Positions 1 to 64,000 of a stretch of 64,000 nt of DNA are shown here, piece by piece. Positions within the stretch are counted from its first letter, which is position 1. Each line of letters starts with the position of its first letter. The DNA lies in IMG/VR virus record IMGVR_UViG_3300023174_000046, positions 1-64,000 of that record, one strand, 5' to 3'. The notes beneath the pieces are model-generated. The model saw nothing but the letters and a program-made list of their open reading frames with translations, did not search any database and had not been told where the DNA came from. The position numbers and the translations under genes are program-made.

Positions 1-27
1 TACCCAACAATCACATATACTACTGGT

Positions 28-348
28 ATGATGAATAAAGAAATTACTTACGAGATGTACGATGATAATGCAGGTGAGTGGCGTCAAGTAACTGAGCCCG
101 CTGTAGGTGGTATCAAGTGGCAGAAGCGTGAATCATTGGGTGGTGAGACACAGTCTGCCTACTACGATCACTCCTTCTACAAAGTGCCCTTCTATGGACC
201 TTACGATCAGGGTCGTATCCACAGAGCGCTCAACAGGTTATATCCTGCTCGCTTCAACAAGTTCGGTGGCTATTCAACGGTGAGTGCTGTTGAAAAGCTT
301 GATGATCAACATATTAAGGTAGAGATGTGCTACCACATAGGAGACTAA
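28..348 (+). CDS. hypothetical early protein
   Basis: 106-aa ORF; TATACT 6 nt upstream of ATG; first of a co-oriented early gene run. Confidence 0.75.
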   Translation: MMNKEITYEMYDDNAGEWRQVTEPAVGGIKWQKRESLGGETQSAYYDHSFYKVPFYGPYDQGRIHRALNRLYPARFNKFGGYSTVSAVEKLDDQHIKVEMCYHIGD

Positions 349-349
349 C

Positions 350-568
350 ATGACAAGTAAGCTAAGAGCATTCGAAGACACCGTATTATCCGTGCGAGAA
401 CCTAGGGAGCTTAAGGGATCGCTCATTTGTTCTATACAGGACAGTGATATACCCATCATAGATAAACGTAAGCTCATCATAGCCATTGATAGGTGTAACA
501 CTATCAACGACTTACAGCGCTTGTTCTACAACGCTTTACTCAAGTTTGAAGGCATGGGAGTCATCTAA
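350..568 (+). CDS. hypothetical early protein
   Basis: 72-aa ORF, AGGAG upstream, abuts previous gene. Confidence 0.7.
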   Translation: MTSKLRAFEDTVLSVREPRELKGSLICSIQDSDIPIIDKRKLIIAIDRCNTINDLQRLFYNALLKFEGMGVI

Positions 569-669
569 TGGATAAGTTTATACAGTTCATATTGAACGTG
601 TTAGCTAACCTCATAGCATTAGCTATCTATGCTAGCATCACATATTTCATTTGGAAGGCCATTTGGTAG
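568..669 (+). CDS. 33-aa single-pass membrane peptide (not in ORF track)
   Basis: MDKFIQFILNVLANLIALAIYASITYFIWKAIW; ATG overlaps TAA of previous gene (TAATG). Confidence 0.6.
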   Translation: MDKFIQFILNVLANLIALAIYASITYFIWKAIW

Positions 670-697
670 TTGCTTTAAACCCAACTTCCCGTATAAT
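670..697 (+). promoter_or_regulatory. sigma70-type early promoter, leaderless
   Basis: TTGCTT-N16-TATAAT-N6-ATG(704). Confidence 0.7.
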
Positions 698-703
698 AGT
701 AGT

Positions 704-937
704 ATGATGAATGAAGTAGCAGCAACAAGTGAAGAGACCACCGCGTACGCCTTAGGGTCTACGATTGGTACTCTTCTTAACTTAAAGCGAATGGTCGAGC
801 AGAACATGACCGACTATTCCAATAACCTAGAAGGTATGCGTGGGTTGCATCCCATGTGGTCTAAGAGTGAGTTGATGGATCAGTTTGATCGAGCCATCAA
901 TAAGCTCAATACCATTACATACCCTTACAAATATTAA
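704..937 (+). CDS. hypothetical early protein (start moved to ATG 704)
   Basis: in frame with track ORF 629..937; ATGATGAAT start shared with genes at 28 and 2124. Confidence 0.7.
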   Translation: MMNEVAATSEETTAYALGSTIGTLLNLKRMVEQNMTDYSNNLEGMRGLHPMWSKSELMDQFDRAINKLNTITYPYKY

Positions 938-950
938 AGGAGATACAATT

Positions 951-1208
951 ATGAGTACAACAGAAGAGACAACAGGCCATGAAGCACCCTACAACGCTGA
1001 CCTGCATTGCAAGAAGATTGCATGGATGGTTAAGCACAGTCCTGACTGGGACTATGAGACACAAACCCTTGAACAGTATCTGGAGACCGTACCTGAGTAT
1101 CCCACTGATGAACAGGTCAAGGACTTCAATCATCTGTACGTGGCACCTTTCGTGCCTTTTAAGAAAGAGATCCCATTCAAAGGAGATGAAGTAAATGAAG
1201 CATCGTAA
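951..1208 (+). CDS. hypothetical protein
   Basis: AAGGAGA SD 7 nt before ATG 951. Confidence 0.65.
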   Translation: MSTTEETTGHEAPYNADLHCKKIAWMVKHSPDWDYETQTLEQYLETVPEYPTDEQVKDFNHLYVAPFVPFKKEIPFKGDEVNEAS

Positions 1209-1398
1209 TCACTTTGATCAAAACGGAGACCTACGAGACATCTTTGCAGCACTTGCCATGCAGAGCTTAATGAACCAAGGCACACCTGTACCCAAGTGGG
1301 TGGCAGCACAAGCATACCGATACGCTGACGCTATGCTTGATGTAAGAGATGAAGTCAGCCATAATGATAACAACAAGGAGACATTGATCAATGAGTAA
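1195..1398 (+). CDS. small conserved phage protein (LRDxFAAxAMQ...AYxxADAML family)
   Basis: LRDIFAALAMQ and AYRYADAMLDVR motifs typical of a widespread phage family; AAGGAG SD. Confidence 0.75.
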   Translation: MKHRNHFDQNGDLRDIFAALAMQSLMNQGTPVPKWVAAQAYRYADAMLDVRDEVSHNDNNKETLINE

Positions 1399-2080
1399 CA
1401 CAACTAACATCACAGGAGAGGTGACCAATCACCTGGTAACAGCATTTGAATTCTTTAACAAGGCATTGGGTACAAATTTAGATACCCCAGTCTTTACCCT
1501 GATCCCCAACCGTGGTCGTCAAAGCTACTATGGATGGTATTGGCAGGGACGATGGAAGGATGGTAAGAAGACTCTACCTGAGATTAATATTACCGCTGAT
1601 ACATTGAAGCGCTCGGTAGAGGACATCTGTGAGACTATCATCCACGAGATGGTGCATTACAAGAACAACGTACTGGACATTGTAGATTGTAATGCTAACC
1701 AATACCACAACAAAGCGTTTAAAAAGCGTGCAGAAGAGTTTGGCTTGAAGGTAGAGAAGGTTAAGAACAAAGGCTATGCTCGTACCGCTTTGGATGAGAA
1801 AGCATCTGAGTTGGTTAAGAAGTACAAGAAGACGGTACTCAAGTCAGAGAAGAATCCCTTCCATGCATACAGGGTAACCGAGGAGCGTATTAGCATTGTG
1901 AAGAAGAATGGCAAGCGCTTCATTGCCATTGATGCTACATTGGCTGAACAAGCCGAGGATCAATATGATGGTGGTACATTGCGTGAGCTAGTGGAGCACC
2001 TGCTACAGAGTTATGTGTCAGAGGGCATGGTGCTACCACATGGTAGTGATGCCCGTCACCCTGTAGACGAGATCGCCTAA
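1391..2080 (+). CDS. SprT-like zinc metalloprotease domain protein
   Basis: HEMVH (HExxH) followed by YHNKAFKKRAEEFGL. Confidence 0.8.
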   Translation: MSNTTNITGEVTNHLVTAFEFFNKALGTNLDTPVFTLIPNRGRQSYYGWYWQGRWKDGKKTLPEINITADTLKRSVEDICETIIHEMVHYKNNVLDIVDCNANQYHNKAFKKRAEEFGLKVEKVKNKGYARTALDEKASELVKKYKKTVLKSEKNPFHAYRVTEERISIVKKNGKRFIAIDATLAEQAEDQYDGGTLRELVEHLLQSYVSEGMVLPHGSDARHPVDEIA

Positions 2081-2088
2081 CATTGATA

Positions 2089-2117
2089 TTGACTGCACGT
2101 TACTAACCATATACAAT
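2089..2117 (+). promoter_or_regulatory. sigma70-type early promoter, leaderless
   Basis: TTGACT-N17-TACAAT-N6-ATG(2124). Confidence 0.7.
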
Positions 2118-2123
2118 AGGAGT

Positions 2124-2420
2124 ATGATGAATGCAACGAATGATTACAAGACAATACCTTCTGTCTTTAAGAAGAAGGGCTTTACTTATACACAACTCAA
2201 GCGTGAAGGTAACAGGGCCATCTTCCAACAGACCAGAGAAGGATCTAGTTTAAACAACTATGAGGTGGTGAAGATTGGAAAGCATAATGGCTACTTGATG
2301 GGTGGGGTGATGATTGAGCCAGCTGAGACCTATCCAGGAAGTTCGTTGTGGGGTATTACAGGATGGACTTGTACGAGTATTGATGATGCGATGAAGAGGT
2401 ATGATGACCTTGTCAGCTGA
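2124..2420 (+). CDS. hypothetical early protein
   Basis: 98-aa ORF directly after promoter. Confidence 0.75.
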   Translation: MMNATNDYKTIPSVFKKKGFTYTQLKREGNRAIFQQTREGSSLNNYEVVKIGKHNGYLMGGVMIEPAETYPGSSLWGITGWTCTSIDDAMKRYDDLVS

Positions 2421-2565
2421 ACAATACTTCGAGACCAGACGTAAAGAGATAGACAAGTATGTGGAAGGTGAGCATGCATGGTTTGGTTGCACAGATACAA
2501 CATGGCCTAACCTATCTGCATACCCTAATGCTGCACCTTGGTACCTAAACAATGACAACAATTAA
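2401..2565 (+). CDS. 54-aa hypothetical protein (not in ORF track)
   Basis: MMTLSAEQYFETRRKEIDKYVEGEHAWFGC...; overlaps both neighbours in operon fashion. Confidence 0.5.
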   Translation: MMTLSAEQYFETRRKEIDKYVEGEHAWFGCTDTTWPNLSAYPNAAPWYLNNDNN

Positions 2566-2725
2566 GATGCTATTGATAGTAATTGTATCGGCTGTGTTAC
2601 TTGTAAGCATACTCATGTGCACATGGCAGTTGTTCTGGTATGTATTGGAGATGGCCATTCAACATCCATTGCCTGTTCTGATTGTATCGGCCATGCTTCT
2701 GTACTGCATGCATTGTTTGAAATAA
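2552..2725 (+). CDS. 57-aa membrane protein with two hydrophobic segments (not in ORF track)
   Basis: MTTIKMLLIVIVSAVLLVSILMCTWQLFWYVLEMAIQHPLPVLIVSAMLLYCMHCLK. Confidence 0.55.
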   Translation: MTTIKMLLIVIVSAVLLVSILMCTWQLFWYVLEMAIQHPLPVLIVSAMLLYCMHCLK

Positions 2726-2896
2726 GAGGTGGTGTTTTAAAAATGCACGGTTGTTCTAGAAACACAGTGTGTTCTATAGAATGCCGTTAATAGATAACAA
2801 GCACGGGAATTTGCATATACAGAGGTTTTGGGAACATGTTTCTATAGGTGCATGCTAAAATTTTTTTGCAAAATTTTTGTGAATTCCTATAAGGGC

Positions 2897-2924
2897 TTGC
2901 ATCTGTTAACGTTCCCCGTATAAT
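2897..2924 (+). promoter_or_regulatory. sigma70-type promoter, leaderless
   Basis: TTGCAT-N16-TATAAT-N7-ATG(2932). Confidence 0.7.
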
Positions 2925-2931
2925 AGTACAT

Positions 2932-3087
2932 ATGGCAAACATAATCAGACATGCAAATAACCATGGCAACAAGACCCTGGCCCGTCAGTTCCGCGAGGCT
3001 ACCATTCGTCCTATTAAGTCTATAGGAGCACGGCACAAACCTGCATATCGTGCGCAACGGTCCGATTTTGGCAAGAAGCGCACATGA
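2932..3087 (+). CDS. 51-aa highly basic protein (not in ORF track)
   Basis: MANIIRHANNHGNKTLARQFREATIRPIKSIGARHKPAYRAQRSDFGKKRT; own promoter; ATGA overlap with next ORF. Confidence 0.65.
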   Translation: MANIIRHANNHGNKTLARQFREATIRPIKSIGARHKPAYRAQRSDFGKKRT

Positions 3088-3356
3088 AAACCTGGGTTGT
3101 TACTGTATGTACTGTTGCAACAGTGTTACTAGCATTTAACATATGGTCTTACTATAGAATGGATACAAGTAAATCTAACATGTCTTACTCTCATACTGAT
3201 GTTACTAATAAAACTGTGATTACTGTGATGCATAGCAATACCCATGCATTAATGCATAGTAATACTGTACATGGTAGTGATAATCATCCCCATCTATGCG
3301 ACGAAGAACCCTATTACTTTGGCATCACCACTGGACACAGTTGGAAAAGCCGGTAA
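3084..3356 (+). CDS. putative membrane-anchored protein
   Basis: N-terminal hydrophobic helix; low-complexity His/Thr-rich remainder. Confidence 0.45.
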   Translation: MKTWVVTVCTVATVLLAFNIWSYYRMDTSKSNMSYSHTDVTNKTVITVMHSNTHALMHSNTVHGSDNHPHLCDEEPYYFGITTGHSWKSR

Positions 3357-3440
3357 TACTGTAGATACTGTAGGTTATTGTAGAAAATTTGCAGGCCGAG
3401 CCGGCCGAACAAATGGTGGGGTGGATTCTTAAATATTGGC

Positions 3441-3914
3441 ATGATTGTGCCTGCTCAAAACCTGTTATCTCCCTTTGCCTCACGCAACAAGCTGCCTCGT
3501 AATTTTGTTCTGTCTGATGCCAATTATTACTGTCCTGCGCAGACCATGGTGGATAATCTGATTGTGCCTGCCTACAAATGGTGGATGCGATCTCTCAAAT
3601 GGACCAATTGGACTCACAAGTGGGATTGTGATAACTTCGCTGATGCTTTTAAACTGTTTGCTTGTGGCTATCATGCACAGAACACACAAGATGATGCAGA
3701 GGGTATATCCATTGGGGTGATTAACTACATGGCCAATTCTAGGGCGGAGGATGGACTCAAGGGCGGCCATGCCATCAACATCATCTACACTGATGCAGGC
3801 AAGGACGACCATGGAGAAGATATTGTACAGCCTTTGTTTTTTGAGCCGCAGACCGGTGGTTACTACAATCTTTCTGAAGAAGAGTTCCATAGCATTTGGA
3901 CTGTGTACATTTAG
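3441..3914 (+). CDS. papain/transglutaminase-like cysteine protease domain protein (agglutinin C-terminal-like)
   Basis: WDCDNFA, GHAIN and FFEPQTG motifs; TAAATA 5 nt upstream. Confidence 0.65.
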   Translation: MIVPAQNLLSPFASRNKLPRNFVLSDANYYCPAQTMVDNLIVPAYKWWMRSLKWTNWTHKWDCDNFADAFKLFACGYHAQNTQDDAEGISIGVINYMANSRAEDGLKGGHAINIIYTDAGKDDHGEDIVQPLFFEPQTGGYYNLSEEEFHSIWTVYI

Positions 3915-3947
3915 TTGCTATTGCCATTTGCACCAGTAAATAGCTAC

Positions 3948-4151
3948 ATGAAATTAGTCATTGAAACAGTTATTAAGACGGTGGATAACAGAGAACTTGA
4001 AACCTTCTCCACGCTCATTGATTCTGCTGATATTCAGAAGATCATCAACAAGCAGGGTGTTGCAGCTGCCAACAAAGCTATTGAGAGTTTCTCCAATACC
4101 TATCACAAGCAGTTCAACAAGAAGCTTTCTGCCTCTCTGAACAAGCTATAA
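3948..4151 (+). CDS. hypothetical protein
   Basis: TAAATA-N5-ATG 3948, in frame with track ORF. Confidence 0.6.
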   Translation: MKLVIETVIKTVDNRELETFSTLIDSADIQKIINKQGVAAANKAIESFSNTYHKQFNKKLSASLNKL

Positions 4152-4182
4152 TATATTGTAGTTTTTGGCCATAAATAATATT

Positions 4183-4332
4183 ATGGCCACACGCAAGGGT
4201 AAGAAGACATCATGTCTGTCCAAGACAGAGTGTGAAACCATATTGTTCAAATTGGATGCTCAGAAGACCAGCAAATACTATGCAGATGTGCTCAAGCAGT
4301 TAGAGAAGCTCAATTCAAAACGCAACAAATAA
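4183..4332 (+). CDS. 49-aa basic protein (not in ORF track)
   Basis: MATRKGKKTSCLSKTECETILFKLDAQK...; TAAATA-N5-ATG. Confidence 0.55.
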   Translation: MATRKGKKTSCLSKTECETILFKLDAQKTSKYYADVLKQLEKLNSKRNK

Positions 4333-4342
4333 TTTTGCAATT

Positions 4343-7300
4343 TTATATGCCCCACTTGCTGGACAAGTACAAGGTGGCAGTAGTTAATTCCTCTGGTGTC
4401 AGCAGTCTATCATATGCAACAAATTCACCCATAACACCATTATGGTAATACGGTGTACTCAGAACAAATCTGCGTCCAATGCCAGCTTTTGCAGCATCTG
4501 TAGCATTTATATTGCCCGCAGTTTGAAATGCTGGATCATAACCGGCAGTGATGTTGTTGAAGAACAATGACACTGTGCCTGCCACTGGTGGCAATGTGGT
4601 GCTGCGTGCACCTGCATAATCAATGGCAGCTGTGAAGATGCCTGGTGCAAGGAAATTTTTCTCTGTGGCTGTGTCCAGTGACAGTGGTGCACCACCGTCA
4701 TTTGTATCTGAATCAAGTCTTCTGCCACCGGCAGAGAAGTATACACCACGGTCATTTAATACGGGGCTTATGGGTGCAGGGTTGGACATGAACTTGATTC
4801 TGGAGCTCAATGTGTTGCCTGGGGGTGGCACAGCGTTTGCAAAAATAGTTTCAGCACTAAGAGTTGTGAAACCAACATTAGGATTACCAAATTGTGAAAC
4901 AGAGATGAGTGTAATGCCAGACGATCCATTGGAGAAGGTGAGAGCATTGCCTGTGCCAGTGAGAGCAGTAGAATTTGCAGATGTAAATTTAATATATTTT
5001 CTATCGCGATAGCTTGACAACACTGGCCTGTTGCTGCTAATGTTTTGTGAGAAATCTCTTTTGTTTGAAGTTTTGTCACGCCAAGTTGAAACTGGTGTAT
5101 TTAATGTGCAAGGATTGCCAGTAGAATCTATTACTGTTGCACTGTTATCTGAATCCAACCATATGGCTGGATCAGGAGGCATGGCAGGTGCAGAGTCTTC
5201 AACATTAACAAGCCATGATGAGTTTGCAAGTGGTGCAATCACACACAATGTGACATACCAGGTGTCCAGGCCAGATGGCAGTGTGTATGCATTTGATAGA
5301 TTGAAGAAGAAATCCTCACCTACAGCTGGTCCAACTACCACGCTGTACCCTAGTGCAGTGAGTGCAGCATTGTATGCAGAATTGCCTCTGAATCCTGTGT
5401 CTAATAATGCCTTCTTATTTCTGTTGTCATACCAAATGTACCTGTCAGGAATGTCAAAATTATCAAATGAGAAAGTGATTTTATTTGGTATGGGACTGCC
5501 TGTGTTTATGGGTATTTCAAATATGCCCTGTTCACCCAGTATTGTGATGGGGCTGAATGCATCTTGTGGCGTCACAGTGGGTGTGGGTGTCATGGTGGGT
5601 GTGGGGGTGGGTGATAGGCCAGATGTTTGTGTCACCGTGGGTGTCACAGTAGGCGTCACTGTGGGTGTTGCAGTGCGTGTCACAGTAGGTGTCACAGTGG
5701 GTGTGGGGGTGATTGTAGGTGTCAGGGTGATGGTGGGAGTCACAGTAGGTGTCACAGTGGGTGTGGGTGTGGGTGTCGGGGTGATTGTGGGTGGTAATAG
5801 AGTACCCCACTTGCTGGCCAGATAGAAATTAACTGCATACAATTCTGCAGGTGTGAGTATTCTTTCATATGCTATGAACTCACCAATGACACCATTGTGA
5901 TAAGCGGCATCTGCAACAAATCTGCGTCCAATGCCAGCTCTGGCTGCATTGGTAGGTGAGGTGTTGCCAGCAGTTTGAAAAGCAGGATCTGATCCTGCAG
6001 CATTACCGTTGAAGAATATGTTCACATTGGCAGCGGCATAATTAATGGTAGTTGTTATCACACCTGGCGCGCTAAGATTCTTCACAGTGGCAGTGGATAT
6101 ATCCAATGGTGCACCTTGATCGTTTGCATCAGAATCCAACCTTCTACCACCAGCTGCAAAATAGAACCCTTCATCAGCACCAGTTTGCACACGCGATGGG
6201 TTGGTCATCAATCTGACTCTGGTACTAGCACCACCACCTGGTGATGGTCTGGTATTTGCAAAGATAGTTTCAGCCGCTGTGGCGCCAAGCACGTTTGGAT
6301 TGCCAAATTGTGCAACACTTGCCAATGTGATGCCTGCAACATTATTGGAGAAGGTGAGAGAATTAGCATTGCCAAGTAGAGCAGTGGCATTTGCAGCATT
6401 GAATTTGATGTATTTGTTATTGTTGTAACTGGACAGCACAGGTCTAGCACTGCTGGTAGGTTGTTCAAAGTGTCTGTTGTTTATGGTTAAGTCCCGCCAT
6501 GTGGCCACAGGTGTATTGAGTGCACAAGGGTTGCCAGATGCATCCAGCACGCTGGCACTGTTGCTTGAATCCAGCCATATGGCTGGGTTGCGAGGTATGC
6601 CGCTAAATAACACGGAGTCTTCAACATTAACAAGCCATGATGAGTTTGCAAGTGGTGCAATCACACACAATGTGACATACCAGGTGTCCAGATTGGACGG
6701 CAATGTGTATATGTTTGATAGGTTGAGAAAGGACTCTTGACCTGTAGTTGGTCCCACCACTGCATCATAACCCAATGCATTGAGTGCAGCATTGTATGCA
6801 GAATTGCCTCTGAATCCTGTATCATACAATACTCTTTTGTTTCTGTTATCATACCAAATGTACCTGTCAGGCACATCATAATTATCGAACGAGAAAGTAA
6901 TTATATTTGGTATGGGGCTTCCCGTGTTTACGGGTATTTCAAATATGCCTTGATTGCCAAATATTGTAATGGGACTGAATGCATCTTGTGGCGTCACAGT
7001 GGGTGTTACTGTTGGTGTGTGAGTCACAGTTGGTGTCACTGTTGTAGTTGGTGTAACTGTTACAGTTGGTGTTACTGTTGGCGTCGGTGTTGGTTGATAA
7101 TAGATGTTATTTAATTTAAAATTCCAAGTACTATATTCCAATGGTGAAATTACACATAACTTCACGAAAGTTGTAACAGTGCTTGGTTTGTAGAATGTGA
7201 ATGAAGTTGTTTGTGCATTAGTTGTAACATTAGGATAACCGAGTGCATTAAGAGCAGAATTATAAGAAGAGCTTCCCATGAAACCTGTGTCAAATAATAT

Positions 7301-8440
7301 TGTTGCATTGTCTCTTATTGCAATATATCGATCAGGTATTTCAAAGGATTCAAGTGTTACATCAACCCATGCTTGGTTAGTTGTCTGTGTATCGATGAGG
7401 TATTTGTATATACCAGTTGCACCTTCAATCTGTGTTGCAGGTGGGTAGGTTACAATTTGTGGTAATGTTACTGTTGGTGTAACAGTGGGTGTTACTGTGG
7501 GTGTGAGAGTTACAGTTGGTGTGACCGTTGCAGTTGGCGTAACAGTAGCTGTTGGTGTGACCGTTGCTGTGGGTGTAACAGTAGTTGTAGGTGTAACTGT
7601 AGATGTTACTGTGGGTGTTACTGTTGGGGTAACAGTCGGTGTGACTGTTGCAGTAGGCGTTACTGTTGGCGTGACTGTTGGGGTAACTGTTGGGGTAACT
7701 GTTGGAGTCACTGTTGGAGTCACTGTTGCTGTGGGTGTAACAGTAGATGTTGGTGTTACCGTTGGTGTAACAGTATTCGTTGGCGTGAGAGAAATGGTTG
7801 GTGTAACAGTTGGTGTAATAGAAGGTGTGAGCGAGACAGTAGGTGTTGGTGTTGCTGTTACCAGGTTAATGCCTGCAGCATCATAACCACCACGATCCTT
7901 TACAACAACGTTAAGTTCTGCATTCGCTGTAAACGGTGGTAGTATGAGCGAAAGTTTATTATCGCTGTATATATCGTAATTAATAAATTGATAGCCTGAG
8001 AACGTAGGGAATGAGGTTGAAAGACTTGCAGTGTTCGTAAAATCAGTGATTTCTACAAAGTTGCTGAGATAGTCAGTCAAGACGACACCACTTGAAATTT
8101 TATCAAAAAACGACCCACTCAAATAAACACCATTTGTAAAATAAAATCTGTAACCTAATAATGTAAGGTCTGCTTCTGTGCCGAGGGGCAATGTATATGC
8201 ATCTAGTGTTGTACCGGTGTAATAAACATTCGTTATATAGAGTGGTGCGCCAGATAAAAGAATAGGTGCTTCTGTATTCGAAGTAAGGGATGTAAAGTTA
8301 ACAGTAAGAGTGGAGAGATTATTGAAAAACGTTTGACTAACTGAAACATTTGTTACTGGTATGGGTGCACCTGATATCCGCACACTTTCGGTATTACTAT
8401 TATTATTAGTAATGATTTTATAAGTAGAACTGCGTTTCAC
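4343..8440 (-). CDS. large virion surface/fibre protein with Pro-Thr linkers and duplicated ConA/LamG-like modules
   Basis: three (PT/VT)n linkers; two copies of PAIWLDS...TWRD...RP...GEFxAY...SKWG module; TAAATA upstream of GTG. Confidence 0.75.
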   Translation of the reverse strand: MKRSSTYKIITNNNSNTESVRISGAPIPVTNVSVSQTFFNNLSTLTVNFTSLTSNTEAPILLSGAPLYITNVYYTGTTLDAYTLPLGTEADLTLLGYRFYFTNGVYLSGSFFDKISSGVVLTDYLSNFVEITDFTNTASLSTSFPTFSGYQFINYDIYSDNKLSLILPPFTANAELNVVVKDRGGYDAAGINLVTATPTPTVSLTPSITPTVTPTISLTPTNTVTPTVTPTSTVTPTATVTPTVTPTVTPTVTPTVTPTVTPTATVTPTVTPTVTPTVTSTVTPTTTVTPTATVTPTATVTPTATVTPTVTLTPTVTPTVTPTVTLPQIVTYPPATQIEGATGIYKYLIDTQTTNQAWVDVTLESFEIPDRYIAIRDNATILFDTGFMGSSSYNSALNALGYPNVTTNAQTTSFTFYKPSTVTTFVKLCVISPLEYSTWNFKLNNIYYQPTPTPTVTPTVTVTPTTTVTPTVTHTPTVTPTVTPQDAFSPITIFGNQGIFEIPVNTGSPIPNIITFSFDNYDVPDRYIWYDNRNKRVLYDTGFRGNSAYNAALNALGYDAVVGPTTGQESFLNLSNIYTLPSNLDTWYVTLCVIAPLANSSWLVNVEDSVLFSGIPRNPAIWLDSSNSASVLDASGNPCALNTPVATWRDLTINNRHFEQPTSSARPVLSSYNNNKYIKFNAANATALLGNANSLTFSNNVAGITLASVAQFGNPNVLGATAAETIFANTRPSPGGGASTRVRLMTNPSRVQTGADEGFYFAAGGRRLDSDANDQGAPLDISTATVKNLSAPGVITTTINYAAANVNIFFNGNAAGSDPAFQTAGNTSPTNAARAGIGRRFVADAAYHNGVIGEFIAYERILTPAELYAVNFYLASKWGTLLPPTITPTPTPTPTVTPTVTPTITLTPTITPTPTVTPTVTRTATPTVTPTVTPTVTQTSGLSPTPTPTMTPTPTVTPQDAFSPITILGEQGIFEIPINTGSPIPNKITFSFDNFDIPDRYIWYDNRNKKALLDTGFRGNSAYNAALTALGYSVVVGPAVGEDFFFNLSNAYTLPSGLDTWYVTLCVIAPLANSSWLVNVEDSAPAMPPDPAIWLDSDNSATVIDSTGNPCTLNTPVSTWRDKTSNKRDFSQNISSNRPVLSSYRDRKYIKFTSANSTALTGTGNALTFSNGSSGITLISVSQFGNPNVGFTTLSAETIFANAVPPPGNTLSSRIKFMSNPAPISPVLNDRGVYFSAGGRRLDSDTNDGGAPLSLDTATEKNFLAPGIFTAAIDYAGARSTTLPPVAGTVSLFFNNITAGYDPAFQTAGNINATDAAKAGIGRRFVLSTPYYHNGVMGEFVAYDRLLTPEELTTATLYLSSKWGI
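5193..6691. repeat. internal duplication with a 77-bp perfect direct repeat (5193-5269 = 6615-6691)
   Basis: gagtcttcaacattaacaagccatgatgag...caggtgtccag identical in both copies, 1422 bp apart. Confidence 0.85.
7465..7860. repeat. degenerate tandem repeat encoding TPTV/TPTA
   Basis: repeated gttggtgt(a/g)ac(a/t)gt-like units; similar tracts at about 5575-5790 and 6990-7095. Confidence 0.85.
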
Positions 8441-8490
8441 TTGTTATTATTTAACGGAAAAAACAAATATTATCTAATAAGAATGCCTGT

Positions 8491-8925
8491 TTAACTGTAT
8501 GTTTTAAGTATTAAGTCAACTGCGTTAGAAGCAACTGGCATATCCTGTATTTCACTATAATCACCATAAGGGTCGTTATGATCTGCTTTTGTTGTTATGA
8601 TGGTGTTTTTTGGACACGTCTCAATTATTAAATTAAGCAGCAATTTAGATGCTGCATTTGTTTTGGATCTTTCAAGTAAATCTTTAACATTTTCTGTATT
8701 GAATTTACCCTTCAAGGCTTGTATGGGGTTAGTATATTTTAGAAATATTTCTATTGGTAAAAAGATGAGCGTGGTTTCAGCGCAGTCTCTTATTACTCTT
8801 GCTGCACCTTGCTTAATGATTGTAATTCCTGTTTCAGGATTTGTGAAAGCTTTTTGCGCTGGTCCATATAATTTTGCTTTAGGTTCCAACGAATTTTCAA
8901 GTATGATGGTTTCAATATTTGTCAT
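8491..8925 (-). CDS. hypothetical protein
   Basis: 144-aa ORF. Confidence 0.65.
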   Translation of the reverse strand: MTNIETIILENSLEPKAKLYGPAQKAFTNPETGITIIKQGAARVIRDCAETTLIFLPIEIFLKYTNPIQALKGKFNTENVKDLLERSKTNAASKLLLNLIIETCPKNTIITTKADHNDPYGDYSEIQDMPVASNAVDLILKTYS

Positions 8926-8947
8926 TTTTTGTCTAAATACTTATAGG

Positions 8948-9259
8948 GTGAATCTCATCATTAATGCAGATTTATCAAACCCACCGACAAGCAAGTTATC
9001 TTTTCGGGAGCTAACCTTTTACGCACATGAATTCTGTAATTATTCTGTTATTCTGGAAACAGACAACAACAAAGACATCTACTACAAATACCTCAAAGGA
9101 TGGCCAATGGAGTTTATTGAAGACATCTTACCGGTAGGTGAAGAGGATGGCTTGCGTATTGATATTGAATCAAACTACGCACCTACAGTTCTTGTAGACA
9201 GAATTACATCAAGTAATCTTGTCTATTTATTGGAGTGTATAGGTTTTAGGCTTTTTTAG
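8948..9259 (+). CDS. hypothetical protein (start moved to GTG 8948)
   Basis: TAAATA 8934-8939 upstream; the upstream part of the track ORF is a shadow of 8491..8925. Confidence 0.6.
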   Translation: MNLIINADLSNPPTSKLSFRELTFYAHEFCNYSVILETDNNKDIYYKYLKGWPMEFIEDILPVGEEDGLRIDIESNYAPTVLVDRITSSNLVYLLECIGFRLF

Positions 9260-9443
9260 CTTTGCGTGCATTACGGACTTCCGTAATGTTCTTACGCTCT
9301 GCTTTGCAGACGTCTGCAATGGCCTTGAGGCCTTTGCGAAGTCTTGAGGAAGCAGCATTCTGTTCCTTGACAAAGAACTTTTCGCAATCTGCGGTTAAAG
9401 CTGCGGCCAACTGTGTGATAGTTTCAATGAAGTTTGTTTGCAT
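9246..9443 (-). CDS. histone H1-like (Hc1-family) DNA-binding protein
   Basis: D-x-EKF-xx-K-x-QNAASSRLRKGL...K..RK pattern and basic tail typical of Hc1-like proteins. Confidence 0.7.
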   Translation of the reverse strand: MQTNFIETITQLAAALTADCEKFFVKEQNAASSRLRKGLKAIADVCKAERKNITEVRNARKAKKA

Positions 9444-9471
9444 ACGTTAATTTATACGATTCTATTATATT

Positions 9472-9585
9472 TCAACTGGGTTTTTCAACACCGGGTATAT
9501 TGCCTTTGTATTTTGGAAATTCTTTGAGTTTCTTTTTTTGCTTTTTACTTTTAACTTTTTTTGCCATATACTGTTTAAAATTCAC
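9472..9585 (-). CDS. 37-aa Lys-rich protein (not in ORF track)
   Basis: MNFKQYMAKKVKSKKQKKKLKEFPKYKGNIPGVEKPS; TAAATA-N5-GTG. Confidence 0.5.
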   Translation of the reverse strand: MNFKQYMAKKVKSKKQKKKLKEFPKYKGNIPGVEKPS

Positions 9586-9649
9586 AAATATATTTATCAA
9601 ATAAAAGAAAAATGCTTGAATATAACATAAAATCACTTAATATATGAAT

Positions 9650-9711
9650 GTTGGTGGTTCGTGTAAGTGTTGTGTAAATTAACCCCTATGTGAAAGCATA
9701 GGGGTTTTTTT
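9650..9711 (+). ncRNA. candidate small RNA
   Basis: TTGAAT-N16-TAATAT promoter (9616-9643), about 30 nt G/U-rich segment, then intrinsic terminator. Confidence 0.4.
9681..9711 (+). terminator. rho-independent terminator
   Basis: aacccctatgt-gaaa-gcataggggtt followed by a T run. Confidence 0.85.
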
Positions 9712-9735
9712 ATGTTTTCTTTATAAATAATATAA

Positions 9736-10794
9736 ATGCCTATCAAAAAATACGTTAGCCTTGAGTCCAAACTCAATGAGGTTTTGAAATTGTCTAATAC
9801 AAGAGTGCTGTTTGTAAGAGAAGACGCTACTGTTTTGATTCAAAAAGATCAAGCAAAAAACGTGGACGAATTTAGAGTACCAGATGCTACAGCAGATAAA
9901 TTAAAAAAAGAAATACGTGATTCTACATATGAAGGTCAAATACAGACCTTTCTTGCAAGTAAAAATTACACCGCAAAAGCTTTTCAAGGCAAAGGATTCA
10001 ATTTACTATTAGCAACAATTTTTGAAAGCAGTGATGAAGATCTCAAAAAATTTGTTGAATTTATTGATTCAAATAATGATTTAAAATTTGCCGAACACCC
10101 TGCTGATAATGTTGCAACATTGGCTCGTAGCAAAGGATTACCAGACACATTAATAAACAATTTATCCAACCTAAATGAATTGAGAGATGCAGGTGGCAAT
10201 AGCGTTGGTCCAGGCGAAATTTTATTCGCAATTGTGTTTAGCGATATTTTAAACAGTGTTACTGGTGGTGACTTGCAGTATGGTGACAAGAAGGTTGAAG
10301 TAAAAAAGAACGGTGGACATTTTGGACAGCAAGCAGGTCGCGGTGGAATGAAGTTGCTTAAGACTCTTTTTGTGGAGCCTTTCATACGTAACCCTGACAA
10401 ATTAAAGCAAATTGATAAGAGTTTAAATATTAGATTGGGTGATATTTTACTTGCTAGCTATAGAGCTGTTGATAACAAACAAGAGTTTGTTAATTTTGCA
10501 ATCAAGACATTAAACAGCATTTATGCAAATAATGCTCCGCTAGCTGAAAAATACTTTAATGAAGAGTTGTTTCGTTCTGGTGATGCAAAGCAAATAACTA
10601 ACGCGTTATTAAAACTAAACACAGATGGTTATCTGAAGAGCGATTTTGTAATGTTCATTGATAAGAACTATAACTATGTTGTTTCAACAAAAGAAGATTT
10701 AATTAAACCGGACGGCTACATTGATGCAGGCAAAGTTAAAACAATGGGCAATTTTACAATCAATGATCTGTATCCCAAGATCGGTATAAAATGA
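9736..10794 (+). CDS. PD-(D/E)xK nuclease-fold protein
   Basis: GPGEILF...GDL...KKVEVK motif; TATAAATA upstream. Confidence 0.55.
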   Translation: MPIKKYVSLESKLNEVLKLSNTRVLFVREDATVLIQKDQAKNVDEFRVPDATADKLKKEIRDSTYEGQIQTFLASKNYTAKAFQGKGFNLLLATIFESSDEDLKKFVEFIDSNNDLKFAEHPADNVATLARSKGLPDTLINNLSNLNELRDAGGNSVGPGEILFAIVFSDILNSVTGGDLQYGDKKVEVKKNGGHFGQQAGRGGMKLLKTLFVEPFIRNPDKLKQIDKSLNIRLGDILLASYRAVDNKQEFVNFAIKTLNSIYANNAPLAEKYFNEELFRSGDAKQITNALLKLNTDGYLKSDFVMFIDKNYNYVVSTKEDLIKPDGYIDAGKVKTMGNFTINDLYPKIGIK

Positions 10795-11885
10795 TTACCT
10801 TTAAGAATTTTATTATTGTACAGGAGGGCGGTGCTGGTGGTCACATGGCTCATCCTTTTGATTTACCTTCCGTAAACAGAGGCAATGATTTGTTAAATTT
10901 TTTTAAAAGAGCTTTAATCAGCTTGAAGCAAAAGAAAGGCAGCGTAAAGTTTGATGGGCTCAATACAAGTATCAAGCTAGTTCGAACTGAAGATAGTAAG
11001 TTTCGTTTTGCATTAGACAGAGGAAGCAACAAGGAGATAGACATACAAGGCATTACTGTTGATAATATTGATCAGAGATTTGATTCTTCTACAGGCGGTG
11101 GACAGAAAATGATTGAGGTTGGTAAATTCTTACTTCCTATCCTTGATAGTGCAATCGATTTAATAATGCCGGAATTAAAGAAATTAAAAATGACATCAAA
11201 CAGCAATAGATTTCTCAATACAGAGTATATTACTGGTACCACAAATGTTACACAATACGATCGCAACATGATAGTGTTCCATGGTATTAAAGAATTTTAT
11301 CTTGCTAAAAGTCCCAAGCTGGCTCGTATAGGGAGAGTCTCGCGTGAGACAGCGTATGATGGTGCAGCATTAGATACATTAATTGCTAAACTCAAACCTG
11401 TGTTTCATCAGCATAGTTTTGAGGTCTTTGGTCCTACTCGAGTTGATCTCGCACAAACAGCAGATTTTACTGAAGCTCTCAATCAACCCATCACAGTTGT
11501 TTATGCAGCTAATAACAGCGTTACACAACCATTATCCACTTGGCTCAAAAAAGCAGTAAACCCGCGCAATGCACAAATAGTTAATGTTGCTGGCAAAAAA
11601 GTACCTGCAATGACAAAGAGCAATTACATGTATGTTATGGCAGGTAACCCCATTGATGCTATAACAACAGATCCCAAATCACAAAAATTAATTGTTGATG
11701 GAGCAATTTTGTATCATGCAACAAGAGTACTCGGCAATAGCGTATTGCAAGGGTTAGGATCCTCGGCTGGTGAACTCACCAAGCATGAAGGTGTTGTTTT
11801 AAGAGATCCAAAAATATCTTCTAACCCGGTTAAGATAACTGGTGAGTTTATTGTTAAGGGCATGGAGAGTTCTTTTCGCAAATGA
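10791..11885 (+). CDS. T4-like conserved protein with polynucleotide-ligase-like motifs (DUF6267-like)
   Basis: GGHMAHPFD; SVKFDG (KxDG motif I), HEGVVLR (motif IV-like), PVKI (motif V-like). Confidence 0.6.
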   Translation: MITFKNFIIVQEGGAGGHMAHPFDLPSVNRGNDLLNFFKRALISLKQKKGSVKFDGLNTSIKLVRTEDSKFRFALDRGSNKEIDIQGITVDNIDQRFDSSTGGGQKMIEVGKFLLPILDSAIDLIMPELKKLKMTSNSNRFLNTEYITGTTNVTQYDRNMIVFHGIKEFYLAKSPKLARIGRVSRETAYDGAALDTLIAKLKPVFHQHSFEVFGPTRVDLAQTADFTEALNQPITVVYAANNSVTQPLSTWLKKAVNPRNAQIVNVAGKKVPAMTKSNYMYVMAGNPIDAITTDPKSQKLIVDGAILYHATRVLGNSVLQGLGSSAGELTKHEGVVLRDPKISSNPVKITGEFIVKGMESSFRK

Positions 11886-12082
11886 AACCTTTTAAAAAAT
11901 TTATTGAAGATACGGCCAGCTTGAATCACACAACAACCAAGCAAGTTAGTTACAGATATACACCAAAAGAAGATGCACACAGCACAGGTAATATTGAAGC
12001 TAATATTGTTGGTACAGAATCAGAAGAAAACATTAAAAAGAAGAAAAAAATAAAAGATTTAAAGTCAAAGAAACCGGTATAA
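11882..12082 (+). CDS. small basic putative internal head protein
   Basis: N-terminus MKPFKKFIE resembles the T4 capsid-targeting sequence. Confidence 0.55.
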   Translation: MKPFKKFIEDTASLNHTTTKQVSYRYTPKEDAHSTGNIEANIVGTESEENIKKKKKIKDLKSKKPV

Positions 12083-12091
12083 ATACTGGTA

Positions 12092-13738
12092 ATGGACTCT
12101 TTAAATTTACTGCTTGAAAAGACTGTAGCGGTACCCGCAGTCCACAGCTTACAAGAAAAAAATATCTTATATGTGAACAGGATAGATAACCTCTTTGTTC
12201 CAAATGTTGAAATGGAGAAGCCTTTACTTTCAATAACAGTTAATGGTGTTGAAAAAATATTTGAAAATATTGGAACAGTAAACGCCCCTGCAATCAACCT
12301 TACAGTGTCATGTGGCAGCAAAGCAGTGAATCTTGCCGTGCAGGTTAAGATGGGTCATAGAAAATTAGAATTAAGTCGCAAGTCTCTTCATTTAGTTGAT
12401 GAAAATTATAATGTAAATGAAATTATTCATAAGAAAAAAGAAGTTAAAAAAACATTTTCACAAGAAGACATTAAAGCAGCATTTAGAGAGAAAAAACCAA
12501 CAATTGGTATTGTTGCAGAAAAAAATCTTAAAAATAGCGCAAGAAGAGAAATACCCGAAATTGTTAATCTTAAAATTAATCCTATCAAACTTAATCCAAT
12601 TATTATTAATAATACAGATTCAAGTGATTATGTAAAAGAAACATATGTTGATGTAGCTGTTGATCCTGTTGATAAAAATAGTTTCTATGACCCAGAGTAT
12701 ATCGTTAACGAAGCGCTTAATGCAGAGAAACCTGCAAGCTGGTACATACGCCCTTTACTTGAAACACCTAGAGATATTAATTTTGTTGAAATATTTAAAA
12801 AAGAACTTTTATTAAAAGAATGCTTGAAGAATAGAATTGCTTTAAGAGTAGAAGCATTAAAGCAGATTTTTACAAAGAAAAACCACGTGAGTATTTTTGT
12901 AGATACAAAAAACAATATTTTAGAAATTAAAAACGACAATAACAACCCAGTTTTATTTTCTTATAAAGGTCAATTAGTCGGTTACCCTGTAGTAGAGGGA
13001 GTTAATGTTGCTGTTGTTACAGAGCAGCTAACTGGTGTTGTACTTAATAATAGAGAAAAAATTAATCTCATAAAACAACTGATTAGCTCAGAAGATGGCT
13101 CAGTTTTAGAAGAAGATACACTCTCTACATATTCTTCATCATTGCTTAATTTTCCGCTCCCAACTCAAGAGATGTATTTTAGTGCCCCTTCTATTACCAA
13201 GAGGTACAATTATACAGTAAATTCAAAGCAAAGAAATATTGAAATCGTTGATGTTATGACAGGTAATGTCGAGCATATCGAATTGGCAGCAAACGAATCA
13301 TTTTCATATACTCCATTTTTCCAGGGTGATAATTTAATTGTTAATACTATAGAGCTAAAAGACTATTCTGATGCTGTAGCTCAAGTTGGTTATGTGTATA
13401 AAACAAGAAAGTATATGGGACCGTCTTTTAGGGAAGTACAGGAAAACACCACAACTCGAATTGAGCAGTATAATTATATTCTTGAGGATGTAAAGAAGAG
13501 AGAAGAAGAATTATTAACACATCAACATGGTGTTGGAGATGGGGCCCGGTCTGGTGATTCTGATAATCCTAATTTTAATGCGTACCCGCTATTAGCACTA
13601 ATTAATGATAGTACAACTTACTTAAAATTAATTGCTCCGCCTCTTACAACACCTATTACACGAATATTACCTGTACAAGATGCGGCAGACGCTAATACAT
13701 TGAATCCCCCACATAATCCATTTCAGATAACAGCATAG
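12092..13738 (+). CDS. hypothetical late protein
   Basis: 548-aa ORF, TATAAATA-N6-ATG. Confidence 0.75.
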   Translation: MDSLNLLLEKTVAVPAVHSLQEKNILYVNRIDNLFVPNVEMEKPLLSITVNGVEKIFENIGTVNAPAINLTVSCGSKAVNLAVQVKMGHRKLELSRKSLHLVDENYNVNEIIHKKKEVKKTFSQEDIKAAFREKKPTIGIVAEKNLKNSARREIPEIVNLKINPIKLNPIIINNTDSSDYVKETYVDVAVDPVDKNSFYDPEYIVNEALNAEKPASWYIRPLLETPRDINFVEIFKKELLLKECLKNRIALRVEALKQIFTKKNHVSIFVDTKNNILEIKNDNNNPVLFSYKGQLVGYPVVEGVNVAVVTEQLTGVVLNNREKINLIKQLISSEDGSVLEEDTLSTYSSSLLNFPLPTQEMYFSAPSITKRYNYTVNSKQRNIEIVDVMTGNVEHIELAANESFSYTPFFQGDNLIVNTIELKDYSDAVAQVGYVYKTRKYMGPSFREVQENTTTRIEQYNYILEDVKKREEELLTHQHGVGDGARSGDSDNPNFNAYPLLALINDSTTYLKLIAPPLTTPITRILPVQDAADANTLNPPHNPFQITA

Positions 13739-13770
13739 AGATCTACACAATAAAACAATAAATAACCTAT

Positions 13771-15648
13771 ATGGCATGGATTAATTTTACCGATTTTACA
13801 GGCAATTCTGCCACATTTCCAGGTGATTATCTCGTTGGCTATATTGGCGTTCAAGAGCAAAAATACCCTGTTGTTGCATTAAAAAATGGGTTAAGCGCCG
13901 GTTTATTTACTGCGCAAAACCTCCTTGTTACTGAAAACACCACAATTCGTGGCAACCTATCCGTCTTAGGCTCACAGAGTGTTTTTGAAACCATTGTTTC
14001 AGTTACATCAGCATTGAGTGTTGTTAACACTGGTACAGGACCTGCATTAACAGTTAAACAAACAGGTACTGAACCTATTGCACTTTTCTTAGATGACAAC
14101 AACAACACATTTCGCATAGATGATAATTTCAAAGTTAGTTTTTTTAACAGTCAAGCTACTGGCACATATTCCGTTGCCGAAGGTAACAACACAGTAGCTA
14201 TAGGTACTGCCAGCCATGCAGAAGGCGTCATCACCACAGCTTCAGGCAACTACAGCCATGCAGAAGGCAATAGTACCGCCACTGGCCGTCGCAATAACTA
14301 TATCGCGTACTCTTCAGGAAGCAAAACATTCACTTTTGCTCCTACCATATCAGCTAATTTTGCATATGTTGTACCTGGTACCACATTGCGTGGGTTTGAC
14401 AATGGAGGTGAAGGGTTTGATGCAAAGTATTTTACTATCACGGTGGCCAGCAGAAGTACCATCACAGGGGCCATTGTGGCCACTGCAGATGCTATTGGTT
14501 GGGATTCAAACAATAACGGATTTTTGATTGACAATTCAGGTACATACGGTCATGCTGAAGGCAGCAACAATGTTGCATCTGGTATGGGCAGTCATGTAGA
14601 AAATGGTGGTAATGTAGCTTCAGGTGAGTGGAGCCATGCAGAAGGCGTTGGCACCATAGCTTCAGGCAATACATCACATGCAGAAGGCGCTGGAACAATA
14701 GCTCGTGGTGCATATTCACATGCTGCAGGTGGTAGTGCAGAAGCAGCACACGACAGAACTTGGATATGGAAAGGATCAACAAATGCCAGTTACCTATCCA
14801 CTACCAGAACTGATCAGTTTGTAGTGAGCGCAGCAGGTGGTCTTTTCTTGAACAATGCAGTAGGCATAAACACTGACAGCATTGACAATGCTTTGACAGT
14901 TGTAGGTAACATTTCTGGTAACAGTGGCTTGTCAGTCAATACACTTACAGGTAGAAACATTTCGCTCGTTCATAACCCTGCTAATGATGGTGTGAATTCA
15001 TACATACAGCTAGGTGAATTTACAACTGGTAGTACCACTGCATCTGCATTTTCAGGATTTAGATTTGAATATAATGAGGCTACCAATTTTTTAACTCTAA
15101 GCAGCATAATTGGCAATACAATTACAAATGTGTTGAATGTGGAACCAAATAGAAGTGTTACACCTTACACTGCTACCTTTACACCCTTCACCTCTGGCGG
15201 CGTTGGCATAGGTCCAGGTGGCACAATATTCTTTCCCCCTGCACTGTCTGGTACCATACCCAGCAGTGAATTGTCATCCAGGTTGCTAAACAACCGAGGA
15301 ACAATTGAAGGTGTGTTGTTTTTTGCCAATGATGGTGCATTTAATCTAAAGCAATACACACTGGAATTTGCAAAAGATGCAGCATTCACTGTGCAAAAAA
15401 CACCCATATATCTTAAAACTTCTGGTGAAACAGGCTCTTCAATCGTGAGACCAGTGAATGGTGCTTTTGTCAATGACCGCATTGTAATGCCTGCTGCAAA
15501 TGCTACTCAACCATGGGGTGCCAGCGGCACATTGATTCAATACCCATATGTGGCTGGTGATTCCATATACTACAGAATTGGCTTTGTGTATCCAACTGCA
15601 TTTGAATGCATGGGATTGTCTGCAGGGTACATCAGAATTATACCTTAA
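13771..15648 (+). CDS. tail fibre with YadA-head-like SHAEG repeats
   Basis: multiple (A/S)SGxxSHAEG repeats; TAAATA-N6-ATG. Confidence 0.75.
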   Translation: MAWINFTDFTGNSATFPGDYLVGYIGVQEQKYPVVALKNGLSAGLFTAQNLLVTENTTIRGNLSVLGSQSVFETIVSVTSALSVVNTGTGPALTVKQTGTEPIALFLDDNNNTFRIDDNFKVSFFNSQATGTYSVAEGNNTVAIGTASHAEGVITTASGNYSHAEGNSTATGRRNNYIAYSSGSKTFTFAPTISANFAYVVPGTTLRGFDNGGEGFDAKYFTITVASRSTITGAIVATADAIGWDSNNNGFLIDNSGTYGHAEGSNNVASGMGSHVENGGNVASGEWSHAEGVGTIASGNTSHAEGAGTIARGAYSHAAGGSAEAAHDRTWIWKGSTNASYLSTTRTDQFVVSAAGGLFLNNAVGINTDSIDNALTVVGNISGNSGLSVNTLTGRNISLVHNPANDGVNSYIQLGEFTTGSTTASAFSGFRFEYNEATNFLTLSSIIGNTITNVLNVEPNRSVTPYTATFTPFTSGGVGIGPGGTIFFPPALSGTIPSSELSSRLLNNRGTIEGVLFFANDGAFNLKQYTLEFAKDAAFTVQKTPIYLKTSGETGSSIVRPVNGAFVNDRIVMPAANATQPWGASGTLIQYPYVAGDSIYYRIGFVYPTAFECMGLSAGYIRIIP

Positions 15649-15685
15649 CTCTTGAACTTTACATCTCTTGGTTTATCATAAAATG

Positions 15686-16126
15686 GTGAAACATTTTATA
15701 ACTTGGGATATATTTGATGGCTATATTGATCAACTCTCGCAAAAAATAAAAGAAAATATAGACACCGCAGATTACGATATTGTTGGTATCTCACGAGGTG
15801 GTTTGATTCTTGCTGCAGCACTTGGCTATGCATTAAAAATAAAAAATGTTTATAGTGTTGGTGTAAGAAGCTATTCAAATAATGACGTTCAAGATGAAAT
15901 AGAGGTGTATCAGCATCTGAATCTTGGAAATTTAAAGCGTAATTTATTAGTAGTTGACGATGTATCGGATACAGGCAATACATTTTTATATCTACAGAAA
16001 CTGTTGTCAGATAAAGAATTTATAACTGTAAGTCTTGCTGTGAAGGATAAAACAAAGTGTGTTTCCGATTACAGTGCATTGCGACTAAATTCTGATATTT
16101 GGATAGTATTTCCGTGGGATAAGTAG
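15686..16126 (+). CDS. type I purine phosphoribosyltransferase (Gpt/Hpt-like)
   Basis: GISRGG, LVVDDVSDTGNT PRPP loop, WIVFPW; start ATG 15683 or GTG 15686 after TTGAAC-N16-TATCAT. Confidence 0.85.
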   Translation: MKHFITWDIFDGYIDQLSQKIKENIDTADYDIVGISRGGLILAAALGYALKIKNVYSVGVRSYSNNDVQDEIEVYQHLNLGNLKRNLLVVDDVSDTGNTFLYLQKLLSDKEFITVSLAVKDKTKCVSDYSALRLNSDIWIVFPWDK

Positions 16127-16249
16127 TTCATTATCAAGCATATAAAAGTGCTTGACGCATGTGGAAGTTCCTTTATAATAGATTAAATATTAATGAAGCA
16201 ATTTCTTCCGTTATCTTTATCTTTTTAAGTTAAAAAGTTTTTACCCTCT

Positions 16250-16813
16250 ATGAAAATAACAACAAAAATAAAAAAACTAAACACTATGTTGATTTGCTTA
16301 TTTGTAACAACAGTGCCAATAAGCTATTCTACATTTAATGAAAAACAAAAGTTAAGTATTAAAGATATCAAGACTGAGCTAAAATCAGCCAAACCATCTG
16401 TTGAGAAGCAAATTGCCAAAACAATTAATATCAAGAATGATGGTATTACATACAAAAATGAGTTTGTACCCAAGACAAATAGCTTCAAAGTAATGACAGT
16501 TAGACTTACAGTATATTGGGCCAATGGTGGTAATACAGACAGCGATAGCAGAAAGTGTCGAAGCTCTACCGGTTACACGTTAAAACAAGGCGATTCAATT
16601 GCAGTGGATCCAAAGATTATACCATATGAGAAAGATGTTATCATACCAAATGTGGGCTTAGTTAAAGCAGTAGATACAGGCACTGATGTTGTAAGAAAGA
16701 AAGCATCTGGTGGTAAGATGCCTGTTATTGATGTGTTTTTTATTAATAAAAAAGATGCTGAACATTTCGCAAACAATTACCCAAAAGTAGTTAAGGTAGC
16801 TGTTTTAAACTAA
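16250..16813 (+). CDS. 3D-domain (MltA-like lytic transglycosylase) protein
   Basis: IAVDPKIIPY, KAVDTG, IDVFF (three Asp); N-terminal hydrophobic segment. Confidence 0.8.
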   Translation: MKITTKIKKLNTMLICLFVTTVPISYSTFNEKQKLSIKDIKTELKSAKPSVEKQIAKTINIKNDGITYKNEFVPKTNSFKVMTVRLTVYWANGGNTDSDSRKCRSSTGYTLKQGDSIAVDPKIIPYEKDVIIPNVGLVKAVDTGTDVVRKKASGGKMPVIDVFFINKKDAEHFANNYPKVVKVAVLN

Positions 16814-16821
16814 ATAATTAG

Positions 16822-17388
16822 GTGCGATTTGACGATACAGTAAAGAGTATATTAGAAGGTGCTGAGCTACCACCACCACCACCTGCTATAATTCAAAAAG
16901 CACCCGCTAATTCGCTTAGCTACCAAGAGATTTACGAGATTATTAAAGATCACGAAGGTTATAGACATCAAGTATATAAAGATACTGTTGGCAAGCCAAC
17001 TATTGGTATTGGGTTCAATTTAACGCGACCTGATGCACGTGCGTTAATCAAGCAAATAGGTGCAGATTATAGTAAGATCATAACAGGCAAGCAGATGCTT
17101 GATGATAAACAAATCAATACATTGTTTGAATTATCATTAAGAACAGCTTATAAAGATGCAGAAAAATTTATGCCCGATCTCTACAATCAACCCAGAAACG
17201 TTAAACTTGCGTTAATTGATTTAGCTTTTAATCTTGGTTATGAGCGGTTGAGCAAATTTAAGAATACAAAAGCACACTTACTCGCCGGAGACTATAATAA
17301 AGCTGCAAATGAGCTTATGAATAGCAAATGGGCAGGTCAAGTGAAGAGAAGAGCATCTAATCTTGCTAAGCTATTAGTTACTGCTTAG
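16822..17388 (+). CDS. GH24 (T4-type) lysozyme
   Basis: HEGYR..VYKDTVGKPTIGIGFNL (E-D-T triad), AFNLG, SKWAGQV..RA. Confidence 0.9.
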   Translation: MRFDDTVKSILEGAELPPPPPAIIQKAPANSLSYQEIYEIIKDHEGYRHQVYKDTVGKPTIGIGFNLTRPDARALIKQIGADYSKIITGKQMLDDKQINTLFELSLRTAYKDAEKFMPDLYNQPRNVKLALIDLAFNLGYERLSKFKNTKAHLLAGDYNKAANELMNSKWAGQVKRRASNLAKLLVTA

Positions 17389-17611
17389 TTTTTGTTTTTT
17401 TCTTTTTTCGGAGCGTATCTTTTGGAAATCTTAGGACTGCTGTTTTGTCTGTAGCTGGAAAAGTTTTACTTGGATCAACTTGTGTCATGCCAATATCAGT
17501 TCCCCGTACTGCATTTTTTGTAGGGTAGTAGAGCGTGTCTGTACTTACTGGATAATAAGGAAATTTTTCCAAAAGACTACTGACAAGATCGTCAAACTTT
17601 TTTGATTTCAT
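17378..17611 (-). CDS. small putative internal head protein
   Basis: MKSKKFDDLVSSLLE N-terminus, basic C-terminus. Confidence 0.6.
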   Translation of the reverse strand: MKSKKFDDLVSSLLEKFPYYPVSTDTLYYPTKNAVRGTDIGMTQVDPSKTFPATDKTAVLRFPKDTLRKKKKTKTKQ

Positions 17612-18761
17612 CTTTTAATTGATTTACTTCTTGTTTGAGCTCTTTAATACAATTGATCAGTAGTGGAATTATCTTATCATAATTTACACCTAGGAACCCG
17701 TCTGTTCTTAATGATGTTGCTTCGGGAATTACCTTCTGTACATCTTGTGCAATCACCCCTACATCATGTACATTGTCTTTCTTCCAATCAAATTCTACCC
17801 CGCGAAGTGTATCTATCTTTGTGAGTGAATCTTTTATTTCTTCAATATTTGTTTTCGCGCGTTCATCAGAAGTGTAGAAAGCAATAATATCACCTTGTAC
17901 TCGTAATAGCTGTGAAACATCACAATTGCCATATATTGTTGTGCTGCGCTTCAATTGAATACTAGTAGGGATGGTTGTATCAATAATGTCGGTATCATAA
18001 CCAATATTAATTATCGATGGGGTACCCAGGGTAATTGAACCTGTAATACCGTTGGTAGGGTTAATCAAGCCAATGCCACCACCAGATGATACTATTGTTG
18101 AGAAATCAATTGGACCGAGAACACCACTATACCTGCCAAGCACCTGACCGTTGCCGACAAAAATTTGTTCAATAGGAGCATTAAAATTATTTGTATTGCC
18201 TAAAATTGTAAATGGTGATATGGACCCAAGATAGCTAATAGGCACAGAGCCTGGCTTTAATCGCACTTGATTGTTATCAATATCGATTGTACTGTTATCA
18301 GGGTTAACACGAATACTTGTACCTGCACCACCAACCAACCCATTGCCAACATTACTCGAATTAATATGAACAGGCATTATACCGTAATTTTTAACCTGCA
18401 ATGCTGATGATGTATTGAATTCTACAGTACTGTTATCAACTTTAACTACAAAATCTATCTCAGCCCATCCACTTTGTAAGGCACCATTTGTACCTGTTAG
18501 GAAGTACATGAGGTTGCTATAATCGTCATAAAGGAAATCGCCTGTCTCAGCCCCTGAAAGTAAATTAAAATTTAAAGTAGCAAAATTTCTTATTCCGTAG
18601 TTTTTTGCACCAACGGAGATGCCACCCACAGTAGTGCCATCACCAACATATAAGCGTTGTGTGTCGGTGTACCAACCAGGTTCACCCGCATTTAATATAA
18701 CAGTTTTTGCTGTTTGTCTAAGTCCGCGTCTAAAAACTAGCTTTGTGATCTGATTGGCCAT
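17592..18761 (-). CDS. tail fibre with Mtd_N-like N-terminus and C-terminal S74 intramolecular chaperone
   Basis: GEPGWYTDTQRLYVGDGTT; TSDERAKTNI...GVIAQDV...VNYDKIIPLLINCIKEL. Confidence 0.85.
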   Translation of the reverse strand: MANQITKLVFRRGLRQTAKTVILNAGEPGWYTDTQRLYVGDGTTVGGISVGAKNYGIRNFATLNFNLLSGAETGDFLYDDYSNLMYFLTGTNGALQSGWAEIDFVVKVDNSTVEFNTSSALQVKNYGIMPVHINSSNVGNGLVGGAGTSIRVNPDNSTIDIDNNQVRLKPGSVPISYLGSISPFTILGNTNNFNAPIEQIFVGNGQVLGRYSGVLGPIDFSTIVSSGGGIGLINPTNGITGSITLGTPSIINIGYDTDIIDTTIPTSIQLKRSTTIYGNCDVSQLLRVQGDIIAFYTSDERAKTNIEEIKDSLTKIDTLRGVEFDWKKDNVHDVGVIAQDVQKVIPEATSLRTDGFLGVNYDKIIPLLINCIKELKQEVNQLKDEIKKV

Positions 18762-18830
18762 AGTATTATTTATCTAAACCCCAGCTTTGCAATTTGCATA
18801 ATAATATTTATAATGTATTATTAAAAATGC

Positions 18831-19169
18831 ATGAAAACTATACCTGTTACTTGTGTTATATCTGGAAAAAAAAATCTATTCAATATTGAGTATTTCAATA
18901 GTAAAGCTGTTAAATTTAACGGTAAAGACAATCTTCTCAAGTATTACATAACCTCGGATGTAAAGAAGTTGGTTGAAAAAGGTCTAAATGTTGCGGAGAT
19001 TCGTAAGATACTAGGGTCTTCTTCAGACATAGATGTGGATATTACATATTATAGCGATATCAAAAAACATAATAATATTGAAAATAGAATAAATAATTTC
19101 GTGCCTCTTTCAGTGTTTTCATGCTTTGAGACAGATGAAGAGGTAAAGAAATTTTTAAGCCTTATATGA
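18831..19169 (+). CDS. hypothetical protein
   Basis: 112-aa ORF after sigma70-like promoter. Confidence 0.65.
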   Translation: MKTIPVTCVISGKKNLFNIEYFNSKAVKFNGKDNLLKYYITSDVKKLVEKGLNVAEIRKILGSSSDIDVDITYYSDIKKHNNIENRINNFVPLSVFSCFETDEEVKKFLSLI

Positions 19170-19399
19170 CCAAAATTAAACAATATCTTGCTGTATTAGA
19201 TAGCGCTACAAAGCTGGCTATTATTGATGCAGAGAGCGGTATCAAGATCAATTACATTAATGTAGGTTATAATATTGTAAATGGCCCAATTATTACAGGT
19301 GATAGATGCACTATTATTATGCAAAAAACAGGCGGCACTAAGTTTGGTAGAATCTATAAATTGCCGTCCGGAGCATTACAGAATCAATTCCAGATATAA
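19166..19399 (+). CDS. hypothetical protein
   Basis: ATGA overlap with previous gene. Confidence 0.65.
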   Translation: MTKIKQYLAVLDSATKLAIIDAESGIKINYINVGYNIVNGPIITGDRCTIIMQKTGGTKFGRIYKLPSGALQNQFQI

Positions 19400-19410
19400 T
19401 AAATAAATAT

Positions 19411-19815
19411 GTGGATAATATTCAGGGTTCTATAGATCCCCTTCGAAACGATATAAGAAGGATCGAGATGGAGGTAAACGAGTTATACAAAACAGTTTAC
19501 AAAGGTAACGGTACCCCATCGCTTATTTCACAAGCTCTAAGCTTAGAAGGCAGAATTAAGAGTGTAGAAAATAATTTAAATCAAAAGCTTGACAGCATGC
19601 ATAAGGAGATGAACCTACAGTTAATAAACATAACTTCAGTCGTGAACGAAAAATTTACAAATTTATCACATCAAATTACTAATGAATTTGAGCATAAAAA
19701 AATTAAAATGGAAGGGTCGTGGAAGATAAAAGTAGCAATTATTTCTTCTGTGTGCGCCTTGTTGGCGTCTTTCCTACCAGCAGTGTTAAGTTTTTTATCA
19801 AAACTGCCTAGATAA
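19411..19815 (+). CDS. coiled-coil protein with C-terminal membrane anchor
   Basis: heptad-rich body, C-terminal VAIISSVCALLASFLPAVLSFL. Confidence 0.65.
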   Translation: MDNIQGSIDPLRNDIRRIEMEVNELYKTVYKGNGTPSLISQALSLEGRIKSVENNLNQKLDSMHKEMNLQLINITSVVNEKFTNLSHQITNEFEHKKIKMEGSWKIKVAIISSVCALLASFLPAVLSFLSKLPR

Positions 19816-19852
19816 CCTGTTGATATATCTTATCCGTAACTATAATAGGGTT

Positions 19853-20413
19853 ATGGTAAATGTACTTGAAAGTGCGAGCAAAGCTTTATCGATAGATAAA
19901 TTTGTTGCTCTGGATAAAGTTGATACCGGTTCTTTGTTTTATGGTATCATACTCCGGAGCGAGTTCGATATCGAGCGTATTGACATAAACAAAAAATATT
20001 TACCTAAACAATTTTATGCTATTGCTAAAACCGAAAAAGATTATGGCATAGTTTATCTATATGGATCTTTTTTAAAAATTAAAAACAAATATAAAGACCT
20101 TCTTACTAATTTAGATTCTTTTTATCATTTGCCGAAAACTCATACAGAAGCAAATTACAAAAAAATACTTTCTATTTATGGCTTGAGTTGTGATGAAACA
20201 TATAGATTTTTTTCGCAAGGAATTTATCCGATGGATTCGGAATGTAGAGAAAATATTTTTCATGAAAAAATTAACTTTAATGACTATTTTAAAGGTAATA
20301 GTGAATATCCTTTTTTTCTCACCATTGTTTCACCGGTTATTTTTTATTTTTCGAACGTAGAACAAAATATTTTAGATTTTAAAAATTATCTTCAGTCAAA
20401 CACAAGACTGTAA
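19853..20413 (+). CDS. hypothetical protein
   Basis: TATAAT-N6-ATG 19853, in frame with track ORF. Confidence 0.65.
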   Translation: MVNVLESASKALSIDKFVALDKVDTGSLFYGIILRSEFDIERIDINKKYLPKQFYAIAKTEKDYGIVYLYGSFLKIKNKYKDLLTNLDSFYHLPKTHTEANYKKILSIYGLSCDETYRFFSQGIYPMDSECRENIFHEKINFNDYFKGNSEYPFFLTIVSPVIFYFSNVEQNILDFKNYLQSNTRL

Positions 20414-20440
20414 GCTTACATCTATTAAATACTTTATTAT

Positions 20441-22693
20441 ATGAAAGTAGTAAAACGTGATGGGTCTCTTGCAAATTTTGACATAGAAAAAATTAATAAA
20501 GTAATAAGTTGGGCGGTAGAAGATATTCAAGGGGTAAGTCTTTCGGAAGTTGAGATCAACGCAAAATTAAATTTAATTGAAAATATTCCTACAAAAGAAA
20601 TTCATAAAGTATTAATTGAATCAGCTGCAAACTTAATTTCGCTCGACAAACCAAACTACCAATATGTTGCAAGCCGACTTTTGAACTATAGTTTAAGAAA
20701 AGATGTTTGGGGCGGCAGACATGCTCCAAGATTACTCGATGTTATCAAGAATGGGATCAAGAATAAGATCTATGACGCTGTCATTCTCGAGAAATATACT
20801 GAAGAAGAGTTAAACAAAATTGGTGAGCATATTGATCACGACAGAGATTTTATATTTACGTATGCGGGTATTAAGCAGCTTTGTGACAAGTATCTTATTA
20901 AAAATAGAGTTACAGATGTAATTTACGAGACACCACAATTTGCATACATTTTAATCGCAGCATATTCTTTTATTAATTATTCAAAAGATATTAGACTCGA
21001 ATATGTGAGACGTTTTTACAATGCTATATCAAAGCATAAAATAAATCTACCTACACCAATTATGGCTGGTGTTCGAACTAATTCGCGAAGTTATGCTAGC
21101 TGTTGTTTGATTGGTGTTGATGATAATAAGGAGTCTATCACTGCATCTGGAACGGCTATTTCTATTGCTACAGCAAGTCGTTGTGGCATTGGCATTGATG
21201 TATCTAGAATCCGTGCCATTGGTGCACCGGTTAAAAACGGTGAAGTAGTTCATACAGGTGTTATCCCATTCTTGAAAATTTACGAGGCATCTGTTAAAGC
21301 GTGGCAACAGAACGGACTTCGAGGTGGTTCTGCTACTACGAATGTTCAGTGGTGGCATTATGAAATAGAGGATATTGTTGTTCTTAAGAACAACGCAGGG
21401 ACCGATGATAATAGAGTGAGAAAACTTGATTACACAGTAGGTATGTCGAAGTTATTCTACGATAGAGTTATTAGGAATGAGAATGTAACGCTTTTTAGTC
21501 CTCATGAAGTACCGCATCTATTTGAAGCATGGGGCACTTCAAAATTTAACAAGGTATATGAAGAGTGTGAGAATGATAGGAAAATAAAGATGAAGAAGCG
21601 AGTATCGGCTCGTAAATTGTTTTCACTTATTGTTAAGGAGCGCGTAGAGACAGGCCGAATCTATATTCTTAATGTTGATAGTGCAAATGATCATGGTGCC
21701 TGGTTAGATAAGGTTACAATGAGTAATCTTTGTACTGAAGTAATTCACCCCACAGTCCCTTTGAAAGATTTCCATGATTCAGAAGCTGAGATTGGCATGT
21801 GTATTCTCTCTGCTATTAATATGCTAGAGATTAAAGACTGGAAAGACCTAGAAAAAACATGTGACCTTATAGTTCGCTTCCTCGACGAGATTATTGATGT
21901 CCAAGATTACTTTAATAAAGCGGCAGAAAACTTTGCTAAGAAGCGTAGAAGTCTTGGCATTGGTATCACCAATCTAGCTGCATTTTTAGCAAAGAACGAA
22001 GTCTCGTATAATTCAAAAGCTGCGCTTAGTTTGCTCGATGAATGGATGGAATATTTTCAATACTATCTCTTGAAGTCTAGCTTAAATCTCGCAAAAGAAA
22101 AAGGTAAATGTGAGAAATTTGATTGCACAAAATACTCGAAGGGTATTTTGCCTATTGATACATATAAAGATAAAGTTGATGAGCTTGTCAAGCGTAAGCT
22201 TGCTCTTGACTGGGAGAGCTTAAGAGAAGAGATAAAAAAGCATGGACTCAGACACTCTACATTGTCGAGTTGTATGCCTTGTGAATCAAGCTCTGTTATA
22301 CAATCATCTACAAACGGTGTTGAGCCTATTAGATCATTAATAACATATAAAACATCTAAAATGGGTAAACTACCTGTGCTTGTCCCTGGCGCTGGTAAAT
22401 ATAGCAGTTATTATGAATTAGCATATAACTTTCAAGATAATACAGGAATTATTAATGTTAATGCTGTTATTCAGAAATATATTGATATGGCTATCTCGAC
22501 CAATCTTTATTATAACTATAGCCATTACCCGAATAACATTTTACCGGATAGTAAAGTAATGAAAGAGTTAATGTACGCATATAGTGTTGGGTTGATTAGT
22601 CTCTATTATAATAATACAGATGATGGTGATAAAGAACAATCGATGACTAAGGAGAAAGAGATGGATTGTTCTAGTGGAGCCTGCAAGTTATAA
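20441..22693 (+). CDS. nrdA: class Ia ribonucleotide reductase alpha subunit
   Basis: ATP-cone VVKRDG, PTPIMAG, ASCCL, SNLCTE, C-terminal CSSGAC. Confidence 0.97.
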   Translation: MKVVKRDGSLANFDIEKINKVISWAVEDIQGVSLSEVEINAKLNLIENIPTKEIHKVLIESAANLISLDKPNYQYVASRLLNYSLRKDVWGGRHAPRLLDVIKNGIKNKIYDAVILEKYTEEELNKIGEHIDHDRDFIFTYAGIKQLCDKYLIKNRVTDVIYETPQFAYILIAAYSFINYSKDIRLEYVRRFYNAISKHKINLPTPIMAGVRTNSRSYASCCLIGVDDNKESITASGTAISIATASRCGIGIDVSRIRAIGAPVKNGEVVHTGVIPFLKIYEASVKAWQQNGLRGGSATTNVQWWHYEIEDIVVLKNNAGTDDNRVRKLDYTVGMSKLFYDRVIRNENVTLFSPHEVPHLFEAWGTSKFNKVYEECENDRKIKMKKRVSARKLFSLIVKERVETGRIYILNVDSANDHGAWLDKVTMSNLCTEVIHPTVPLKDFHDSEAEIGMCILSAINMLEIKDWKDLEKTCDLIVRFLDEIIDVQDYFNKAAENFAKKRRSLGIGITNLAAFLAKNEVSYNSKAALSLLDEWMEYFQYYLLKSSLNLAKEKGKCEKFDCTKYSKGILPIDTYKDKVDELVKRKLALDWESLREEIKKHGLRHSTLSSCMPCESSSVIQSSTNGVEPIRSLITYKTSKMGKLPVLVPGAGKYSSYYELAYNFQDNTGIINVNAVIQKYIDMAISTNLYYNYSHYPNNILPDSKVMKELMYAYSVGLISLYYNNTDDGDKEQSMTKEKEMDCSSGACKL

Positions 22694-22709
22694 ATATATA
22701 ATATACCCT

Positions 22710-23774
22710 ATGAAATCTGTTCTTAATATTAAGAATATAGACCATACCAAACAGCCGTTGTTTTTTGGTGAGGATCTAAATTTACAGCGTTATGATAAAT
22801 TTAAGTATCCAGTCTTTTTTGAATTATTTAAAAAACAAGAAGAATTTTTTTGGTGGCCACACGAAATAAGCCTTCAGAAAGACAGAAGTGATTATAAAGA
22901 GCTCACAAAAGAAGAGCGTTTTGTTTTTGATACTAATCTAAGATTTCAAACGCTTGGTGATAGTATGCTATCAAGATCAATTCACTCTTTGAGAGAGTAC
23001 GTGACAAATCCTGAACTTGAAATTTGCATGAATACCTGGGCAAGATTTGAAGGCATTCACAGTTATTCGTACTCATATCTTCTTAATAATGTACACCCGG
23101 ATGCATCAGGATTTTTTGATAGTATAATGGAGGATAAAGAGATTGTAAGCAGAGCTGAATTTATTAGAGGGCGATTTGATAAAATTTTAGGCAGCGACGA
23201 GAAAAAGGACTTAAAAGAAAAAGTATTTGATTGTATACTCTCTATAAACTGTATGGAAGGGTTAATATTTTATGTTTCCTTTGCGTGTTCTTTTTATTTC
23301 GGATACAGAGGTAAAATGGAAGGCAATTCTAAGATTATTAAGTTTATTCAAAGAGATGAAGCGCTGCATTTTGCAATTACTCAAAATTTAATTAAGACTC
23401 TTCGTGATGATGATAGGGAAGGGTTTACTACATTAGTAAAGAAAAGTGAAGACAAGATATATGCATTTTATGAGCAAGCTGCAAAGAATGAGATAGAATG
23501 GGCTCAGTACTTGTTCAGTAAAGGGTCTCTGCTCGGGCTAAATGCTGATGTACTCGGTGGGTATGCGCGGTGGTTATGCGACACGAGACTTCGTTCGCTT
23601 GGTTATAAGAAAATCTTTAATGAGAAGAGCAATCCAATTGCAGGTTGGTTAGATAGTTATTTAGATAGTAGCAAAGTTCAGGTTGCTCCCCAAGAGACAG
23701 AAATTAGTGCTTATAAGATTGGTGCACGTGATACAAACTTATCTGAAGATACATTTGAAGATATTAAGCTATAA
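22710..23774 (+). CDS. nrdB: class Ia ribonucleotide reductase beta subunit
   Basis: FFWWPHE, D...EGIHSYSY (Tyr radical), EG, RDEALH, VAPQETEI. Confidence 0.97.
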   Translation: MKSVLNIKNIDHTKQPLFFGEDLNLQRYDKFKYPVFFELFKKQEEFFWWPHEISLQKDRSDYKELTKEERFVFDTNLRFQTLGDSMLSRSIHSLREYVTNPELEICMNTWARFEGIHSYSYSYLLNNVHPDASGFFDSIMEDKEIVSRAEFIRGRFDKILGSDEKKDLKEKVFDCILSINCMEGLIFYVSFACSFYFGYRGKMEGNSKIIKFIQRDEALHFAITQNLIKTLRDDDREGFTTLVKKSEDKIYAFYEQAAKNEIEWAQYLFSKGSLLGLNADVLGGYARWLCDTRLRSLGYKKIFNEKSNPIAGWLDSYLDSSKVQVAPQETEISAYKIGARDTNLSEDTFEDIKL

Positions 23775-24010
23775 TGTTTTATAATTATTTTCTCAAGACG
23801 TTAACTGAAGAAGAGTATAGCGTACTGTATCTTATCGCTTTCAACGCAATTGTAAGGGCTAGCAATTATGAGCCCGGACCTGAAGCAGTTCCAATGCTAC
23901 GGGTTAACGAAACACTCAAACAAATTGACAAGCTCAAAAAGAAAGCAACAGAAGAGGGGTCGCTTATTCTGGAATCATTAATAAAAAAAATTCAGGAATA
24001 CAATGCCTAG
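23774..24010 (+). CDS. hypothetical protein
   Basis: TAATG coupling to nrdB. Confidence 0.65.
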   Translation: MFYNYFLKTLTEEEYSVLYLIAFNAIVRASNYEPGPEAVPMLRVNETLKQIDKLKKKATEEGSLILESLIKKIQEYNA

Positions 24011-24413
24011 TCAATTAAAATTGGATCAAAAGTATCTTGACATAGCTAAAAGCTGGAGCGAGCTTAGTAAAGCCAAGAGAATGAAGGTTGGGTGTATTAT
24101 TGTTAGAGACAATCAAATCATCAGTGATGGTTACAACGGTACACCCAGTGGGTTTGATAATAGTTGTGAAGATGAAGAATTTCTCACAAAACCAGAAGTA
24201 CTGCATGCTGAGAGCAATGCACTTATGAAGCTGGCTGTAGGTACACAGTCAAGTAAAAATGCTACTGTGTATATTACACTATCACCATGCTTTGAATGTT
24301 CTAAGTTAATTATTCAAGCTCAAGTCAAAAGAGTAGTTTTTTCAGAATTGTATCGTCTAAATTCAGGCATTAAGCTTTTGAGAAAAGCGGGCATTGCTGT
24401 GGATCAAATATAA
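24003..24413 (+). CDS. dCMP deaminase
   Basis: GYNGTPSG, HAESNA, PCFEC. Confidence 0.93.
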   Translation: MPSQLKLDQKYLDIAKSWSELSKAKRMKVGCIIVRDNQIISDGYNGTPSGFDNSCEDEEFLTKPEVLHAESNALMKLAVGTQSSKNATVYITLSPCFECSKLIIQAQVKRVVFSELYRLNSGIKLLRKAGIAVDQI

Positions 24414-24421
24414 ATAAAGAT

Positions 24422-24784
24422 ATGATAAGTGTTATCTCGCCACTTTTGAGAATACAGAATCAACTCCGTATTTTTCATTGGCAAACAACTAGCTACGCTG
24501 AGCACAAGGCTTTTGGCAAAGCATATGAAAATCTAGATGGGTTAATTGATAGTTTTGTAGAAGCTTTTTTTGGTAAGTATGGCAGAAACAAAGCAAAGTT
24601 GTCGTATAGTATTGAGCTTAAGAACTATGAAGGTGATGCCATTTCTTTTATAGATAATAGTTATGATTTTTTAAGAAATTTTAATTCTGAATTTAGCCCT
24701 GAAAGTGATTCTGAATTACTTAATATTCGCGATGAGATGCTCTCAGAGCTCGATACGCTCAAATATTTATTGACCTTAAAATAA
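24422..24784 (+). CDS. ferritin/Dps-like four-helix protein (DUF5856-like)
   Basis: IFHWQT.SYAEHKAF..YE.L..LID.FVE...LKYLLTL. Confidence 0.75.
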   Translation: MISVISPLLRIQNQLRIFHWQTTSYAEHKAFGKAYENLDGLIDSFVEAFFGKYGRNKAKLSYSIELKNYEGDAISFIDNSYDFLRNFNSEFSPESDSELLNIRDEMLSELDTLKYLLTLK

Positions 24785-25053
24785 TGACACACGAACAATT
24801 ATTAAAAATTGTTAAAACATTTCCTGAGGATTACTCACCTTGGGGCAATTTAGACCGCTTTAAGAACGAGGATGTATACTACCCAGACTGTTCTTGTGGT
24901 TGCAAGCATTTTAAACCGTTGGCGGGTAAATTAGGATGTGATTGGGGTGTTTGTGGTAACCCTGAGAGCCATCGATGCGGTCTTCTTACCTTTGAGCATC
25001 AAGGTTGTCGGGAATTTGTAGTTGATGATTCGCCAGAAGCCCCTACAATATAA
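24784..25053 (+). CDS. Cys-rich metal-binding protein (DUF3027-like)
   Basis: CSCGC...PLAG.LG.DWGVC.N..S...G....EHQGC. Confidence 0.7.
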   Translation: MTHEQLLKIVKTFPEDYSPWGNLDRFKNEDVYYPDCSCGCKHFKPLAGKLGCDWGVCGNPESHRCGLLTFEHQGCREFVVDDSPEAPTI

Positions 25054-25058
25054 CTCAA

Positions 25059-25130
25059 GCCGGAGTAGCTCAGAGGTAGAGCAGCGGTTTTGTAAACCGC
25101 TGGTCGTCGGTTCGATTCCGACCTTCGGCT
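25059..25130 (+). tRNA. tRNA-Thr(TGT)
   Basis: cloverleaf; gcggt-TT TGT AA-accgc; GGTTCGATTCC. Confidence 0.93.
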
Positions 25131-25139
25131 CGTAAAAAA

Positions 25140-25757
25140 ATGAACTATCTTGAAACACACTGTGTATTGAAGTTAAACAAAAATTGGCAACCGTTTATTA
25201 TTGATACAGGTATTGAAGCTTTGGTTAACCTGTTCAAAGGTACAGTTAAAGCAGTGAACATTGAATATGATAAAGACGGTAACCCCAATAATTTTGAACC
25301 CATGGAATGGAGCAAATGGATTAAACTGCCTGTTACAAGTGAGCATTTTTCTGTGAATACTGTAAAAGGTAAGATTCGAGTTCCGAGTGTTGTTGTTTGT
25401 GAGAACTACAACAAAATACCTGTTAAAAAGAAGAAACTTAGCAAACAAACTCTTTTTGAACGCGATAGAGGCATATGTCAGTATTCAGGCAAGAAGCTTA
25501 CATACAGAACTGCTACTATTGATCATGTTATGCCTAAATCTAAAGGTGGTGCTCATGCATGGGAAAATGTAGTATTAGCACACCATGAAGTGAATCATAA
25601 GAAGGGCAACTTGACTCTTGAAGAAGCAGGTCTCAAGTTACTCAAGAAACCTTTTGAACCAAGACCAGTACCCACACCGTTTCTTATTAAAAACGAAAGA
25701 AAAATTAAAGATTGGAACTATTTTTTAGTGTCCAATTCTAATGTGGTGCTAGAATAA
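25140..25757 (+). CDS. HNH endonuclease (McrA-like)
   Basis: LFERDRGICQY, TIDHVMPKSKGG..WEN.V....VNHKKGN. Confidence 0.9.
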   Translation: MNYLETHCVLKLNKNWQPFIIDTGIEALVNLFKGTVKAVNIEYDKDGNPNNFEPMEWSKWIKLPVTSEHFSVNTVKGKIRVPSVVVCENYNKIPVKKKKLSKQTLFERDRGICQYSGKKLTYRTATIDHVMPKSKGGAHAWENVVLAHHEVNHKKGNLTLEEAGLKLLKKPFEPRPVPTPFLIKNERKIKDWNYFLVSNSNVVLE

Positions 25758-25765
25758 ATAATTTA

Positions 25766-26023
25766 ATGGCTATACAATTTGTAACTGTAGATAATATACA
25801 GACTAGAATAATGCAGTCTTTTGTTAATTTAACAAAAGCAGAACCCACAAAATACCCCGCTTTATCTACTATTCAAGTATCAACACCTGAAAATTTACAA
25901 CCTTTTCCAGTTGGTAATACTAATGTACCGCCATTGACAGTTGTTCAAATTTACGATCAATTTGCATTCAGAGTTGCAAGTCTTTCTGCTGGTAGCCTTC
26001 AATCGGTGTTATTAGGCGCTTAA
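25766..26023 (+). CDS. hypothetical late protein
   Basis: TAAATA-N5-ATG. Confidence 0.6.
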   Translation: MAIQFVTVDNIQTRIMQSFVNLTKAEPTKYPALSTIQVSTPENLQPFPVGNTNVPPLTVVQIYDQFAFRVASLSAGSLQSVLLGA

Positions 26024-26028
26024 TACAA

Positions 26029-26079
26029 TTGCATTATTCTTAATATCTTTTAATATACTTGACGTGTAGTTCTTTATCA
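26029..26079 (+). promoter_or_regulatory. tRNA operon promoter plus boxA-like element
   Basis: TTGCAT-N16-TAATAT; AGTTCTTTATCA at 26068-26079. Confidence 0.6.
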
Positions 26080-26084
26080 TTTTA

Positions 26085-26155
26085 GCGGTATTAGTTTAGT
26101 GGTAGAACTGGTGCTTGCCAAGCATCGAGTGACAGTTCGATTCTGTCATACCGCA
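26085..26155 (+). tRNA. tRNA-Gly(GCC)
   Basis: gcggtat/ataccgc acceptor; ggtgc-TT GCC AA-gcatc. Confidence 0.9.
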
Positions 26156-26158
26156 GTG

Positions 26159-26246
26159 GGACAGGTGGCAGAGTTGGTCTATTGCATCTGACTTGAAATC
26201 AGAAGTACCAGCAATGGTACCGTGGGTTCGAATCCTACCCTGTCCG
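26159..26246 (+). tRNA. tRNA-Ser(TGA)
   Basis: tctga-CT TGA AA-tcaga; long variable arm. Confidence 0.93.
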
Positions 26247-26254
26247 AGTTTTTA

Positions 26255-26328
26255 GGTCTGTTAGCTCAATTGGTCAGAGCACCGCCCTGTCACGGCGGGG
26301 GTTGTGGGTTCGAGCCCCATACGGACCG
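26255..26328 (+). tRNA. tRNA-Asp(GTC)
   Basis: ccgcc-CT GTC AC-ggcgg. Confidence 0.93.
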
Positions 26329-26331
26329 TTT

Positions 26332-26404
26332 TGCCAGGTGGTGCAATTGGTAGCACAGCAGACTTTGGATCTGCGTGTTCTAGGTTCGAGTCCTAGCCTG
26401 GCAG
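26332..26404 (+). tRNA. tRNA-Gln(TTG)
   Basis: gcaga-CT TTG GA-tctgc. Confidence 0.92.
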
Positions 26405-26447
26405 TTTTTTCTTGTTATTGTAAGAAGTTCTTGTATAATTATACAAT

Positions 26448-26522
26448 AGGCGATTAGCTCAGTGGTAGAGCTTCTCCTTTACACGGAGGGGGTCGGGGGT
26501 TCGAATCCCTCATCGCCTACCA
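26448..26522 (+). tRNA. tRNA-Val(TAC)
   Basis: tctcc-TT TAC AC-ggagg; encoded CCA; own TTGTTA-N16-TATAAT promoter. Confidence 0.93.
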
Positions 26523-26533
26523 TTTTTTTTATT

Positions 26534-26605
26534 GGCCTTGTCGTCTAAGGGTTAGGATAAGCGACTTTCACTCGCTTGATACGGGTTCGAATCCCGTCGG
26601 GGCTA
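26534..26605 (+). tRNA. tRNA-Glu(TTC)
   Basis: agcga-CT TTC AC-tcgct; acceptor stem has three G-U pairs. Confidence 0.88.
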
Positions 26606-26824
26606 TTATTTCTTAGTTTTTAGCTCTTCAACTGGAGTTCTAAGTTCACCAATTTGTTTGAAGTTCAATTCACGCCCATTTGTATCACAGACTGCTTGTC
26701 CATCTACATACCCAATCATGCGATTTCCTTGTTGAACTGGCATTACTCTCTTATCACCAAGATAGCGGTAGCGATGAATACAATTTTTATGACCCGGTTT
26801 AGATGATACTTTAGCAGCTCCCAT
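26606..26824 (-). CDS. hypothetical protein antisense within the tRNA cluster
   Basis: ORF fills the gap between tRNA-Glu and tRNA-Asn. Confidence 0.55.
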   Translation of the reverse strand: MGAAKVSSKPGHKNCIHRYRYLGDKRVMPVQQGNRMIGYVDGQAVCDTNGRELNFKQIGELRTPVEELKTKK

Positions 26825-26896
26825 ATACAATATATATTTGTAATAATTTAAATTCCACTTGAAATGTTTAATAAATCCTATATCATTGTAAATAAT

Positions 26897-26971
26897 TGCT
26901 CGGTAGCTCAGCGGTAGAGCGGTGCACTGTTAATGCATTGGTCGTAGGTTCGATCCCTACTCGAGCAGCCA
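26897..26971 (+). tRNA. tRNA-Asn(GTT)
   Basis: gtgca-CT GTT AA-tgcat; encoded CCA. Confidence 0.93.
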
Positions 26972-26976
26972 ATTTT

Positions 26977-27429
26977 TTAACTGGTTATATAGGGTTTGTT
27001 TTTAAGATCTAAAACATAATCACTACAAATACCTAGACAATCTGAAATAACGTGAGGGTACTTTTCAGGCAACACATCAATGCTTTGTTTAATTTTATCT
27101 TCGCTTGGAAAAGCCCATATATAGTTTTTACTTGTTAGTGTTAACTTGTCTTGTTCATGCCAGAAATAGTGTATATCTTTATTCTGTAACTCAACCACAG
27201 CTTGAGTGTTTTTGCAGTGAACCCAAAGCCGTCCTCTTCTCTCATATAACCAATTGTAGTTTATTATGTATTGAGGGTAATCGTGTCCTAGGAACCATTG
27301 TGCCTCTTTAAACCATAAATCTATTTCAGCATCAAAACCTAAACTTAGTGCACTATCAATATAGTTGGGAGAATTTTCCTGAGCAACATTTACCCCGTTA
27401 ATATTGCCTCTATGTGATATTACTATCAT
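26977..27429 (-). CDS. GDPD/PLC-like phosphodiesterase domain protein
   Basis: ISHRGN...ENSP.YI..AL..GFDAEIDLW...LGHD...WVHCKN. Confidence 0.75.
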   Translation of the reverse strand: MIVISHRGNINGVNVAQENSPNYIDSALSLGFDAEIDLWFKEAQWFLGHDYPQYIINYNWLYERRGRLWVHCKNTQAVVELQNKDIHYFWHEQDKLTLTSKNYIWAFPSEDKIKQSIDVLPEKYPHVISDCLGICSDYVLDLKNKPYITS

Positions 27430-28118
27430 TTTTTATAAAAATCAGCTTCTGATATATATGAACCATAATATTTATCCCAAAGATATTTGTGGTAATTTTC
27501 ATTAAGATTGCTTGTGCTTATCTCTTGTAAATTAGATGGAGTTACAAACATCCACTTTAAACTATCATTTGATCGATATGAAAAGAAATCTTGCACCGTA
27601 CTGTTATATTTTTTATCAAAAATATTTTTTAGATTTATCATTCCATCATAATTATATACCCAGTCTTTACTTTCCCATATAGAAATTAAAAAATCAACAT
27701 CACCATACATAAACAGATCACCAATTAAATGGTTTAAATTTGTTTGAGCTGTAATTAGACATTTCTTATTTTCTTTATTAATTATATTTTCACAATATTC
27801 AAATATATTATCATGTGACGAGAATGAGTCTAAGCGCATTTTTAGAATATTTTTTGCACCTAATTCTTTTGCGAGAATTAAACTATTTCTTACACATACA
27901 GGGTGACCAAAACCTATTTCAGAGGGCATAAACGGATACCACAGTATCCTATCAGCTTTTATAGAATCTTTAATACTATCAATACCGTGTCCAGCAACGA
28001 TAACTGTTAAATCACTATATTTTTGTTTAAAGTAGTCTACAACAAAATTAAAGATATTAACTTTGTCTTTCTCAGATTCATCTCTAACAAAACAATGACT
28101 TAATATCAGGTATTTCAT
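27426..28118 (-). CDS. putative glycosyltransferase-like protein
   Basis: operon context; KMRLD and IGDLFMYG motifs. Confidence 0.45.
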   Translation of the reverse strand: MKYLILSHCFVRDESEKDKVNIFNFVVDYFKQKYSDLTVIVAGHGIDSIKDSIKADRILWYPFMPSEIGFGHPVCVRNSLILAKELGAKNILKMRLDSFSSHDNIFEYCENIINKENKKCLITAQTNLNHLIGDLFMYGDVDFLISIWESKDWVYNYDGMINLKNIFDKKYNSTVQDFFSYRSNDSLKWMFVTPSNLQEISTSNLNENYHKYLWDKYYGSYISEADFYKK

Positions 28119-28689
28119 AGTTAAATAATTCAAAATCTTTTTTATAAAAATCTATAATAATTTCTAACGACAACGGTGTAAACCATTTTTTTAAATTCTT
28201 ATCTGTATTAGTTTGCCTCATGCGCATAGTATAGTCCAATTTCAAATCCAATTTTTCATTTATTTTTTGACAAGATTCGTTAAAGTTTTCATATCTATAT
28301 ATACAGTCAGCGATGCATGCATCATTTTCATAAAAAAAGCTATATTGGGGTACAAAATGAATTTCTGCGCATAAAGAAGTTTTATTGAAATTTAAACAAA
28401 ATAATTCAATATCTGAAAACTGCAAAGCTTCTTTTGACCATGTTATAATATGCCCGGGATCTGTTATAGCATCAACATATGTAGAAATAAATCTATCTAA
28501 TGGATTTCTTGTAAAGCCAAATTTAAAATAATCTTTATGTGTTTTTGTCTCAGGAATTTTCGAAAGTGGTGCGTGGTAAATATTTGGTAACTGCCCTAGT
28601 GTGGAATGATCTAGCTGCGTCATTATTGTAGTTGAACCAGTTTTTGGAACAGAAGTGAATATAAATTTTTTGTCGTGATTAACAATCAT
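28084..28689 (-). CDS. sulfotransferase family 2 protein
   Basis: PKTGSTT 5'-PSB loop, RNPLDRFIS 3'-PB motif, HFVPQ, YKKDFELFNY. Confidence 0.85.
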   Translation of the reverse strand: MIVNHDKKFIFTSVPKTGSTTIMTQLDHSTLGQLPNIYHAPLSKIPETKTHKDYFKFGFTRNPLDRFISTYVDAITDPGHIITWSKEALQFSDIELFCLNFNKTSLCAEIHFVPQYSFFYENDACIADCIYRYENFNESCQKINEKLDLKLDYTMRMRQTNTDKNLKKWFTPLSLEIIIDFYKKDFELFNYEIPDIKSLFC

Positions 28690-29834
28690 ATATCAGAGAT
28701 ACGTGTATAATGTCTACCACCATCAAACTTATTGTTAGTAATTATCTCTATATATTTCTTAAATTGTTCTTTGCTTAAGTTCTTAGAAGGGAAAGAAAAG
28801 AAATTGCAGCAATTGTGCTTGATTGCATACTCACAAGAATAGTCATCGTACACAAGGCATGATCTTATGCCTTCTACTTTATTGGCACAAATATTAACTC
28901 CTTGCCCGGTTCTACAAAACGCAAGAACTAGATCAACATTTTTTTTAAGCAGTTGCTTGGCTGATTCTTTGACGTATATATTGTAATCACAATCTTTGCC
29001 TGAGAATGTTCCGTAATCAATATAATCAATCTTATATTCATTCAACAACTCTATTGCGAGTTCCTTAGCCTCATAACCAGAATGATCAGAGCATAAACCT
29101 ATACGCAATGTATCATACAATACATTTTTTTCATAGAATTCTAATTCTAACGGTGTTCCTAATACATAGAATTTATCTGTTAAGATTGCATTAACCTTTA
29201 AATTATTTTTTATGTAGTGATTATAAATAGGACATATATAATATTCATTTTTTACTGTTTCTTTATTTTCAATCATTATTGATGCATACTTAAAAAACAA
29301 TTCTGGTTTTTTAAAGAAATATAAACCTGCTGCAGCGTTATCGCTTATAACTTCTTTTTCTTTTGTTTCAACAACAAATCCATCTTCACCCAACCTTGCA
29401 TAGCTATGATCGGGGCTATTCGCTTTAAAGGTAAGCAGTGATGCATCGTATTTAATAAACAAGTCTAGATCAAAATTTGGCGCAAAAGTAACATCCGGAG
29501 TATAGACAACAAGCGGCAGGGCGTTGTCAATATATTCACGAGAATACAAACAAGTACATAATGCACCGCCTGTTAATTCATTTAATTCTATAATCGTTAT
29601 ATTATTGCCAAATTTTTTCTTTAAAAAACTATCGATTGAAAAATTTAAAACGTGTTGCTTCTGAACAATAAAAATTATATTTGCGTCACTCAAGTTAAAG
29701 GGTGTCAATGCATGCTCTAATATTGTCTTCTTATTACAAGGTATCATTGGCTTGGGCATCAAATAACCTGCTTCTTTAAAGCGGTTTGCAGAGCCAGCTA
29801 TAGGTAATACTAAGTTATATTTTTTTGAGCTCAT
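28686..29834 (-). CDS. sugar-phosphate nucleotidyltransferase fused to RpiB/LacAB isomerase
   Basis: N: PIAGSANRF..GY..PKP, EKEVISD.A.AGLY; C: SDHSGY, CRTGQG.NI.ANKV.GIR, HN.CN, FDGGRH..RI. Confidence 0.85.
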   Translation of the reverse strand: MSSKKYNLVLPIAGSANRFKEAGYLMPKPMIPCNKKTILEHALTPFNLSDANIIFIVQKQHVLNFSIDSFLKKKFGNNITIIELNELTGGALCTCLYSREYIDNALPLVVYTPDVTFAPNFDLDLFIKYDASLLTFKANSPDHSYARLGEDGFVVETKEKEVISDNAAAGLYFFKKPELFFKYASIMIENKETVKNEYYICPIYNHYIKNNLKVNAILTDKFYVLGTPLELEFYEKNVLYDTLRIGLCSDHSGYEAKELAIELLNEYKIDYIDYGTFSGKDCDYNIYVKESAKQLLKKNVDLVLAFCRTGQGVNICANKVEGIRSCLVYDDYSCEYAIKHNCCNFFSFPSKNLSKEQFKKYIEIITNNKFDGGRHYTRISDI

Positions 29835-30483
29835 ATGTTATTAAATCGTGTGACGGCTTTATTGATTTATGCACATTTAGTTTATTTTCAATTAAATTAC
29901 ATAAAACGTATGCTGCAAATTTATCACCCAACCCTAATACATTCACATTATCAACAATCTCAGCATTAAAATCGGTAGAACCATCTCTTGTGTAAAGAGT
30001 GCTGCCCGTCTTCTTATGCAGAATTATGTTTGGGATTTTTCTTGATAATTCCTCCATACTAATAAAACAATCTTCATCAGAAATAAACAACAAATCTATC
30101 TTGTTTAAGAATTCAGAAGTTCCATCTAGATGTCTACCATTACAAACATCTGCGGTAACGAAACCGTTTAAATTTTCAATAAACGAGATATCTTCTAATT
30201 CATTAATATACATTATATGATGTATTGAAGAAGACTGCACTATAGCGGGTGAGCTATAGAGATTGAGACATGATTTGCTAGTTCTCTTTGATTCCTTTTG
30301 ATTTATCATTACAAGGGATTCACCTATTGCAGTAGGTTGTAAAGAAATTTTGAGGTGAGGTTTATATTCTTTTATGCTCTTCCACACATTACCCATGCAA
30401 CCGACCGAAGTCGTATTTTCAAAACCGTTAAATATGTTATCGAAGCTCAGATGGCCGTAGAGAGAGATATCAAAACTTTTCAT
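29815..30483 (-). CDS. PfkB-family carbohydrate kinase
   Basis: GCMGNV and C-terminal NVLGLGDKFAA anion-hole motif. Confidence 0.75.
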   Translation of the reverse strand: MKSFDISLYGHLSFDNIFNGFENTTSVGCMGNVWKSIKEYKPHLKISLQPTAIGESLVMINQKESKRTSKSCLNLYSSPAIVQSSSIHHIMYINELEDISFIENLNGFVTADVCNGRHLDGTSEFLNKIDLLFISDEDCFISMEELSRKIPNIILHKKTGSTLYTRDGSTDFNAEIVDNVNVLGLGDKFAAYVLCNLIENKLNVHKSIKPSHDLITYELKKI

Positions 30484-31000
30484 GTTGATCTATTGCGTAT
30501 ATGTTTTCTATGCTGTAGTTAGAAATAAGATCTCTCTCTAATAACCATTCGTACAGTTCTAATACACAATTGTCACCTCCTTTATTCTTTAAAACGTGGG
30601 AAATTTTTTTAATTTCTTTTGGAGCATCGCTCGGGCAAAAAGCATATTTTACTTTTTTCATAATTTCTAAATCAAACGTATCATCTCCCATAAACACTGC
30701 TTCATCTGATAAGCAATTATATTTTTCTAATAATGTATGCAAAAACTCACTCTTGCACATACCCCGGGTATAATAAAAAGGTATATTTCTATTTTTAGCT
30801 ATAGCCTCATTTATCTTGTTATCTCCTGATAAAAAAACAACTTCAATATTTACAGATTTAAATTTTTTAATAGCAGTAAAGTCTTTATCGCAGAATGTTT
30901 TGTACGCTGCAGTGCCGCTGCTGTCGTAGTATTTTTTACCATCTGTTAAAATACCATCTACATCTAATATTATTAATTTTATCAAAATATTATTCTCCAA
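30470..31000 (-). CDS. KdsC-like HAD phosphatase
   Basis: LDVDGILTDG, FMGDDTFD, PSDA, GG..CVLE. Confidence 0.85.
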   Translation of the reverse strand: MENNILIKLIILDVDGILTDGKKYYDSSGTAAYKTFCDKDFTAIKKFKSVNIEVVFLSGDNKINEAIAKNRNIPFYYTRGMCKSEFLHTLLEKYNCLSDEAVFMGDDTFDLEIMKKVKYAFCPSDAPKEIKKISHVLKNKGGDNCVLELYEWLLERDLISNYSIENIYAIDQHEKF

Positions 31001-31609
31001 TTATCTTATCAAATTAACATCTACATCTACACGTTCTTCACTTATACTGTTTGTTGTGCAATGATGTTTTAATAAAGTCTCGGGATGAAAAATTATATTA
31101 TTATCGATATAATCATTTATTCTTAGGTATATCTCTGATATTTTATCCATGGTTTTTGAGTCAGAAAACCAGAATTGGTCACAATACCCGCCAAGATAAT
31201 CTTTTTCTCTGTTGCCAATCAATACAATAGCATTATTCGTTGTTCTCAATTTGACCTTATTTGTAAATGTACAATCTGGTCTCAATCTCACTACTACATC
31301 AAAATCTTCACCAGTTTCAACTTCATAATCGCGTTTCAATTGAACACATTTGTAAACTTTATACATCCACTTTAAAATATTTGTTATGTTAGGGTTAGTT
31401 CCGCTCGATTTTGCTGTAAATTTTGCAAGTTTATTTTTGTAAAGATCAAGCTCTGGTACATACAAGGATCTCTCTGCAATAAGCCCTGGTAAAGGAACAT
31501 CTGTTACAGTAAATATCTTATGATCGCAGTCAAATAAATTTGAAATTATGTTATCTTTGTTCTGTTCCCAGGTTCTTGTTTGGCCTGAAATACATATAGC
31601 AACTTTCAT
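31001..31609 (-). CDS. putative glycosyltransferase (MKxAxCxSGQxR family)
   Basis: VAICISGQTR, FDVVVRLRPD, CDQFW, HPETLL. Confidence 0.6.
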   Translation of the reverse strand: MKVAICISGQTRTWEQNKDNIISNLFDCDHKIFTVTDVPLPGLIAERSLYVPELDLYKNKLAKFTAKSSGTNPNITNILKWMYKVYKCVQLKRDYEVETGEDFDVVVRLRPDCTFTNKVKLRTTNNAIVLIGNREKDYLGGYCDQFWFSDSKTMDKISEIYLRINDYIDNNIIFHPETLLKHHCTTNSISEERVDVDVNLIR

Positions 31610-31629
31610 ACAACATTATATTACAGGAG

Positions 31630-31673
31630 TTGATTAGTTTTTCAACCATAATATAATATGTAGTTCTTTTACA
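31630..31673 (+). promoter_or_regulatory. tRNA operon promoter plus boxA-like element
   Basis: TTGATT-N16-TATAAT; AGTTCTTTTACA at 31662-31673. Confidence 0.65.
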
Positions 31674-31680
31674 TTTTATT

Positions 31681-31754
31681 CGGGCATTAGCACAGCCTGG
31701 TAGTGCACTTGCTTTGGGAGCAAGATGTCGCAGGTTCAAATCCTGCATGCCCGA
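31681..31754 (+). tRNA. tRNA-Pro(TGG)
   Basis: cttgc-TT TGG GA-gcaag. Confidence 0.93.
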
Positions 31755-31761
31755 AGTTTTT

Positions 31762-31839
31762 TGTTGGGTGGACGTTTTAGCGTTTTCCCTGTCCTTTAAA
31801 ACAACTGAAGAGAGAAACGCGACAAGTTGTTTACCAGCA
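31762..31839 (+). ncRNA. unannotated structured RNA (three-way junction with kissing loops)
   Basis: P1 tgttgg/ccagca, P2 ggac/gtcc, P3 aaacaact/agttgttt, loop-loop gcgtttt/gaaacgc. Confidence 0.5.
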
Positions 31840-31841
31840 TT

Positions 31842-31924
31842 GGGTAGATACCGAAGTGGCCAAACGGGGGAGACTGTAAATCTCTTGGCTTACGCCTTCA
31901 GTGGTTCGAATCCACTTCTGCCCA
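31842..31924 (+). tRNA. tRNA-Tyr(GTA)
   Basis: ggaga-CT GTA AA-tctct; long variable arm. Confidence 0.93.
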
Positions 31925-31930
31925 AATTTC

Positions 31931-32014
31931 CGTCGCATGGCGAAATGGCAGACGCGCTAGCCTTAGGAGCTAGTACCGCAAGGTGTGTAGGTTCAAGTCC
32001 TACTGTGACGACCA
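31931..32014 (+). tRNA. tRNA-Leu(TAG)
   Basis: ctagc-CT TAG GA-gctag; variable arm; encoded CCA. Confidence 0.92.
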
Positions 32015-32021
32015 TTATAAT

Positions 32022-32094
32022 GGGGGTGTAGCTCATCTGGTAGAGCGGGACCTTTGCAAGGTCTAGGTAGCGGGTTCGAGTCCTGTCACCTCCA
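32022..32094 (+). tRNA. tRNA-Ala(TGC)
   Basis: GGGGGTG/CACCTCC with G3-U70; TT TGC AA loop. Confidence 0.93.
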
Positions 32095-32130
32095 TGTTAT
32101 TAAAGTAAGATCCAAGGACTAAGTAATTAT

Positions 32131-32403
32131 ATGCCTAGTCTACGCAACTGTGTTACTATAAAAGCTATACTGTATATTGGAATTGCTTCACTCACAACAT
32201 TGATGTCGGATTTAGGCGACTTCAAGTCTTTTGAAGAAATTAACCCGGTTAAAGCTACCTTGTTTGGTATTAATTTCATTCTGCAAGGTTTAATTGCCTG
32301 GAGAGCATTCTTGGATCAATCTGTGGGCCGTGCTCGTATTGATGCAGCCATGAAGAAGAAAGAGGAAAAACAGTTGGAACTAATAGTTGAAGGTCCTAAA
32401 TAA
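32131..32403 (+). CDS. putative holin
   Basis: two TM segments, charged C-terminus, heads the lysis cluster. Confidence 0.55.
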   Translation: MPSLRNCVTIKAILYIGIASLTTLMSDLGDFKSFEEINPVKATLFGINFILQGLIAWRAFLDQSVGRARIDAAMKKKEEKQLELIVEGPK

Positions 32404-32407
32404 TTGC

Positions 32408-32857
32408 ATGAAAACTATTCTTCCTTTTATTCTTATTCCTTTGCTTGTTGCAGGCTGTGCAACAACTGGTACCGATGGTAAAATTGATCCAGCACAAACA
32501 GTGGAAAATGCTCTGCCCTACATTGCACCAGCAGTTACTTTAACTTGCACTGTTGTTCTGGATCAAGCATTGAGTGAAAGTGATCGCATTGAAAAAGCAA
32601 AAATGATTAACAACGTTGCAACAATTGTGGAGAGTTTGACACGTGGTGCAACACCCACACCTGATCAACTGCAAAAAGCACTCACTGATTATCTTCCTGT
32701 GGAAAAGACACATTGGTCAAAATACGTTGTAGCCATCAAAGATTTGTATGCTACACAGTTTAATAAAGTTGGTGGTAACGGCAAGCTCGCAGTGGATGTT
32801 CTCAATGCAATCGCCAAAGGTTGCAAAGATGCAACTGAAAGCTACGTTAATAACTAA
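32408..32857 (+). CDS. lipoprotein
   Basis: MKTILPFILIPLLVAG-C lipobox; TAAATA-N5-ATG. Confidence 0.7.
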   Translation: MKTILPFILIPLLVAGCATTGTDGKIDPAQTVENALPYIAPAVTLTCTVVLDQALSESDRIEKAKMINNVATIVESLTRGATPTPDQLQKALTDYLPVEKTHWSKYVVAIKDLYATQFNKVGGNGKLAVDVLNAIAKGCKDATESYVNN

Positions 32858-33057
32858 TGCCTGCAGGAATCTTACAAGCACTATTAAGCGCCATTTCTGG
32901 GATCTTTGGAGCTATCAATAATGTGTTTGGAGCAAAGAACACCCCTGAAATGAAAAAAGCTCAAGAACAACAAAAAGAAGTTGACTTTAACAATGAAGTA
33001 GAAAAAGCAATAAAAGGTAAAGATGTTAAAAAAATTCGCGATATTCTCTCTGAGTAG
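32857..33057 (+). CDS. putative i-spanin-like membrane protein
   Basis: N-terminal hydrophobic helix then charged helix; overlaps the next lipoprotein gene. Confidence 0.5.
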   Translation: MPAGILQALLSAISGIFGAINNVFGAKNTPEMKKAQEQQKEVDFNNEVEKAIKGKDVKKIRDILSE

Positions 33058-33442
33058 TTTTTTATTATGCTCGTGTACCACAGTTACACCCAACAAAGTG
33101 ACAGATGAAATAGCTTCTTATGATGCCACAACACCCAATGGATATGATATACAAAACTCTGGCTTTATTGGCTTTACTGATGATGGGCGGGGTCTTATTA
33201 CTCAGTTTGGTCTTCTCCGGTACAACACCCTCATCAAAGCGTATAAGATAAGATTCAAGTCATTCAAAGGTGTAGAACTAAACGAAAACGATGGCATAAC
33301 AGAGTACACTGATAAACGCAACAACAAGCTTTATATCATGGATCAACAGCACTTGGTGTATTACGCCATTCTGAACAGCTGGCGCAAAGATGGCAAAGAA
33401 CCAGATTCCATCTGGGACAAGGCCAAAGACCTGGTCAAATAA
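33023..33442 (+). CDS. lipoprotein, putative o-spanin-like
   Basis: MLKKFAIFSLSSFLLCS-C lipobox. Confidence 0.6.
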   Translation: MLKKFAIFSLSSFLLCSCTTVTPNKVTDEIASYDATTPNGYDIQNSGFIGFTDDGRGLITQFGLLRYNTLIKAYKIRFKSFKGVELNENDGITEYTDKRNNKLYIMDQQHLVYYAILNSWRKDGKEPDSIWDKAKDLVK

Positions 33443-33443
33443 C

Positions 33444-33608
33444 ATGATGAGAACTGTTGCAGTTGTATTTGCAAGCGTCATGTTAACCAGTTGCTCTCCT
33501 GTGCAACAACCTGCACCATACCAAACCAAGTACCCAGATGCACCCACCATGCAGAGTGCTGCAGATGCCAATACCAAGACATTCAACGAACATTCATTTG
33601 ATAGATAA
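33444..33608 (+). CDS. small Pro-rich lipoprotein
   Basis: MMRTVAVVFASVMLTS-CSPVQQPAPY. Confidence 0.55.
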   Translation: MMRTVAVVFASVMLTSCSPVQQPAPYQTKYPDAPTMQSAADANTKTFNEHSFDR

Positions 33609-33613
33609 TTATT

Positions 33614-34105
33614 ATGAATCAAAACGATTTTCAAAAATCTATGAAGTTTGTATTGGATGCAGAAGGTGGTTACACCAACGACCCAGCTGATCCAGGTGGT
33701 GAGACCAATTATGGCATTGACAAGAGAAGTCATGCAGATGTGGATATCAAAGCATTAACTGTGGAACAAGCCACAGACATATATTTCACTGAGTATTGGG
33801 TTCGGTTCAATTGTGAACAATTTGCATGGCCCCTTAATTGTGTTTATTTTGACAGCTGTGTGAACACTGGCAACAAACAAAGCAACAAATTCTTGCAACG
33901 AGCAGTGGGCACTGAGGCTGATGGTGTGTTGGGACCCAAAACATTGGGTGCCATTAACAGCAAGCGCGCAGACACAGTTGCCAATGCTACCATTGATCAA
34001 CGCCAACGATTTTATGAAACATTGGCACAGAACAAGCCTGCGCTCAAAAAGTTTCTCAAGGGCTGGACCAACAGAAACAACAATCTTAGAAAATTTATTG
34101 CTTAG
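33614..34105 (+). CDS. GH108 endolysin with C-terminal peptidoglycan-binding domain
   Basis: EGGY.NDP.DPGGETNYGI; DGVLGPKT; KFLKGW.NR. Confidence 0.9.
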   Translation: MNQNDFQKSMKFVLDAEGGYTNDPADPGGETNYGIDKRSHADVDIKALTVEQATDIYFTEYWVRFNCEQFAWPLNCVYFDSCVNTGNKQSNKFLQRAVGTEADGVLGPKTLGAINSKRADTVANATIDQRQRFYETLAQNKPALKKFLKGWTNRNNNLRKFIA

Positions 34106-34110
34106 AGGTT

Positions 34111-34965
34111 TTAGTAAATACCTATTGTCATGGCTGTCCACAAATCTAATTTAGTTGAACTATCCAATCTTTGCACACACATGGTTAAAGTCTTTCCATT
34201 TGCAGTCAATGGTATGTTGCTCAATGTAGTTTCAGCTTCAGAGTTTTTACCAATCACAATGCCGCTGTGTCTTTTTGTTCCACCTGTAAAGCCGTTGGGA
34301 GTATTGCTTCCAAATGCATCTGTGTAGAATCGGTATTCAGCATCTGCATTTACAGAAGAAAAAGCTGGTACGGTGCCTGTTATTGTTGCATCCTCATACC
34401 ACACATACCCTATAGTGCTTGAATTAGCATTGTTATTGCCCAGTTCATATTCTAATATTTTCACAGTTTGTGATGCAGTACTTTTGGCCCTTATTGTAAT
34501 CATAGGAATTAAATTGTCAGACATGGTCCAACCACGGTGAGTAAAAATACCAAAATTATGAAATGTATAAATTTCAGGCACTTGTTCTAATACAGTCACA
34601 TTTCCTGATACTGGTGTTGTGCCCCATGGCAACACTCTCAAAGCACCCACTTCAATGCCATTGACTGTGGCCACACGTATCACATTGCCATACACATCTG
34701 TACCTGTGGAATGATCCACAAGCCCCACATCACCAATGTTCACATTGCTAGCAGATAAAATTAATTGTATGTCTTGTGGGTTTGTAATGTATGTCATTAC
34801 AGCTGTCTTGGGATACACATCAACTGAGCTAACTGGTGGTGCAGAATCTCTGTAGCTGTAACGGGTTACAGAGACTGCAGGGTATCGTGTATCATTGTCA
34901 AACTGTACAAATTTCTGGTATTCAACTTGTTCTTGTTGACCGAATACATTAAAATTATAAGACAT
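34111..34965 (-). CDS. hypothetical, probably structural protein
   Basis: 284 aa, beta-rich composition; TAAATA upstream. Confidence 0.65.
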   Translation of the reverse strand: MSYNFNVFGQQEQVEYQKFVQFDNDTRYPAVSVTRYSYRDSAPPVSSVDVYPKTAVMTYITNPQDIQLILSASNVNIGDVGLVDHSTGTDVYGNVIRVATVNGIEVGALRVLPWGTTPVSGNVTVLEQVPEIYTFHNFGIFTHRGWTMSDNLIPMITIRAKSTASQTVKILEYELGNNNANSSTIGYVWYEDATITGTVPAFSSVNADAEYRFYTDAFGSNTPNGFTGGTKRHSGIVIGKNSEAETTLSNIPLTANGKTLTMCVQRLDSSTKLDLWTAMTIGIY

Positions 34966-34985
34966 AGTATTATGAATATTTAAGG

Positions 34986-35030
34986 TTGCATGTAGTAATA
35001 TTGCCTATATACTAATAGTGTTCTTTAACA
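34986..35030 (+). promoter_or_regulatory. tmRNA promoter plus boxA
   Basis: TTGCAT-N16-TATACT; TGTTCTTTAACA at 35019-35030. Confidence 0.7.
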
Positions 35031-35035
35031 ACGAT

Positions 35036-35439
35036 GGGGGTGAATGGAATCGATTGAATGGTAGATTTCATGAGTGCAAGTACCGGGGCATGCCGGTTAC
35101 CAATAGCAATCATATTAAATGCCGAAGATAACTTCGACATGGCTATGAGTCTTGAAGAGGCTGACGCAATTCTTGCAACAGCAGGCTTCGTGGATTCAGA
35201 AGCTGAACTCGAACTAGTTTAGTTCGATCGTTCTACTGTAGAGTGAAGCTTGTAAAGTAGAGCGTGTTACTGGCTTTCGTATGGTCTGGGTTTTAACAAT
35301 TAATAGATCATACGTACAAAATTGTTATCAGTAAGGGCTTTTTGCTTAGTTTAATCCTTATGAAAATTCAACTAAAATAAACTTGTAGTGCTTATGAGAG
35401 AAGCTTTTCAAGACCTGGGTTCAAATCCCAGCACCTCCA
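35036..35439 (+). ncRNA. ssrA: tmRNA
   Basis: 5' GGGGGTGAATGGAATCGA; 3' GACCTGGGTTCAAATCCCAGCACCTCCA; Ala-type G3-U acceptor; tag frame 35121-35222. Confidence 0.9.
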
Positions 35440-35468
35440 TTTTTTATAAAAAAAGATTAAATAATAAT

Positions 35469-35651
35469 GTGGGTAGTTTAACAGTAAGCTTGACAGGTTC
35501 GTGCTTGTATCAGCGCTTTCATGAAGAACGCAATCGTATTTTAGAGAACAAATGGTACATGTCTGAACGTGAAGGCAAAGATGTTGGTTTTGAGAGAGCT
35601 TTACTGGATTGGGTTTTTAATCACAGAGACAAGTGGATAAAAGGAAAGTAA
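35469..35651 (+). CDS. small DUF4032-like protein of Verrucomicrobiota type
   Basis: S.LY..F..ER..IL..KWYMSE.EG.DVGFERALLDW...HR.KW; TAAATA-N5-GTG. Confidence 0.75.
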   Translation: MGSLTVSLTGSCLYQRFHEERNRILENKWYMSEREGKDVGFERALLDWVFNHRDKWIKGK

Positions 35652-38105
35652 TTATTTCTTTGTGTTAATTGTAGGTTGTGGTGCAACTCTGTTACCCGAT
35701 TCATTATTCAAGTCCATTGCAATGGTTCTTACTGCATCATTATCTCTTTTCAACGTTAATGGTAGATTCTTAAACGTGTGACTATGACCATACACAATGA
35801 CGCTATCTGGATCTGGAATTTGACCTGCAGTAGTAGTGGTAAATACCGGTGCAGGGTTACCACCCGCTTGACCTGTCATAGAAGCACACACAGGTAGATC
35901 TTTAGTCGCAAAAACTTCAACTGTCCCACCTTGTGGATCAACACCTGTACCAACTAAAGTACCTGTAGGTACATACCCAATTATTGCACCTGTAACTAAT
36001 GCATTATAACCGATAATTTTTGGTAACGCATTATTTGTTTGACCGGTAACAATTGTGCGGTTTGTTTCTTGAATTTCAGTAGGTGCAGTAATATGATTAA
36101 CAGTTAGTTCACCTTCTATGTGTGCACCACCACCCACAACCATGTTACGAGCGACCCCTAAATTACTATCAATAACAACTTGCTGATTGTAGCGTTGCTT
36201 GATATTAACAATATCAGCAATTAATTGTAATTTTTGACCGCCATCAATACACACTTCATTTTCACTGGCTATATTAACTTGCTGACCTGCAATGTTTGTA
36301 ATAGTGCCACTTACATTTACCGGTCCATAACTCTTGAAGTTTATACCACCAGCACCCACCATTAAATTGTATCTGTTACCAATTGTTTGTGTGTAAGTAC
36401 CGCCTGGGAGATCATCCACGTGCACATATTCAACTACCGGGCTTGGTTGCTGGCAGTTGAAAACACCTTGTGGGTGAACAATGACAGCATTAACACTAAT
36501 TTTACCAACCTTATCAATTCTTGTTGAAGGTAAATCATTAATATCCATACCAATTGTTTCAATTTTATTTTTTGTAATATTGATAATTTCGCTACCACCC
36601 ACACCCATTTGCTTCTCCAGATTTGTAAAATTGTCCATGTTATCAGAAATGTATTTTGCTATTTGCTGCTTACGAGGGTCTTCAAGAAAATCACCATCTT
36701 GTGAGCTAGGGCTCAATCCTGAGCCTTTGCATGCTGGGCATGTTTGACCGAAAATTGTTCCAACACCGGGAAATTTGCCACTAGTGGCAGGTATGCCTAT
36801 ACCAAAAGGTATAACTGCAGGGAGCCCCATGTTTGACCATGGTGAATTGATAAGAGAAGTTGTTTCACCAGTACCTGCATAAACAAAGATGTTATTAATT
36901 TTCCAATAAAAATCTTGACTGTCTGCGCAAACTGGACATGCAGCGTTTTTACCGCTTTTTGATTGAAAGGGTGATGTGAGATTTATGAACCCTTTTTTAA
37001 GAGCAGTTGTTCTTTTTGTTTCAAATAATTGCTTGAGATCAGCTAGGCCGCGTAACAGCTCTTTGTATTGTAAATGTGGTGTGTAGTTTAAATTGCCTAT
37101 TTTTCTGTATAAATCACCTCTTATAACATTATCATAATCTCTACCTACGTAAAGATTTTTAAAGCCATTAACAGTTAGGAACTGGTCTTGCATAACCAAC
37201 TTTTGGTCTGATTGAGTTGCAAGTTCTATATTTGTAAAATTATTAAATTCTTTAAATGAACCGGAGAAGTGAGTCATTTTTAGTGACTCACGGTTATCTG
37301 TATTGATAAACTCTAGTGTGCCGCCTTTTTGATTTATAACGTATTTGTTCCGGTAAGTATCAACATTTATATCAAATACATCTTTTCCAGATAGAGAATA
37401 ATTTTCATAATAACCAGGATAGTCTTGACCTGGTGAACTATCACCAACATTATCTAAACTATCATATATGCCTTTCCAATCTTCTTTGCCGTACGCAACA
37501 GCAAAATAAACTGGATGCATAATATCACCATCAGTAAAAAAGACATAGACGTGTGAACCAACGTTGGGCACACCAAACGTACCCTTGGCTCGATTTGAAT
37601 AGCTATTGGGTACATAATTATAGCTATATTTGTTTGTTATGTTTGTATTGTACTTTGCAGGGTCATTAAATGCATCGTTTAGCTTGTATTCAACAGACTC
37701 ATAAACATTTGCTGGCTTCTCTCCAATGTTATCAATATTCTGATTACCGACATCAGTATTTTTTTCTCGTGTTGGTTCGAAAGTGCTTAATCTTGCAGTA
37801 TCAGAAATAGATCCTACAGTTTTAAAGAAATTAAATCTACCACTTGCAGCTTCACCACTCACAGGAGCCGCACATTCAGCCCATGGTAATTGGAGCTTCA
37901 AATCCTCCAATATTGTATTCATGCTGCTATTAATATTGTCACCTAGGAACTTGAATTTTTTATCGTTCAGTGTATCAACCCAGCCGCGATAAGTTGTAGG
38001 CATTAAATGCGGTACCCATACTTTAACGCGTCCTCTTTTCTGTGGATCGTTATTCTGAACTACCATTCCCATGTAGTTGCCGTAGAATTTCTGTCTTTTA
38101 GCCAT
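35652..38105 (-). CDS. gp5/VgrG-like baseplate hub-spike protein
   Basis: Y.G.VV.N.DP.K.GRVKV OB-fold, LPWA, P.VGS.V.VFF..GD...PVY; beta-helix repeats; C-terminal HSH. Confidence 0.85.
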   Translation of the reverse strand: MAKRQKFYGNYMGMVVQNNDPQKRGRVKVWVPHLMPTTYRGWVDTLNDKKFKFLGDNINSSMNTILEDLKLQLPWAECAAPVSGEAASGRFNFFKTVGSISDTARLSTFEPTREKNTDVGNQNIDNIGEKPANVYESVEYKLNDAFNDPAKYNTNITNKYSYNYVPNSYSNRAKGTFGVPNVGSHVYVFFTDGDIMHPVYFAVAYGKEDWKGIYDSLDNVGDSSPGQDYPGYYENYSLSGKDVFDINVDTYRNKYVINQKGGTLEFINTDNRESLKMTHFSGSFKEFNNFTNIELATQSDQKLVMQDQFLTVNGFKNLYVGRDYDNVIRGDLYRKIGNLNYTPHLQYKELLRGLADLKQLFETKRTTALKKGFINLTSPFQSKSGKNAACPVCADSQDFYWKINNIFVYAGTGETTSLINSPWSNMGLPAVIPFGIGIPATSGKFPGVGTIFGQTCPACKGSGLSPSSQDGDFLEDPRKQQIAKYISDNMDNFTNLEKQMGVGGSEIINITKNKIETIGMDINDLPSTRIDKVGKISVNAVIVHPQGVFNCQQPSPVVEYVHVDDLPGGTYTQTIGNRYNLMVGAGGINFKSYGPVNVSGTITNIAGQQVNIASENEVCIDGGQKLQLIADIVNIKQRYNQQVVIDSNLGVARNMVVGGGAHIEGELTVNHITAPTEIQETNRTIVTGQTNNALPKIIGYNALVTGAIIGYVPTGTLVGTGVDPQGGTVEVFATKDLPVCASMTGQAGGNPAPVFTTTTAGQIPDPDSVIVYGHSHTFKNLPLTLKRDNDAVRTIAMDLNNESGNRVAPQPTINTKK

Positions 38106-38132
38106 TGAATTATTAATATTTAATAATATAAT
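38105..38132 (+). promoter_or_regulatory. sigma70-type leaderless promoter of the deazaguanine operon
   Basis: TTGAAT-N16-TATAAT-N6-ATG(38139). Confidence 0.7.
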
Positions 38133-38138
38133 TTATAT

Positions 38139-38951
38139 ATGCTAATGAAAGTATCACACGAGTCTCCTGTATCTATACTTGATCTTTCTAAAGAATATAA
38201 CGATTTTGATTACTGTCTTGTACATCTTCTAGATCAGTATCCTTTATATAAAGATTTCTTTAAATCCGCTAGACAAATTTATAATAGAGAAGTATTACTT
38301 GACAATTCTATTTTTGAATTGGGCAAGGCTTTTGATGGCCATGAGTTCTGGGTAAAGGCTAAAGAAATTATGCCAAATATGTTTATTGTACCAGATGTAC
38401 TTGAGGATACAAAAGGTACAATAGAAAGCTTTAAAGCTTTTGAAGAATCCACAAGTGATATCAAGAGTAGCTTTCTTACAAAAGCCATTGGTGCAGTACA
38501 GGGTAAAAATTGGCACGAGCTAAGAGAATGTTACAAATTTATGGCAGATAATGCCGATATGATTGCCATAAGCTTCGACTTTAGTTACTATCAAGTTACA
38601 GGTGAAGGCACAACGCATTTAGAAAAATGGTGCTCTGGTCGTCAAAGGTTTATTTTGGATTTAATAAATACCGGTGTATGGAATTGGAGCAAGCCACATC
38701 ACTTACTTGGCTGCTCTCTAGCAAAGGAATTTAGGTATTATGTTGATAGAGATATTCACAATATTGTTAGTTGTGATACCAGCAATCCCGTTGTTGCTGC
38801 TATACATGGATTAAAATACGATGCAGATTATGGTTTGCAATCCAAGCCTTCAACAAAGTTAGCTGATTTAATTGAGCATAATTTTACTGATGATCAGCTT
38901 GAACTTGTAAAATATAACACTACAATGTTCAAGAAGATTATTCGCAGATGA
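38139..38951 (+). CDS. dpdA: TGT-fold 7-deazaguanine transglycosylase, DpdA3-like
   Basis: LDNSIFELG, VPDV, AVQG, HHLLGC, SCDTS match TGT-barrel motifs; no Zn-binding motif; next to formyltransferase and queF. Confidence 0.7.
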   Translation: MLMKVSHESPVSILDLSKEYNDFDYCLVHLLDQYPLYKDFFKSARQIYNREVLLDNSIFELGKAFDGHEFWVKAKEIMPNMFIVPDVLEDTKGTIESFKAFEESTSDIKSSFLTKAIGAVQGKNWHELRECYKFMADNADMIAISFDFSYYQVTGEGTTHLEKWCSGRQRFILDLINTGVWNWSKPHHLLGCSLAKEFRYYVDRDIHNIVSCDTSNPVVAAIHGLKYDADYGLQSKPSTKLADLIEHNFTDDQLELVKYNTTMFKKIIRR

Positions 38952-39517
38952 GACCTTGGGTAACATTTTTTTCACAAACCGGTACCGAGATATACGATCT
39001 CAGTAATATTATCAATACATACCCAGATTGTATTGCTACAAATAAACAAGATCATAAAACTACTAATATAGGGTTACGGGCAGTAACTGAATTTAGATCA
39101 CAAAAACTTAATGAAAACATTTGGGTTCAATTGCCACAAAAGCCAACAGTAAGTGATTATGAAAATGCTTTGAAAAATTATAATAAACCTGTTGTAACGT
39201 TACATGGATACTTGAGAATTATTCCAAAAGAAATTTGCGAGAAATATGAAATATACAATCTACATCCAGGTCTTATTAATAAATTTCCAGCATTAAAAGG
39301 TTTTAATCCGCAGGAAAGAGCTTTTGCAGGAGGCTATAGGTTAGCAGGATGTGTAATACACAGAGTAACGCCTGGAGTAGATGAAGGTGAAATATTAATG
39401 AGCCAAGGTGTGAGTATTGAAGGCATGAATCTTGATGGTGTTTATGGTGCTTTACGAGACACTGCACTTGATCTCTGGAAAAGCTTCTTTACATCGTATA
39501 ATATACTAAAACGTTAA
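38948..39517 (+). CDS. dpdN: PurN-like formyltransferase, DpdN-like
   Basis: LHGYLRII, YNLHPG, G.VIH.V..GVDEGEI (N/H/D catalytic set). Confidence 0.75.
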   Translation: MRPWVTFFSQTGTEIYDLSNIINTYPDCIATNKQDHKTTNIGLRAVTEFRSQKLNENIWVQLPQKPTVSDYENALKNYNKPVVTLHGYLRIIPKEICEKYEIYNLHPGLINKFPALKGFNPQERAFAGGYRLAGCVIHRVTPGVDEGEILMSQGVSIEGMNLDGVYGALRDTALDLWKSFFTSYNILKR

Positions 39518-39518
39518 T

Positions 39519-40478
39519 ATGGATATTTCGTTGCATTACGAGAACGTATTTCTCAAGCCTAACTTTAATACTGTACAAACAAGATCACAAATAGACACAG
39601 AAGTTATGTTTTGTGGCAAGACATTCATGCTGCCTGTGATACCTGCAAATATGAAATGCTGTGTTGATAGTGATGTTTGTAAGCTTTTAGATTCTAAGCA
39701 ATGCTTTTATATCATGCATAGATTTGATGAAGACATACAAAATTTTGTACGATATGCAAATTTACAAAATTTTAATACTGTATCCATCAGTGTAGGTATA
39801 CAGCAAAAAGATAGAAACCTTGTAACTGCTATTGGTCAAAGCTTGATGCGAGTAGATTTTATTACAATTGACGTTGCACATGGACATCATTCAAAAGTTG
39901 CAGATCAAATTAAACACATTAAACAAACATTGCCTGGCACAAAAGTTATAGCAGGTAATATCGCTACGTTCGAAGGTGTTGAATATCTGCATAGAGCTGG
40001 TGCTGATGCAGTTAAAGTTGGTATTGGTGGTGGTTATGCGTGTACTACAAAAGATAAGACAGGATTTACTTTTCCTATGTTTAGCTGTATTATAGAGTGT
40101 GCAAAGGACAGAGATGTGCCTATTATTGCAGATGGCGGTGTTCGTAGCAACGGTGATATTGCTAAAGCACTAGTAGCAGGTGCAAAGATGGTGATGTGTG
40201 GTTCTATTTTTGCAGCATGCTCAGATAGTCCTGCACCTGCTGTAAAAGATGCTTCTGGTAGACGATACAAACAATACTACGGGTCTGCTAGTATACACAA
40301 TAAACTTGATAAGAAAAATATTGAGGGTACTATGAAGCTTATGGATACAGATTCGTTTACTTACGAAGAAAAATTGCAAGAAATAAAACAAGACTTACAA
40401 AGTGCAATTAGTTATGCAGGTGGTTGCAATCTTGGTATATTAAATTTAAATAGAGTGGCCTACGGGGTAAGATTATGA
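39519..40478 (+). CDS. guaC: GMP reductase
   Basis: PANM, MHRF, TIDVAHGH, KVGIGGG..CTT, IADGG...GDIAKA; no CBS domains. Confidence 0.88.
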   Translation: MDISLHYENVFLKPNFNTVQTRSQIDTEVMFCGKTFMLPVIPANMKCCVDSDVCKLLDSKQCFYIMHRFDEDIQNFVRYANLQNFNTVSISVGIQQKDRNLVTAIGQSLMRVDFITIDVAHGHHSKVADQIKHIKQTLPGTKVIAGNIATFEGVEYLHRAGADAVKVGIGGGYACTTKDKTGFTFPMFSCIIECAKDRDVPIIADGGVRSNGDIAKALVAGAKMVMCGSIFAACSDSPAPAVKDASGRRYKQYYGSASIHNKLDKKNIEGTMKLMDTDSFTYEEKLQEIKQDLQSAISYAGGCNLGILNLNRVAYGVRL

Positions 40479-40822
40479 ACAAAGAAGATGTAATAAAATA
40501 TGTTGAAAAGAACTTCCCTGTAACATGCAAGGAATTTCAAAGAATTCAAGCCGAACTATATGAGACTTTTTGTAAGAAGCAATTTGATTACGGTCCAGGT
40601 AATATTTCCCTTGGTTCAGACTTAGTTAAAGAAGAAGATAAATTTGCAGCTGTATCTGCTATTGTTGTTAGATTAAACGATAAAATTCAACGACTAATTA
40701 ATTTGGTACTGAAAAAGAAAGCAATGAATTCTGTCAATGAACCAGTTATGGATGCTTTTAGAGACTCTGCTGTGTATTGTGTTATAGCTGAAATAGTTAA
40801 CAACAATAAATGGGGTAAATAA
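40475..40822 (+). CDS. nucleotide-modification-associated all-alpha (DUF1599/MazG-like) protein
   Basis: KK..DYG..N, VRLNDK..RL.NL, E...D.F.D.AVY.VIA. Confidence 0.7.
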   Translation: MNKEDVIKYVEKNFPVTCKEFQRIQAELYETFCKKQFDYGPGNISLGSDLVKEEDKFAAVSAIVVRLNDKIQRLINLVLKKKAMNSVNEPVMDAFRDSAVYCVIAEIVNNNKWGK

Positions 40823-40862
40823 TTGTAGTTGATTACATCTTTAAAATATATTATAATATATA

Positions 40863-41030
40863 ATGTTTAAAAAACTTTTACCTAATTTCTTAACACGTGA
40901 CAAAGAGATAGTAGTTAAATTCAAAGAAATTGAAGAAGAGAATAAAATTCTTCTCGAAGAGATCAGACAGTTGAAGAAGCTTCTTTATGATATAGAATTA
41001 GATTTTGCTGCAAGAGTAAAAAACAAATGA
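40863..41030 (+). CDS. 55-aa coiled-coil protein (not in ORF track)
   Basis: MFKKLLPNFLTRDKEIVVKFKEIEEENKILLEEIRQLKKLL...; TTGATT-N17-TATAAT; ATGA overlap with next gene. Confidence 0.6.
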   Translation: MFKKLLPNFLTRDKEIVVKFKEIEEENKILLEEIRQLKKLLYDIELDFAARVKNK

Positions 41031-41614
41031 TCTTATCGTTTACTGGTCCACAAAGTTCAGGTAAGACTACTCTTCTAAAGAAGTGTAAAGAGTATTATGG
41101 TTCGAAGTTATGTTATATTGATGAAGTTACTAGACTAATTAAACGTTGGCATAATTGTGATATAAATGAAGAAGGTGCAAGTGATGTTACGCAGACATTA
41201 ATTCTAAATAAAGAATTTGAGAATTTGTTTTATAATTACAAAGGATTTGGATTTCAAGGCATATTGCATGATCGTTGCTTGATGGATGGCATGGTTTATA
41301 CAAGTTATTTTGCTGGTAGTAGACTAAATGATTTTCCTGTATCTAATAGCTTAGGTTTGTTATACTATACAAATTATATTAAAAAGTATGATCATATCTT
41401 TTATCCAAGTCCTCATGATGTTCCGCTGGTTGATGATGGTGAGAGAAGCATTAATAAAGAATTTAGGGATGCTATTATTGATAAGTATGAAAATTTTTGG
41501 CTAAAAGATGAGAGATTGAAAGATAAAGTTACTATTTTAAGAGGGACTGTTGACGAGCGAATGGAACAGATTAAGTCAAAGATATGTCAGTTGATGCCAA
41601 GCCTTTCTGTTTAG
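41027..41614 (+). CDS. P-loop nucleotide kinase-like (AAA_28/NadR-type) protein
   Basis: GPQSSGKTT, E..R, DRC..D..VY, DDGER. Confidence 0.8.
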   Translation: MILSFTGPQSSGKTTLLKKCKEYYGSKLCYIDEVTRLIKRWHNCDINEEGASDVTQTLILNKEFENLFYNYKGFGFQGILHDRCLMDGMVYTSYFAGSRLNDFPVSNSLGLLYYTNYIKKYDHIFYPSPHDVPLVDDGERSINKEFRDAIIDKYENFWLKDERLKDKVTILRGTVDERMEQIKSKICQLMPSLSV

Positions 41615-42903
41615 CTCCTTGGGCAGGCATTCACGCACTACCAGATGGGTTGGTGTACCCATGTTGCATGTCTACATTCGATCCCGAAAATTCGTTCGGT
41701 GATCTCAATAAAAATACAATTGAAGATATTTTAAATTCAGAAAAAGCAAAGCAATTTAGATGCAAGATGATGGCAAATAAGCCGGATGAGAGAGCTTGTA
41801 GTCATTGCATAAGTGAAGAAAAAACAGGAACAAAAAGTTTCCGTAATCACTGGAATACTAAGTATGAACATACTCTTCCTTTTGTTAAAGAAACAGATAA
41901 AGATGGTTATTATCGATTTAAAAATTTTCCATATATTGATATAAGACTATCAAGCTTGTGTAATTTTAAATGTAGAATGTGTCATAGTGGCTTGAGCTCT
42001 GCTTGGTTATTAGAAGACATAAAGTATGAATCAAATTATCAAAATTCTTTTAATCTTAAAACCGGTGTTATTGAGATACCACAAAAAGAAAAACTTATTA
42101 AATTTATTATTGATAGGATTGAGCATGTGGAGGAGATTGAGTTTGCAGGTGGTGAACCTTTTCTAATAGCAGATTATTTTACTCTAATTAAAGAATTTAA
42201 AAGAGCAAAAAATTTTAACGTTAGGATAAGATTTCATACAAATGCATCTTCTTTGTATTGTAAGGGTGAATATATACCAAACTTGCTCAAGGAGTTTAAA
42301 AATGTTTTTATAATGTTGAGTATTGACGGTTACAGTGAAGTTAATGACTACATGAGAAAAGGTAGTGTATATAATAAAATTGTTACAAATATAACTTTAC
42401 TTAAACAAATAGTACCACAAGCATTCTTGAGATTGGTACCGACAATTAGCATACCAACTGTATATAGTGTGCCTTTCTTGTATGTAGATTTCTTACGCAA
42501 AGGTTTAATTCGGCATGAGGATATTGCATGCAGACCTCTTTACGGGCCTGAATATCTTAACATACAGACACTACCATTAGAAGATAAATTAAAAATTTTA
42601 AAGTTCTATAATTACTTTATTGATAACATAACAGCTAAACTTCTACAACACTTTCCAGATGAAAGCGTCACATATGTTAAGCAAGAATTTTCATCAATTA
42701 TGAATTTCATGTTGCTTAAAAATCAAATTGTGCAATTTAATAGCAATAGGTTTAAGGAGAGTATTAAGCGGCTTGATATTCGACGAGACGAAAGTTACGA
42801 AGATATTTCACCAGAAACTGCTCATCTTTTATCAGGCAGTGTTTCAATATACAATCTAGATAACAAATATAATGAGTTGAAGACTTTCATAGATAGCATA
42901 TAA
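41584..42903 (+). CDS. radical SAM protein with N-terminal SPASM/twitch domain
   Basis: FCLAPW...PCC...CSHC; CNFKCRMC; GGEPF; SIDG. Confidence 0.88.
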   Translation: MSVDAKPFCLAPWAGIHALPDGLVYPCCMSTFDPENSFGDLNKNTIEDILNSEKAKQFRCKMMANKPDERACSHCISEEKTGTKSFRNHWNTKYEHTLPFVKETDKDGYYRFKNFPYIDIRLSSLCNFKCRMCHSGLSSAWLLEDIKYESNYQNSFNLKTGVIEIPQKEKLIKFIIDRIEHVEEIEFAGGEPFLIADYFTLIKEFKRAKNFNVRIRFHTNASSLYCKGEYIPNLLKEFKNVFIMLSIDGYSEVNDYMRKGSVYNKIVTNITLLKQIVPQAFLRLVPTISIPTVYSVPFLYVDFLRKGLIRHEDIACRPLYGPEYLNIQTLPLEDKLKILKFYNYFIDNITAKLLQHFPDESVTYVKQEFSSIMNFMLLKNQIVQFNSNRFKESIKRLDIRRDESYEDISPETAHLLSGSVSIYNLDNKYNELKTFIDSI

Positions 42904-42912
42904 TATTGTACA

Positions 42913-43833
42913 ATGAATACAGAATTAGATAATAGTAATATTTCAAAGCATTTAGGCAAAATTACCGGGTACAAGTGTACATATGATCCTTCACTTCTGG
43001 TTCGCGAGCCAAGACAAAATAATAGAAAGCATTTGAAAATTTCTGATGAAAATCCGCCTTTCTGTGGCTATGATGTTTGGAATGCTTATGAAGTGTCTTG
43101 CTTGACTCAAGAGGGCATGCCCATTGCTGCTATTGCTAAAGTTGTTTACCCTGCTACTAACAAATATATTGTTGAATCAAAGTCCATTAAACTGTACATG
43201 AATTCGTTTAATATGGAGACATATCAAGGCAATATTATTAGTGTACTGCAGCAGCTTGAAGCTGTAATGGAGAATGATCTTTCTAAATTGCTTGAAACTG
43301 AAGTTAGAGTATGTGTCAGGCTTACTAAGGCCATTGATGATGCAATGTATTACCCAGCATTGTTTCCTTCTGCGTTGTATCCAACGCTTGAGAATAATAT
43401 TGATGTAACGACTATTAAATCGCGTGGCTACAAAGAAGATCCTAAATTACTTGGTTGGTTGGAAGGTGACAGTAGCAAAGTGCAGCGCTTTCATTCAGCT
43501 CTATTAAAGAGTAATTGCAGGGTCACATCTCAACCGGACTGGGGGGATGTTTATATTCATTACAAAGGACCTTATGAACTCAATCAAACATCTCTATTGC
43601 AGTACATTGTTTCGTTTAGAGATGAATGTCATTTTCATGAAGAGATTTGTGAAACGATTTACAAGCGTCTTTATGATTTGACCAAGCCTGAAGAACTGAT
43701 GGTATCTTGCTTATATGTAAGACGGGGTGGTATTGATATTAATCCTATTAGAGCTAATAGTCAGGAACTACTCAAGCAGAACGGTGCCATGTGGGACAAG
43801 TGGAAGTACTTTACTAAGACAGTAAGACAGTAA
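42913..43833 (+). CDS. queF: NADPH-dependent preQ0 reductase (two-domain QueF)
   Basis: DVWNAYEVS, VESKSIKLY.NSF, LLKSNC.VT.QPDWG, FHEEICE, RRGGIDINP.R. Confidence 0.93.
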   Translation: MNTELDNSNISKHLGKITGYKCTYDPSLLVREPRQNNRKHLKISDENPPFCGYDVWNAYEVSCLTQEGMPIAAIAKVVYPATNKYIVESKSIKLYMNSFNMETYQGNIISVLQQLEAVMENDLSKLLETEVRVCVRLTKAIDDAMYYPALFPSALYPTLENNIDVTTIKSRGYKEDPKLLGWLEGDSSKVQRFHSALLKSNCRVTSQPDWGDVYIHYKGPYELNQTSLLQYIVSFRDECHFHEEICETIYKRLYDLTKPEELMVSCLYVRRGGIDINPIRANSQELLKQNGAMWDKWKYFTKTVRQ

Positions 43834-44226
43834 TTAGCCGTTAAGATTCCAGAGTCTGCGAGCTTCTGGGCTTACGCTATTAAAACCGTTATTAACCAAT
43901 GTCTGTGCTGCTGTACCTGTTGCGCAAGTAAAGATTGAGCTTGATCTATCTGCTCTTTGTAGTGCAAATTGCGCACCATTATAGGCTTTGTCAACTCTAA
44001 AAGATGTATTAACACCATCAAGAGAACCAGAAAGAACAGCATATGTACTTGTTAAGCTACCGGTAGCAGCTTGAAATAACAATGATTGTGCGGTGCTGCC
44101 CAAAGTAATTAGGTTAACCCCAAGAAAACTACCTGCAGCATCAAAAGCCGACTTGGATAGATTTAAAGATGTTGGGTTTGAAGCAGCTGGATCTGCAACT
44201 TGATATGAAAATGATATTGATGCCAT
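43834..44226 (-). CDS. putative head decoration/structural protein
   Basis: Ala/Ser/Thr-rich, downstream of gp23, TAAATA-N6-ATG 44226. Confidence 0.55.
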   Translation of the reverse strand: MASISFSYQVADPAASNPTSLNLSKSAFDAAGSFLGVNLITLGSTAQSLLFQAATGSLTSTYAVLSGSLDGVNTSFRVDKAYNGAQFALQRADRSSSIFTCATGTAAQTLVNNGFNSVSPEARRLWNLNG

Positions 44227-44261
44227 ATAATTATTTATTCTGCTATAGTTTATTTTTTTGC

Positions 44262-44294
44262 AAAAAAAAGGGCCCCGCAAGAGGCCCTTTTTTA
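44262..44294 (-). terminator. intrinsic terminator after gp23 (bidirectional shape)
   Basis: A8-gggcc...ggccc-T7. Confidence 0.85.
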
Positions 44295-44354
44295 ACTATC
44301 CTAGGACGTACTAGGTGAAATGTTTTTCTTTCTACAACTCTATCACTTCCAATT

Positions 44355-45851
44355 TTAGAAGTAGACTGATTGTGTTCCAGGGGTAAAGGCAACGCCTAGA
44401 CCCGAGATGATGATAACGTGGTAGTACAAGTTAGCACCAAATATATTGTCGACTACACCGTAGCGGGTCATGAGACCAACACGAGGAGCGAAATCATTTG
44501 GACCAATTGTACGCTGTACCATAACAGGGATGTATGGGCAGTAGATAATACCGGTATCATAAAACTCTGGACCCTTGTAGCCCAATAGGGCGTACTCGAG
44601 AGGAGTTTGACGAGAACCAGATTGAAACTGTGCCTCAGTACGTGTGTCACGATACACATTAAAACGTCCACCAAGTGAACCTACCTTAGCTACGCCTACT
44701 GGTTGTGTGTTTACATTACCCTGTACAGGTACCCACTGGAATTCAGGGAGCATCTCAAGGATAGCGCAAACGCGAGGTGTTGCAACAACAAAGTTGGCTG
44801 CACCACGACGATTACGAACAGCAATACGGTTAGCTTCGATAATTAGTCTCTGATAGAAATCGCGATTACGTTCAACGAGCCAACGACCGTCTGCTGAAGC
44901 TGGGCTCCAAACAGAGTAGCCGGTGCCTGCGCCAGCGTTTAGAGCAACCTGGATCATGCGGATGATCATTTCACGATCGATTTCTGCCTGTAGCTCATAG
45001 CTCATAGCATTTGTCAATTCAGTGTCAATGTCAATACCGTTCATGTTCTTAAGATCTTGCTCCAATTCTACTGACCAGCGAGCGCCTAGTCTACGTGTAC
45101 CGGCTTCAACTGCTGTCTTCTCGAAGGAAACTACGACCTGAGGGATTGCTCCTGTCAATTCGTAATCCTTGAGAATACGTGCTACACCTGCATCTGATCC
45201 GAGGATCGAGAAAGCAGAGTTACCGGACAAGCCGGCAGATGATGTACCAGTGAAACGTGTATCTAGGAACTGATAACCCAATTCTTGACCGTCTGTACCT
45301 GCAGCGGTAGGACCGCCGTAGTTTGTACCTACAGTTGTACCGGTAGCTGATGGTTGACCATCAACACCGTTACCAAGGGCTTCGTTATCGTAACGATAGC
45401 GCAAAGCAAATGCCAAACCAACTGGGCCTGACATTGGCTGAACGCCAACGATTTCATTAGAAATAAGTTCTGGGAACGTTCTACGAATCATCGGAATCAA
45501 GATCTTTGGAAGACGATAATCACCTGCTGCATAGGTATCAGTACCAGGAGTACCAGCTGGGTTATTAACCCAATTGGATGTCTGGAATGTACCTAGAGAA
45601 CCACCGGCATTGCCAGCGGCATTTGAACCGGCCTGATCAGGATATGAAGGGTTATAATTAGGCCCTGCTTCCCTCAAGCACCATTGTTCTTGGTTTTCCA
45701 AGAGAATGGCTGTGTTCAAACGGGTATGATCATCTTCGATTGCTGCAACATTCTTGGAAGAGTAATCCAATACTGGACTCCACTTTTCAAGAAGAGCTGC
45801 GGCTCTTGATTCGTCAATATATGACTGCGAAGGACGAACAACTTTTTTCAT
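44355..45851 (-). CDS. gp23: major capsid protein (T4 gp23 family)
   Basis: KWSPVL, AILLENQ, GVQPM.GP.GL.FALR, WSVELEQDL, E.DRE, YCPYIP, TRYG. Confidence 0.97.
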   Translation of the reverse strand: MKKVVRPSQSYIDESRAAALLEKWSPVLDYSSKNVAAIEDDHTRLNTAILLENQEQWCLREAGPNYNPSYPDQAGSNAAGNAGGSLGTFQTSNWVNNPAGTPGTDTYAAGDYRLPKILIPMIRRTFPELISNEIVGVQPMSGPVGLAFALRYRYDNEALGNGVDGQPSATGTTVGTNYGGPTAAGTDGQELGYQFLDTRFTGTSSAGLSGNSAFSILGSDAGVARILKDYELTGAIPQVVVSFEKTAVEAGTRRLGARWSVELEQDLKNMNGIDIDTELTNAMSYELQAEIDREMIIRMIQVALNAGAGTGYSVWSPASADGRWLVERNRDFYQRLIIEANRIAVRNRRGAANFVVATPRVCAILEMLPEFQWVPVQGNVNTQPVGVAKVGSLGGRFNVYRDTRTEAQFQSGSRQTPLEYALLGYKGPEFYDTGIIYCPYIPVMVQRTIGPNDFAPRVGLMTRYGVVDNIFGANLYYHVIIISGLGVAFTPGTQSVYF

Positions 45852-45928
45852 AATATGAATAAATTTCTCCGTAACATAGTCGACCGTTTTTTCCTATTAA
45901 GGCTTAAGCCTCAACGAAACTGCAAAAA

Positions 45929-46816
45929 TTAGTATTTGCTGAGCTCTTTGAGGTAGTATTTGGATGAATCATCATCGGCAGGTAGATTTGTATTCTCACC
46001 TATTAATTGTTCTTCAATAATAGGACGATCTACCTGAGATGAAGATGAATCTTCAACTGCTTCAGTGGCTAGAGTTTCGAGCCGTTCTGTCTCAGACTTT
46101 TCAAACATTTTAACAGTGTAGTCAAAGTTTTCTTTTACAAACTCAGGATTTTTTCCTTCAAAAAGTCTAACTACTTGTTCGACTTTCTTAGGATCCATGT
46201 CCTTTGTCTTTTCAGCAAAAAGATTTTTCGATTCAATCTCTTTGAGCTTTGACTTCAATGCTGCATTCTCTGAGAGAACAGCTTCAAGCTTTTTATTAGC
46301 TTCATTAATTTGATTCTTACCATCAATTACAGCATCGCGAATAGAATTATTTGCGAGAGCCTCGTCAACGGCGAGAGTCTTTTTGATACCTTCAAGAACG
46401 GCGACTGCGCGCTTGTTCTTTACTGCTTCATTGATTGATGCAGCTGGGATTGCTTCATCAATATAAAGTTCAAGATAATTTGATATATTTTCAACCAAAT
46501 TATTTTTGAAATTCTTTGCATCATTGTTTGACATGCCTTCATATCTCTCAATAACATTCTTAAGCTTGTTGGTATGATCAGCAACAACTGCTTCGTAAAC
46601 TTTATTCAACTTTGCTGTATGATCTGTGTCAATAGCAGAAACAAGCTTCTCGAGCTTGTTTGAATAATCTTCATCTTGCTCAATTAGAGCTTTTTCAACG
46701 TGAAGCTTAACCTTGGTGTTGACAGCTTCATTAAAAATGTTCTGCAGTTCATTAAGAGTCTCCTCAGAGAGGATATCTTTGGTTGCTTCTTTTAATACGT
46801 CTTTTACTTCTTTCAT
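45929..46816 (-). CDS. gp22: prohead core scaffold (gp22-like)
   Basis: acidic coiled coil with LVENISNYLE, between gp21 and gp23. Confidence 0.85.
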   Translation of the reverse strand: MKEVKDVLKEATKDILSEETLNELQNIFNEAVNTKVKLHVEKALIEQDEDYSNKLEKLVSAIDTDHTAKLNKVYEAVVADHTNKLKNVIERYEGMSNNDAKNFKNNLVENISNYLELYIDEAIPAASINEAVKNKRAVAVLEGIKKTLAVDEALANNSIRDAVIDGKNQINEANKKLEAVLSENAALKSKLKEIESKNLFAEKTKDMDPKKVEQVVRLFEGKNPEFVKENFDYTVKMFEKSETERLETLATEAVEDSSSSQVDRPIIEEQLIGENTNLPADDDSSKYYLKELSKY

Positions 46817-46822
46817 AAATTC

Positions 46823-46975
46823 TTATTTTACAACCTCTGAGATTTTTTGTTTAATCTTCTCTTCGATTGCGTTCTTTAAATATTTATTGGCCGCGGCAAA
46901 ATTTTTCTCAGAAATTGCTTGAATAAATTGACTAATTTCAAGCTTGATGTCGTTCTTGGCTAAATCTTTCTGCAT
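46823..46975 (-). CDS. small prohead core protein (gp67/gp68-like; not in ORF track)
   Basis: MQKDLAKNDIKLEISQFIQAISEKNFAAANKYLKNAIEEKIKQKISEVVK; TAAATA upstream. Confidence 0.6.
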   Translation of the reverse strand: MQKDLAKNDIKLEISQFIQAISEKNFAAANKYLKNAIEEKIKQKISEVVK

Positions 46976-46983
46976 AAAAATAT

Positions 46984-47658
46984 TTATCCTACGAGAGTCA
47001 TTTTTTTGAAGAAATTTGATATTTGTTCCTTCAGATATGACTCCACATCCACTTTGGGTAGTTTGTTTAGTTTGTTAGAGAACGTTTCATATACTTCAGC
47101 ATACTTGCCATCTGCTTCCAGAACAAACTGTTTGGATTCAAGAATACCATTGACAAAAGCCTTGGGAAACGATGGATCTGCAACACAATCAATTGCGACT
47201 AAACGCATTTCTGTAACACGTTGCACACCACTATCTTGTTCTTCTAATTTGCCAAGAGCACGTGATGACATGCCAACTTTAACACCATCATTCACAAGAG
47301 AACGCACAATCATTCCCATGGGTGTGGTTAAAACTTTTGACTTGCCGTAAAATACATTACCATCTTGTCTGAGTTCAGTGACAAGGTGGCATGCTCTCTC
47401 CAGATCAACATCAGCAGTTGTTGGGTGATTCAATTCTCCCATTGCACGGTTATTCTTAATAAGCTCGTTACTGTAACGGGTTACTTCACGTGCCATCTCA
47501 TTTACATCATATACTCTGTTGTTTTTATTAACACCTTCTGCCATCATGTATGGGCCGTTAATATACAGGGTAGCAGGTCCTTTGGAATTTTTCTCCTCTA
47601 AAACATACTCAAATTGTTCTTCAGGAGCAGGTTTTTCTACCAATAGTTTTAGAGCCAT
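46984..47658 (-). CDS. gp21: prohead protease (T4 gp21 family)
   Basis: N.N.RVY, GELNHP, TPMG, GMSSRALG, D.VADPS.P.AFV.GILE. Confidence 0.95.
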   Translation of the reverse strand: MALKLLVEKPAPEEQFEYVLEEKNSKGPATLYINGPYMMAEGVNKNNRVYDVNEMAREVTRYSNELIKNNRAMGELNHPTTADVDLERACHLVTELRQDGNVFYGKSKVLTTPMGMIVRSLVNDGVKVGMSSRALGKLEEQDSGVQRVTEMRLVAIDCVADPSFPKAFVNGILESKQFVLEADGKYAEVYETFSNKLNKLPKVDVESYLKEQISNFFKKMTLVG

Positions 47659-47696
47659 AATATTATTTATACTTTTATCGGTATAATTTTAGTGTG

Positions 47697-48449
47697 TTAT
47701 GTGTACAAAATACCTGAAACAATCGCTTTACCACTTAGAGAAGTCATATTGCCAGTGCCTATTGCATATGCTGTTTCCACGCGCAAATACAACGTTGATG
47801 ATGCTGCAGTAGTAGATTGTCGACTTACCGTTGTTTGCGGCCGGGCATATTGATTGACGGCACTCGGAGTGCTGGCTAGAGAGAAAGGTGTAACTGAACC
47901 ACACATTTGATTGGCAAGAGCTGTCGCACTGTTTGAATTGTAAACTCGATAAGCAGGCACCGTATCACCAGTATTAAATGCGCCGGTAATTGCATCAATT
48001 GTAAAAATAAGATCATTCATTACAAATCGCGCGCCAGCGGGTGTAGTGCCAATATTAGTGTATGTTGCTGCTGCTGCCAAATAATTTATAGTGTCACTTA
48101 CAAATATTATTGGTCTAGGCACTGATAAGCTAAGAGCGGGATTTGCTGCTACACCATCACCGTCACTTACTGAAACACCATTAGATGCAGTTATTGTGCG
48201 TGCTGCTACTGTGCCTGCTGCAGTTCTAGTTATGAGACCGTTTGTACCAAGATTGTGCAGTGCTAGTGCTTGACCGGATAAAGCTATAGAGGGGCTAGTG
48301 GCCACACCGTCACCGTTAGTTACTGCGACACCAGTGCCGCTTGATATGGTTCTGCCCGCTACTGTGCCAGCGCCAGTTCTAGTTATGATACCGTTTGTGC
48401 CTAGATTGTGTAATGCTAACGCTTGACCTGTTAATGATATTTGACCCAT
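47697..48449 (-). CDS. fibre-like protein with two ~51-aa repeats
   Basis: GQALALHNLGTNG.ITRT.AGTVA.RTI...GV.V..GDGVA..P twice. Confidence 0.65.
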   Translation of the reverse strand: MGQISLTGQALALHNLGTNGIITRTGAGTVAGRTISSGTGVAVTNGDGVATSPSIALSGQALALHNLGTNGLITRTAAGTVAARTITASNGVSVSDGDGVAANPALSLSVPRPIIFVSDTINYLAAAATYTNIGTTPAGARFVMNDLIFTIDAITGAFNTGDTVPAYRVYNSNSATALANQMCGSVTPFSLASTPSAVNQYARPQTTVSRQSTTAASSTLYLRVETAYAIGTGNMTSLSGKAIVSGILYT

Positions 48450-48464
48450 ATAGTTATTTATCTA

Positions 48465-50093
48465 TTATATGATTCTATCAATAAAGTATTTTGGTAATCT
48501 ATCTTTGTGTGTTTTTATAACGTCGACTATATTTCCGTCCAGAATATATGTCACAGAATAATCGTTCTTACTTCTTGTGGCTCTTCCTGTTGCTTGAACC
48601 ATGGCATTTAACATCTTATCAATGTACCAGTTCTTATCCAATTCAAACAACTTCTTAACTCTCTTGGAAGATAATGGTAGGTATGGTAATTTAACTATAA
48701 TTTGAAATCTTGCTAATTCATCCTTAAGATCTATGCCAAAAGATAGTGATGGTGACACAAGAACAGTAGGTTTACTGCTTGAGGAATGCTCTTTGAGAAT
48801 ATCTTCATTTTTTGAAGCAAGCTCTCGAAAGAGAAATCTTTCCCCATTCAATCTGGTCTTTATATATTCTGTGATCTCCATGGTGTGGGTATGTATAACG
48901 CCTTTTGCATCTTTATGGAAATCACAAATTTGCTTAATCTTATTAACTATTTCCGGCAATTCTGTTTTTATAGTTTTATAGTTTAACTTGTTTTTAGATG
49001 TTACATATATGGGTGACTTGGATGATTCAAAAGTAGAGTCAACTTCCACATACTCGTAATCTTTTATACCTAGCGTTTTTGCAAAATTCTTGTGATCAAT
49101 AATTGTAGCGGACATTAATAAAATATTTTCACCATAATCAAAAATATATTTTGACAATTTATCTACCTTTAATGGTGTAAATGATGCGCGTTGCGAATCT
49201 TTCTCTACAACAAATTCACACTCATCCCATAATGATTCGATAATTACTAAGTTGTTGTAAAGGTTTTTCAAATAACGAATTTTAATTTTATCTATTGGTG
49301 ATAAATTAGTAATTTTTTTTGTTTGTCTATTTTGTAAAGTGTTTATTATCTCGCTAAGATGAAAAATGAGATCATACAGCCACACACGAACCTTTTGTGT
49401 ACTATCTGTAACAAGCGGTACAACACTTACATCATAATTCTTTAATTTATCATATTCTATAAATGCAGAAAATCGTCTTACTAGCTCGTCTTCTAATTCA
49501 GATGCCTCATCACATATAATAAAGTTTTTTCTTTTTACATGATCCGGGAGCGACAAAAACATTTTATAATTTAAAATAGAAAATTTATCTGTAAGTGCAG
49601 TATTTCTTGCGGTATAATACGGGCATATATTCTTTGACCAACAATCTTCTTTAAGCTTATTGACCAACACACATGGGGCTGATTCTACATCAAAATTTGT
49701 ATCGACTTGACACTGATAGTTTGTCTTGCCTTTCAAAAGTTTACCATCTTCAAAAAGCTTCACATATTGATCTTGTAAAGATTTTGTTATAGTAAGTGTG
49801 AAGGTTCCAAAAGCTGGCTCTTTTCTTGCATCAGCTTCATGTGTATAATTGCCACTATAATCTTGTCTAAATGCATCGTAACTGTTAATTAAATTAACAT
49901 ATGCAGATGTAGGCGGTGAACTTAAGTTGGCTAATGTTTTGCCGAGAAAGCTTTTTCCAGTACCTGTAGGTGCACAACAAATTACAAATTTTTTTCCTCT
50001 CGCAAAAGCTTTCTCAACACCATTAATGAGCTGTATCTGGCTCTTGCTTGGTGTGTAGTCTTGAGGGAAATATGAAACTAGTTTCTTCTGCAC
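48465..50093 (-). CDS. DinG/XPD-family SF2 helicase
   Basis: APTGTGKS, LKGKTNYQC and further Cys, DEA, MSAT, GIDL, K.PY, Q..GR..RS..D. Confidence 0.9.
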   Translation of the reverse strand: MQKKLVSYFPQDYTPSKSQIQLINGVEKAFARGKKFVICCAPTGTGKSFLGKTLANLSSPPTSAYVNLINSYDAFRQDYSGNYTHEADARKEPAFGTFTLTITKSLQDQYVKLFEDGKLLKGKTNYQCQVDTNFDVESAPCVLVNKLKEDCWSKNICPYYTARNTALTDKFSILNYKMFLSLPDHVKRKNFIICDEASELEDELVRRFSAFIEYDKLKNYDVSVVPLVTDSTQKVRVWLYDLIFHLSEIINTLQNRQTKKITNLSPIDKIKIRYLKNLYNNLVIIESLWDECEFVVEKDSQRASFTPLKVDKLSKYIFDYGENILLMSATIIDHKNFAKTLGIKDYEYVEVDSTFESSKSPIYVTSKNKLNYKTIKTELPEIVNKIKQICDFHKDAKGVIHTHTMEITEYIKTRLNGERFLFRELASKNEDILKEHSSSSKPTVLVSPSLSFGIDLKDELARFQIIVKLPYLPLSSKRVKKLFELDKNWYIDKMLNAMVQATGRATRSKNDYSVTYILDGNIVDVIKTHKDRLPKYFIDRII

Positions 50094-50106
50094 GTACTAA
50101 TTGTAG

Positions 50107-50445
50107 TTATAAGAACTCAATGATCAAGGTATTATCGTAAAATTTTGAAAATTTCTGTCTCTTTAACAGCTTAATAATAGTTTCCAACTCTTTGTCTTTT
50201 TTTGTGAGTGTGCTATTCGTGTAGTCAAAAAATAGTTTATTCTCTTCAAATCTATATGTATAGGGGTAAGGTATTTCAATATACTTGTATGCATTGTGTC
50301 CTACACAGAGTTTAAAATGAAGATAGAATTCTTTGAACGAAAAGAGTATTAGCTTTCCCTCTCTCAATGTCTTGTTATTAACCCTAAATCTAAGATTTTT
50401 TTGAAAGATTGAAGAGACGTCTTTTTCTAAATTTAAAATGCTCAT
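50107..50445 (-). CDS. hypothetical protein
   Basis: 112-aa ORF in operon. Confidence 0.65.
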   Translation of the reverse strand: MSILNLEKDVSSIFQKNLRFRVNNKTLREGKLILFSFKEFYLHFKLCVGHNAYKYIEIPYPYTYRFEENKLFFDYTNSTLTKKDKELETIIKLLKRQKFSKFYDNTLIIEFL

Positions 50446-50822
50446 GTGTTCATAAATGTTTCTTTTTCGGCAACAGACATAAAACGTAATTTTTCGTTAA
50501 AATATTTCCAAAACTCATCATTAGCGACAGGAATTGTTTTTATGAGCTCACAGCTTTCCATGTTAATACATCGAAAATCTTGCATAAAAATATCCCATGT
50601 TATGATAATATTTTTATTTGTTGGGTTAAATTTTGGACTTCTTTTGGGTTGCTTGTAGTTTAATAAAATTTTACCGTTCACACTGCTAAGAAGAATAACA
50701 CTGTTTGTGCATAGCATTCTACGAGTAAGCGATTCACCGGCTACAGGTCGCTTTCTAGAAAACTTTACTTCACAGACATTATTTTCTAGAAGATTTTTTA
50801 ACGATCCTAGGGCTACTTTCAT
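50442..50822 (-). CDS. SH3/Sm-like (WYL_2/DUF2693-like) protein
   Basis: CEVKF..K....RRMLCT...WDI...DFR.IN. Confidence 0.6.
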   Translation of the reverse strand: MKVALGSLKNLLENNVCEVKFSRKRPVAGESLTRRMLCTNSVILLSSVNGKILLNYKQPKRSPKFNPTNKNIIITWDIFMQDFRCINMESCELIKTIPVANDEFWKYFNEKLRFMSVAEKETFMNT

Positions 50823-51231
50823 TGTCCTCGCGTGTAGAGCAAATACCGAATATACGTTGTTCGTTAATAAAGATACCTTTATTAATTTTGCCGTAACCAT
50901 CTACATCGATATTTGAAATAGGCACACCCATATTATTCGGAAAACAAATTACATCGCCTGGCTTTGCATATCTTACACTTGGTCCTGCAAGAACAACTCT
51001 ACCCAATCGCCATGCTTTTGTCTCGGCATTTACTGGTACCAGGATACCATTTCGAACAATCTCTTTGCCGTTATCTGATTCATCAATAAAGATAGCGAGA
51101 ATAACATCATCGAGAACTTGCTTGAGATTGTGACCCAAAAACACTGAATCAAACGTATTTTTAGGTAGATCAGCAAAATCAATTAAACTCTTTGGAACTG
51201 GTCCGAGTGCGTCTACAGATATTTTTGACAT
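50779..51231 (-). CDS. GroES-like co-chaperonin (gp31 analogue)
   Basis: LDDVIL, GILVP, GRVVLAGP.V...KPGD.I.F, I.E..I. Confidence 0.8.
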   Translation of the reverse strand: MSKISVDALGPVPKSLIDFADLPKNTFDSVFLGHNLKQVLDDVILAIFIDESDNGKEIVRNGILVPVNAETKAWRLGRVVLAGPSVRYAKPGDVICFPNNMGVPISNIDVDGYGKINKGIFINEQRIFGICSTREDNESSPRIVKKSSRK

Positions 51232-51575
51232 ATGATATAATGATTTATCTCTCTTTTAGAGAGTTCAAGGTTTTGAGCTAACATAGTTAACTCTTTATTT
51301 TCTTCCTCTTCCTTTGTATTTTTCTTTTTAACGTAGTCTATTTTCTTAAAATTGTATTTAGGGAGAAAATTTTTTAAAAAATAAAAATGTTCTTGTTTTG
51401 AAAAATTAGTAAAACGGTTTGTAGTGATGTTAATAATATTAGCTAACTCTTTATTATAAAAAGAGCACCATCGATTTATCATAAACGGTGTATAAGAATT
51501 GTTATTATCGTGATTTATCTCTCTACTTTTCTTTGAATAAAGAATGGAGTTGAGAAAGTCAAAAATTGTATCCAT
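51213..51575 (-). CDS. gp62: clamp loader small subunit (gp62-like)
   Basis: FDFLNSI..K, Y.PFMINR..S, H..FL...LPK. Confidence 0.8.
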   Translation of the reverse strand: MDTIFDFLNSILYSKKSREINHDNNNSYTPFMINRWCSFYNKELANIINITTNRFTNFSKQEHFYFLKNFLPKYNFKKIDYVKKKNTKEEEENKELTMLAQNLELSKREINHYIICQKYL

Positions 51576-52159
51576 TAACTAATAACTTTAGTTGTAGCAA
51601 TAAAGATATCGTCGTTAAGATTATAAAACAGATTAATAATTTCTGCCATGAAGTTATTGGCTTGCTCGTCGGTAAGATTTGTTGAGTAAGCAAAAGCGGG
51701 TGCCTTCTTACCTGCTGCAATATTAATACCGGTATGACCAAGCGCAACATTATTCTTTGTGTATGTGATGCTTACGCTACATTTACCTTTTGGTTGTGCA
51801 ATACCACCTTGTGTATGTTCTTTATGCACAATTAAATCGTCGCCTTTCATTTCAATAGGAGCTTTGAGATATTGTGTAGAGAGAATATTAGCAATCTGAG
51901 TATTTAAAAGTCTTTGATAAGCTACAGCACCAAACGCATCAAGGTTAGGAATTTCCCAAAGAAAATTAATTGCATCATCACTGTAGATATAATCTGCATT
52001 GAGAATATCCTCACTATCAATCATACCTTCTGCTTCAACTTTCATGGGCGATCTGAATGCAATGATATTACCGATCGGTAATGTTTTTTCTCGGAAAAAC
52101 TTATATGCAAATCGTGAATGCAGCAATGACCCGTCGTATATTTTTTGATTAATAATCAT
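51575..52159 (-). CDS. DUF366 family protein (biotin/lipoate-ligase-like fold)
   Basis: YDGS.L...FAY, M.D.ED, I.S.D...F..EIP, QRL, GDDL, K.SVSI, H.GINI; TTGATA-N16-TATTAT-N6-ATG. Confidence 0.7.
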   Translation of the reverse strand: MIINQKIYDGSLLHSRFAYKFFREKTLPIGNIIAFRSPMKVEAEGMIDSEDILNADYIYSDDAINFLWEIPNLDAFGAVAYQRLLNTQIANILSTQYLKAPIEMKGDDLIVHKEHTQGGIAQPKGKCSVSITYTKNNVALGHTGINIAAGKKAPAFAYSTNLTDEQANNFMAEIINLFYNLNDDIFIATTKVIS

Positions 52160-52189
52160 TAGCTTATAATACTATCTCAAACTTGAATA

Positions 52190-53185
52190 TCAACTCTTTT
52201 CTATTTGCGATTTAATCCAAGAATAAGTCTTTTTTAACCCTTCTGCGAGAGGGTAATTTGGCTGCCAATTTAACTTTTCGCCAATTAATTTATTGCAAGA
52301 ATTTCTGCCCCTTACACCAGTAGGACCATCTAATTTATAATTTTTTGTAATTTTCTTGTTTTCAATGGAGCATGCTAAATCAACTAATTGGTTAATTGTC
52401 ACGCGCTCTTCTGAGCCAATATTGACTGGTCCGAGAAAGTTTGATTCCATCAACCGACGGATACCTTCAACACATTCATCTATATATAGAAATGATCTGG
52501 TCTGCTCACCGTCACCCCAAATTTCAATATCACCAGTTGATTCTAAGACTTTGCGACAAATTGCAGCAGGCGCTTTCTCCTTGCCACCCTTCCATGTTCC
52601 TTGAGGACCAAAAATATTATGAAAGCGTGCAATACGCACATCAATGTTATAATTTCTGTTGTAAGCAAGGTAAAGCCGTTCGCTAAAGAGTTTTTCCCAC
52701 CCATATTCGCTGTCGGGGTTTGCTGGGTAGGCGCTGCTTTCCTCACAATTGGGATTATTTGGATCAAGTTGATTGTGTTCAGGATACATGCAAGCGCTAC
52801 TGCTATAAAATATTTTCTTTAAACCCACATCAACAGCTTCATCTAGAACGTTTAAATTAATTGTTGCAGAATTATGCATCACATCAGCATCATGTGCACC
52901 AGTAAAGATGTAACCTGCTCCGCCCATATCTGCTGCAAGCTGATACACTTCATCAAACGATGTATGGTGCGTGTGCGTGTAATAGTGCCAAGATTTATCC
53001 ATTGCTTTGCGTACGTTGTCACGCTCTCTTAAATCCAAAATAAAGAATTGATCTGCTTGTGTGGAAGAATATTCAGGATATTTTAAATCTACACCACGTA
53101 CAAAATATCCCTCGCTTTTTAATCTTGTAACTAAATGGTTACCAATAAAACCACCTGCGCCTAAAACTAATGCACTTTTTTTCAT
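52190..53185 (-). CDS. NAD-dependent sugar epimerase, GDP-mannose 3,5-epimerase-like
   Basis: GAGGFIG, LAADMGGAG, SSACMYP, YGWEK, GGKEKAPAA.CRK, GVRGRNS. Confidence 0.9.
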   Translation of the reverse strand: MKKSALVLGAGGFIGNHLVTRLKSEGYFVRGVDLKYPEYSSTQADQFFILDLRERDNVRKAMDKSWHYYTHTHHTSFDEVYQLAADMGGAGYIFTGAHDADVMHNSATINLNVLDEAVDVGLKKIFYSSSACMYPEHNQLDPNNPNCEESSAYPANPDSEYGWEKLFSERLYLAYNRNYNIDVRIARFHNIFGPQGTWKGGKEKAPAAICRKVLESTGDIEIWGDGEQTRSFLYIDECVEGIRRLMESNFLGPVNIGSEERVTINQLVDLACSIENKKITKNYKLDGPTGVRGRNSCNKLIGEKLNWQPNYPLAEGLKKTYSWIKSQIEKS

Positions 53186-53772
53186 ATTTTTGTTATTAAG
53201 GAGATTTCTTTATTACCGTCATGGTTTGAGATGTGAGCCTTCTTTTTAATGTTGTATTTTTTTAACGGAAAGAAGTCACATGAGAGTGGTCTGCTACGCA
53301 ATGGCATGTCTTGCCAATCGTCCTTCTGATCGCAACTATTGGTTATAAGAATGTAGTTAAAATTAGCAATAGCACGATCTAGAAAATAAACAATTTCGTC
53401 ACATAACCAATGCTGTATTACATCTTTTAGTAAAAGTAAATCACCTGTATAGTTAAAAAAGTTTTCAATTTGCTCAATATATTCAAAGCGAATATTAGGT
53501 GCACTGTAAGTTGAATTGTGGTGGTCGATCAAGCTCTTTACACAGTCGATGCCTAGATAATTTACACTGGACCAGTCAATAAGGCGTGAAAACTGCCAAT
53601 CACCACACCCATAATCAGTTACAGTTTTAATATTATTTTTTTGTATAAAATCTGTAATAAATTTTCTATAACCTACAGTATGTTCTGGATAAGAGCCAGA
53701 ACCTGAACCATTCCACTCGTTTGTGTCGTAAATCCTTGTAAAATGGTTAATATGTGATTTGTGATCGAGCAT
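53182..53772 (-). CDS. class I SAM-dependent methyltransferase
   Basis: SGSGS, DYGCGD, YLGID, KDVIQH. Confidence 0.85.
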   Translation of the reverse strand: MLDHKSHINHFTRIYDTNEWNGSGSGSYPEHTVGYRKFITDFIQKNNIKTVTDYGCGDWQFSRLIDWSSVNYLGIDCVKSLIDHHNSTYSAPNIRFEYIEQIENFFNYTGDLLLLKDVIQHWLCDEIVYFLDRAIANFNYILITNSCDQKDDWQDMPLRSRPLSCDFFPLKKYNIKKKAHISNHDGNKEISLITKI

Positions 53773-53798
53773 TATGATATGTTATAATATATTTGTTA

Positions 53799-54593
53799 TT
53801 AATCAATAGATATTAAATTGGCGTAATAATTGAACATGGCCTTTTCTCTTGAGTTTTTAATTAAAGTGTCGTATTTTGTTTCTAAAAACTCTTCTGTTAT
53901 TTCTTCAAAAGAATTTACAAACAAAATAGGCAGGTCAGTAAAATAATCTAAAGCGGTGTGATTCTCTACTATAGGAATCACATTTAAATATATTGCTTCC
54001 CAAATTCGATGACAGTCAATACTGTTGCCTGGTGGCGACACAACATACTTATATGCTTTAAGCTTAGTAAGATAATCTTTATATTGATGAATTTCTGTAT
54101 CTATATTAATAAATGTCTTAGTTTTTAAAATATTGAGAATATTTTGTCGCTTAAGCAGGTTAGTTGAAATATTAAAATTACTATAAACGAGTTTTGTTTT
54201 TTTAATAGGTGTATTGATCACATCTAATAAAGCATTCTTGTCACCGTGCGGCCACTTCTCATTAGCTATGCCGATGGGTATTGGTTGCAATTTATCGTGC
54301 TTAATGTGGCAATTCATGGCATGCCATTTAATGAGGTTATTGCTGTTTAAGATGTTTAGGTATTCTTCTGTAATCCAAAGATCGGAATTATGTGTAATAA
54401 GTTTAAAGGTATAGTCAATTCGGGGTAGTACTTTTTCGGCAAAAATTTTTAACCAATCTGTATATAAAAATATAATTTTGGGTTTGTTTGCAAGATTTAC
54501 AAGCGGCTTGCTCTCATCTATATATTCTGAAGCTAGAGCTTTAAAACTATTACCTGATATAATATCTTCTATACTGATAGGTGTTACTAACAT
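53799..54593 (-). CDS. exostosin/GT47-like glycosyltransferase
   Basis: THNSD, PIPIG, SPPGN.IDCHR.WEA.YL..IPI. Confidence 0.75.
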   Translation of the reverse strand: MLVTPISIEDIISGNSFKALASEYIDESKPLVNLANKPKIIFLYTDWLKIFAEKVLPRIDYTFKLITHNSDLWITEEYLNILNSNNLIKWHAMNCHIKHDKLQPIPIGIANEKWPHGDKNALLDVINTPIKKTKLVYSNFNISTNLLKRQNILNILKTKTFINIDTEIHQYKDYLTKLKAYKYVVSPPGNSIDCHRIWEAIYLNVIPIVENHTALDYFTDLPILFVNSFEEITEEFLETKYDTLIKNSREKAMFNYYANLISID

Positions 54594-55459
54594 AGTGCGT
54601 CAAGTTTTTTACAATGTACATGAAGATTCATAATAGGTATATGTGTATTATTATATACAATATAGGGCGTTTCTTCAACCTTAACATCAATTTTTTTATC
54701 CTGAATAGCAGCCCCTATGTAGTGATGTCTACCGGTCCAGCCTCTATCGTGTCCGTTATTCGTTCCACCAAGATATTGGCCATATGATGCACCATCAAAC
54801 AATACGTTTAACTTATCAAAATTATCACTACCAACACCTTCCGGTAAAATAGGTAAGTAATCCATAATGCCTTTTGTGTGTGTGTATACCAAGTCAATAA
54901 TTATCATTTCTGATAAATGGTCATATGGTGTAAACTGTTTAACAAAATTTTCACCTTTCATAATAAGTTGTTTTGTTTTTTCAATAAATTTTTTATAATG
55001 ATCTAAGCTGTTACAAAAAACAAATCCTGCAGAGCTACAATATGGTCCTACTCGAGTAAAGTATATTGAAGGGGGGAGCACTTCTAATACGCTTAAATCT
55101 GAATATATAAGGTTATCATATTCAAGATGTACAAACTTGTTTATATTATTTTCTTCACAATACAGATAAACAGCATAGAGTCGAATTAGTGTCAATAACC
55201 AAAACGGGTCGTTGCAGAAAGAAGGAAAATGCTGCTTACATAAGTAATAAAATTCATTTATTTTTTCATGACTAGATTCACTAATATTTTCGTTGGTTAA
55301 AACAATGGATTTTTGTTGTAAAAATCTTTCACTTTGTGCAAAACTATATTTTGCATATTCAGGTAAATCTGAAAATGTAAAGGTCGATAATTTAAGGTCG
55401 CTTGAAAATTTAAATTTATCTGGACTTAAATGTACGTAAATTGCTTTTAAATTTTCCAT
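54587..55459 (-). CDS. putative glycosyltransferase
   Basis: FW..T..R, HLEYDNLIY, FDGA.YGQYLGG, NLHVHCK. Confidence 0.6.
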   Translation of the reverse strand: MENLKAIYVHLSPDKFKFSSDLKLSTFTFSDLPEYAKYSFAQSERFLQQKSIVLTNENISESSHEKINEFYYLCKQHFPSFCNDPFWLLTLIRLYAVYLYCEENNINKFVHLEYDNLIYSDLSVLEVLPPSIYFTRVGPYCSSAGFVFCNSLDHYKKFIEKTKQLIMKGENFVKQFTPYDHLSEMIIIDLVYTHTKGIMDYLPILPEGVGSDNFDKLNVLFDGASYGQYLGGTNNGHDRGWTGRHHYIGAAIQDKKIDVKVEETPYIVYNNTHIPIMNLHVHCKKLDALC

Positions 55460-57090
55460 GAATGTATCGATAATATTGATTTATCAGTTTTAAGGGCTCT
55501 CTCAATAGTTGCAACAACATCGTTTTCAGACCAATTTTGTCCTTGATTTAAATCTCTGCCTTCATTCATTTGACTCAATGGTTCAAATGTATACAGGCCA
55601 GGATAATACTGATTAACAATATTAGCATAGGTTTCATATTCAGAGAAATGAAATACCTGATTCATGCTAGGCCCGATATCCTTTAGAAGTAGTTCAGGAG
55701 TACTGTAGCCGGTACTATCAAGAAACGATTGAATAATATTTTTATTAAAGAGACCTAAATCACCAATACCTGTATGATTTAAAGATTTTTTAAGATTAAA
55801 ATGTCTTCTATTAAAGAGAAAGTACGGAAAGTGATTTTGCTTCCACCCGTAATACCAGACTGGCTTGTTTTCCTTGAACAGGGGTAATTGTTTTAAAATA
55901 ATTGTATCACAATCTAAAGCAAAATAATATTGAGAATGACTCTTAAAGAAAAGTTTTAAAAATTGTTGATAAGTCCAATTAGGTCTAAATCCTATAAAGC
56001 TTTTATCCGTTAAATTTACAACATCTAAATCATTGATATATTCAATGCCTTGAATCTTACTATTAATCTTATGTGGTGAACACACAAAAACATTTTTTGG
56101 TGCTAAGTGTTTTAAGGCATATTCATAAACATACTTTAATTTTATCTCATCTTTTTCAATTAAAGGTATAAACAAATCATAGTCAGTATTTGTATCCACC
56201 GGTAATGGTGTAAATGGTTTACATTTTACAGGTGTATTAAAAATTCTAAAATGCTTCTTTTCAATCTCTTCTTCGTTTGGAAAAGGCTGGTACCACTTGC
56301 AGCCATTGATAACGGGTCTCTTCATGGGTACATTTTGTACGTAGGAAAACCAAAGATGGCCGACAAGTAAATTACGCTTGAATACATCTTCATTATAATA
56401 ATTTTCAATATGGCCTTGTGTTGAAGTGCTTCCGTGCTCAATATGAAAACAAACAGGTGGAAGTTTGTTAACAAATTTAGTATTTACAAGTATTGCTAGC
56501 ATTGTAGCCGAATATGTATCCCAATACATACGTCCGAGAACTAGATCTTCAAAGTGGTTTCTTATTTGTAACCAGATATCTTTTTTAATAAGAAAAGCAT
56601 CAAAGCCATGCACAGAATAAGATTCTAATTTTGGAATATCATCCAACGATTCAATGTCGTAAATGTGCATGCGACTGATGGCATATGCATCCGAGCCATC
56701 TATTTCTTTTAAGAATCTGTTCGAAAGAATAATATCATTATTTAAAAAAAGAAAATAATCACAATCAGTACTAGCTAATACATCAAATATTTCTTTAACA
56801 GAAGGTAGTTCCTTTTTATTGCTATCTATTTCTTCTTTTCTAATAATATATTCATTGGTTAAACCATCATGTTGAAAATAATCATGGATGAGTTCATTAG
56901 AACGAACAGTTAAATTGTTGAGTGTTGTGAAATGATCATACTTAATATTTTCATTTGTAAAACAAACATTATATAAATCAATATTAGTATTCTTATTTTT
57001 AATTTTAACTAAACTATCAATACAAAATTTCTCTCTTTTTTCTAGAGAGTCATAAGTTTTAAACCCGTTTATACCAATTGCAATTTTCAT
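55447..57090 (-). CDS. two-domain putative glycosyltransferase (GT-A-like plus DUF6492-like)
   Basis: FLNNDII, GFDAF, YWD; W.YQQFLKL, LDCDT, FSEYETY. Confidence 0.65.
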   Translation of the reverse strand: MKIAIGINGFKTYDSLEKREKFCIDSLVKIKNKNTNIDLYNVCFTNENIKYDHFTTLNNLTVRSNELIHDYFQHDGLTNEYIIRKEEIDSNKKELPSVKEIFDVLASTDCDYFLFLNNDIILSNRFLKEIDGSDAYAISRMHIYDIESLDDIPKLESYSVHGFDAFLIKKDIWLQIRNHFEDLVLGRMYWDTYSATMLAILVNTKFVNKLPPVCFHIEHGSTSTQGHIENYYNEDVFKRNLLVGHLWFSYVQNVPMKRPVINGCKWYQPFPNEEEIEKKHFRIFNTPVKCKPFTPLPVDTNTDYDLFIPLIEKDEIKLKYVYEYALKHLAPKNVFVCSPHKINSKIQGIEYINDLDVVNLTDKSFIGFRPNWTYQQFLKLFFKSHSQYYFALDCDTIILKQLPLFKENKPVWYYGWKQNHFPYFLFNRRHFNLKKSLNHTGIGDLGLFNKNIIQSFLDSTGYSTPELLLKDIGPSMNQVFHFSEYETYANIVNQYYPGLYTFEPLSQMNEGRDLNQGQNWSENDVVATIERALKTDKSILSIHSWKI

Positions 57091-57869
57091 GGCTTTATTT
57101 GTTTTAAGAAGCTAACAACTTCTTGCTTTGTTTTGTTTGGTATCTGTGTTACAGCAACATTATGTTTTTTTATAAAAAATTCCCACTCTTTATGTATTTT
57201 CTGGGTACGAGAACCATCAGGATTATCTGGTGCGTCAATGCGACTGCTCGTCTCGGGGTTATTCATGATATAATTATCCGAATTTGTTAAATCTGCAAAC
57301 CACCAGAACGGTGCAGCATAATCCCCGCGGATGGACTCCCTGTACGTGAGATCAACATCCCATGCAAATCTGTAGCTTGTATCATACAGACCGTTCTTAC
57401 TGTAACACGATGCATGATGATATGTAAATTCGTTGCACATATTTGGATAAAATGAAATGCTTGCGTCCTTATTATACTGTACAGTTAATTTGGGGGTTCG
57501 TTTTTCAGGAGTACCAGATTCCCAGGATGTGCTTACAAATGAAAAGTACTTTAACCCGCTTGCTTTGGACGCATCTATATATTTGTAAAATATATCTTTA
57601 TCCTTAATAACCATATCATCTTCAATAATAAAAATGTGATCGCATTTTTTTTCTAAAAGAAAATTAATACAATCATTTCTGCATACACTTGGATATCTGT
57701 TTTTACGGTGCTGGATCCAATCTGAATCATATTTCTTAGAATATTCTTTACCACCATTTACTGTTACGAATTCATCAATTACATCTCGTGGCAAAGAGCT
57801 GTACAATGCATCATAATAATGCTCTGTATTGTATGTGGTAATTCCTACGCCAATTTTTTCTGTACTCAT
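57087..57869 (-). CDS. GT2 glycosyltransferase
   Basis: GVGITTYN, IFIIEDD, GLYD; paralog of next gene. Confidence 0.8.
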   Translation of the reverse strand: MSTEKIGVGITTYNTEHYYDALYSSLPRDVIDEFVTVNGGKEYSKKYDSDWIQHRKNRYPSVCRNDCINFLLEKKCDHIFIIEDDMVIKDKDIFYKYIDASKASGLKYFSFVSTSWESGTPEKRTPKLTVQYNKDASISFYPNMCNEFTYHHASCYSKNGLYDTSYRFAWDVDLTYRESIRGDYAAPFWWFADLTNSDNYIMNNPETSSRIDAPDNPDGSRTQKIHKEWEFFIKKHNVAVTQIPNKTKQEVVSFLKQIKP

Positions 57870-58630
57870 AATGATTTAAAATATTCAATGACCTTTTCAA
57901 GGCCATCATAACTCTGGCTAGGGTTTGTAACATCAACGTTATGTTTTTGCTTAAATCTCTCTACACCTTTTCTAAAATTTTCCACCCAATTACCTTTTCT
58001 TATAGTAGATTTATCGTGATGGTAGTCTTGATCAACAATGTATTGATTGCTATTCTCTAGGTCAATAAACCATCGAAAGGGCGGGTGATATTTGTGGTTT
58101 ATAGCAATCATTGTATGATCGACATGTTCCATAGCATTAATATACTCTTCATCTAGTAATCCGATCTCTTCAAAAACTGATCTATGATAGTAACTACATG
58201 CACCGTATACATTGAAGTATAGTGCAACTCTCTGGCCTCTTATTTCAAAAATTTTACGAGGATTAGGTGTGTTATTTTGTTTGTTGTCTTGACCGTGTAA
58301 ACAGTAGTTGAAATGCTTCACTTTAGTTTTTTTGCTAGCTTCTATGTATGCTTCAAATGCATTCTGAAGAAAAATAACATCATCTTCAACAAGGAAGATA
58401 TGTTCACAGCCTCTCTCTAAGAGAAATTTTATTGCTTTATTCTTTGACTTGCCAACACCTTGATTTACTTCATTATTAATAATATTCATCCCAGACTGTT
58501 CAATTCTCTGAATCCCGTCATTTATAATAACCAATTCATCATACCAGTCCTTATTGAGACTTTTAATACATTTCTTAAGAAAAGCAGGCCGATCACAGGT
58601 TACAATGCCTACACCTATTTTCTCTTTCAT
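57866..58630 (-). CDS. GT2 glycosyltransferase
   Basis: VTCDRP, INDG, N.GV...KN, LVEDD, IGLLDE, EHVD. Confidence 0.85.
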   Translation of the reverse strand: MKEKIGVGIVTCDRPAFLKKCIKSLNKDWYDELVIINDGIQRIEQSGMNIINNEVNQGVGKSKNKAIKFLLERGCEHIFLVEDDVIFLQNAFEAYIEASKKTKVKHFNYCLHGQDNKQNNTPNPRKIFEIRGQRVALYFNVYGACSYYHRSVFEEIGLLDEEYINAMEHVDHTMIAINHKYHPPFRWFIDLENSNQYIVDQDYHHDKSTIRKGNWVENFRKGVERFKQKHNVDVTNPSQSYDGLEKVIEYFKSL

Positions 58631-58637
58631 CTTTGAT

Positions 58638-58665
58638 ATTATATATTAAATAATTGAAATGTCAA
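58638..58665 (-). promoter_or_regulatory. consensus sigma70 promoter with a divergent late promoter nested in its spacer
   Basis: minus strand TTGACA-N16-TATAAT-N7-ATG(58630); plus strand TAAATA 58647-58652, 6 nt before ATG 58659. Confidence 0.75.
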
Positions 58666-59384
58666 ACGATAGTAATTATATCAATATATCGGATCTACCG
58701 GTAATACCAGAAATCGCGCCTGGTGATTATTTTGTTGTAAAGACGCCGCAAGGTCAAGCACTTATAGATTTTGTCGATCTTCCGTTTACAGCTGTATCGG
58801 GCAATAATGTTACTATTTTTGGATCACTTTCTTCTGATTCCTTAACAGTTTCAACTGCAGTTTCAGCAGGATCAGCATATATTACACAATTGTATGTTAA
58901 TGGTGCATCAGGTATAACCATAACTGGCAATTATAACACATTTGACATACGCTCCGGTGTCATAGTTGATATTGGCAATACAACATCTGATTATATTGTT
59001 TCGTTGAGTGCAGAAACAGACACAAAATTAAATGCAGTTTCTGCTGCAGTGCCTCTAATATTTACAGATAGTGGAATTATATATGTTGCTGCTTCAAATT
59101 CTGCGCCTTCCTATTCTGAGGTTGTTATTGGAAATAATAATGTACCGCAAAATTTGTTTATACAGCCCAGTGATATTAACGTGCAATATCTTTTTAATAC
59201 AGAATTAAATAGCTTCCTCACAACAAATTATCTTTCCTCAATACCCATGATATTTGTTGAAGAAAATGTCAGTAATAGTTATGTAAATAGCAACAGCAAG
59301 GTGCAATTTAGAGCTGTCTTTAGACCACCGCTCAAGGCTGGTGCAAGAATAGCCTGGAATATAACAAAAGTATATTATAGTTAA
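58659..59384 (+). CDS. putative structural protein
   Basis: INISDLP N-terminus typical of fibre/baseplate proteins; late promoter. Confidence 0.6.
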   Translation: MSNDSNYINISDLPVIPEIAPGDYFVVKTPQGQALIDFVDLPFTAVSGNNVTIFGSLSSDSLTVSTAVSAGSAYITQLYVNGASGITITGNYNTFDIRSGVIVDIGNTTSDYIVSLSAETDTKLNAVSAAVPLIFTDSGIIYVAASNSAPSYSEVVIGNNNVPQNLFIQPSDINVQYLFNTELNSFLTTNYLSSIPMIFVEENVSNSYVNSNSKVQFRAVFRPPLKAGARIAWNITKVYYS

Positions 59385-60127
59385 TGGACACTGTAGTTAC
59401 ATCATTACTGTCGTCAGATTTATTTCTTGTTGAAACACCAAACTATACCGGTGCAATAAGTGCACAGGACATCAACTACATTTCAACTCAATTTCCAAAA
59501 ATTTATTCTGTTATTGGTTCATATTCTATCAATGCAAAAAACGTTACAAGCGAAACACTGACTGTTAGCAGCATAACACCTTTTACAGCAAAAACTGCTA
59601 CGCTAACAGGTAATTTTAATACTTTTATTTTGAGCTCCGGCTTGATTCTTTCTGCATATAATACAGTTAGCTCCGAGATAACAGCTTTTAGCGCTACCTT
59701 TACAACAAACTTAAGTATACTCTCTGCATCCGTGTTTAATGTATTTTTTGAATCTGGCACAGCGAGACTCTCACAATATATACATATCAAAAATACCAAT
59801 GGAGCTACTGAATTAATTCTCACGGGCAGTAAAATTGCACCAACAGGACTTACAATAGGTGCACAAAATATACAATTAAAAGTTATGTTTGATGGGTTTA
59901 CAGATATTGAGTCTAATGTTACATATCTCACATACAATACGAGCTTTCCGTTTATAAATCTAAAGGATTTTGATTACTCTCTTACCAATGCTTTCGACGG
60001 TCGACCTGATGATGATGGTAATGATTATGTAGACCCAACAACACGGAAAGTAGTTATACCGGTGGCAATCTCAAATATGCCTGGTAACGATATTTTGCTT
60101 ACCTGGAAAGTACAGAAATTCTATTAA
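59384..60127 (+). CDS. putative structural protein, paralog of upstream gene
   Basis: shared D.F.V.TP, TGN.NTF...SG, F.(D/E)SG, W...K.Y. Confidence 0.6.
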   Translation: MDTVVTSLLSSDLFLVETPNYTGAISAQDINYISTQFPKIYSVIGSYSINAKNVTSETLTVSSITPFTAKTATLTGNFNTFILSSGLILSAYNTVSSEITAFSATFTTNLSILSASVFNVFFESGTARLSQYIHIKNTNGATELILTGSKIAPTGLTIGAQNIQLKVMFDGFTDIESNVTYLTYNTSFPFINLKDFDYSLTNAFDGRPDDDGNDYVDPTTRKVVIPVAISNMPGNDILLTWKVQKFY

Positions 60128-60342
60128 TTATTTTTTGAGTGGAAGTGTAAAGCTTTAGAAATTTTATCTAAAATAATTTTTGGACTATGACCTTCCCCGA
60201 GAAGTCTGTTGAATTCAAGCTTAAAAGCTTTTATGAATTCATTTGATAGCTGCAGGTTGCGCGGATAAAAAAGGCGCCTCTTAAATGTAATGGAGCCGTA
60301 GCCTTCAAGTAATGACTTGAACTTTTTATTAAAATTACTCAC
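60124..60342 (-). CDS. small putative internal head protein
   Basis: MSNFNKKFKSLLE N-terminus; TAAATA upstream. Confidence 0.55.
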   Translation of the reverse strand: MSNFNKKFKSLLEGYGSITFKRRLFYPRNLQLSNEFIKAFKLEFNRLLGEGHSPKIILDKISKALHFHSKNN

Positions 60343-60350
60343 ATATATAT

Positions 60351-61097
60351 TTATCTATCTGGTAAGATTAGATTATTATATAATGACTTTTCAAATTTCT
60401 CTTTTTCAGCGATCTGCTCTTGTGTTTTAAGTAGATCTTCTACTTGTGTAGACGTCTGCAAATCACTTATTACACTTTGTTCTTCACCAATAAGATCACC
60501 ATCCACATTCAAATAATATCTTACTAACTGAATTCTTTCTTCTGGTTTGCCAAATATTTCCACAATACCAGGGGAATCATCTTTTGGAAAAAAAGTAGAA
60601 ACACCTGTTTTTTGAATTTGATGCACAATTGTTTTGAAGATATTATCAATTTCTTTGATATAAGACTCATCTACTTCACGCTTATCATCACTAACAACAG
60701 GTACCGGAGCAACACGTGTAATGGGTGTGAAGAAAATAATATCTAAATAACGCATCGACTCACGGACGAGTGGTAAACATTTTTCAATGAATTTGTCATC
60801 AAATTTATCAGGAGTTTTAGTATTGCCCCAAAGAGAATAAACAATATTATCAAGCGGGCAACGGTCAAATATGACTTTATTGCCTTTATCACAATTTTTT
60901 TGCATATCTTCAATCATGCAATTGAGAATCTTCCATTGCAAATCCTTGGTAGTCTCCTTGCTATGACGAGCCTTCTCTTCTTTTATTGCTTTTCTGTAGC
61001 TTGATTCAACCAATCTATATGTTGGCCATTCCTTAAGAAAGTCATTTGTAAATGTTGTCTTACCTTGACATGCAGATCCAGAAACAGCAATTCTCAT
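60351..61097 (-). CDS. P-loop nucleotide kinase-like (AAA_28) protein
   Basis: GSACQGKTT, DRCPLD..VY; downstream of queE. Confidence 0.8.
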   Translation of the reverse strand: MRIAVSGSACQGKTTFTNDFLKEWPTYRLVESSYRKAIKEEKARHSKETTKDLQWKILNCMIEDMQKNCDKGNKVIFDRCPLDNIVYSLWGNTKTPDKFDDKFIEKCLPLVRESMRYLDIIFFTPITRVAPVPVVSDDKREVDESYIKEIDNIFKTIVHQIQKTGVSTFFPKDDSPGIVEIFGKPEERIQLVRYYLNVDGDLIGEEQSVISDLQTSTQVEDLLKTQEQIAEKEKFEKSLYNNLILPDR

Positions 61098-61098
61098 A

Positions 61099-61848
61099 TT
61101 ATACTTTAAGAGCTTTATCCCAGATTACAAGCTGCAAGCGTGGGCTAAAATTAAACATATGTTTCTTGCACAACTCTGCAACCATTGGTGCTTTTTCAGC
61201 TAATTCAGCTCTACTGCCGCAGCAAGGCATCAACCATACACGGTTTTTCGGTACATTAATATCCGGATTGTGTATATATTTCTCGAGAATTTCATCCACA
61301 TCAGCTTCATTACTAACAACAAATTTAAACCCTGAACCATTCTCCGCATGCCACTTTAAAACAGCTGGCTTGTATCTCTTTTCAACAGGATCCCCGTTAT
61401 TAGCCAATTTTGGTGATGTAGTGAATGTTGCTTTAAATTCGTTACCCCACGCTTCATCAGGAAGAATTGTTGCGTTAGTTTCAAAATCAATAACAGGTAC
61501 ATAACCAAAGCGCTCTGCATATGCACGCACAAGCTTAAGCAATTGTTTTTGCTGTATGAGTGGTTCACCACCAGTAATCTTCCATATTGCACCATCATGC
61601 AGCTTACAATTGTAAGCATTCTGAGCCATAAATTCAAAAATTTCGTCAAATGTCATTCTGTTCTTTACAGACCAACTGACAAAACTATCACAACCATGAG
61701 GTGCATCTGCTGATTTGAATCCTTGACATGTTAAGTTACACATTGAAAGACGCATAAAAACAGAAGGTATACCTGCATATTCACCTTCTCCTTCTACAGT
61801 ATAAAAGATTTTATCATCACTTAAAAAGATTGTATTTTCGTTATCCAT
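61099..61848 (-). CDS. queE: 7-carboxy-7-deazaguanine synthase
   Basis: FYTVEGEG...G.PSVF.R...CNL.C...CDS, ITGGEP, ETN.T, SPKL, KFVV, RLQ...W. Confidence 0.92.
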   Translation of the reverse strand: MDNENTIFLSDDKIFYTVEGEGEYAGIPSVFMRLSMCNLTCQGFKSADAPHGCDSFVSWSVKNRMTFDEIFEFMAQNAYNCKLHDGAIWKITGGEPLIQQKQLLKLVRAYAERFGYVPVIDFETNATILPDEAWGNEFKATFTTSPKLANNGDPVEKRYKPAVLKWHAENGSGFKFVVSNEADVDEILEKYIHNPDINVPKNRVWLMPCCGSRAELAEKAPMVAELCKKHMFNFSPRLQLVIWDKALKV

Positions 61849-61898
61849 TTCAATATTATATCATACTTCTTGCAGAAATAAAGCATAAATAATTATAG

Positions 61899-62642
61899 AT
61901 GTCGAAAAAAGACAGACAGCTTAAAAAAGCTGCAAAACAGGCAAAAGACGAAAACGGAATCATTAAAAACGATATCTTTCTTAATTTTAAGATTGATCAG
62001 AAGTTTCATTTTAATGAACATCATAAGAGTTTTGTAGATAAAGGCCTAGCGGACGAATCACACATACTATTTTGCGACGGTCCTGCAGGATCTGCAAAAA
62101 CATACTGTGCAGTGTATGTGGCACTAACGCTTTTAAAAGAAAAGAAGATAGATGAAATTGTTTATATCCGTAGCATAGTAGAGTCTGCTACCAGAAAATT
62201 GGGTAGTTTGCCAGGTGAAGCTGATGAAAAATTTAAACCATGGAGCATACCGTTAGTAGAGAAATGTGATGAGCTTGTTGGCAAACAAATAACAAATATG
62301 CTGTTTGACAGTGATTATCTTAAATGTACACCAGTAAATTTTCTAAGAGGATCAACATTCTCAAACAGTGTGGTAATAGTTGATGAAGCTCAAAATCTCG
62401 AACATAGTGAGCTTGTGACAATATTAACAAGATATGGTAAAAACTGTAAATTGTTTGTAATTGGAGATTCTTTACAATCTGATATTCAGAAATCAGGTTT
62501 TGAGAAGATAATGAAAGCTTTTGATACCAATGAAAGTGGTAATAATGGTATTCATGCCTTTCATCTAACAGAAGAAGATATCACACGCAGTAAATTGCTC
62601 AAGTTTATTGTTAAAGTAATTGCAAATATCAAGTCAAAATAA
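61899..62642 (+). CDS. phoH: PhoH-family protein
   Basis: GPAGSAKT, LG.LPG...EK, FLRG.TF, DEAQN, GD..QSD. Confidence 0.92.
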   Translation: MSKKDRQLKKAAKQAKDENGIIKNDIFLNFKIDQKFHFNEHHKSFVDKGLADESHILFCDGPAGSAKTYCAVYVALTLLKEKKIDEIVYIRSIVESATRKLGSLPGEADEKFKPWSIPLVEKCDELVGKQITNMLFDSDYLKCTPVNFLRGSTFSNSVVIVDEAQNLEHSELVTILTRYGKNCKLFVIGDSLQSDIQKSGFEKIMKAFDTNESGNNGIHAFHLTEEDITRSKLLKFIVKVIANIKSK

Positions 62643-62840
62643 TTATTCGAGCTGTTTTAGCTCTTCAAGTGCCTTGCGAATATTTTCTCGCGCCTCTGTA
62701 CTGTAGCCAGTTTGTTGATTATTGATATTTAATATTGGTGTTGTAAGAGGTTTTTTTCCACCATCAACAATTTCACTCATTTTGCCAAAAACATCCGATT
62801 TTAATTTTTGTAGAACTGGATCTTTCTCTTTATGTACCAT
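62643..62840 (-). CDS. hypothetical protein
   Basis: 65-aa ORF abutting queD. Confidence 0.55.
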   Translation of the reverse strand: MVHKEKDPVLQKLKSDVFGKMSEIVDGGKKPLTTPILNINNQQTGYSTEARENIRKALEELKQLE

Positions 62841-63482
62841 TTAAACACTCCAAGATGTACCTGCAAAAGGATTGCTCATGCCTTTGGTAACTTTGGTACC
62901 AAGAGGTGCACCCATCTCAACGTTAATGCCTGCATTAACTACATTTACCTGCTCAAGTGATGGTTGTAATGTTGTTGCAATTGTATTGTTTGTAACCACA
63001 TGCTTATCAGAAGCATATGGGTTATGATCCGGTACATGTTGATAGCCTGAACTAACAATTGCAGAATTTTTATCATGCTCCCATACTTCAACCCTACTAA
63101 CCCAACATCTATTATTAGTTATGCCTCTTACATGCGCATCAGCTACATCATAACACCAGTCTGCTGTTCTCTCAATACCAACACCTTTGTCCATAACTCT
63201 TAGATCTGCAGCACCTAAGGTGTGTAAATTTTTAAAATGATCTAGCAAAGGATCATCAGCTGAAATGCATAATGTATGATCAAATTGATTTTCTAAGACT
63301 TGCTTAAGTTCCTTTAAACCACCAAAATCTACAACCCAGTTCTTTTCATCTAGATAATTACATTCAAACCAAAATTTTGCTATCAACCTGTATCCATGGA
63401 TATATTTGCAATGGCTGTCTGCTTTCCACTGTCTAAATGCACAACTTCCTAATTCAATTATCTTTGTACTTTCGTATTTCAT
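62841..63482 (-). CDS. queD: 6-carboxy-5,6,7,8-tetrahydropterin synthase
   Basis: SHC..IHGY, VVDFG.LK, FDH, G.E, V.V.E...NSA; TTGATT-N16-TATAAT-N6-ATG. Confidence 0.9.
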   Translation of the reverse strand: MKYESTKIIELGSCAFRQWKADSHCKYIHGYRLIAKFWFECNYLDEKNWVVDFGGLKELKQVLENQFDHTLCISADDPLLDHFKNLHTLGAADLRVMDKGVGIERTADWCYDVADAHVRGITNNRCWVSRVEVWEHDKNSAIVSSGYQHVPDHNPYASDKHVVTNNTIATTLQPSLEQVNVVNAGINVEMGAPLGTKVTKGMSNPFAGTSWSV

Positions 63483-63574
63483 GCTCTTATTATAACTACA
63501 CTTTTATATGAATCAACTCTCAACATACCAACTCTTTATATTACTGTATTATTATAACCGAATTCCAAAAAAAA

Positions 63575-63757
63575 TCAACTGTGTTTTTTAATAATTCTTA
63601 CGACTGCAGCTTCGAACGACTCTTTGACATTAATGTGAAGTGCTGTAACCTGTCTTTTAGCTTTCTCTTTGGACATCGGTTTTTTTGAAAATGTACGATT
63701 AGTCTTTTTATTGACGACCTTAAACCCACTACCACTTTTGCGTATTGAATAAGGCAT
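63575..63757 (-). CDS. small basic phage protein
   Basis: MPYSIRK.G.G.KV..K.T...FSK...KEKA..Q..AL. Confidence 0.6.
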   Translation of the reverse strand: MPYSIRKSGSGFKVVNKKTNRTFSKKPMSKEKAKRQVTALHINVKESFEAAVVRIIKKHS

Positions 63758-63761
63758 ATCT

Positions 63762-64000
63762 CTATTTGATTCTTTGAGCATTTTGTTGCATTGTATTTAT
63801 TTGCTTCTGAAGCTGCTGTATTTGCTGCACAAGCTGTTGATTGGCAGGTTGTTGACTCAATTGATTTGTAAGGTTTTGTAGTTTGTCCTGCTGTGTCTTT
63901 ACTTGCACAGCTGGCAGACCTACTGCACGTGGTATGCTACCAATTTGTTGTTGCAAACGATATGGATCGCCACCTGCTGCAGCTTTTAGGGACTGACCAA
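63762..64000 (-). CDS. Gln-rich protein, C-terminal part (runs off the window)
   Basis: open frame to the window edge, Q-rich. Confidence 0.55.
   Translation of the reverse strand, partial: GQSLKAAAGGDPYRLQQQIGSIPRAVGLPAVQVKTQQDKLQNLTNQLSQQPANQQLVQQIQQLQKQINTMQQNAQRIK

What the first reader, a model, noticed from the sequence alone, without database searches (positions are those of the whole stretch)
35121..35222. Phage tmRNA with an unusually long, acidic tag lacking the terminal Ala-Ala degron
Seen: after the resume-like context ATTAAAT|GCC the frame reads AEDNFDMAMSLEEADAILATAGFVDSEAELELV-stop (33 codons). Known: most bacterial tags are roughly 10-15 aa and end in (L)AA for ClpXP. Inference: the phage tmRNA may rescue ribosomes while sparing the tagged proteins or rerouting them to another protease, which would compete with host ssrA quality control. 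The resume codon is my assignment.
Basis: partly seen in the sequence, partly recalled or inferred. Interest (0 to 1): 0.6.

Follow-up and report, generated by a model that had tools for sequence, protein, structure and literature searches.

The report
Phage tmRNA with conserved long tag
A 217-kb uncultured lake phage carries a complete ribosome-rescue RNA (tmRNA) whose 33-residue, very acidic tag ends in Leu-Val instead of Ala-Ala and is conserved as a peptide across many phages, so the tag sequence itself seems to matter, though nobody knows for what.

Summary
Observation confirmed. Window 35036-35439 (+) is a one-piece tmRNA (Rfam RF00023, 91.4 bits against a cut-off of 47). The Rfam consensus resume codon falls on GCC 35121. 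The frame runs 33 codons to TAG 35220-35222.

The frame holds up by comparison. Thirteen distinct tag DNAs from related lake phages give dN/dS of about 0.16. Variable columns by codon position are 8/7/20. The stop is TAG or TAA at the same place. One relative has a stop six codons upstream of the resume codon. All structural helices show compensatory pairs; none lies inside the tag frame.

Sixty protein clusters from metagenomes carry the same tag, always with ...ELV. A sister group shares the core S[LV][AE]EADA[IF]L...GFVD.E but ends in LLAA or LMAA. One member sits in a complete 204-kb phage with no match to this phage's gp23 capsid protein.

The tag is unusual against 81 viral-contig tmRNAs: median 12 aa, 70 ending AA. 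It is not unprecedented: mycobacteriophage Bxz1 encodes a 25-aa acidic tag ending ALV.

The phage has no SmpB, ClpP, Lon, Tsp or SspB, so host factors must act. What happens to tagged proteins is untested. Host unknown. New variant of a known kind; moderate interest.

The parts
35036..35439 (+). tmRNA gene, from the mature 5' end to the discriminator A. CCA is not encoded; TTT follows.
   Evidence: Rfam RF00023 at 91.4 bits. It is the only tmRNA in the 217-kb genome. Ends were set from the acceptor-stem pairing.
35036..35042 (+). Acceptor stem, 5' strand (GGGGGUG), with G3 of the G3-U70 wobble that is the alanine identity element.
   Evidence: It pairs with 35432-35438. Seven base pairs: 2 compensatory, 1 one-sided, 0 non-pairs in 77 cells. 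G3-U70 is kept in all relatives.
35054..35081 (+). Helix 2, 5' strand, in three segments. It pairs with 35381-35411.
   Evidence: 23 base pairs with 10 compensatory pairs in the alifold of 11 relatives.
35082..35097 (+). PK1 hairpin (ACCGG / CCGGU) with the invariant loop GGCAUG.
   Evidence: Five base pairs, 2 compensatory. The second PK1 stem was not identified. The loop's GGCAU is complementary to AUGCC at 35119-35123 (inference only).
35121..35123 (+). Resume codon GCC (Ala).
   Evidence: Rfam consensus alignment. ARAGORN calls the same codon in sibling L146. Peptide conservation starts here.
35121..35219 (+). Tag reading frame of 33 codons. The peptide has net charge -10 and ends Leu-Glu-Leu-Val.
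   Evidence: dN/dS 0.155 and variable columns of 8/7/20 by codon position. Sixty protein clusters carry the same tag.
35220..35222 (+). Stop codon TAG. Relatives have TAA at the same position.
35209..35227 (+). Helix 5: codons 30-32 form the 5' strand, the Val codon GUU is the loop, and the stop codon begins the 3' strand.
   Evidence: Six base pairs in alifold (8 by eye), 3 compensatory. All changes on the coding strand are synonymous.
35229..35264 (+). PK2 main stem (35229-35237 / 35256-35264).
   Evidence: Nine base pairs, 5 compensatory, no non-pairs.
35294..35327 (+). PK3 main stem (35294-35301 / 35320-35327).
   Evidence: Eight base pairs, 5 compensatory.
35345..35376 (+). PK4 main stem (35345-35351 / 35370-35376).
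   Evidence: Seven base pairs, 1 compensatory and 2 one-sided.
35415..35431 (+). T-arm of the tRNA-like domain.
   Evidence: Five base pairs, 3 compensatory.
34986..35035 (+). Promoter-like TTGCAT, a 16-nt spacer and TATACT (34986-34991 / 35008-35013), then a conserved 15-nt 5' leader (35020-35035).
   Evidence: Read by eye and from the upstream comparison. Siblings have TTGATT-16/17-TATAAT or sit directly behind a tRNA gene. The consensus scan did not call it. Inferred.

Best explanation
This is a working, one-piece phage tmRNA. The steps are as follows.
- It is transcribed from its own sigma-70-like promoter; in some relatives it is transcribed together with tRNA genes.
- It is trimmed at a conserved leader and given CCA by a CCA-adding enzyme.
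- It is charged with alanine by the host AlaRS through the G3-U70 pair.
- It is delivered by host SmpB and EF-Tu to ribosomes stalled during infection.
- Translation resumes at GCC 35121, adds 33 encoded residues and stops at TAG 35220, which frees the ribosome.

The appended peptide is not a passive spacer. Its core, a predicted helix-turn-helix around SLEEADAIL...GFVD, and its LELV end are kept by selection on the protein. I therefore think it is most likely a docking element for a host or unknown phage factor. That factor would decide the fate of tagged chains by a route other than the canonical Ala-Ala/ClpX contact.

Shown: the RNA anatomy, the reading frame, and selection on the peptide. 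Inferred: expression, charging, use of host SmpB, and everything about the fate of tagged proteins.
For: - Family membership: Rfam gives 91.4 bits over the full model.
- Structure: 31 compensatory pairs lie in the acceptor stem, H2, the PK1 hairpin, H5, PK2-4 and the T-arm. None lies in the helices predicted inside the tag frame. G3-U70 is kept in every relative.
- Reading frame: dN/dS is 0.155, with third-position bias at P = 0.003 and stops in both other frames. There is a stop just upstream of the resume codon in L009, and frame-shifting indels upstream.
- Spread: sixty 90%-identity clusters from lake metagenomes carry the tag with an invariant ELV.
- Deep conservation of the core: against group B locus L148, 14 of 18 core residues are the same while 10 of those codons differ synonymously. 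The rest of the RNA is only about 40% identical.
- Two phage lineages: the core occurs in a T4-like lineage (major capsid protein 81% identical in G001) and in a complete 204-kb phage with terminal repeats and no gp23 match.
- No phage partner: no SmpB, ClpP, SspB, Lon, S41 protease or Clp-type AAA+ is found in the genome. The only AAA hits are the gp44 clamp loader and UvsX.
- Fold: AlphaFold2 with the tag alignment predicts helices at 11-21 and 26-32, mean pLDDT 77.
- Background: the ClpX recognition complex holds the Ala-Ala-COO- end of the E. coli ssrA tag (PMC10638403). Long Mycoplasma tags are degraded by Lon instead (PMC8138137).
Against:
- ARAGORN does not call the window's gene.
- The second stem of PK1 was not found.
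- CCA is not encoded.
- Several tag codons never vary even synonymously (F5, D6, S10, A14, A16, L18), so part of the conservation may be at RNA level.
- The last four codons also form helix 5, which constrains them.
- No partner for the peptide is known. Pfam, hhalign against Bxz1 and the Atlas search gave no lead.
- The host is unknown, so a host tag of similar design cannot be excluded.
Confidence: 0.6

Rival explanations
1. Sparing or solubilising tag. The phage rescues ribosomes but deliberately leaves the products undegraded. The acidic tail only keeps truncated chains soluble and out of ClpXP.
For: There is no Ala-Ala end. Net charge is -10 with no basic residue. The phage has no protease of its own. 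Bxz1 has independently arrived at a long acidic tag ending LV, with no detectable homology.
Against: A merely acidic, non-degron tail would not need position-specific conservation (F5, D6, M7, M9, S10, the EADA-IL block, GF-D, LELV) at dN/dS 0.155. Sister tags with the same core keep LLAA or LMAA and are much less acidic, at -5. A hydrophobic C-terminus can still be a signal for proteases other than ClpXP; ClpAP, Lon and FtsH all degrade ssrA-tagged proteins (PMC8138137).
Confidence: 0.2
2. Ordinary degron with a tolerated end. The tag is still a ClpXP or ClpAP degradation signal, and the long core is an enhancer comparable to the SspB-binding part of the E. coli tag. LELV would be just a weaker variant of LLAA.
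For: The sister group has the same core plus LLAA or LMAA. The tag ends in a hydrophobic residue, which is the general rule for tags (PMC4131195). From my own knowledge, not checked here, engineered ssrA variants ending in Val are still degraded, but more slowly.
Against: ELV is invariant in 60 clusters, so it is selected rather than drifting. A Glu at position -3 and an acidic context are unlike the Ala-Ala-COO- contact seen in ClpX (PMC10638403). No SspB is found in the phage.
Confidence: 0.15
3. Not a rescue RNA in practice. It would be a decoy that titrates host SmpB or AlaRS (as proposed for the TLD-only gene of phage DS6A), or the frame would be an ordinary small gene of 54 codons starting at ATG 35058.
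For: A TLD-only phage tmRNA exists, and such a molecule inhibits tmRNA (PMC4131195). An ATG-started 54-codon ORF exists in the window, and gene callers annotate it.
Against: The full mRNA-like domain, helix 5 and PK2-4 are all conserved with covariation, which a decoy would not need. The region upstream of the resume codon has indels that shift the frame, only 31% amino-acid identity, variable or absent start codons, and a stop in L009.
Confidence: 0.05

Closest known systems
Bacterial one-piece tmRNA (ssrA, Rfam RF00023), e.g. E. coli
   Same: A tRNA-like domain with G3-U70, the long helix 2, PK1, a resume codon GCN after an A-rich spacer, a tag frame ending in or at helix 5, and PK2-4. It depends on SmpB.
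   Different: The tag is three times longer (33 against 10 encoded residues), has net charge -10, and ends LELV rather than LAA. The stop lies on the 3' strand of helix 5 rather than in its loop. CCA is not encoded. The second PK1 stem is unclear. The gene is in a phage that lacks SmpB.
Mycobacteriophage Bxz1 (cluster C) tmRNA
   Same: It is phage-encoded, sits next to a tRNA cluster in a large myovirus, and has a long (25 aa) acidic (-7) tag without basic residues that ends ALV.
   Different: No detectable sequence homology between the tags (hhalign). The host phylum is different (Actinobacteria). The function of its tag is also unknown as far as the searched literature shows.
Sister group of phage tmRNAs (L083, L147, L148, L150, L152, P0181, P0182)
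   Same: The peptide core S[LV][AE]EADA[IF]L...GFVD.E is homologous, the tags are 30-31 aa long, and they come from lake or other metagenomes.
   Different: They end in LLAA or LMAA, are less acidic, and have a canonical 5' end and PK1. At least one sits in a complete 204-kb phage with no match to this phage's gp23.
Mycoplasma / Mesoplasma long ssrA tags degraded by Lon
   Same: Long tags (about 27 aa) whose internal sequence, not an LAA end alone, directs them to a protease other than ClpXP (PMC8138137).
   Different: No sequence similarity. Those organisms lack ClpXP, whereas the host here is unknown.
Two-piece tmRNAs of marine myophages (Melnitz, pelagimyophages)
   Same: tmRNA genes in aquatic T4-like phages. 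About 2.3% of isolate phage genomes carry one (PMC9004378).
   Different: Those are permuted two-piece genes, some under a glutamine riboswitch. This one is a standard one-piece gene, and no riboswitch was found in the window.

Membership tests
tmRNA (RF00023) | Scores above the family's gathering threshold over the full covariance model | tested here: met
   91.4 bits against 47, model positions 1-374.
tmRNA (RF00023) | tRNA-like domain: a 7-bp acceptor stem with G3-U70, a T-arm and a discriminator A | tested here: met
   Acceptor 35036-35042 / 35432-35438 and T-arm 35415-35431, both with compensatory changes. G3-U70 is kept in all 15 relatives.
tmRNA (RF00023) | Internal reading frame that starts at a resume codon without a start codon and ends at a stop in or at helix 5 | tested here: met
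   GCC 35121 to TAG 35220. dN/dS is 0.155, L009 has an upstream stop, and helix 5 covaries.
tmRNA (RF00023) | Pseudoknots PK1 to PK4 | tested here: inconclusive
   One stem of each is supported by covariation. The crossing stems were not modelled, and the second stem of PK1 could not be found.
tmRNA (RF00023) | Works with SmpB, is charged with alanine, and tags proteins | not testable with these tools
   No SmpB in this phage or in five related records. It would have to use the host's.
tmRNA (RF00023) | Expressed as a stable RNA | not tested
   Four lake metatranscriptome runs hold 5-6% of the sampled words of 34000-36500.
ClpX C-motif-1 degron (ssrA-type end) | C-terminal Ala-Ala-COO- | tested here: not met
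   The tag ends Leu-Val in the window and in all 60 clusters. The sister group does end in Ala-Ala.
Bxz1-type phage tag | Sequence homology of the tag peptide | tested here: not met
   hhalign probability 0.4%. The likeness is in length, charge and the LV end only.

The most novel reading that the evidence does not exclude
The conserved core of the tag is a portable peptide module that phages attach to unfinished proteins through trans-translation. It would engage a specific partner: either a phage-private degradation or sequestration route that the host's ssrA system does not share, or a block on a host protease or adaptor. It has moved between unrelated jumbo-phage lineages. The LELV and LLAA ends would be two settings of the same device.
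Probability: 0.25. Interest if true: 0.8.

Novelty: new variant of a known kind. Interest (0 to 1): 0.55.

Why it matters
Why some phages carry their own tmRNA is an open question, and no phage tag has been studied functionally in the literature I could search. This tag is long, under clear protein-level selection, abundant in lakes, shared by two phage lineages that do not share a detectable capsid gene, and present in two natural versions (LELV and LLAA).

That makes the question directly testable with a synthetic peptide or a tagged reporter: what binds it, and are tagged proteins degraded, spared or used? If the tag proves orthogonal to ClpXP, it could also serve as a new degradation or stabilisation tag. 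It also shows that ARAGORN-based surveys miss such genes.

Tried and rejected
I therefore have no expression data. Later work on that stretch was local alignment, regex and folding in Python only.
- Other genetic code: cluster P0001 reads the window's TAG as Q. The genome shows code 11, so I rejected this as a gene-caller artefact.
- Host: none of these gave a lineage.
  - The gp23 protein is only about 34% identical to cyanomyovirus proteins.
  - There is no psbA.
  - Endolysin relatives all come from unnamed metagenome contigs.
  - The baseplate hub protein has no match among GenBank phages.
- GenBank phages: blastn of the tmRNA and tblastn of both tag types found nothing.
- Peptide homology: Pfam at E up to 10, hhalign against Bxz1, the ESM Atlas feature search and a full-text search for tag strings were all blank.
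- Partner in the phage: none found among SmpB, ClpP, SspB, S41, Lon and AAA_2. The AAA hits are gp44 and UvsX.
- Genome scan: the only genome-contig hit to the shared 3' 28-mer (L014) is an unrelated tmRNA with an 18-aa tag ending LAA, on a contig binned with Bacteroides uniformis. It is not informative.
- Left unused: I did not run the large representative-protein search. A 33-column profile has too little information to reach real proteins, and the word search had already found the family. I did not run complex prediction because no partner is proposed.

Full report
**What is there**

The window is the first 64 kb of a 217,413-bp IMG/VR virus record that CheckV rates complete. It is a T4-like myovirus:
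- a Gp23 major capsid protein at 44355-45851 (-);
- a baseplate hub at 35652-38105 (-);
- a GH108 endolysin at 33614-34105 (+);
- a ribonucleotide reductase;
- 16 tRNA genes.

Its capsid protein is only about 34% identical to the nearest isolates, which are cyanomyoviruses. The genome has no psbA. The stretch around the finding is held by lake and freshwater metagenomes from several studies.

Rfam finds one full-length tmRNA at 35036-35442 (+), at 91.4 bits against a gathering score of 47. It is the only one in the genome. ARAGORN does not call it.

**The reading frame**

The frame has 33 sense codons (window:35121-35219:+) and stops at TAG 35220-35222. I tested the frame by comparison.

*Relatives.* They were found in three ways:
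- through the neighbouring hub protein;
- through an invariant 3' 28-mer;
- through a degenerate back-translation of the tag core.

More came from look-ups of spurious ORFs that gene callers place over the tag.

*Results on fifteen group A loci, which give 13 distinct tag DNAs.*
- The frame always has 33 codons, or 34 in two loci (L155 and L157) where one more codon precedes the stop. It ends at the same place with TAG, TAA or TGA.
- Variable columns fall 8/7/20 on codon positions 1/2/3 (P = 0.003). Mean dS is 0.61 and mean dN is 0.095, a ratio of 0.155. Both other frames hold 1-4 stops in every sequence.
- Amino-acid identity is 85% in the tag and 31% in the 15 in-frame codons before it. The upstream RNA has indels that are not multiples of three. 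L009 has a stop six codons before the resume codon.
- ARAGORN calls the very same frame in sibling L146.

The peptide can therefore only be made by resuming at GCC. It is not an ordinary small gene.

*Genetic code.* The genome uses the standard code. TAG ends 37 of 251 long ORFs, reading TAG as sense adds little open frame, and there is no suppressor tRNA. One database cluster (P0001) reads the window's TAG as Q. I take this as a gene-caller artefact.

**The RNA**

An alignment of 11 group A genes folded with RNAalifold gives the expected anatomy. Compensatory pairs, by helix:

| Helix | Compensatory pairs |
|---|---|
| Acceptor stem | 2 |
| Helix 2 (three segments) | 10 |
| PK1 hairpin | 2 |
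| Helix 5 | 3 |
| PK2 stem | 5 |
| PK3 stem | 5 |
| PK4 stem | 1 |
| T-arm | 3 |

The helices that the program draws inside the tag frame have none. This fits a stretch constrained by coding rather than by pairing.

Other points:
- The G3-U70 alanine identity pair is present in every relative.
- CCA is not encoded.
- Helix 5 is built from codons 30-32 and the stop codon, with the Val codon as its loop. All changes on its coding strand are synonymous and are matched on the other strand. RNA and peptide constraints overlap there, yet the residues L-E-L-V never change.
- I could not find the second stem of PK1. The only complement of the invariant hairpin loop GGCAU is AUGCC, which spans the resume codon. 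Two relatives change both partners compatibly. This is an observation, not a conclusion.
- Upstream there is a TTGCAT-16-TATACT element and a conserved 15-nt leader. Some relatives instead sit directly behind a tRNA gene. The consensus scanner did not call a promoter.

**How unusual is the tag?**

As a baseline I sampled 120 IMG/VR loci with a generic tmRNA 5' pattern and ran ARAGORN on them.

| Measure | 81 sampled tmRNAs | Window tag |
|---|---|---|
| Length | median 12 aa, maximum 31 aa | 33 aa |
| Tags of 20 aa or more | 7 | - |
| End | 70 end in Ala-Ala | Leu-Val |
| Net charge | +4 to -5 | -10 |

The window tag lies outside the sample in both length and charge. The sample is biased towards canonical genes, and many of those contigs may carry host tmRNAs at integration sites.

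The design is not unprecedented. I recalled that mycobacteriophage Bxz1 has such a tag and checked it. Its tmRNA encodes a 25-residue tag with net charge -7 that ends ALV. A profile comparison finds no homology between the two tags, so the likeness is one of design only. Nothing in the searchable literature discusses phage tags of this kind. Phage tmRNAs as such are known, in 2.3% of isolate genomes (PMC9004378; PMC4131195; PMC7162821).

**A tag family**

The word search with the 54-codon spurious ORF returned 60 clusters at 90% identity, all from metagenomes. Every one carries the tag in the form A[ED][DE]xFDMAMSLEEADA[IV]LAxxGF[VE]DxEAxLELV. Three have one extra residue after ELV.

The degenerate core pattern also found a sister group: L083, L147, L148, L150 and L152, later joined by P0181 and P0182. 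Their 30-31-residue tags share the core S[LV][AE]EADA[IF]L...GFVD.E but end in LLAA or LMAA.

The core is conserved much more deeply than the RNA. Between the window and L148, 14 of 18 core residues are identical while 10 of those codons differ synonymously. Outside the tag the two RNAs are only about 40% identical.

The carriers do not all share a detectable capsid gene. G001 (group A) has a capsid protein 81% identical to the window's. G002 (L147, sister group) is a complete 204-kb phage with terminal repeats and no match to gp23. The contexts of the sister-group contigs look phage-like, not bacterial.

A third, more distant group (L011, L013, L021) has a 33-residue tag ending LEAA and a tRNA with anticodon CUA next to it.

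Neither tag type has a match in 50,697 GenBank phage records.

**Mechanism**

*Shown:* a complete tmRNA, its frame, and purifying selection on the peptide.

*Inferred from the known pathway:* charging by AlaRS, delivery by SmpB and EF-Tu, resumption at GCC and release at the stop.

These factors must come from the host, or from phage proteins of unknown family. The phage has no SmpB, ClpP, SspB, Lon, S41 protease or Clp-type AAA+. Its two AAA hits are the gp44 clamp loader and UvsX. Five related records also lack SmpB.

*Fate of tagged proteins.* The E. coli ClpX recognition complex holds the Ala-Ala-COO- end of the tag (PMC10638403), and that end is absent here. ClpAP, Lon and FtsH also degrade ssrA-tagged proteins, and long Mycoplasma tags are Lon signals (PMC8138137). 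A hydrophobic last residue is the general rule for tags (PMC4131195).

The position-specific conservation of the whole peptide, the shared core in a group that keeps LLAA, and a predicted helix-turn-helix (pLDDT 77) together argue for a specific binding partner for the core. They argue against a tag that merely lacks a degron.

I cannot say whether the outcome is degradation by another route, protection, or interference with a host protease. The rivals are weighed in their own sections.

**Limits**
- The host is unknown.
Later handling of that stretch was local alignment and folding only.

**Verdict**

The functional reading is plausible in part but untested. The selection on the peptide points to a specific function. 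I rate this a new variant of a known kind, of moderate interest.

Noticed in passing
window 35088-35092 and 35119-35123: The invariant PK1 hairpin loop GGCAU is complementary to AUGCC, which is the last two spacer bases plus the resume codon. Relatives L159 and L161 change the loop (G to U) and the spacer (A to G) in a way that keeps or extends this pairing. No other partner for a second PK1 stem was seen, whereas the sister group has a canonical PK1 ending about 9 nt before its resume codon.
   Followed up: partly
window 35020-35035, and upstream of the tmRNA in L009, L145-L161: A conserved 15-nt 5' leader (GTTCWTTRACAAC-like) directly precedes the mature 5' end in all group A loci. It follows either a TTGnnT-16/17-TATAAT-like promoter or, with about 18 nt between, a tRNA gene. 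It may be a processing signal.
   Followed up: partly
L011 4415-4491, L013 8960-9036, L021 8811-8887: The distant long-tag group carries a tRNA with anticodon CUA (ARAGORN calls it 'Pyl') about 1 kb from the tmRNA. Its tag ends with TAG followed by TAA. These phages may read TAG as sense, in which case the tag would gain one residue.
   Followed up: no
window 35469-35651 (+): A small ORF just downstream of the tmRNA (60 codons if started at GTG 35469) matches the C-terminal part of Pfam DUF4032 (E 1.2e-5).
   Followed up: no
window 25059-26971 and 31680-32095: Two clusters with 12 tRNA genes lie upstream of the tmRNA. Four more, including Ile-UAU, Leu-UAA and Arg-UCU, lie elsewhere in the genome. 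This set suits A/T-ending codons in a 35% GC phage.
   Followed up: no
L033 5727-6111, L114 2160-2577: Another family of long tags on viral contigs: 29 residues, basic rather than acidic, ending QRQ[ST]LAV, in permuted (two-piece) tmRNAs.
   Followed up: no
L014 5825-6203: A contig binned with a Bacteroides uniformis MAG carries a tmRNA (144.8 bits). Read by eye, its tag has 18 residues ending LALAA. ARAGORN picks a different, probably wrong, frame. The tag is unlike what I recall of Bacteroides tags (from memory, not checked), so the contig may be mis-binned.
   Followed up: partly
window 41584-42903 (+) and 28686-29834 (-): A radical SAM / SPASM protein and a nucleotidyl-transferase / RpiB fusion are encoded in the phage.
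   Followed up: no
L158 313-834, 1889-3162: In one sibling phage the tmRNA lies between an HSP20 small heat-shock gene and a C1q-domain protein. The neighbours of the tmRNA differ from phage to phage, so no conserved partner gene sits next to it.
   Followed up: partly

What the first reader, a model, noticed from the sequence alone, without database searches (positions are those of the whole stretch)
38139..43833. 7-deazaguanine DNA-modification operon predicting formylated preQ1 (fdPreQ1) replacing guanine
Seen: one co-oriented cluster with a Zn-less TGT-barrel protein, a PurN-like formyltransferase and QueF, plus queE and queD at 61-63 kb. Known: the combination DpdA3 + DpdN + QueDEF has been described for phage DNA carrying 2'-deoxy-7-(formylamino)methyl-7-deazaguanine, and DpdA3 is associated with complete G replacement. 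Inference: this T4-like phage, probably of a PVC host, has a heavily or fully G-substituted genome. folE and queC are not in this window.
Basis: partly seen in the sequence, partly recalled or inferred. Interest (0 to 1): 0.75.

Follow-up and report, generated by a model that had tools for sequence, protein, structure and literature searches.

The report
Phage operon replacing guanine with fdPreQ1
An uncultured freshwater T4-like phage carries the full gene set known from one cultured phage to swap every guanine in its DNA for a formylated 7-deazaguanine, and the swap enzyme is always paired with a nucleotide-type kinase whose role the published model does not explain.

Summary
Window 38139-43833 is one co-oriented, tightly packed operon. 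It encodes a 270-aa Zn-less TGT-fold protein (DpdA3 family), a PurN-like formyltransferase (DpdN group) and a bimodular QueF. QueE and QueD lie at 61-63 kb. FolE (64946-65596) and QueC (84788-85525) lie just outside the window in the same 217-kb genome. The four key proteins are 30-46% identical to those of Flavobacterium phage immuto_2-6A, whose dG is fully replaced by fdPreQ1. The prediction of fdPreQ1-DNA is therefore well supported by homology, though unproven for this phage.

The kinase is the most conserved partner of DpdA3. It is present in 76 of 80 related IMG/VR loci and in 6 of 6 informative divergent contigs. Among 50,697 phage records it occurs only in DpdA3-type phage lineages. 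NTP pyrophosphatases are also linked to DpdA3 in relatives.

This leaves open, at about even odds, that DpdA3 phages make the modified base in the deoxynucleotide pool rather than by exchange on DNA.

Verdict: a new member of a known kind, common in lakes, with a testable mechanistic question.

The parts
38105..38132 (+). sigma-70-like promoter match (TTGAAT-16-TATAAT, 10 of 12) just upstream of dpdA3
   Evidence: It is one of the three best matches in the region. The other two lie just upstream of the 55-aa ORF (40829-40857) and of queF (42877-42904). The total number of matches is not above the shuffled expectation, so this is only suggestive.
38139..38951 (+). DpdA3-family 7-deazaguanine transglycosylase: a minimal, Zn-less TGT-fold TIM barrel of 270 aa
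   Evidence: 43% identity to immuto DpdA3 and 46% to CP220 gp056. The AF2 model has pLDDT 96.4, and the fold matches TGT with Z 18.5. The invariant D213 (DTSNP) aligns with catalytic Asp256 of bacterial DpdA 7UI4. The family profile also finds phiST DpdA3.
38948..39517 (+). DpdN-group PurN-like formyltransferase (predicted preQ1/dPreQ1 N-formyltransferase)
   Evidence: PF00551 at 5.8e-16. 45% identity over 95% of the length to immuto DpdN only; all other phage hits cover just the catalytic core. The N-x-H and Asp motifs are present. Natural DpdA3-DpdN fusions exist (P0005, P0074).
39519..40478 (+). GMP reductase (GuaC type 2-like)
   Evidence: NF003966 scores 330.6 bits against a cut-off of 344, and PF00478 gives 2e-55. 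The catalytic Cys lies in GIGGGYACTT. The gene is in the operon in 23 of 80 related loci. GuaC also occurs in unrelated phages.
40475..40822 (+). DUF1599 / 'nucleotide modification associated domain 1' protein, function unknown
   Evidence: AFDB cluster match with TM 0.93, E 6.5e-9 and 45% identity. Atlas feature score 0.97. Weak PF07659 hits in 19 of 33 family members. Present in 47 of 80 loci and fused to DpdN in L064, L066, L067 and L069.
40863..41030 (+). 55-aa ORF of unknown function
   Evidence: Conserved in only 4 of 80 loci.
41027..41614 (+). Kin1: AAA_28 P-loop protein of the nucleoside/nucleotide kinase type, the conserved partner of DpdA3
   Evidence: PF13521 at 2.7e-11 and phrog_2107 at 3e-21. 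The profile against PDB hits deoxynucleoside kinase, thymidylate kinase, NadR ribosylnicotinamide kinase and dGK. Present in 76 of 80 loci. Among 50,697 phage records it matches only Campylobacter (17) and Flavobacterium immuto (4) phage records, the two groups that carry DpdA3 (18 records). It lies within two genes of dpdA3 in 6 of 6 informative divergent contigs.
41584..42903 (+). N-terminal-twitch radical SAM protein (SPASM/twitch domain followed by rSAM core), role unknown
   Evidence: NF033640 scores 301.6 bits against a cut-off of 170. Present in only 2 of 80 related loci. Independent contigs bridge its junctions with the neighbouring genes.
42913..43833 (+). QueF, bimodular NADPH-dependent preQ0 reductase (preQ0 to preQ1)
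   Evidence: TIGR03138 at 2e-77. 46% identity to immuto QueF. The QueF motif ESKSIKLY and the catalytic Cys in CRVTSQPDW are present.
60351..61097 (-). Kin2: second AAA_28/dNK-like kinase with a C-terminal extension, directly downstream of queE on the minus strand
   Evidence: PF13521 at 7.9e-15 and dNK at 3e-5. The Kin1 family profile hits it at 6e-25.
61099..61848 (-). QueE-like radical SAM enzyme (CDG synthase), phage type
   Evidence: phrog_2076 at 9.4e-45 and TIGR03963 at 6e-13.
62841..63482 (-). QueD-like CPH4 synthase with a CxxxHGY motif and a roughly 65-aa C-terminal extension
   Evidence: PF01242 at 2.4e-17 and phrog_2389 at 1.3e-36. The HGY variant of the motif is shared with the immuto and phiST QueD proteins.
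15668..16126 (+). Purine/xanthine-type phosphoribosyltransferase, a possible guanine-salvage helper (weak link)
   Evidence: PF00156 at 4.4e-12. phmmer gives 4.5e-10 to immuto gp60, which lies inside the immuto 7-deazaguanine cluster. Not otherwise associated with DpdA3 phages.

Best explanation
The operon is a DpdA3/DpdN-type 7-deazaguanine DNA hypermodification module of an uncultured freshwater T4-like phage.

Inferred from homology:
- FolE, QueD, QueE and QueC, encoded elsewhere in the genome, convert GTP to preQ0.
- QueF reduces preQ0 to preQ1.
- The PurN-like DpdN formylates the aminomethyl group, probably with a formyl-tetrahydrofolate donor.
- The minimal TGT-fold enzyme DpdA3 exchanges guanine for the 7-deazaguanine by a TGT-like double-displacement mechanism through an invariant Asp (D213).

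The expected result is virion DNA in which dG is largely or wholly replaced by 2'-deoxy-7-(formylamino)methyl-7-deazaguanosine (fdPreQ1), which protects it from host nucleases.

What is not settled is where the exchange happens. The published proposal is post-replicative exchange on DNA. My reading of the gene linkage gives about equal weight to exchange on a free deoxyguanosine nucleotide or nucleoside. In that route the DpdA3-linked kinases phosphorylate the product and the phage polymerase incorporates it. GMP reductase would then drain the competing G-nucleotide pool.
For: - Homology and synteny with the one phage shown by LC-MS to carry 100% fdPreQ1. Identities are DpdA3 43%, DpdN 45%, kinase 30% and QueF 46%, in the same order.
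- TGT fold with high confidence.
- The catalytic Asp aligns with DpdA Asp256.
- A complete preQ1 pathway is present in the genome.
- QueF, DpdN and QueC catalytic motifs are intact.
- DpdA3-DpdN and DpdN-DUF1599 gene fusions in relatives show functional coupling.
- The module is conserved between the gp5-like hub and gp23 in 80 of 80 sampled IMG/VR loci; at least 530 were detected.
- The sequence is confirmed in independent metagenomes.
Against: - There are no chemical data for this phage.
- Identity to the characterised system is only 30-46%.
- DpdA3 and DpdN activities have never been reconstituted. Heterologous tests of DpdA3 in E. coli failed (PMC10516641).
- A stand-alone class-II glutamine amidotransferase follows queC. 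It resembles, weakly, the Gat domain of the dG+ synthase Gat-QueC, so part of the preQ0 could go elsewhere.
- The in-operon radical SAM enzyme could modify the base further.
- No dGTP-clearing enzyme (HD, MazG, dUTPase_2) is recognisable in this genome. That weakens the nucleotide-pool route here.
Confidence: 0.72

Rival explanations
1. Insertion route A, the published model. DpdA3 is a DNA-guanine transglycosylase that swaps G for preQ1 or formyl-preQ1 in already replicated DNA. The linked P-loop protein is then an accessory ATPase that drives the reaction, as DpdB does for bacterial DpdA, or a general salvage kinase.
For: - All characterised members of the TGT/DpdA superfamily act on polynucleotides.
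- Bacterial DpdA needs an ATPase partner (PMC10164549).
- Hutinet et al. propose post-replicative insertion for all DpdA subfamilies.
- This genome has no recognisable dGTPase.
Against: - DNA-level DpdA1, DpdA2, DpdA4 and bDpdA reach only 0.01-30% of G, while DpdA3 phages reach 100%.
- DpdA3 lacks the Zn site and the insertions that bDpdA keeps, and the family is acidic (median pI 5.5).
- The partner's nearest solved relatives are small-molecule nucleoside/nucleotide kinases, not ParB-like or helicase ATPases.
- DpdA3 did not modify DNA in E. coli.
Confidence: 0.42
2. Insertion route B, nucleotide-pool synthesis with the same logic as T4 hydroxymethyl-dC. A dGTP/dGMP-producing phosphohydrolase feeds DpdA3. 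DpdA3 exchanges the base on dGMP or dG. DpdN formylates. Kin1 and Kin2 phosphorylate the product to the di- or triphosphate, and the phage polymerase incorporates it. GMP reductase lowers competing dGTP.
For: - The AAA_28 kinase is the most conserved neighbour of dpdA3: 76 of 80 loci and 6 of 6 informative divergent contigs.
- Among 50,697 phage records it matches only Campylobacter and immuto phage records, the two groups with DpdA3.
- phiST has an AAA_18 kinase-like gene next to dpdA3.
- NTP phosphohydrolases sit beside dpdA3 in relatives: MazG in phiST and L091/L092, PRA-PH in immuto, an HD-kinase fusion in CP220, and dUTPase/DCD elsewhere.
- Kin2 lies directly downstream of queE on the same strand in this genome.
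- GMP reductase is in the operon.
- Replacement is complete in all tested DpdA3 phages, and free ADG nucleoside was reported in CP220-infected cells (as cited in PMC10516641).
- PurN-type enzymes act on small phosphoribosyl substrates (established knowledge).
Against: - No TGT-fold enzyme is known to act on a mononucleotide.
- No dGTPase is recognisable in this genome.
- The DUF1599 protein shows no detectable relation to MazG and has no solved relative.
- Gene linkage is not biochemistry.
- Many of the 80 loci are close relatives and are not independent.
Confidence: 0.45
3. The genes serve queuosine-type modification of the phage's own GUN-anticodon tRNAs (Asp, Asn, Tyr) rather than DNA.
For: The window encodes tRNA-Asp(GUC), Asn(GUU) and Tyr(GUA). 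The preQ1 pathway is the bacterial Q precursor pathway.
Against: - There is no canonical TGT: no PF01702 hit in the genome, no Zn site, and a minimal barrel with no tRNA-binding additions.
- There is no QueA.
- The closest characterised homologues sit in phages with fully modified DNA.
- A formyltransferase has no place in Q synthesis.
Confidence: 0.04
4. The DNA carries a different or mixed 7-deazaguanine, such as plain dPreQ1, dG+ made with the amidotransferase next to QueC, or a further radical-SAM-derived derivative. Alternatively it is only partly substituted.
For: - 22 of 80 related loci lack DpdN but keep DpdA3, the kinase and QueF, so the family is chemically diverse.
- An Ntn-type GATase (MCGIFG) follows queC and is weakly similar to the Gat domain of 9g Gat-QueC.
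- The operon holds a twitch radical SAM enzyme of unknown role.
Against: - DpdN and QueF are intact and closest to those of the fdPreQ1 phage.
- The same QueC-GATase pair occurs beside QueF in Vibrio phage 2.275.O. This fits an ammonia-supply role for QueC better than G+ synthesis.
- The radical SAM gene is present in only 2 of 80 relatives, so it is not core.
Confidence: 0.2

Closest known systems
[quoted passage not shown] 2023, PMC10516641)
   Same: The core genes and their order are the same: dpdA3-dpdN-kinase-queF. Identities are 43%, 45%, 30% and 46%. The QueD CxxxHGY variant is shared. The full preQ1 pathway is encoded by the phage.
   Different: - Here the operon sits between late structural genes (gp5-like hub, gp23) of a 217-kb T4-like genome, not beside the DNA polymerase.
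- It has gained a GMP reductase, a DUF1599 protein, a 55-aa ORF and a twitch radical SAM gene.
- It lacks the PRA-PH-type NTP pyrophosphatase that precedes dpdA3 in immuto.
- The biosynthesis genes are scattered over about 47 kb.
Campylobacter phage CP220 group (dADG, 100% of G) and Cellulophaga phage phiST (dDG, 100% of G), the other DpdA3 phages
   Same: A DpdA3 homologue is present: 46% identity for CP220, and 3.6e-16 by family profile for phiST. Each has an adjacent P-loop kinase-like gene and a nearby NTP phosphohydrolase.
   Different: Their pathways stop earlier, at CDG, ADG or DG. They have no QueF and no DpdN. The phiST kinase-like protein belongs to another P-loop family, AAA_18.
Bacterial DpdA/DpdB (Salmonella Montevideo, PDB 7UI4) and phage DpdA1/DpdA2
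   Same: TGT-type barrel. The catalytic Asp in the HLLG...SxD[ST] region aligns.
   Different: bDpdA has 436 residues in the deposited chain, keeps the structural Zn site and has four DNA-binding insertions. It needs the ParB-like ATPase DpdB and modifies less than 0.1% of G. DpdA3 has 270 residues, no Zn site and no insertions. There is no significant pairwise similarity to 9g DpdA1.
T4 hydroxymethyl-dC and S-2L/phiVC8 2-aminoadenine pathways (dNTPase + base-modifying enzyme + dedicated kinase; established knowledge)
   Same: Complete replacement of one base. The replacement enzyme is linked to a nucleotide kinase and, in relatives, to an NTP pyrophosphatase.
   Different: No homology between the enzymes. 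A dNTPase is not recognisable in this genome. Whether a TGT-fold enzyme can act on a mononucleotide is unknown.

Membership tests
DpdA3 subfamily of DpdA/TGT transglycosylases | TGT-like (beta/alpha)8 barrel fold | tested here: met
   The AF2 model has pLDDT 96.4 and pTM 0.92, with eight strands. The top 50 Foldseek PDB hits are all TGT, with E about 3e-8. VIA gives Z 18.5 and rmsd 2.9 A over 232 residues of Z. mobilis TGT.
DpdA3 subfamily of DpdA/TGT transglycosylases | Groups by sequence with the DpdA3 proteins of immuto, CP220 and phiST, not with tRNA TGT or DpdA1 | tested here: met
   The only strong phage hits are Campylobacter CP220-type (44.8-46.0%) and immuto (43.2%) proteins. phiST appears at low stringency and at 3.6e-16 with the family profile. 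There is no PF01702 hit. Pairwise comparison with 9g DpdA1 gives E 0.57.
DpdA3 subfamily of DpdA/TGT transglycosylases | Catalytic aspartate pair of the double-displacement mechanism | tested here: inconclusive
   The invariant D213 (DTSNP) aligns with chain residue 276 of 7UI4. That residue is Asp256 if the deposited chain carries a 20-residue offset, which I inferred from Phe265 falling at chain position 285. The invariant D55 (LDNSxFEL) resembles the TGT D102 motif DSGGFQ by motif only; no residue-level structural alignment was available.
DpdA3 subfamily of DpdA/TGT transglycosylases | Co-encoded 7-deazaguanine synthesis genes | tested here: met
   QueF, QueE, QueD, FolE and QueC are all in the same 217-kb genome.
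DpdA3 subfamily of DpdA/TGT transglycosylases | Guanine/7-deazaguanine exchange activity and complete G replacement in virion DNA | not testable with these tools
   This needs enzymology and LC-MS. Only assembled contigs of short-read metagenomes were available.
DpdN (preQ1/dPreQ1 formyltransferase, PurN superfamily) | Formyl_trans_N core with the Asn-x-His and Asp catalytic residues | tested here: met
   PF00551 at 5.8e-16 and TIGR00639 PurN at 2e-14, well below its cut-off. NLHP is at residue 104, and VDEGEIL supplies the Asp.
DpdN (preQ1/dPreQ1 formyltransferase, PurN superfamily) | Full-length similarity to the immuto DpdN group, and co-occurrence with DpdA plus FolE through QueF | tested here: met
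   45% identity over 95% of the length to immuto DpdN; every other phage formyltransferase matches only 44-51% of the length. DpdN is present in 58 of 80 related DpdA3 loci and is fused to DpdA3 in P0005 and P0074.
DpdN (preQ1/dPreQ1 formyltransferase, PurN superfamily) | Formyl transfer to the 7-aminomethyl group | not testable with these tools
   This has never been shown biochemically, even for immuto DpdN.
QueF type II (bimodular preQ0 reductase) | QueF_N plus QueF domains, the QueF motif and the catalytic Cys | tested here: met
   PF14819 at 1.4e-33, PF14489 at 8.9e-23 and TIGR03138 at 2e-77 (260 bits against a cut-off of 293). ESKSIKLY and CRVTSQPDW are present.
Bacterial tRNA-guanine transglycosylase (Q pathway) | PF01702 match, structural Zn site (CxCxxC...H), and downstream QueA | tested here: not met
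   No PF01702 hit. The cysteines at 26, 131, 165, 192 and 212 do not form the motif. No QueA.
Gat-QueC dG+ synthase (phage 9g type) | Class-II GATase domain fused to QueC | tested here: not met
   QueC (245 aa) and the GATase (216 aa, MCGIFG) are separate adjacent genes. The GATase has only 23% identity (E 9e-5) to the 9g Gat domain.
Pre-replicative dNTP-pool replacement systems (T4 hmC type) | Dedicated nucleotide kinase linked to the replacement enzyme | tested here: met
   Kin1 is in the operon and Kin2 lies next to queE. Both are AAA_28 proteins with dNK, TMPK and NadR-RNK as their nearest solved relatives. The linkage is conserved.
Pre-replicative dNTP-pool replacement systems (T4 hmC type) | Phosphohydrolase that removes the canonical dNTP | tested here: not met
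   No HD, MazG, MazG-like or dUTPase_2 hit in this genome. Such enzymes are present beside dpdA3 in phiST, immuto, CP220 and L091/L092.

The most novel reading that the evidence does not exclude
DpdA3 is not a DNA transglycosylase. It is the first TGT-fold enzyme that exchanges the base on a free deoxyguanosine nucleotide or nucleoside. Together with its near-universal AAA_28 kinase partner, and in relatives a MazG, HD or PRA-PH NTPase, it forms a pre-replicative pathway to a 7-deaza-dGTP analogue. That would explain why only DpdA3 phages reach 100% guanine replacement. The DUF1599/Nmad1 protein and the GMP reductase would be further pool-shaping parts of that pathway.
Probability: 0.42. Interest if true: 0.85.

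Novelty: new member of a known kind. Interest (0 to 1): 0.6.

Why it matters
Complete replacement of a canonical base is rare and blunts restriction enzymes and other DNA-targeting host defences. This locus shows that the fdPreQ1 system, known from one cultured Baltic Flavobacterium phage, belongs to a large clade of freshwater and marine T4-like phages. At least 530 loci were found in IMG/VR, and the DpdA3 family spans 1,419 clusters at 50% identity. Metagenomic DNA from lakes therefore probably holds a sizeable pool of G-less genomes. Such DNA can behave abnormally with restriction-based methods and with native-DNA (nanopore) base calling.

The survey also shows a DpdA3-kinase gene pair more conserved than any biosynthesis gene. 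The two papers I searched for the term (PMC10516641 and PMC6884629) do not mention a kinase, and my searches of the held library found no discussion of it. This makes the open question of how DpdA3 phages achieve 100% substitution directly testable with two small proteins.

Tried and rejected
1. Direct sequence searches of the 270-aa protein against Pfam, NCBIfam and PDB gave nothing useful. Only a family profile touched bacterial DpdA, and weakly (E 0.78). The fold search settled the matter.

2. I tested whether the 115-aa DUF1599 protein is a MazG-like NTP pyrophosphatase and hence the missing dGTPase.
- hhalign against immuto PRA-PH and phiST MazG gave probabilities below 1%.
- Foldseek and VIA against PDB gave only generic helical hairpins, with two weak MazG-like rows at TM 0.4-0.47.
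- This idea is not supported. The function stays unknown.

3. I looked for a recognisable dGTPase in the genome with PF01966, PF03819, PF12643 and PF08761. None was found.

4. I looked for DpdA3-kinase gene fusions among the long family members. None was found, only DpdA3-DpdN fusions and endonuclease or insertion variants.

5. I tested the phosphoribosyltransferase at 15668-16126 as a DpdA3-specific partner. It matches immuto gp60 by phmmer, but tblastn shows no association with DpdA3 phages. I dropped it as a core part.

6. I tested whether the GMP reductase and the radical SAM protein are core. GuaC is in 23 of 80 loci and is widespread in unrelated phages. The rSAM gene is in 2 of 80. Both are accessory.

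7. Laying public runs on the operon gave only assembler contigs. They confirm the sequence but say nothing about modification.

I rebuilt the alignment without them.

9. The paper of Iyer et al. 2013 on Nmad domains is not held. What I recall of it is not used as evidence.

10. I did not run complex prediction for DpdA3 with Kin1. I make no claim that they bind, and a pass would not separate the two insertion routes.

11. The PVC host suggestion was not tested.

Full report
**What is there.** The window is the first 64 kb of a 217,413-bp IMG/VR viral record (CheckV 100% complete, 35.7% G+C). Between a gp5-like baseplate hub gene (35652-38105, minus strand) and a small ORF followed by the gp23 major capsid gene (44355-45851, minus strand) lies a block of eight plus-strand ORFs, 38139-43833. 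Most of their starts and stops overlap or lie within 1-10 nt. In order they are:
- a 270-aa protein with no Pfam or NCBIfam hit;
- a 189-aa PurN-like formyltransferase (PF00551, 5.8e-16);
- a 319-aa GMP reductase (NF003966, 330.6 bits against a cut-off of 344);
- a 115-aa protein;
- a 55-aa ORF;
- a 195-aa AAA_28 P-loop protein;
- a 439-aa radical SAM protein with an N-terminal twitch/SPASM domain (NF033640, 301.6 bits);
- a 306-aa bimodular QueF (TIGR03138, 2e-77).

On the minus strand at 60-63 kb lie a second AAA_28/dNK-like protein (60351-61097), QueE (61099-61848) and QueD (62841-63482), with PhoH between them on the plus strand. FolE is at genome position 64946-65596. QueC is at 84788-85525, directly after UvsX.

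**The first protein is a DpdA3.** Its only strong matches among 50,697 phage records are hypothetical proteins of the Campylobacter CP220 group (44.8-46.0% identity) and the annotated 'DNA guanine transglycosylase DpdA' of Flavobacterium phage immuto (43.2%) (pairwise E 6e-66).
- An AlphaFold2 model built on 72 family members is very confident (pLDDT 96.4, pTM 0.92). It is a plain eight-stranded barrel with a C-terminal helix.
- Every one of the top 50 Foldseek hits in the PDB is a tRNA-guanine transglycosylase (E about 3e-8). VIA-align gives Z 18.5 and rmsd 2.9 A over 232 residues of Z. mobilis TGT.
- A family profile finds only one PDB sequence, bacterial DpdA 7UI4. The match lies on the HLLG...SxD[ST] segment. 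If the deposited chain carries a 20-residue offset, which I inferred from the position of Phe265, the invariant D213 of the family falls on catalytic Asp256 of DpdA.
- Other invariant positions (D55 in LDNSxFEL, D86, VQG, HLLG) recall the TGT active-site motifs. That is resemblance of motifs, not a residue-level structural alignment.
- The protein has no zinc motif, and the family is acidic (median pI 5.5).
- It gets no PF01702 hit, nor does anything else in the genome. It shows no significant pairwise similarity to DpdA1 of phage 9g.
- The family profile also retrieves phiST DpdA3 (3.6e-16).

**The rest of the known pathway.** The formyltransferase is 45% identical over 95% of its length to immuto DpdN. 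All other phage formyltransferases match only the catalytic core, covering 44-51% of the length. The Asn-x-His and Asp catalytic residues are present. QueF is 46% identical to immuto QueF and keeps the QueF motif and the catalytic cysteine. QueD carries CxxxHGY instead of CxxxHGH, but so do the QueD proteins of immuto and phiST, both from phages with proven 7-deazaguanine DNA.

According to Hutinet et al. [quoted passage not shown] It contains no dG but 345,000 fdPreQ1 per 10^6 nt, and DpdN was proposed as the formyltransferase. Gene order in immuto is dpdA3 - small ORF - dpdN - 'thymidylate kinase' - queF. That is the order here, apart from the inserted genes. By homology and synteny, the prediction of fdPreQ1-DNA for this phage is about as good as a sequence-based prediction can be.

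**How common and how variable.** The DpdA3 family has 1,419 clusters (50% identity representatives) at E <= 1e-3 in 1.8 billion proteins, and 220 at E <= 1e-30. A scan of IMG/VR found at least 530 loci. I examined the 80 best, at 54-89% identity. In nearly all of them the module sits between the gp5-like hub and gp23.
- The AAA_28 protein is present in 76 of 80 loci; the four without it are cut short by contig ends.
- QueF is in 73, DpdN in 58, the 115-aa protein in 47, GMP reductase in 23 and the radical SAM gene in 2.
- 22 loci keep DpdA3, kinase and QueF but lack DpdN. They presumably make plain dPreQ1 or something else.

Natural fusions tie the parts together. DpdA3-DpdN fusions exist (P0005 and P0074, 447 aa), as do DpdN fusions with the 115-aa domain (L064, L066, L067, L069). 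Near-identical contigs of the operon, including pieces that bridge the radical-SAM junctions, occur in freshwater and lake metagenomes from three studies. The capsid protein is only 33-34% identical to those of T4-like cyanophages, its nearest cultured relatives. The phage therefore belongs to a distant T4-like lineage. I found no evidence about its host.

**The 115-aa protein** belongs to DUF1599, 'nucleotide modification associated domain 1'. The evidence is an AFDB cluster hit with TM 0.93, E 6.5e-9 and 45% identity, an Atlas feature score of 0.97, and weak PF07659 hits in 19 of 33 members. It has no solved relative and no detectable relation to MazG-type pyrophosphatases. Its function remains unknown. 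Its fusion to DpdN says that it works with the formylation step.

- A profile of the AAA_28 protein finds, in the PDB, a deoxynucleoside kinase (4.8e-5), thymidylate kinase over its full length (8e-5), the ribosylnicotinamide kinase domain of NadR (3e-4) and deoxyguanosine kinase (0.011). These are small-molecule nucleoside/nucleotide kinases.
- Among the 50,697 phage records its relatives occur only in Campylobacter (17 records) and immuto (4 records) phages, the two groups in which DpdA3 was found (18 records). I did not check whether the three extra Campylobacter records encode DpdA3.
- It lies directly downstream of dpdA3 in CP220. In immuto it is two genes downstream, after dpdN.
- In six of six informative contigs carrying more divergent DpdA3 proteins (33-43% identity, different phage backbones), an AAA_28 gene lies within two genes of dpdA3.
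- In phiST the gene just upstream of dpdA3 is another kinase-like P-loop protein, of family AAA_18.
- NTP phosphohydrolases are linked too: MazG in phiST and directly upstream of dpdA3 in L091/L092, a PRA-PH-type pyrophosphatase upstream in immuto, an HD-kinase fusion upstream in CP220, and dUTPase or DCD elsewhere.
- In this genome a second AAA_28 kinase lies directly downstream of queE on the same strand, and a GMP reductase sits in the operon.
- The word 'kinase' does not occur in Hutinet et al. 2023 or in the 2019 paper. The 2023 authors report that their attempts to test DpdA3 in E. coli were unsuccessful.

**Mechanism.** The steps GTP to preQ0 to preQ1, formylation, and a TGT-like guanine-for-deazaguanine exchange are inferred from homology with good support. 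Where the exchange takes place is not shown by anything.

The published view is post-replicative exchange on DNA. In its favour:
- all known TGT/DpdA enzymes act on polynucleotides;
- bacterial DpdA needs an ATPase partner, a role the P-loop protein could play;
- this genome has no recognisable dGTPase.

Against it:
- DNA-level DpdAs reach at most 30% of G, while DpdA3 phages reach 100%;
- DpdA3 has lost the Zn site and lacks the insertions that bDpdA has;
- the partner looks like a nucleoside/nucleotide kinase rather than a DNA-dependent ATPase;
- the trio of NTPase, exchange enzyme and kinase is the logic of every known complete base replacement made in the dNTP pool (T4 hmC, 2-aminoadenine phages; established knowledge).

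I rate the nucleotide-pool route at about 0.42-0.45 and the DNA route at about 0.42. GMP reductase fits the pool route better, because it drains GMP and hence dGTP. However, it is accessory and also occurs in unrelated phages.

**Rivals about the product.** A tRNA-Q function is very unlikely (0.04). The phage does encode tRNA-Asp, Asn and Tyr with GUN anticodons. But it has no canonical TGT, no Zn site and no QueA, and a formyltransferase has no role in Q synthesis.

A different or mixed base is possible (0.2). A 216-aa Ntn-type glutamine amidotransferase (MCGIFG) follows queC, and it resembles weakly the Gat domain of the dG+ synthase Gat-QueC of phage 9g. But the same QueC-GATase pair stands beside QueF in Vibrio phage 2.275.O, which suggests an ammonia-supply role for QueC. 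The radical SAM protein could add a further step, but it is present in only 2 of 80 relatives.

**Comparison and novelty.** The locus passes the sequence-based tests for DpdA3, DpdN and QueF. Their activities cannot be tested here. It fails the tests for tRNA TGT and for fused Gat-QueC. It is a new member of a known kind (the immuto-type fdPreQ1 system), set in a new genomic place and with accessory genes: GuaC, DUF1599 and a twitch rSAM. What is new is the wider picture. The system is abundant in lake and marine T4-like phages, and its real core is a DpdA3-kinase pair that the published model does not account for.

**Scores.** Interest is 0.6. Confidence in the product-level explanation is 0.72. 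The most novel reading not excluded is that DpdA3 is a mononucleotide- or nucleoside-level base exchanger in a pre-replicative pathway: probability about 0.42, interest if true 0.85.

Noticed in passing
G000 85530-86180 (+), i.e. L002:2219-2869, just outside the window: A stand-alone 216-aa class-II (Ntn, MCGIFG) glutamine amidotransferase lies directly downstream of queC. The same QueC-GATase pair, at 30% identity, sits in the QueF-YhhQ-QueC-GATase-FolE cluster of Vibrio phage 2.275.O. It looks like a split version of Gat-QueC or an ammonia supplier for QueC.
   Followed up: partly
window 25059-32095: Twelve tRNA genes in two clusters, including Asp(GUC), Asn(GUU) and Tyr(GUA), the classes that carry queuosine in bacteria. 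No His(GUG) is present.
   Followed up: partly
window 62841-63482 (-): QueD has CxxxHGY instead of the canonical CxxxHGH zinc motif, as do the immuto and phiST QueD proteins. It also carries a roughly 65-aa C-terminal extension absent from those two.
   Followed up: partly
window 41584-42903 (+): A radical SAM protein with the twitch/SPASM domain at the N terminus (NF033640) is inserted between the kinase and queF. Only 2 of 80 related loci have it. Weak relatives (22-25% identity) occur in KVP40-like vibriophages, a group in which 7-deazaguanine DNA modification has been reported.
   Followed up: partly
P0013, P0053, P0058, P0034 (family members): Some DpdA3 genes are interrupted or extended. 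Two have an extra 30-40 residues splitting the barrel. One carries a NUMOD3 (homing-endonuclease-type) tail. One has a 316-aa N-terminal extension of unknown nature.
   Followed up: partly
L095 (contig of P0012): A DpdA3 with its AAA_28 partner sits next to a DCD-type deaminase/dUTPase-like gene and a Vut_1 (YhhQ-type 7-deazaguanine precursor transporter) gene. No synthesis genes appear in the 7.4-kb stretch retrieved. This could be a salvage-based version of the system.
   Followed up: no
L087 (Bacillus phage BSTP12, 20682-21470 of MW354678): A 262-aa protein next to FolE/QueD and DNA polymerase I is hit by the DpdA3 profile (1.2e-17) and also weakly by DUF6610, the DpdA4 family. It may bridge the two subfamilies. 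Its GenBank product name ('NADR_SALTY') looks like a mis-annotation.
   Followed up: no
window 57866-58630 (-) and G000 86177-86851 (+): Two glycosyltransferase-family genes (GT2; Glyco_tranf_2_5), the second directly after the QueC-GATase pair. Whether they have any link to nucleic-acid modification is unknown.
   Followed up: no
window 38139 versus 38145: Family members start at the equivalent of the second ATG (MKVSHE...). The true start of dpdA3 may therefore be 38145 rather than 38139.
   Followed up: no

What the first reader, a model, noticed from the sequence alone, without database searches (positions are those of the whole stretch)
39519..41614. GMP reductase + MazG-like protein + nucleotide kinase inside the dpd operon: a possible pre-replicative G-exclusion module
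Seen: guaC, a DUF1599/MazG-like all-alpha protein and a P-loop kinase lie directly between dpdA/dpdN and queF, with tight or overlapping junctions. A second similar kinase sits next to queE (60351-61097). Known: GuaC converts GMP to IMP, and Z-genome and hmC phages pair synthesis of a modified dNTP with destruction of the canonical one. Inference: the modified base is made at nucleotide level and phosphorylated by the phage kinase(s), while GuaC and the MazG-like enzyme drain GMP/dGTP so that the polymerase incorporates the analogue. This would be a guanine counterpart of the PurZ/MazZ/DatZ logic rather than post-replicative base exchange, and I do not know of it being worked out.
Basis: inference. 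Interest (0 to 1): 0.8.

Follow-up and report, generated by a model that had tools for sequence, protein, structure and literature searches.

The report
Phage deazaguanine cassette with nucleotide kinase
This phage gene cluster for replacing guanine in DNA by a 7-deazaguanine always pairs its base-swapping enzyme with a nucleotide kinase. That suggests the new base is installed on free nucleotides before replication, while the GMP reductase is a real but optional extra and the supposed MazG-like protein is instead a helper of the formyltransferase.

Summary
They sit in a tight + strand operon, DpdA3-DpdN-GuaC-DUF1599-p55-kinase-radical SAM-QueF. A second kinase follows QueE.

The kinase is the universal partner of DpdA3: it is present in 51 of 51 informative loci. 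Kinases of other families flank distant DpdA3-like genes in five more phage lineages. None flanks DpdA1/2 in six control phages.

A nucleotide (pyro)phosphatase also recurs near DpdA3, as MazG, PRA-PH, HD, MazZ-like or dUTPase-like proteins. This genome has no recognisable one beyond an ordinary dUTPase.

The DUF1599 protein shows no MazG similarity. It is fused to the formyltransferase DpdN in some relatives, so it is probably DpdN's partner.

GuaC has all GMP reductase hallmarks but is optional: 23 of 53 related contigs carry it, and two complete cultured genomes lack it. It was recruited at least twice.

The pre-replicative idea is therefore partly supported, resting on the kinase rather than on GuaC or a MazG. 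It contradicts the published post-replicative view, and no biochemical test has been done.

The parts
38139..38951 (+). DpdA3-type guanine transglycosylase homologue (270 aa), a minimal TGT-fold TIM barrel
   Evidence: 43% identity to the Flavobacterium phage immuto_2-6A DpdA and 46% to the CP220 protein. AF2 model pLDDT 88. It matches tRNA-guanine transglycosylase at Foldseek E 3e-9 and Z 18 over 232-238 residues. There is no Pfam hit. It is acidic and has one invariant Cys, so no CxCxxC..H zinc site.
38948..39517 (+). DpdN-like PurN-family formyltransferase (189 aa)
   Evidence: PF00551 E 6e-16. The N-x-H-P and D-E-G catalytic motifs align to PurN structures. 45% identity to immuto DpdN.
39519..40478 (+). 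GuaC, a type-2 GMP reductase (319 aa); an optional insertion between DpdN and the DUF1599 gene
   Evidence: NF003966 330.6 bits (cut-off 344) and PF00478 E 2e-55. Full-length alignment to the B. anthracis GMP reductase 1YPF, E 6e-73, with the Cys-x-Thr loop, IADGG and GS motifs conserved. Present in 23 of 53 related loci.
40475..40822 (+). DUF1599/Nmad1 four-helix protein (115 aa), probable partner of DpdN
   Evidence: Family assignment. Fused to DpdN in P0244, P0253, P0259 and P0280, in the same cassette context. No MazG similarity.
40863..41030 (+). 55-aa ORF of unknown function, overlapping the kinase start by 4 nt
   Evidence: Only chance-level coiled-coil Pfam hits. Small ORFs occupy the same slot in some relatives.
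41027..41614 (+). Kin1, a thymidylate-kinase-like P-loop (d)NMP kinase (195 aa), the universal partner of DpdA3
   Evidence: AAA_28 and phrog_2107. The family profile aligns full-length to thymidylate kinase 2PBR (E 1e-7), and also matches dNK and NadR-RNK. P-loop, DRC and DDGxRS motifs are conserved. Present in 51 of 51 informative DpdA3 loci.
41584..42903 (+). N-terminal-twitch radical SAM/SPASM protein (439 aa), an insertion specific to this genome
   Evidence: NF033640 302 bits. Absent from all 55 related loci. Only 22-25% identity to radical SAM proteins of T4-like Vibrio phages.
42913..43833 (+). QueF (bimodular preQ0 reductase, 306 aa)
   Evidence: QueF_N and QueF domains; TIGR03138 260 bits.
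60351..61097 (-). Kin2, a second AAA_28/dNK-like kinase (248 aa), co-transcribed after QueE
   Evidence: The QueD-PhoH-QueE-Kin2-p72 order is kept in 45 of 60 related contigs.
61099..61848 (-). QueE (7-carboxy-7-deazaguanine synthase)
62841..63482 (-). QueD (PTPS family)
   Evidence: PF01242 E 2e-17.
15668..16126 (+). Small phosphoribosyltransferase (152 aa), related to the PRTase inside the immuto deazaguanine cluster
   Evidence: PF00156 E 4e-12. 28% identity to immuto gp211.

Best explanation
The flagged stretch is the middle of a conserved phage cassette that makes a 7-deazaguanine base, here probably formyl-preQ1, and puts it into DNA in place of guanine.

Shown:
- The cassette always contains DpdA3 and a thymidylate-kinase-like kinase.
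- GuaC is a bona fide-looking GMP reductase inserted between DpdN and its DUF1599 partner.
- The DUF1599 protein is not detectably MazG-like.

Inferred mechanism:
1. [quoted passage not shown]
2. DpdA3, a stripped-down TGT barrel, exchanges guanine for the deazaguanine on a free guanine deoxynucleotide, most simply dGMP, rather than only on finished DNA.
3. DpdN, with its DUF1599 partner, formylates the aminomethyl group. DpdN's relative PurN also acts on a sugar-phosphate-linked amine.
4. Kin1 phosphorylates the modified dNMP. Kin2 and/or host Ndk carry it on to the triphosphate.
5. The phage PolB incorporates it.

This is the logic of T4 gp56/gp42/gp1. In other DpdA3 lineages a MazG, PRA-PH, HD, MazZ-like or dUTPase-like enzyme would supply dGMP and remove dGTP. 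GuaC is an optional booster. It turns GMP, including GMP salvaged from the guanine that DpdA3 releases, irreversibly into IMP. That lowers the competing G pool and moves purine towards A.
For: (1) Kinase linkage.
- Kin1 orthologues follow DpdA3 in all 51 loci that extend far enough, including immuto and CP220, and abut it directly in the minimal DpdA3-Kin1-QueF cassettes.
- Distant DpdA3-like genes (profile E 1e-15 to 1e-21) sit next to kinases of other families.
- Aeromonas phage Ahp1 has the T4 gp1-type DNMK (PF21448, E 2e-17) followed by a DCD/dUTPase-like gene.
- Chryseobacterium phage MA9V-3 and Cellulophaga phi19:2 have AAA_18 kinases.
- Bacillus BSTP12 and Weizmannia Youna2 have another P-loop protein.
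- Campylobacter CC_R7 has a Kin1-family kinase.

(2) Controls. Six DpdA1/2 loci (9g, CAjan, BcepGomr, Dp-1, Qyrzula, ZHS) have no kinase or NTP pyrophosphatase within 2.5 kb.

(3) Recurrent phosphatases of unrelated families next to DpdA3.
- HD in CP220.
- PRA-PH in immuto.
- MazG in phi19:2.
- PF18909, the MazZ family, in L047.
- DCD-like in Ahp1 and MA9V-3.

(4) Literature (PMC10516641).
- All three tested DpdA3 phage types (CP220, phiST, immuto) replace 100% of G, against 0.1-30% for the other DpdA subfamilies.
- The ADG nucleoside was found in the cytoplasm of CP220-infected cells.
- DpdA3 did not work in the authors' E. coli model.

(5) DpdA3 itself is only 270 aa and acidic. It has no zinc motif and about 100 fewer residues than TGT.

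(6) GuaC.
- The catalytic loop and motifs are conserved.
- A type-1 GMP reductase (NF003470, 551 bits, above its cut-off) was separately recruited after QueF in L042.
Against: - There is no biochemical evidence. Every characterised TGT/DpdA enzyme acts on a polymer.
- Large phages often cluster nucleotide-metabolism genes, so adjacency could reflect shared timing of expression.
- The window's own genome has no recognisable dGTP-hydrolysing enzyme.
- The minimal cassettes, which lie on fragmentary contigs, show none either.
- GuaC competes with the pathway's own need for GTP as precursor, and complete replacement does not require it, since immuto and CP220 lack it.
- The residue-level mapping of DpdA3's aspartates onto the TGT catalytic residues was inferred from invariance, not from a superposition.
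Confidence: 0.5

Rival explanations
1. Post-replicative exchange, the published view. DpdA3 is an unusually efficient DNA guanine transglycosylase that swaps every G in finished DNA. The kinases, GuaC and the phosphatases are general nucleotide-supply genes that merely share an early or middle operon with it.
For: DpdA3 has the TGT fold, and its relatives act on polymers (PMC10164549). The authors of PMC10516641 propose this. GuaC occurs in many large phages not known to carry a deazaguanine system: Bacillus phage G, Cr30, XacN1, YS40 and crAss-like phages. The cassette is an insertion hotspot that also holds unrelated genes.
Against: It does not explain why kinases of four or more unrelated families sit next to DpdA3-type genes in eight lineages, including 55-kb siphoviruses, while none sits next to DpdA1/2. 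It also leaves unexplained the 100% replacement, the free nucleoside in infected cells and the failure of DpdA3 alone in E. coli.
Confidence: 0.3
2. Ribonucleotide route. A phage phosphoribosyltransferase couples the free deazaguanine base to PRPP. Kin1 makes the diphosphate, and the phage ribonucleotide reductase and Ndk give the dNTP. DpdA3 only mops up residual G in DNA or tRNA. GuaC lowers competing GMP.
For: Small PRTases occur in the immuto cluster (gp211), in this window (15668-16126), about 8 kb upstream of DpdA3 in several relatives, and beside a P-loop protein and RNR in phi19:2. The phage encodes RNR at 20441-23774.
Against: The PRTase is not adjacent to DpdA3 in most loci, and its specificity is unknown. 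DpdA3, not the PRTase, is the gene invariably coupled to the kinase. The route leaves DpdA3 without a necessary role.
Confidence: 0.1
3. GuaC acts on the modified nucleotide. It would reductively deaminate a 7-deazaguanine nucleotide at C2, so that phages carrying GuaC hold a different final base, a 7-deazahypoxanthine derivative, from immuto.
For: GuaC sits inside the operon between DpdN and its partner, with 1-nt and overlapping junctions. Phages with dI in place of dG exist (PMC13091555).
Against: All residues compared match ordinary GMP reductases, and the scores are close to the equivalog cut-offs. A second recruitment involves a fully canonical type-1 enzyme. There is no direct evidence.
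Confidence: 0.05

Closest known systems
[quoted passage not shown]
   Same: The same gene families occur in the same order, DpdA3-DpdN-kinase-QueF, at 43-46% identity, plus FolE, QueD, QueE and QueC elsewhere in the genome. This phage probably has the same end product and the same complete G replacement.
   Different: The window adds GuaC, a DUF1599 protein, a 55-aa ORF and a radical SAM gene. Immuto instead has a PRA-PH-type pyrophosphohydrolase two genes upstream of DpdA3 and a PRTase in the cluster. The paper does not mention the kinase (0 occurrences of 'kinase') and assigns the step to post-replication.
T4 hydroxymethylcytosine pathway (gp56 dCTPase, gp42 dCMP hydroxymethylase, gp1 dNMP kinase); from established knowledge
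   Same: The proposed logic is the same: hydrolyse the canonical dNTP to the dNMP, modify the dNMP, re-phosphorylate it with a phage kinase, and let the polymerase incorporate it, giving complete replacement. In Aeromonas phage Ahp1 a DpdA3-like gene is literally followed by a gp1-type DNMK and a dUTPase/DCD-family gene.
   Different: The modifying step would be a base exchange by a TGT-fold enzyme rather than a thymidylate-synthase-like C5 addition. The base is built separately from GTP. The window has no recognisable dNTPase.
Z-genome module PurZ/MazZ/DatZ (PMC8342488, PMC8065100)
   Same: A phage module that pairs synthesis of a purine analogue nucleotide with removal of the canonical one. 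A MazZ-family gene (PF18909) sits in the DpdA3 cassette of one relative, L047, and CP220 has an HD domain upstream of DpdA3.
   Different: There is no PurZ-like synthetase, and the window has no MazZ or DatZ homologue. GuaC has no counterpart in the Z system.
DNA-level DpdA systems (bacterial DpdA/B/C; phage DpdA1 and DpdA2, for example 9g, CAjan, Dp-1)
   Same: The same preQ0 precursor pathway and a TGT-fold transglycosylase.
   Different: Those enzymes are larger (317 aa in 9g; bacterial DpdA has insertions that form a positively charged DNA-binding surface). They modify at most about 30% of G and have no adjacent kinase. A DpdA3 profile shows no sequence similarity to 9g DpdA.
GMP reductase GuaC as an auxiliary metabolic gene of large phages
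   Same: The same enzyme family, with 42-46% identity to Firmicute-type GuaC and to the gene of Bacillus phage G.
   Different: Here it is embedded in a DNA-modification operon, translationally coupled on both sides. A different GMP reductase type was recruited to the same kind of cassette in L042.

Membership tests
GMP reductase (GuaC) | IMPDH/GMPR TIM barrel without a CBS subdomain, about 320-350 aa | tested here: met
   PF00478 covers residues 5-302, E 2e-55. Continuous alignment of residues 6-307 to B. anthracis GMP reductase 1YPF.
GMP reductase (GuaC) | Catalytic Cys in the G-x-G-x-G-x-x-C-x-T-(K/R) loop, plus the IADGG and GS motifs | tested here: met
   The motifs line up with those of 1YPF in the printed alignment.
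GMP reductase (GuaC) | Score above the curated equivalog cut-off | tested here: inconclusive
   NF003966 scores 330.6 bits against a cut-off of 344. The relative in L042 passes NF003470, at 551 against 397.
GMP reductase (GuaC) | NADPH-dependent conversion of GMP to IMP | not testable with these tools
   This needs an enzyme assay.
DUF1599 / Nmad1 | Match to PF07659 and to its fold | tested here: met
   The Pfam hit is sub-threshold (16 bits against 25) but appears in 10 of 13 orthologues. Atlas feature score is 0.97 to DUF1599 clusters. AFDB clusters of that name match at E 1e-8, TM 0.93 and at E 7e-4.
MazG-like all-alpha NTP pyrophosphatase | Sequence or fold similarity to MazG, PRA-PH or MazZ | tested here: not met
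   No PDB match by Foldseek, VIA-align or profile search. hhalign to a MazZ-family alignment gives probability 1%, and there is none to PRA-PH. PF03819 is absent from the genome.
MazG-like all-alpha NTP pyrophosphatase | dGTP pyrophosphohydrolase activity | not testable with these tools
   This needs an enzyme assay. The fusion to DpdN argues for another role.
Nucleoside monophosphate kinase (TMPK/dNK fold) | N-terminal P-loop, a DR(x) substrate motif and a LID arginine, about 180-200 aa | tested here: met
   Invariant G7, G12-K13, D82-R83, D137 and R140 in the family alignment. Full-length profile alignment to thymidylate kinase 2PBR, E 1e-7. PF13521 is above its cut-off.
Nucleoside monophosphate kinase (TMPK/dNK fold) | Substrate specificity for the modified dGMP analogue | not testable with these tools
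   Inferred only from the invariant linkage to DpdA3.
DpdA / TGT superfamily | TGT-type TIM barrel | tested here: met
   Foldseek E 3e-9 and Z 18 with 232-238 residues aligned to Z. mobilis TGT.
DpdA / TGT superfamily | Three invariant active-site aspartates | tested here: inconclusive
   D55, D86 and D213 are invariant across 14 DpdA3 sequences, in the expected order. No residue-level superposition was available.
DpdA / TGT superfamily | Zinc-binding CxCxxC..H subdomain and nucleic-acid-binding insertions | tested here: not met
   There is one invariant Cys, the length is 270 aa and the pI is 4.7-6.6. No Pfam TGT hit.
DpdA / TGT superfamily | Acts on DNA | not testable with these tools
   The authors of PMC10516641 could not get DpdA3 to work in E. 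coli.
PurZ/MazZ/DatZ-type exclusion module | A dedicated (d)NTP hydrolase for the canonical nucleotide, encoded with the synthesis genes | tested here: not met
   The window's genome has no PF18909, HD, MazG or PRA-PH, only an ordinary dUTPase at 114.6 kb. The feature is met in other DpdA3 lineages.

The most novel reading that the evidence does not exclude
DpdA3 is not a DNA-modifying enzyme but a TGT-fold base-exchange enzyme that works on free guanine deoxynucleotides. Together with a dedicated dNMP kinase, and in most lineages a dGTP-hydrolysing enzyme, it forms a pre-replicative pathway that explains complete replacement of G by 7-deazaguanines. That would overturn the published conclusion that all deazaguanine DNA modifications are post-replicative. 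GuaC would be an optional G-pool sink.
Probability: 0.5. Interest if true: 0.85.

Novelty: new variant of a known kind. Interest (0 to 1): 0.7.

Why it matters
Complete replacement of a canonical base is known for C, T and A, and in each case the pathway rewrites the dNTP pool. For G the mechanism is open. The only published proposal is post-replicative exchange by DpdA3, which has never been reconstituted.

The invariant DpdA3-kinase pairing, and the recurrent phosphatase, give a concrete and cheap test: DpdA3 on dGMP, plus the kinase. They also explain why DpdA3 alone failed in E. coli. If the idea holds, it adds a new reaction type, nucleotide-level transglycosylation. It would also give an enzymatic route to 7-deaza-dGTP analogues, which are useful reagents. 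It would further define which genes are needed to transplant full G replacement. It also corrects the roles of two genes: the DUF1599 protein is a DpdN partner, and GuaC is an accessory.

Tried and rejected
- Megablast of the cassette against the phage collection found nothing. The phage is known only from IMG/VR-type contigs.
- The 115-aa protein found no significant match in Foldseek PDB, VIA-align wide or a profile search of PDB sequences.
- hhalign of its family against a MazZ-like sequence, a MazZ-like alignment and the immuto PRA-PH protein gave probabilities of about 1% or less. I therefore dropped the MazG-like label.
- A word-index protein search with the same family returned about 7,800 unannotated near relatives and added nothing on function.
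- hhalign of the DpdA3 profile against 9g DpdA1 gave no similarity, and a DpdA3 profile found no PDB sequence. The link to TGT rests on the fold alone.
- The promoter and terminator scan of 37800-44500 was at chance level (31 found, 29 expected) and does not define the operon.
- tblastn with three DpdA3 queries did not find Cellulophaga phage phiST. A guessed accession happened to be phi19:2 of the same species.
- The Crippen 2019 paper, and two identifiers tried from memory for a 2013 NAR paper on DNA base-modification systems that I recall as the source of the 'Nmad' domain names, were not held.
- I considered the radical SAM gene as a core part of the pathway and rejected that, because it is absent from all related loci.
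- I did not use read laying or the sequencing-run search. Reads cannot show base identity or the timing of modification.
Full report
WHAT IS THERE

The window is the first 64 kb of a 217-kb IMG/VR virus record that CheckV rates complete. Between a baseplate-hub gene (35652-38105, -) and the major capsid gene (44355-45851, -) lies a + strand operon. Its genes, in order:
- DpdA3-like, 38139-38951
- PurN-family formyltransferase (DpdN-like), 38948-39517
- GuaC, 39519-40478
- 115-aa protein, 40475-40822
- 55-aa ORF, 40863-41030
- P-loop kinase Kin1, 41027-41614
- radical SAM/SPASM protein, 41584-42903
- QueF, 42913-43833

Junctions are overlaps or gaps of at most 40 nt. The rest of the pathway is scattered. 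On the - strand, QueD (62841-63482) lies upstream of QueE (61099-61848), which is followed 1 nt later by a second kinase, Kin2 (60351-61097). FolE is near 65 kb, and QueC is at 84.8 kb beside a family B DNA polymerase. The phage also encodes ribonucleotide reductase, a dCMP deaminase, a small phosphoribosyltransferase and an ordinary dUTPase.

THE INDIVIDUAL GENES

GuaC. It aligns over its whole length to the Bacillus anthracis GMP reductase structure (E 6e-73). The catalytic Cys-x-Thr loop, the IADGG motif and the GS motif are all conserved. It scores 330.6 bits on the type-2 GMP reductase equivalog, whose cut-off is 344. I read it as a working GMP reductase.

Kin1. It has the P-loop, a D-R-C motif and a D-D-G-x-R-S lid. 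As a family profile it aligns end to end with thymidylate kinase. It also matches deoxynucleoside kinases and the NadR ribosylnicotinamide kinase domain. It is a nucleoside or nucleotide kinase of unknown specificity, and closest to a dNMP kinase.

DpdA3.
- It has no Pfam hit. Its confident model (pLDDT 88) is a TGT-type barrel, at Foldseek E 3e-9 and Z 18.
- It is only 270 aa, about 100 residues shorter than TGT, and it is acidic.
- It has a single invariant cysteine, so the TGT zinc site is missing.
- Three aspartates are invariant, in the order expected for the TGT/DpdA catalytic residues. I could not confirm this by superposition.

The 115-aa protein. It is a four-helix protein of the DUF1599, or 'nucleotide modification associated domain 1', family. 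The Pfam hit is weak but consistent (10 of 13 orthologues). Protein language-model neighbours agree. Two AFDB fold clusters of that name match, at E 1e-8 with TM 0.93 and at E 7e-4. Nothing links it to MazG. Three PDB searches were empty. Profile-profile comparison with a MazZ-family alignment gave a probability of 1%.

COMPARATIVE GENOMICS OF THE CASSETTE

Fifty-three IMG/VR contigs encode DpdA3 at 56-89% identity. The cultured relatives are the immuto Flavobacterium phages (43%) and the CP220-like Campylobacter phages (46%). In all of the IMG/VR relatives examined in detail the cassette sits between the hub and capsid genes. Mapping the window's proteins onto these loci gave the following.
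- Kin1 is present in every locus that extends past DpdA3: 51 of 51, including immuto gp203 and CP220 gp057. The other four loci are truncated.
- In a minimal form the cassette is just DpdA3-Kin1-QueF, with the first two genes abutting.
- DpdN is in 40 IMG/VR loci and the DUF1599 gene is in 40. Thirty-nine loci carry both.
- GuaC is in 23 loci. Twenty carry it between DpdN and the DUF1599 gene. Two carry it 3.7 kb upstream, at only about 54% identity. One carries it directly after QueF, and that copy is a different, type-1 GMP reductase that passes its equivalog cut-off (551 bits against 397).
- A whole-record search found an IMPDH/GMPR-family gene in 20 of 48 records, and none in the complete immuto or CP220 genomes.
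- The radical SAM gene is in no related locus.
- The cassette is an insertion hotspot. Other relatives carry an Ig-like protein, sugar-modification genes, or a LOG-family protein plus a MazZ-family protein at the same place.

THE DUF1599 PROTEIN BELONGS WITH DpdN

Where GuaC is absent, the DpdN stop overlaps the DUF1599 start. An exhaustive profile search found 2,458 clusters of this family. Four representatives of 300-312 aa are fusions. Their first ~180 residues are 35-40% identical to the window's DpdN, and their last ~110 residues are the DUF1599 domain. One such fusion occurs in three independent assemblies, in the order hub | DpdA3-sized gene | fusion | AAA_28 kinase | QueF | capsid. So GuaC is an insertion that splits a DpdN-DUF1599 pair. 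The DUF1599 protein is more likely a partner of the formyltransferase than a dGTP-draining enzyme. The genome has no MazG, HD, PRA-PH or MazZ-family gene.

THE KINASE LINK REACHES BEYOND THIS CLADE

Distant DpdA3-like genes are 23-28% identical by tblastn. The DpdA3 profile recognises those of Youna2, BSTP12, MA9V-3, Ahp1 and phi19:2 at E 1e-15 to 1e-21; it did not detect the CC_R7 gene. Each is next to deazaguanine precursor genes and a kinase.
- Aeromonas phage Ahp1: DpdA3-like, then a T4 gp1-type dNMP kinase (PF21448, E 2e-17), then a dCTP-deaminase/dUTPase-family gene.
- Chryseobacterium phage MA9V-3: an AAA_18 kinase directly upstream, and a DCD-like gene nearby.
- Bacillus phage BSTP12 and Weizmannia phage Youna2: a 183-187-aa P-loop protein, then DpdA3-like, then an overlapping DNA polymerase A.
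- Campylobacter phage CC_R7: QueC, DpdA3-like, a Kin1-family kinase, DNA polymerase.
- Cellulophaga phage phi19:2, the same species as phiST: QueD, QueE, FolE, MazG, a 115-aa ORF, an AAA_18 P-loop protein, DpdA3.

CP220 has an HD-plus-kinase fusion directly upstream of DpdA3. Immuto has a PRA-PH-type pyrophosphohydrolase two genes upstream. By contrast, six DpdA1/2 loci (9g, CAjan, BcepGomr, Dp-1, Qyrzula, ZHS) have no kinase or pyrophosphatase within 2.5 kb. Kin2 is also conserved: the QueD-PhoH-QueE-Kin2 order is kept in 45 of 60 related contigs.

MECHANISM

[quoted passage not shown] The same paper records three further points (PMC10516641):
- the other DpdA subfamilies reach at most about 30% replacement;
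- the ADG nucleoside was found in the cytoplasm of CP220-infected cells;
- DpdA3 could not be made to work in E. coli.

That paper does not mention a kinase. The library holds no paper that treats DpdA3 as a nucleotide-level enzyme.

From established knowledge, every well-understood complete base replacement in phages is made at the nucleotide-pool stage: hmC in T4, hmU, dU and Z. The repeated, non-orthologous trio of phosphatase, DpdA3 and dNMP kinase has the shape of T4 gp56/gp42/gp1. I therefore favour this route:
1. dGMP is the acceptor. It comes from dGTP hydrolysis or from host DNA breakdown.
2. DpdA3 exchanges guanine for the deazaguanine.
3. DpdN with DUF1599 formylates it.
4. Kin1, then Kin2 or host Ndk, phosphorylate it.
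5. PolB incorporates it.

These steps are inferred. Only the gene content and the linkages are shown.

GuaC fits as an optional sink. The exchange releases one guanine per nucleotide, salvage returns it to GMP, and GuaC removes it irreversibly to IMP. Its two independent recruitments argue that it helps. Its absence from phages with 100% replacement shows that it is not required.

VERDICT

It is wrong about which genes carry the argument. The main rival is the published post-replicative model, and simple enzyme assays would decide between them.

Noticed in passing
window 41584-42903 (+): A 439-aa N-terminal-twitch radical SAM/SPASM gene (NF033640, 302 bits) is wedged between the kinase and QueF, overlapping the kinase by 31 nt. 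It is absent from all 55 related loci. Its nearest phage relatives are 22-25% identical radical SAM proteins of T4-like Vibrio phages such as nt-1. It could further modify the base, or be an unrelated moron.
   Followed up: partly
L047:9236-10497 (IMGVR_UViG_3300020477_000896): In one relative the slot between DpdN and the kinase holds two genes instead of the DUF1599 gene. One is a LOG/TIGR00730-family protein (nucleotide 5'-monophosphate nucleosidase-like). The other is a PF18909 protein, the dATP/dGTP diphosphohydrolase or MazZ family. Both act on free nucleotides.
   Followed up: partly
L042:12962-20667 (IMGVR_UViG_3300045738_001693): This cassette carries a block of sugar-modification genes between the kinase and QueF: a DegT aminotransferase, a polysaccharide deacetylase, an FkbM methyltransferase and a GNAT. 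Its QueF has a 130-aa N-terminal extension and is followed by a canonical type-1 GMP reductase.
   Followed up: partly
window 60124-63482: The order QueD, PhoH (opposite strand), QueE, Kin2 and a 72-aa ORF is conserved in 45 of 60 related contigs. PhoH is therefore a fixed neighbour of the precursor genes. CP220 also has a PhoH-like gene 3 kb from DpdA3.
   Followed up: partly
L057:3336-6692 and L058:3387-6719 (Bacillus phage BSTP12, Weizmannia phage Youna2): In these ~55-kb phages a DpdA3-like gene is preceded by a small P-loop protein, and the DNA polymerase A gene overlaps its end. In BSTP12 the DpdA3-like gene is annotated as 'NadR'.
   Followed up: partly
G000:C1:81743-85456 (outside the window): The phage's family B DNA polymerase lies directly upstream of QueC, whose open frame is 341 aa, longer than the 210-position QueC model. 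It may carry an extra domain.
   Followed up: no
window 52190-58630 (-): A run of - strand genes includes an NAD-dependent epimerase/dehydratase and a family-2 glycosyltransferase, sugar-nucleotide enzymes of unknown target.
   Followed up: no
window 1-8440: The first 8 kb has a higher G+C content (0.42-0.45 against about 0.34 elsewhere) and a strong GC skew. It contains a 1365-aa ORF on the - strand (4343-8440), which I did not annotate.
   Followed up: no
L129:30290-34386 (Cellulophaga phage phi19:2): A phosphoribosyltransferase, a P-loop protein with a T4 gp1-like G-x4-GKD motif and the ribonucleotide reductase large subunit are adjacent. This is a second nucleotide-level module in a phage species reported to replace all G by 7-deazaguanine.
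   Followed up: no
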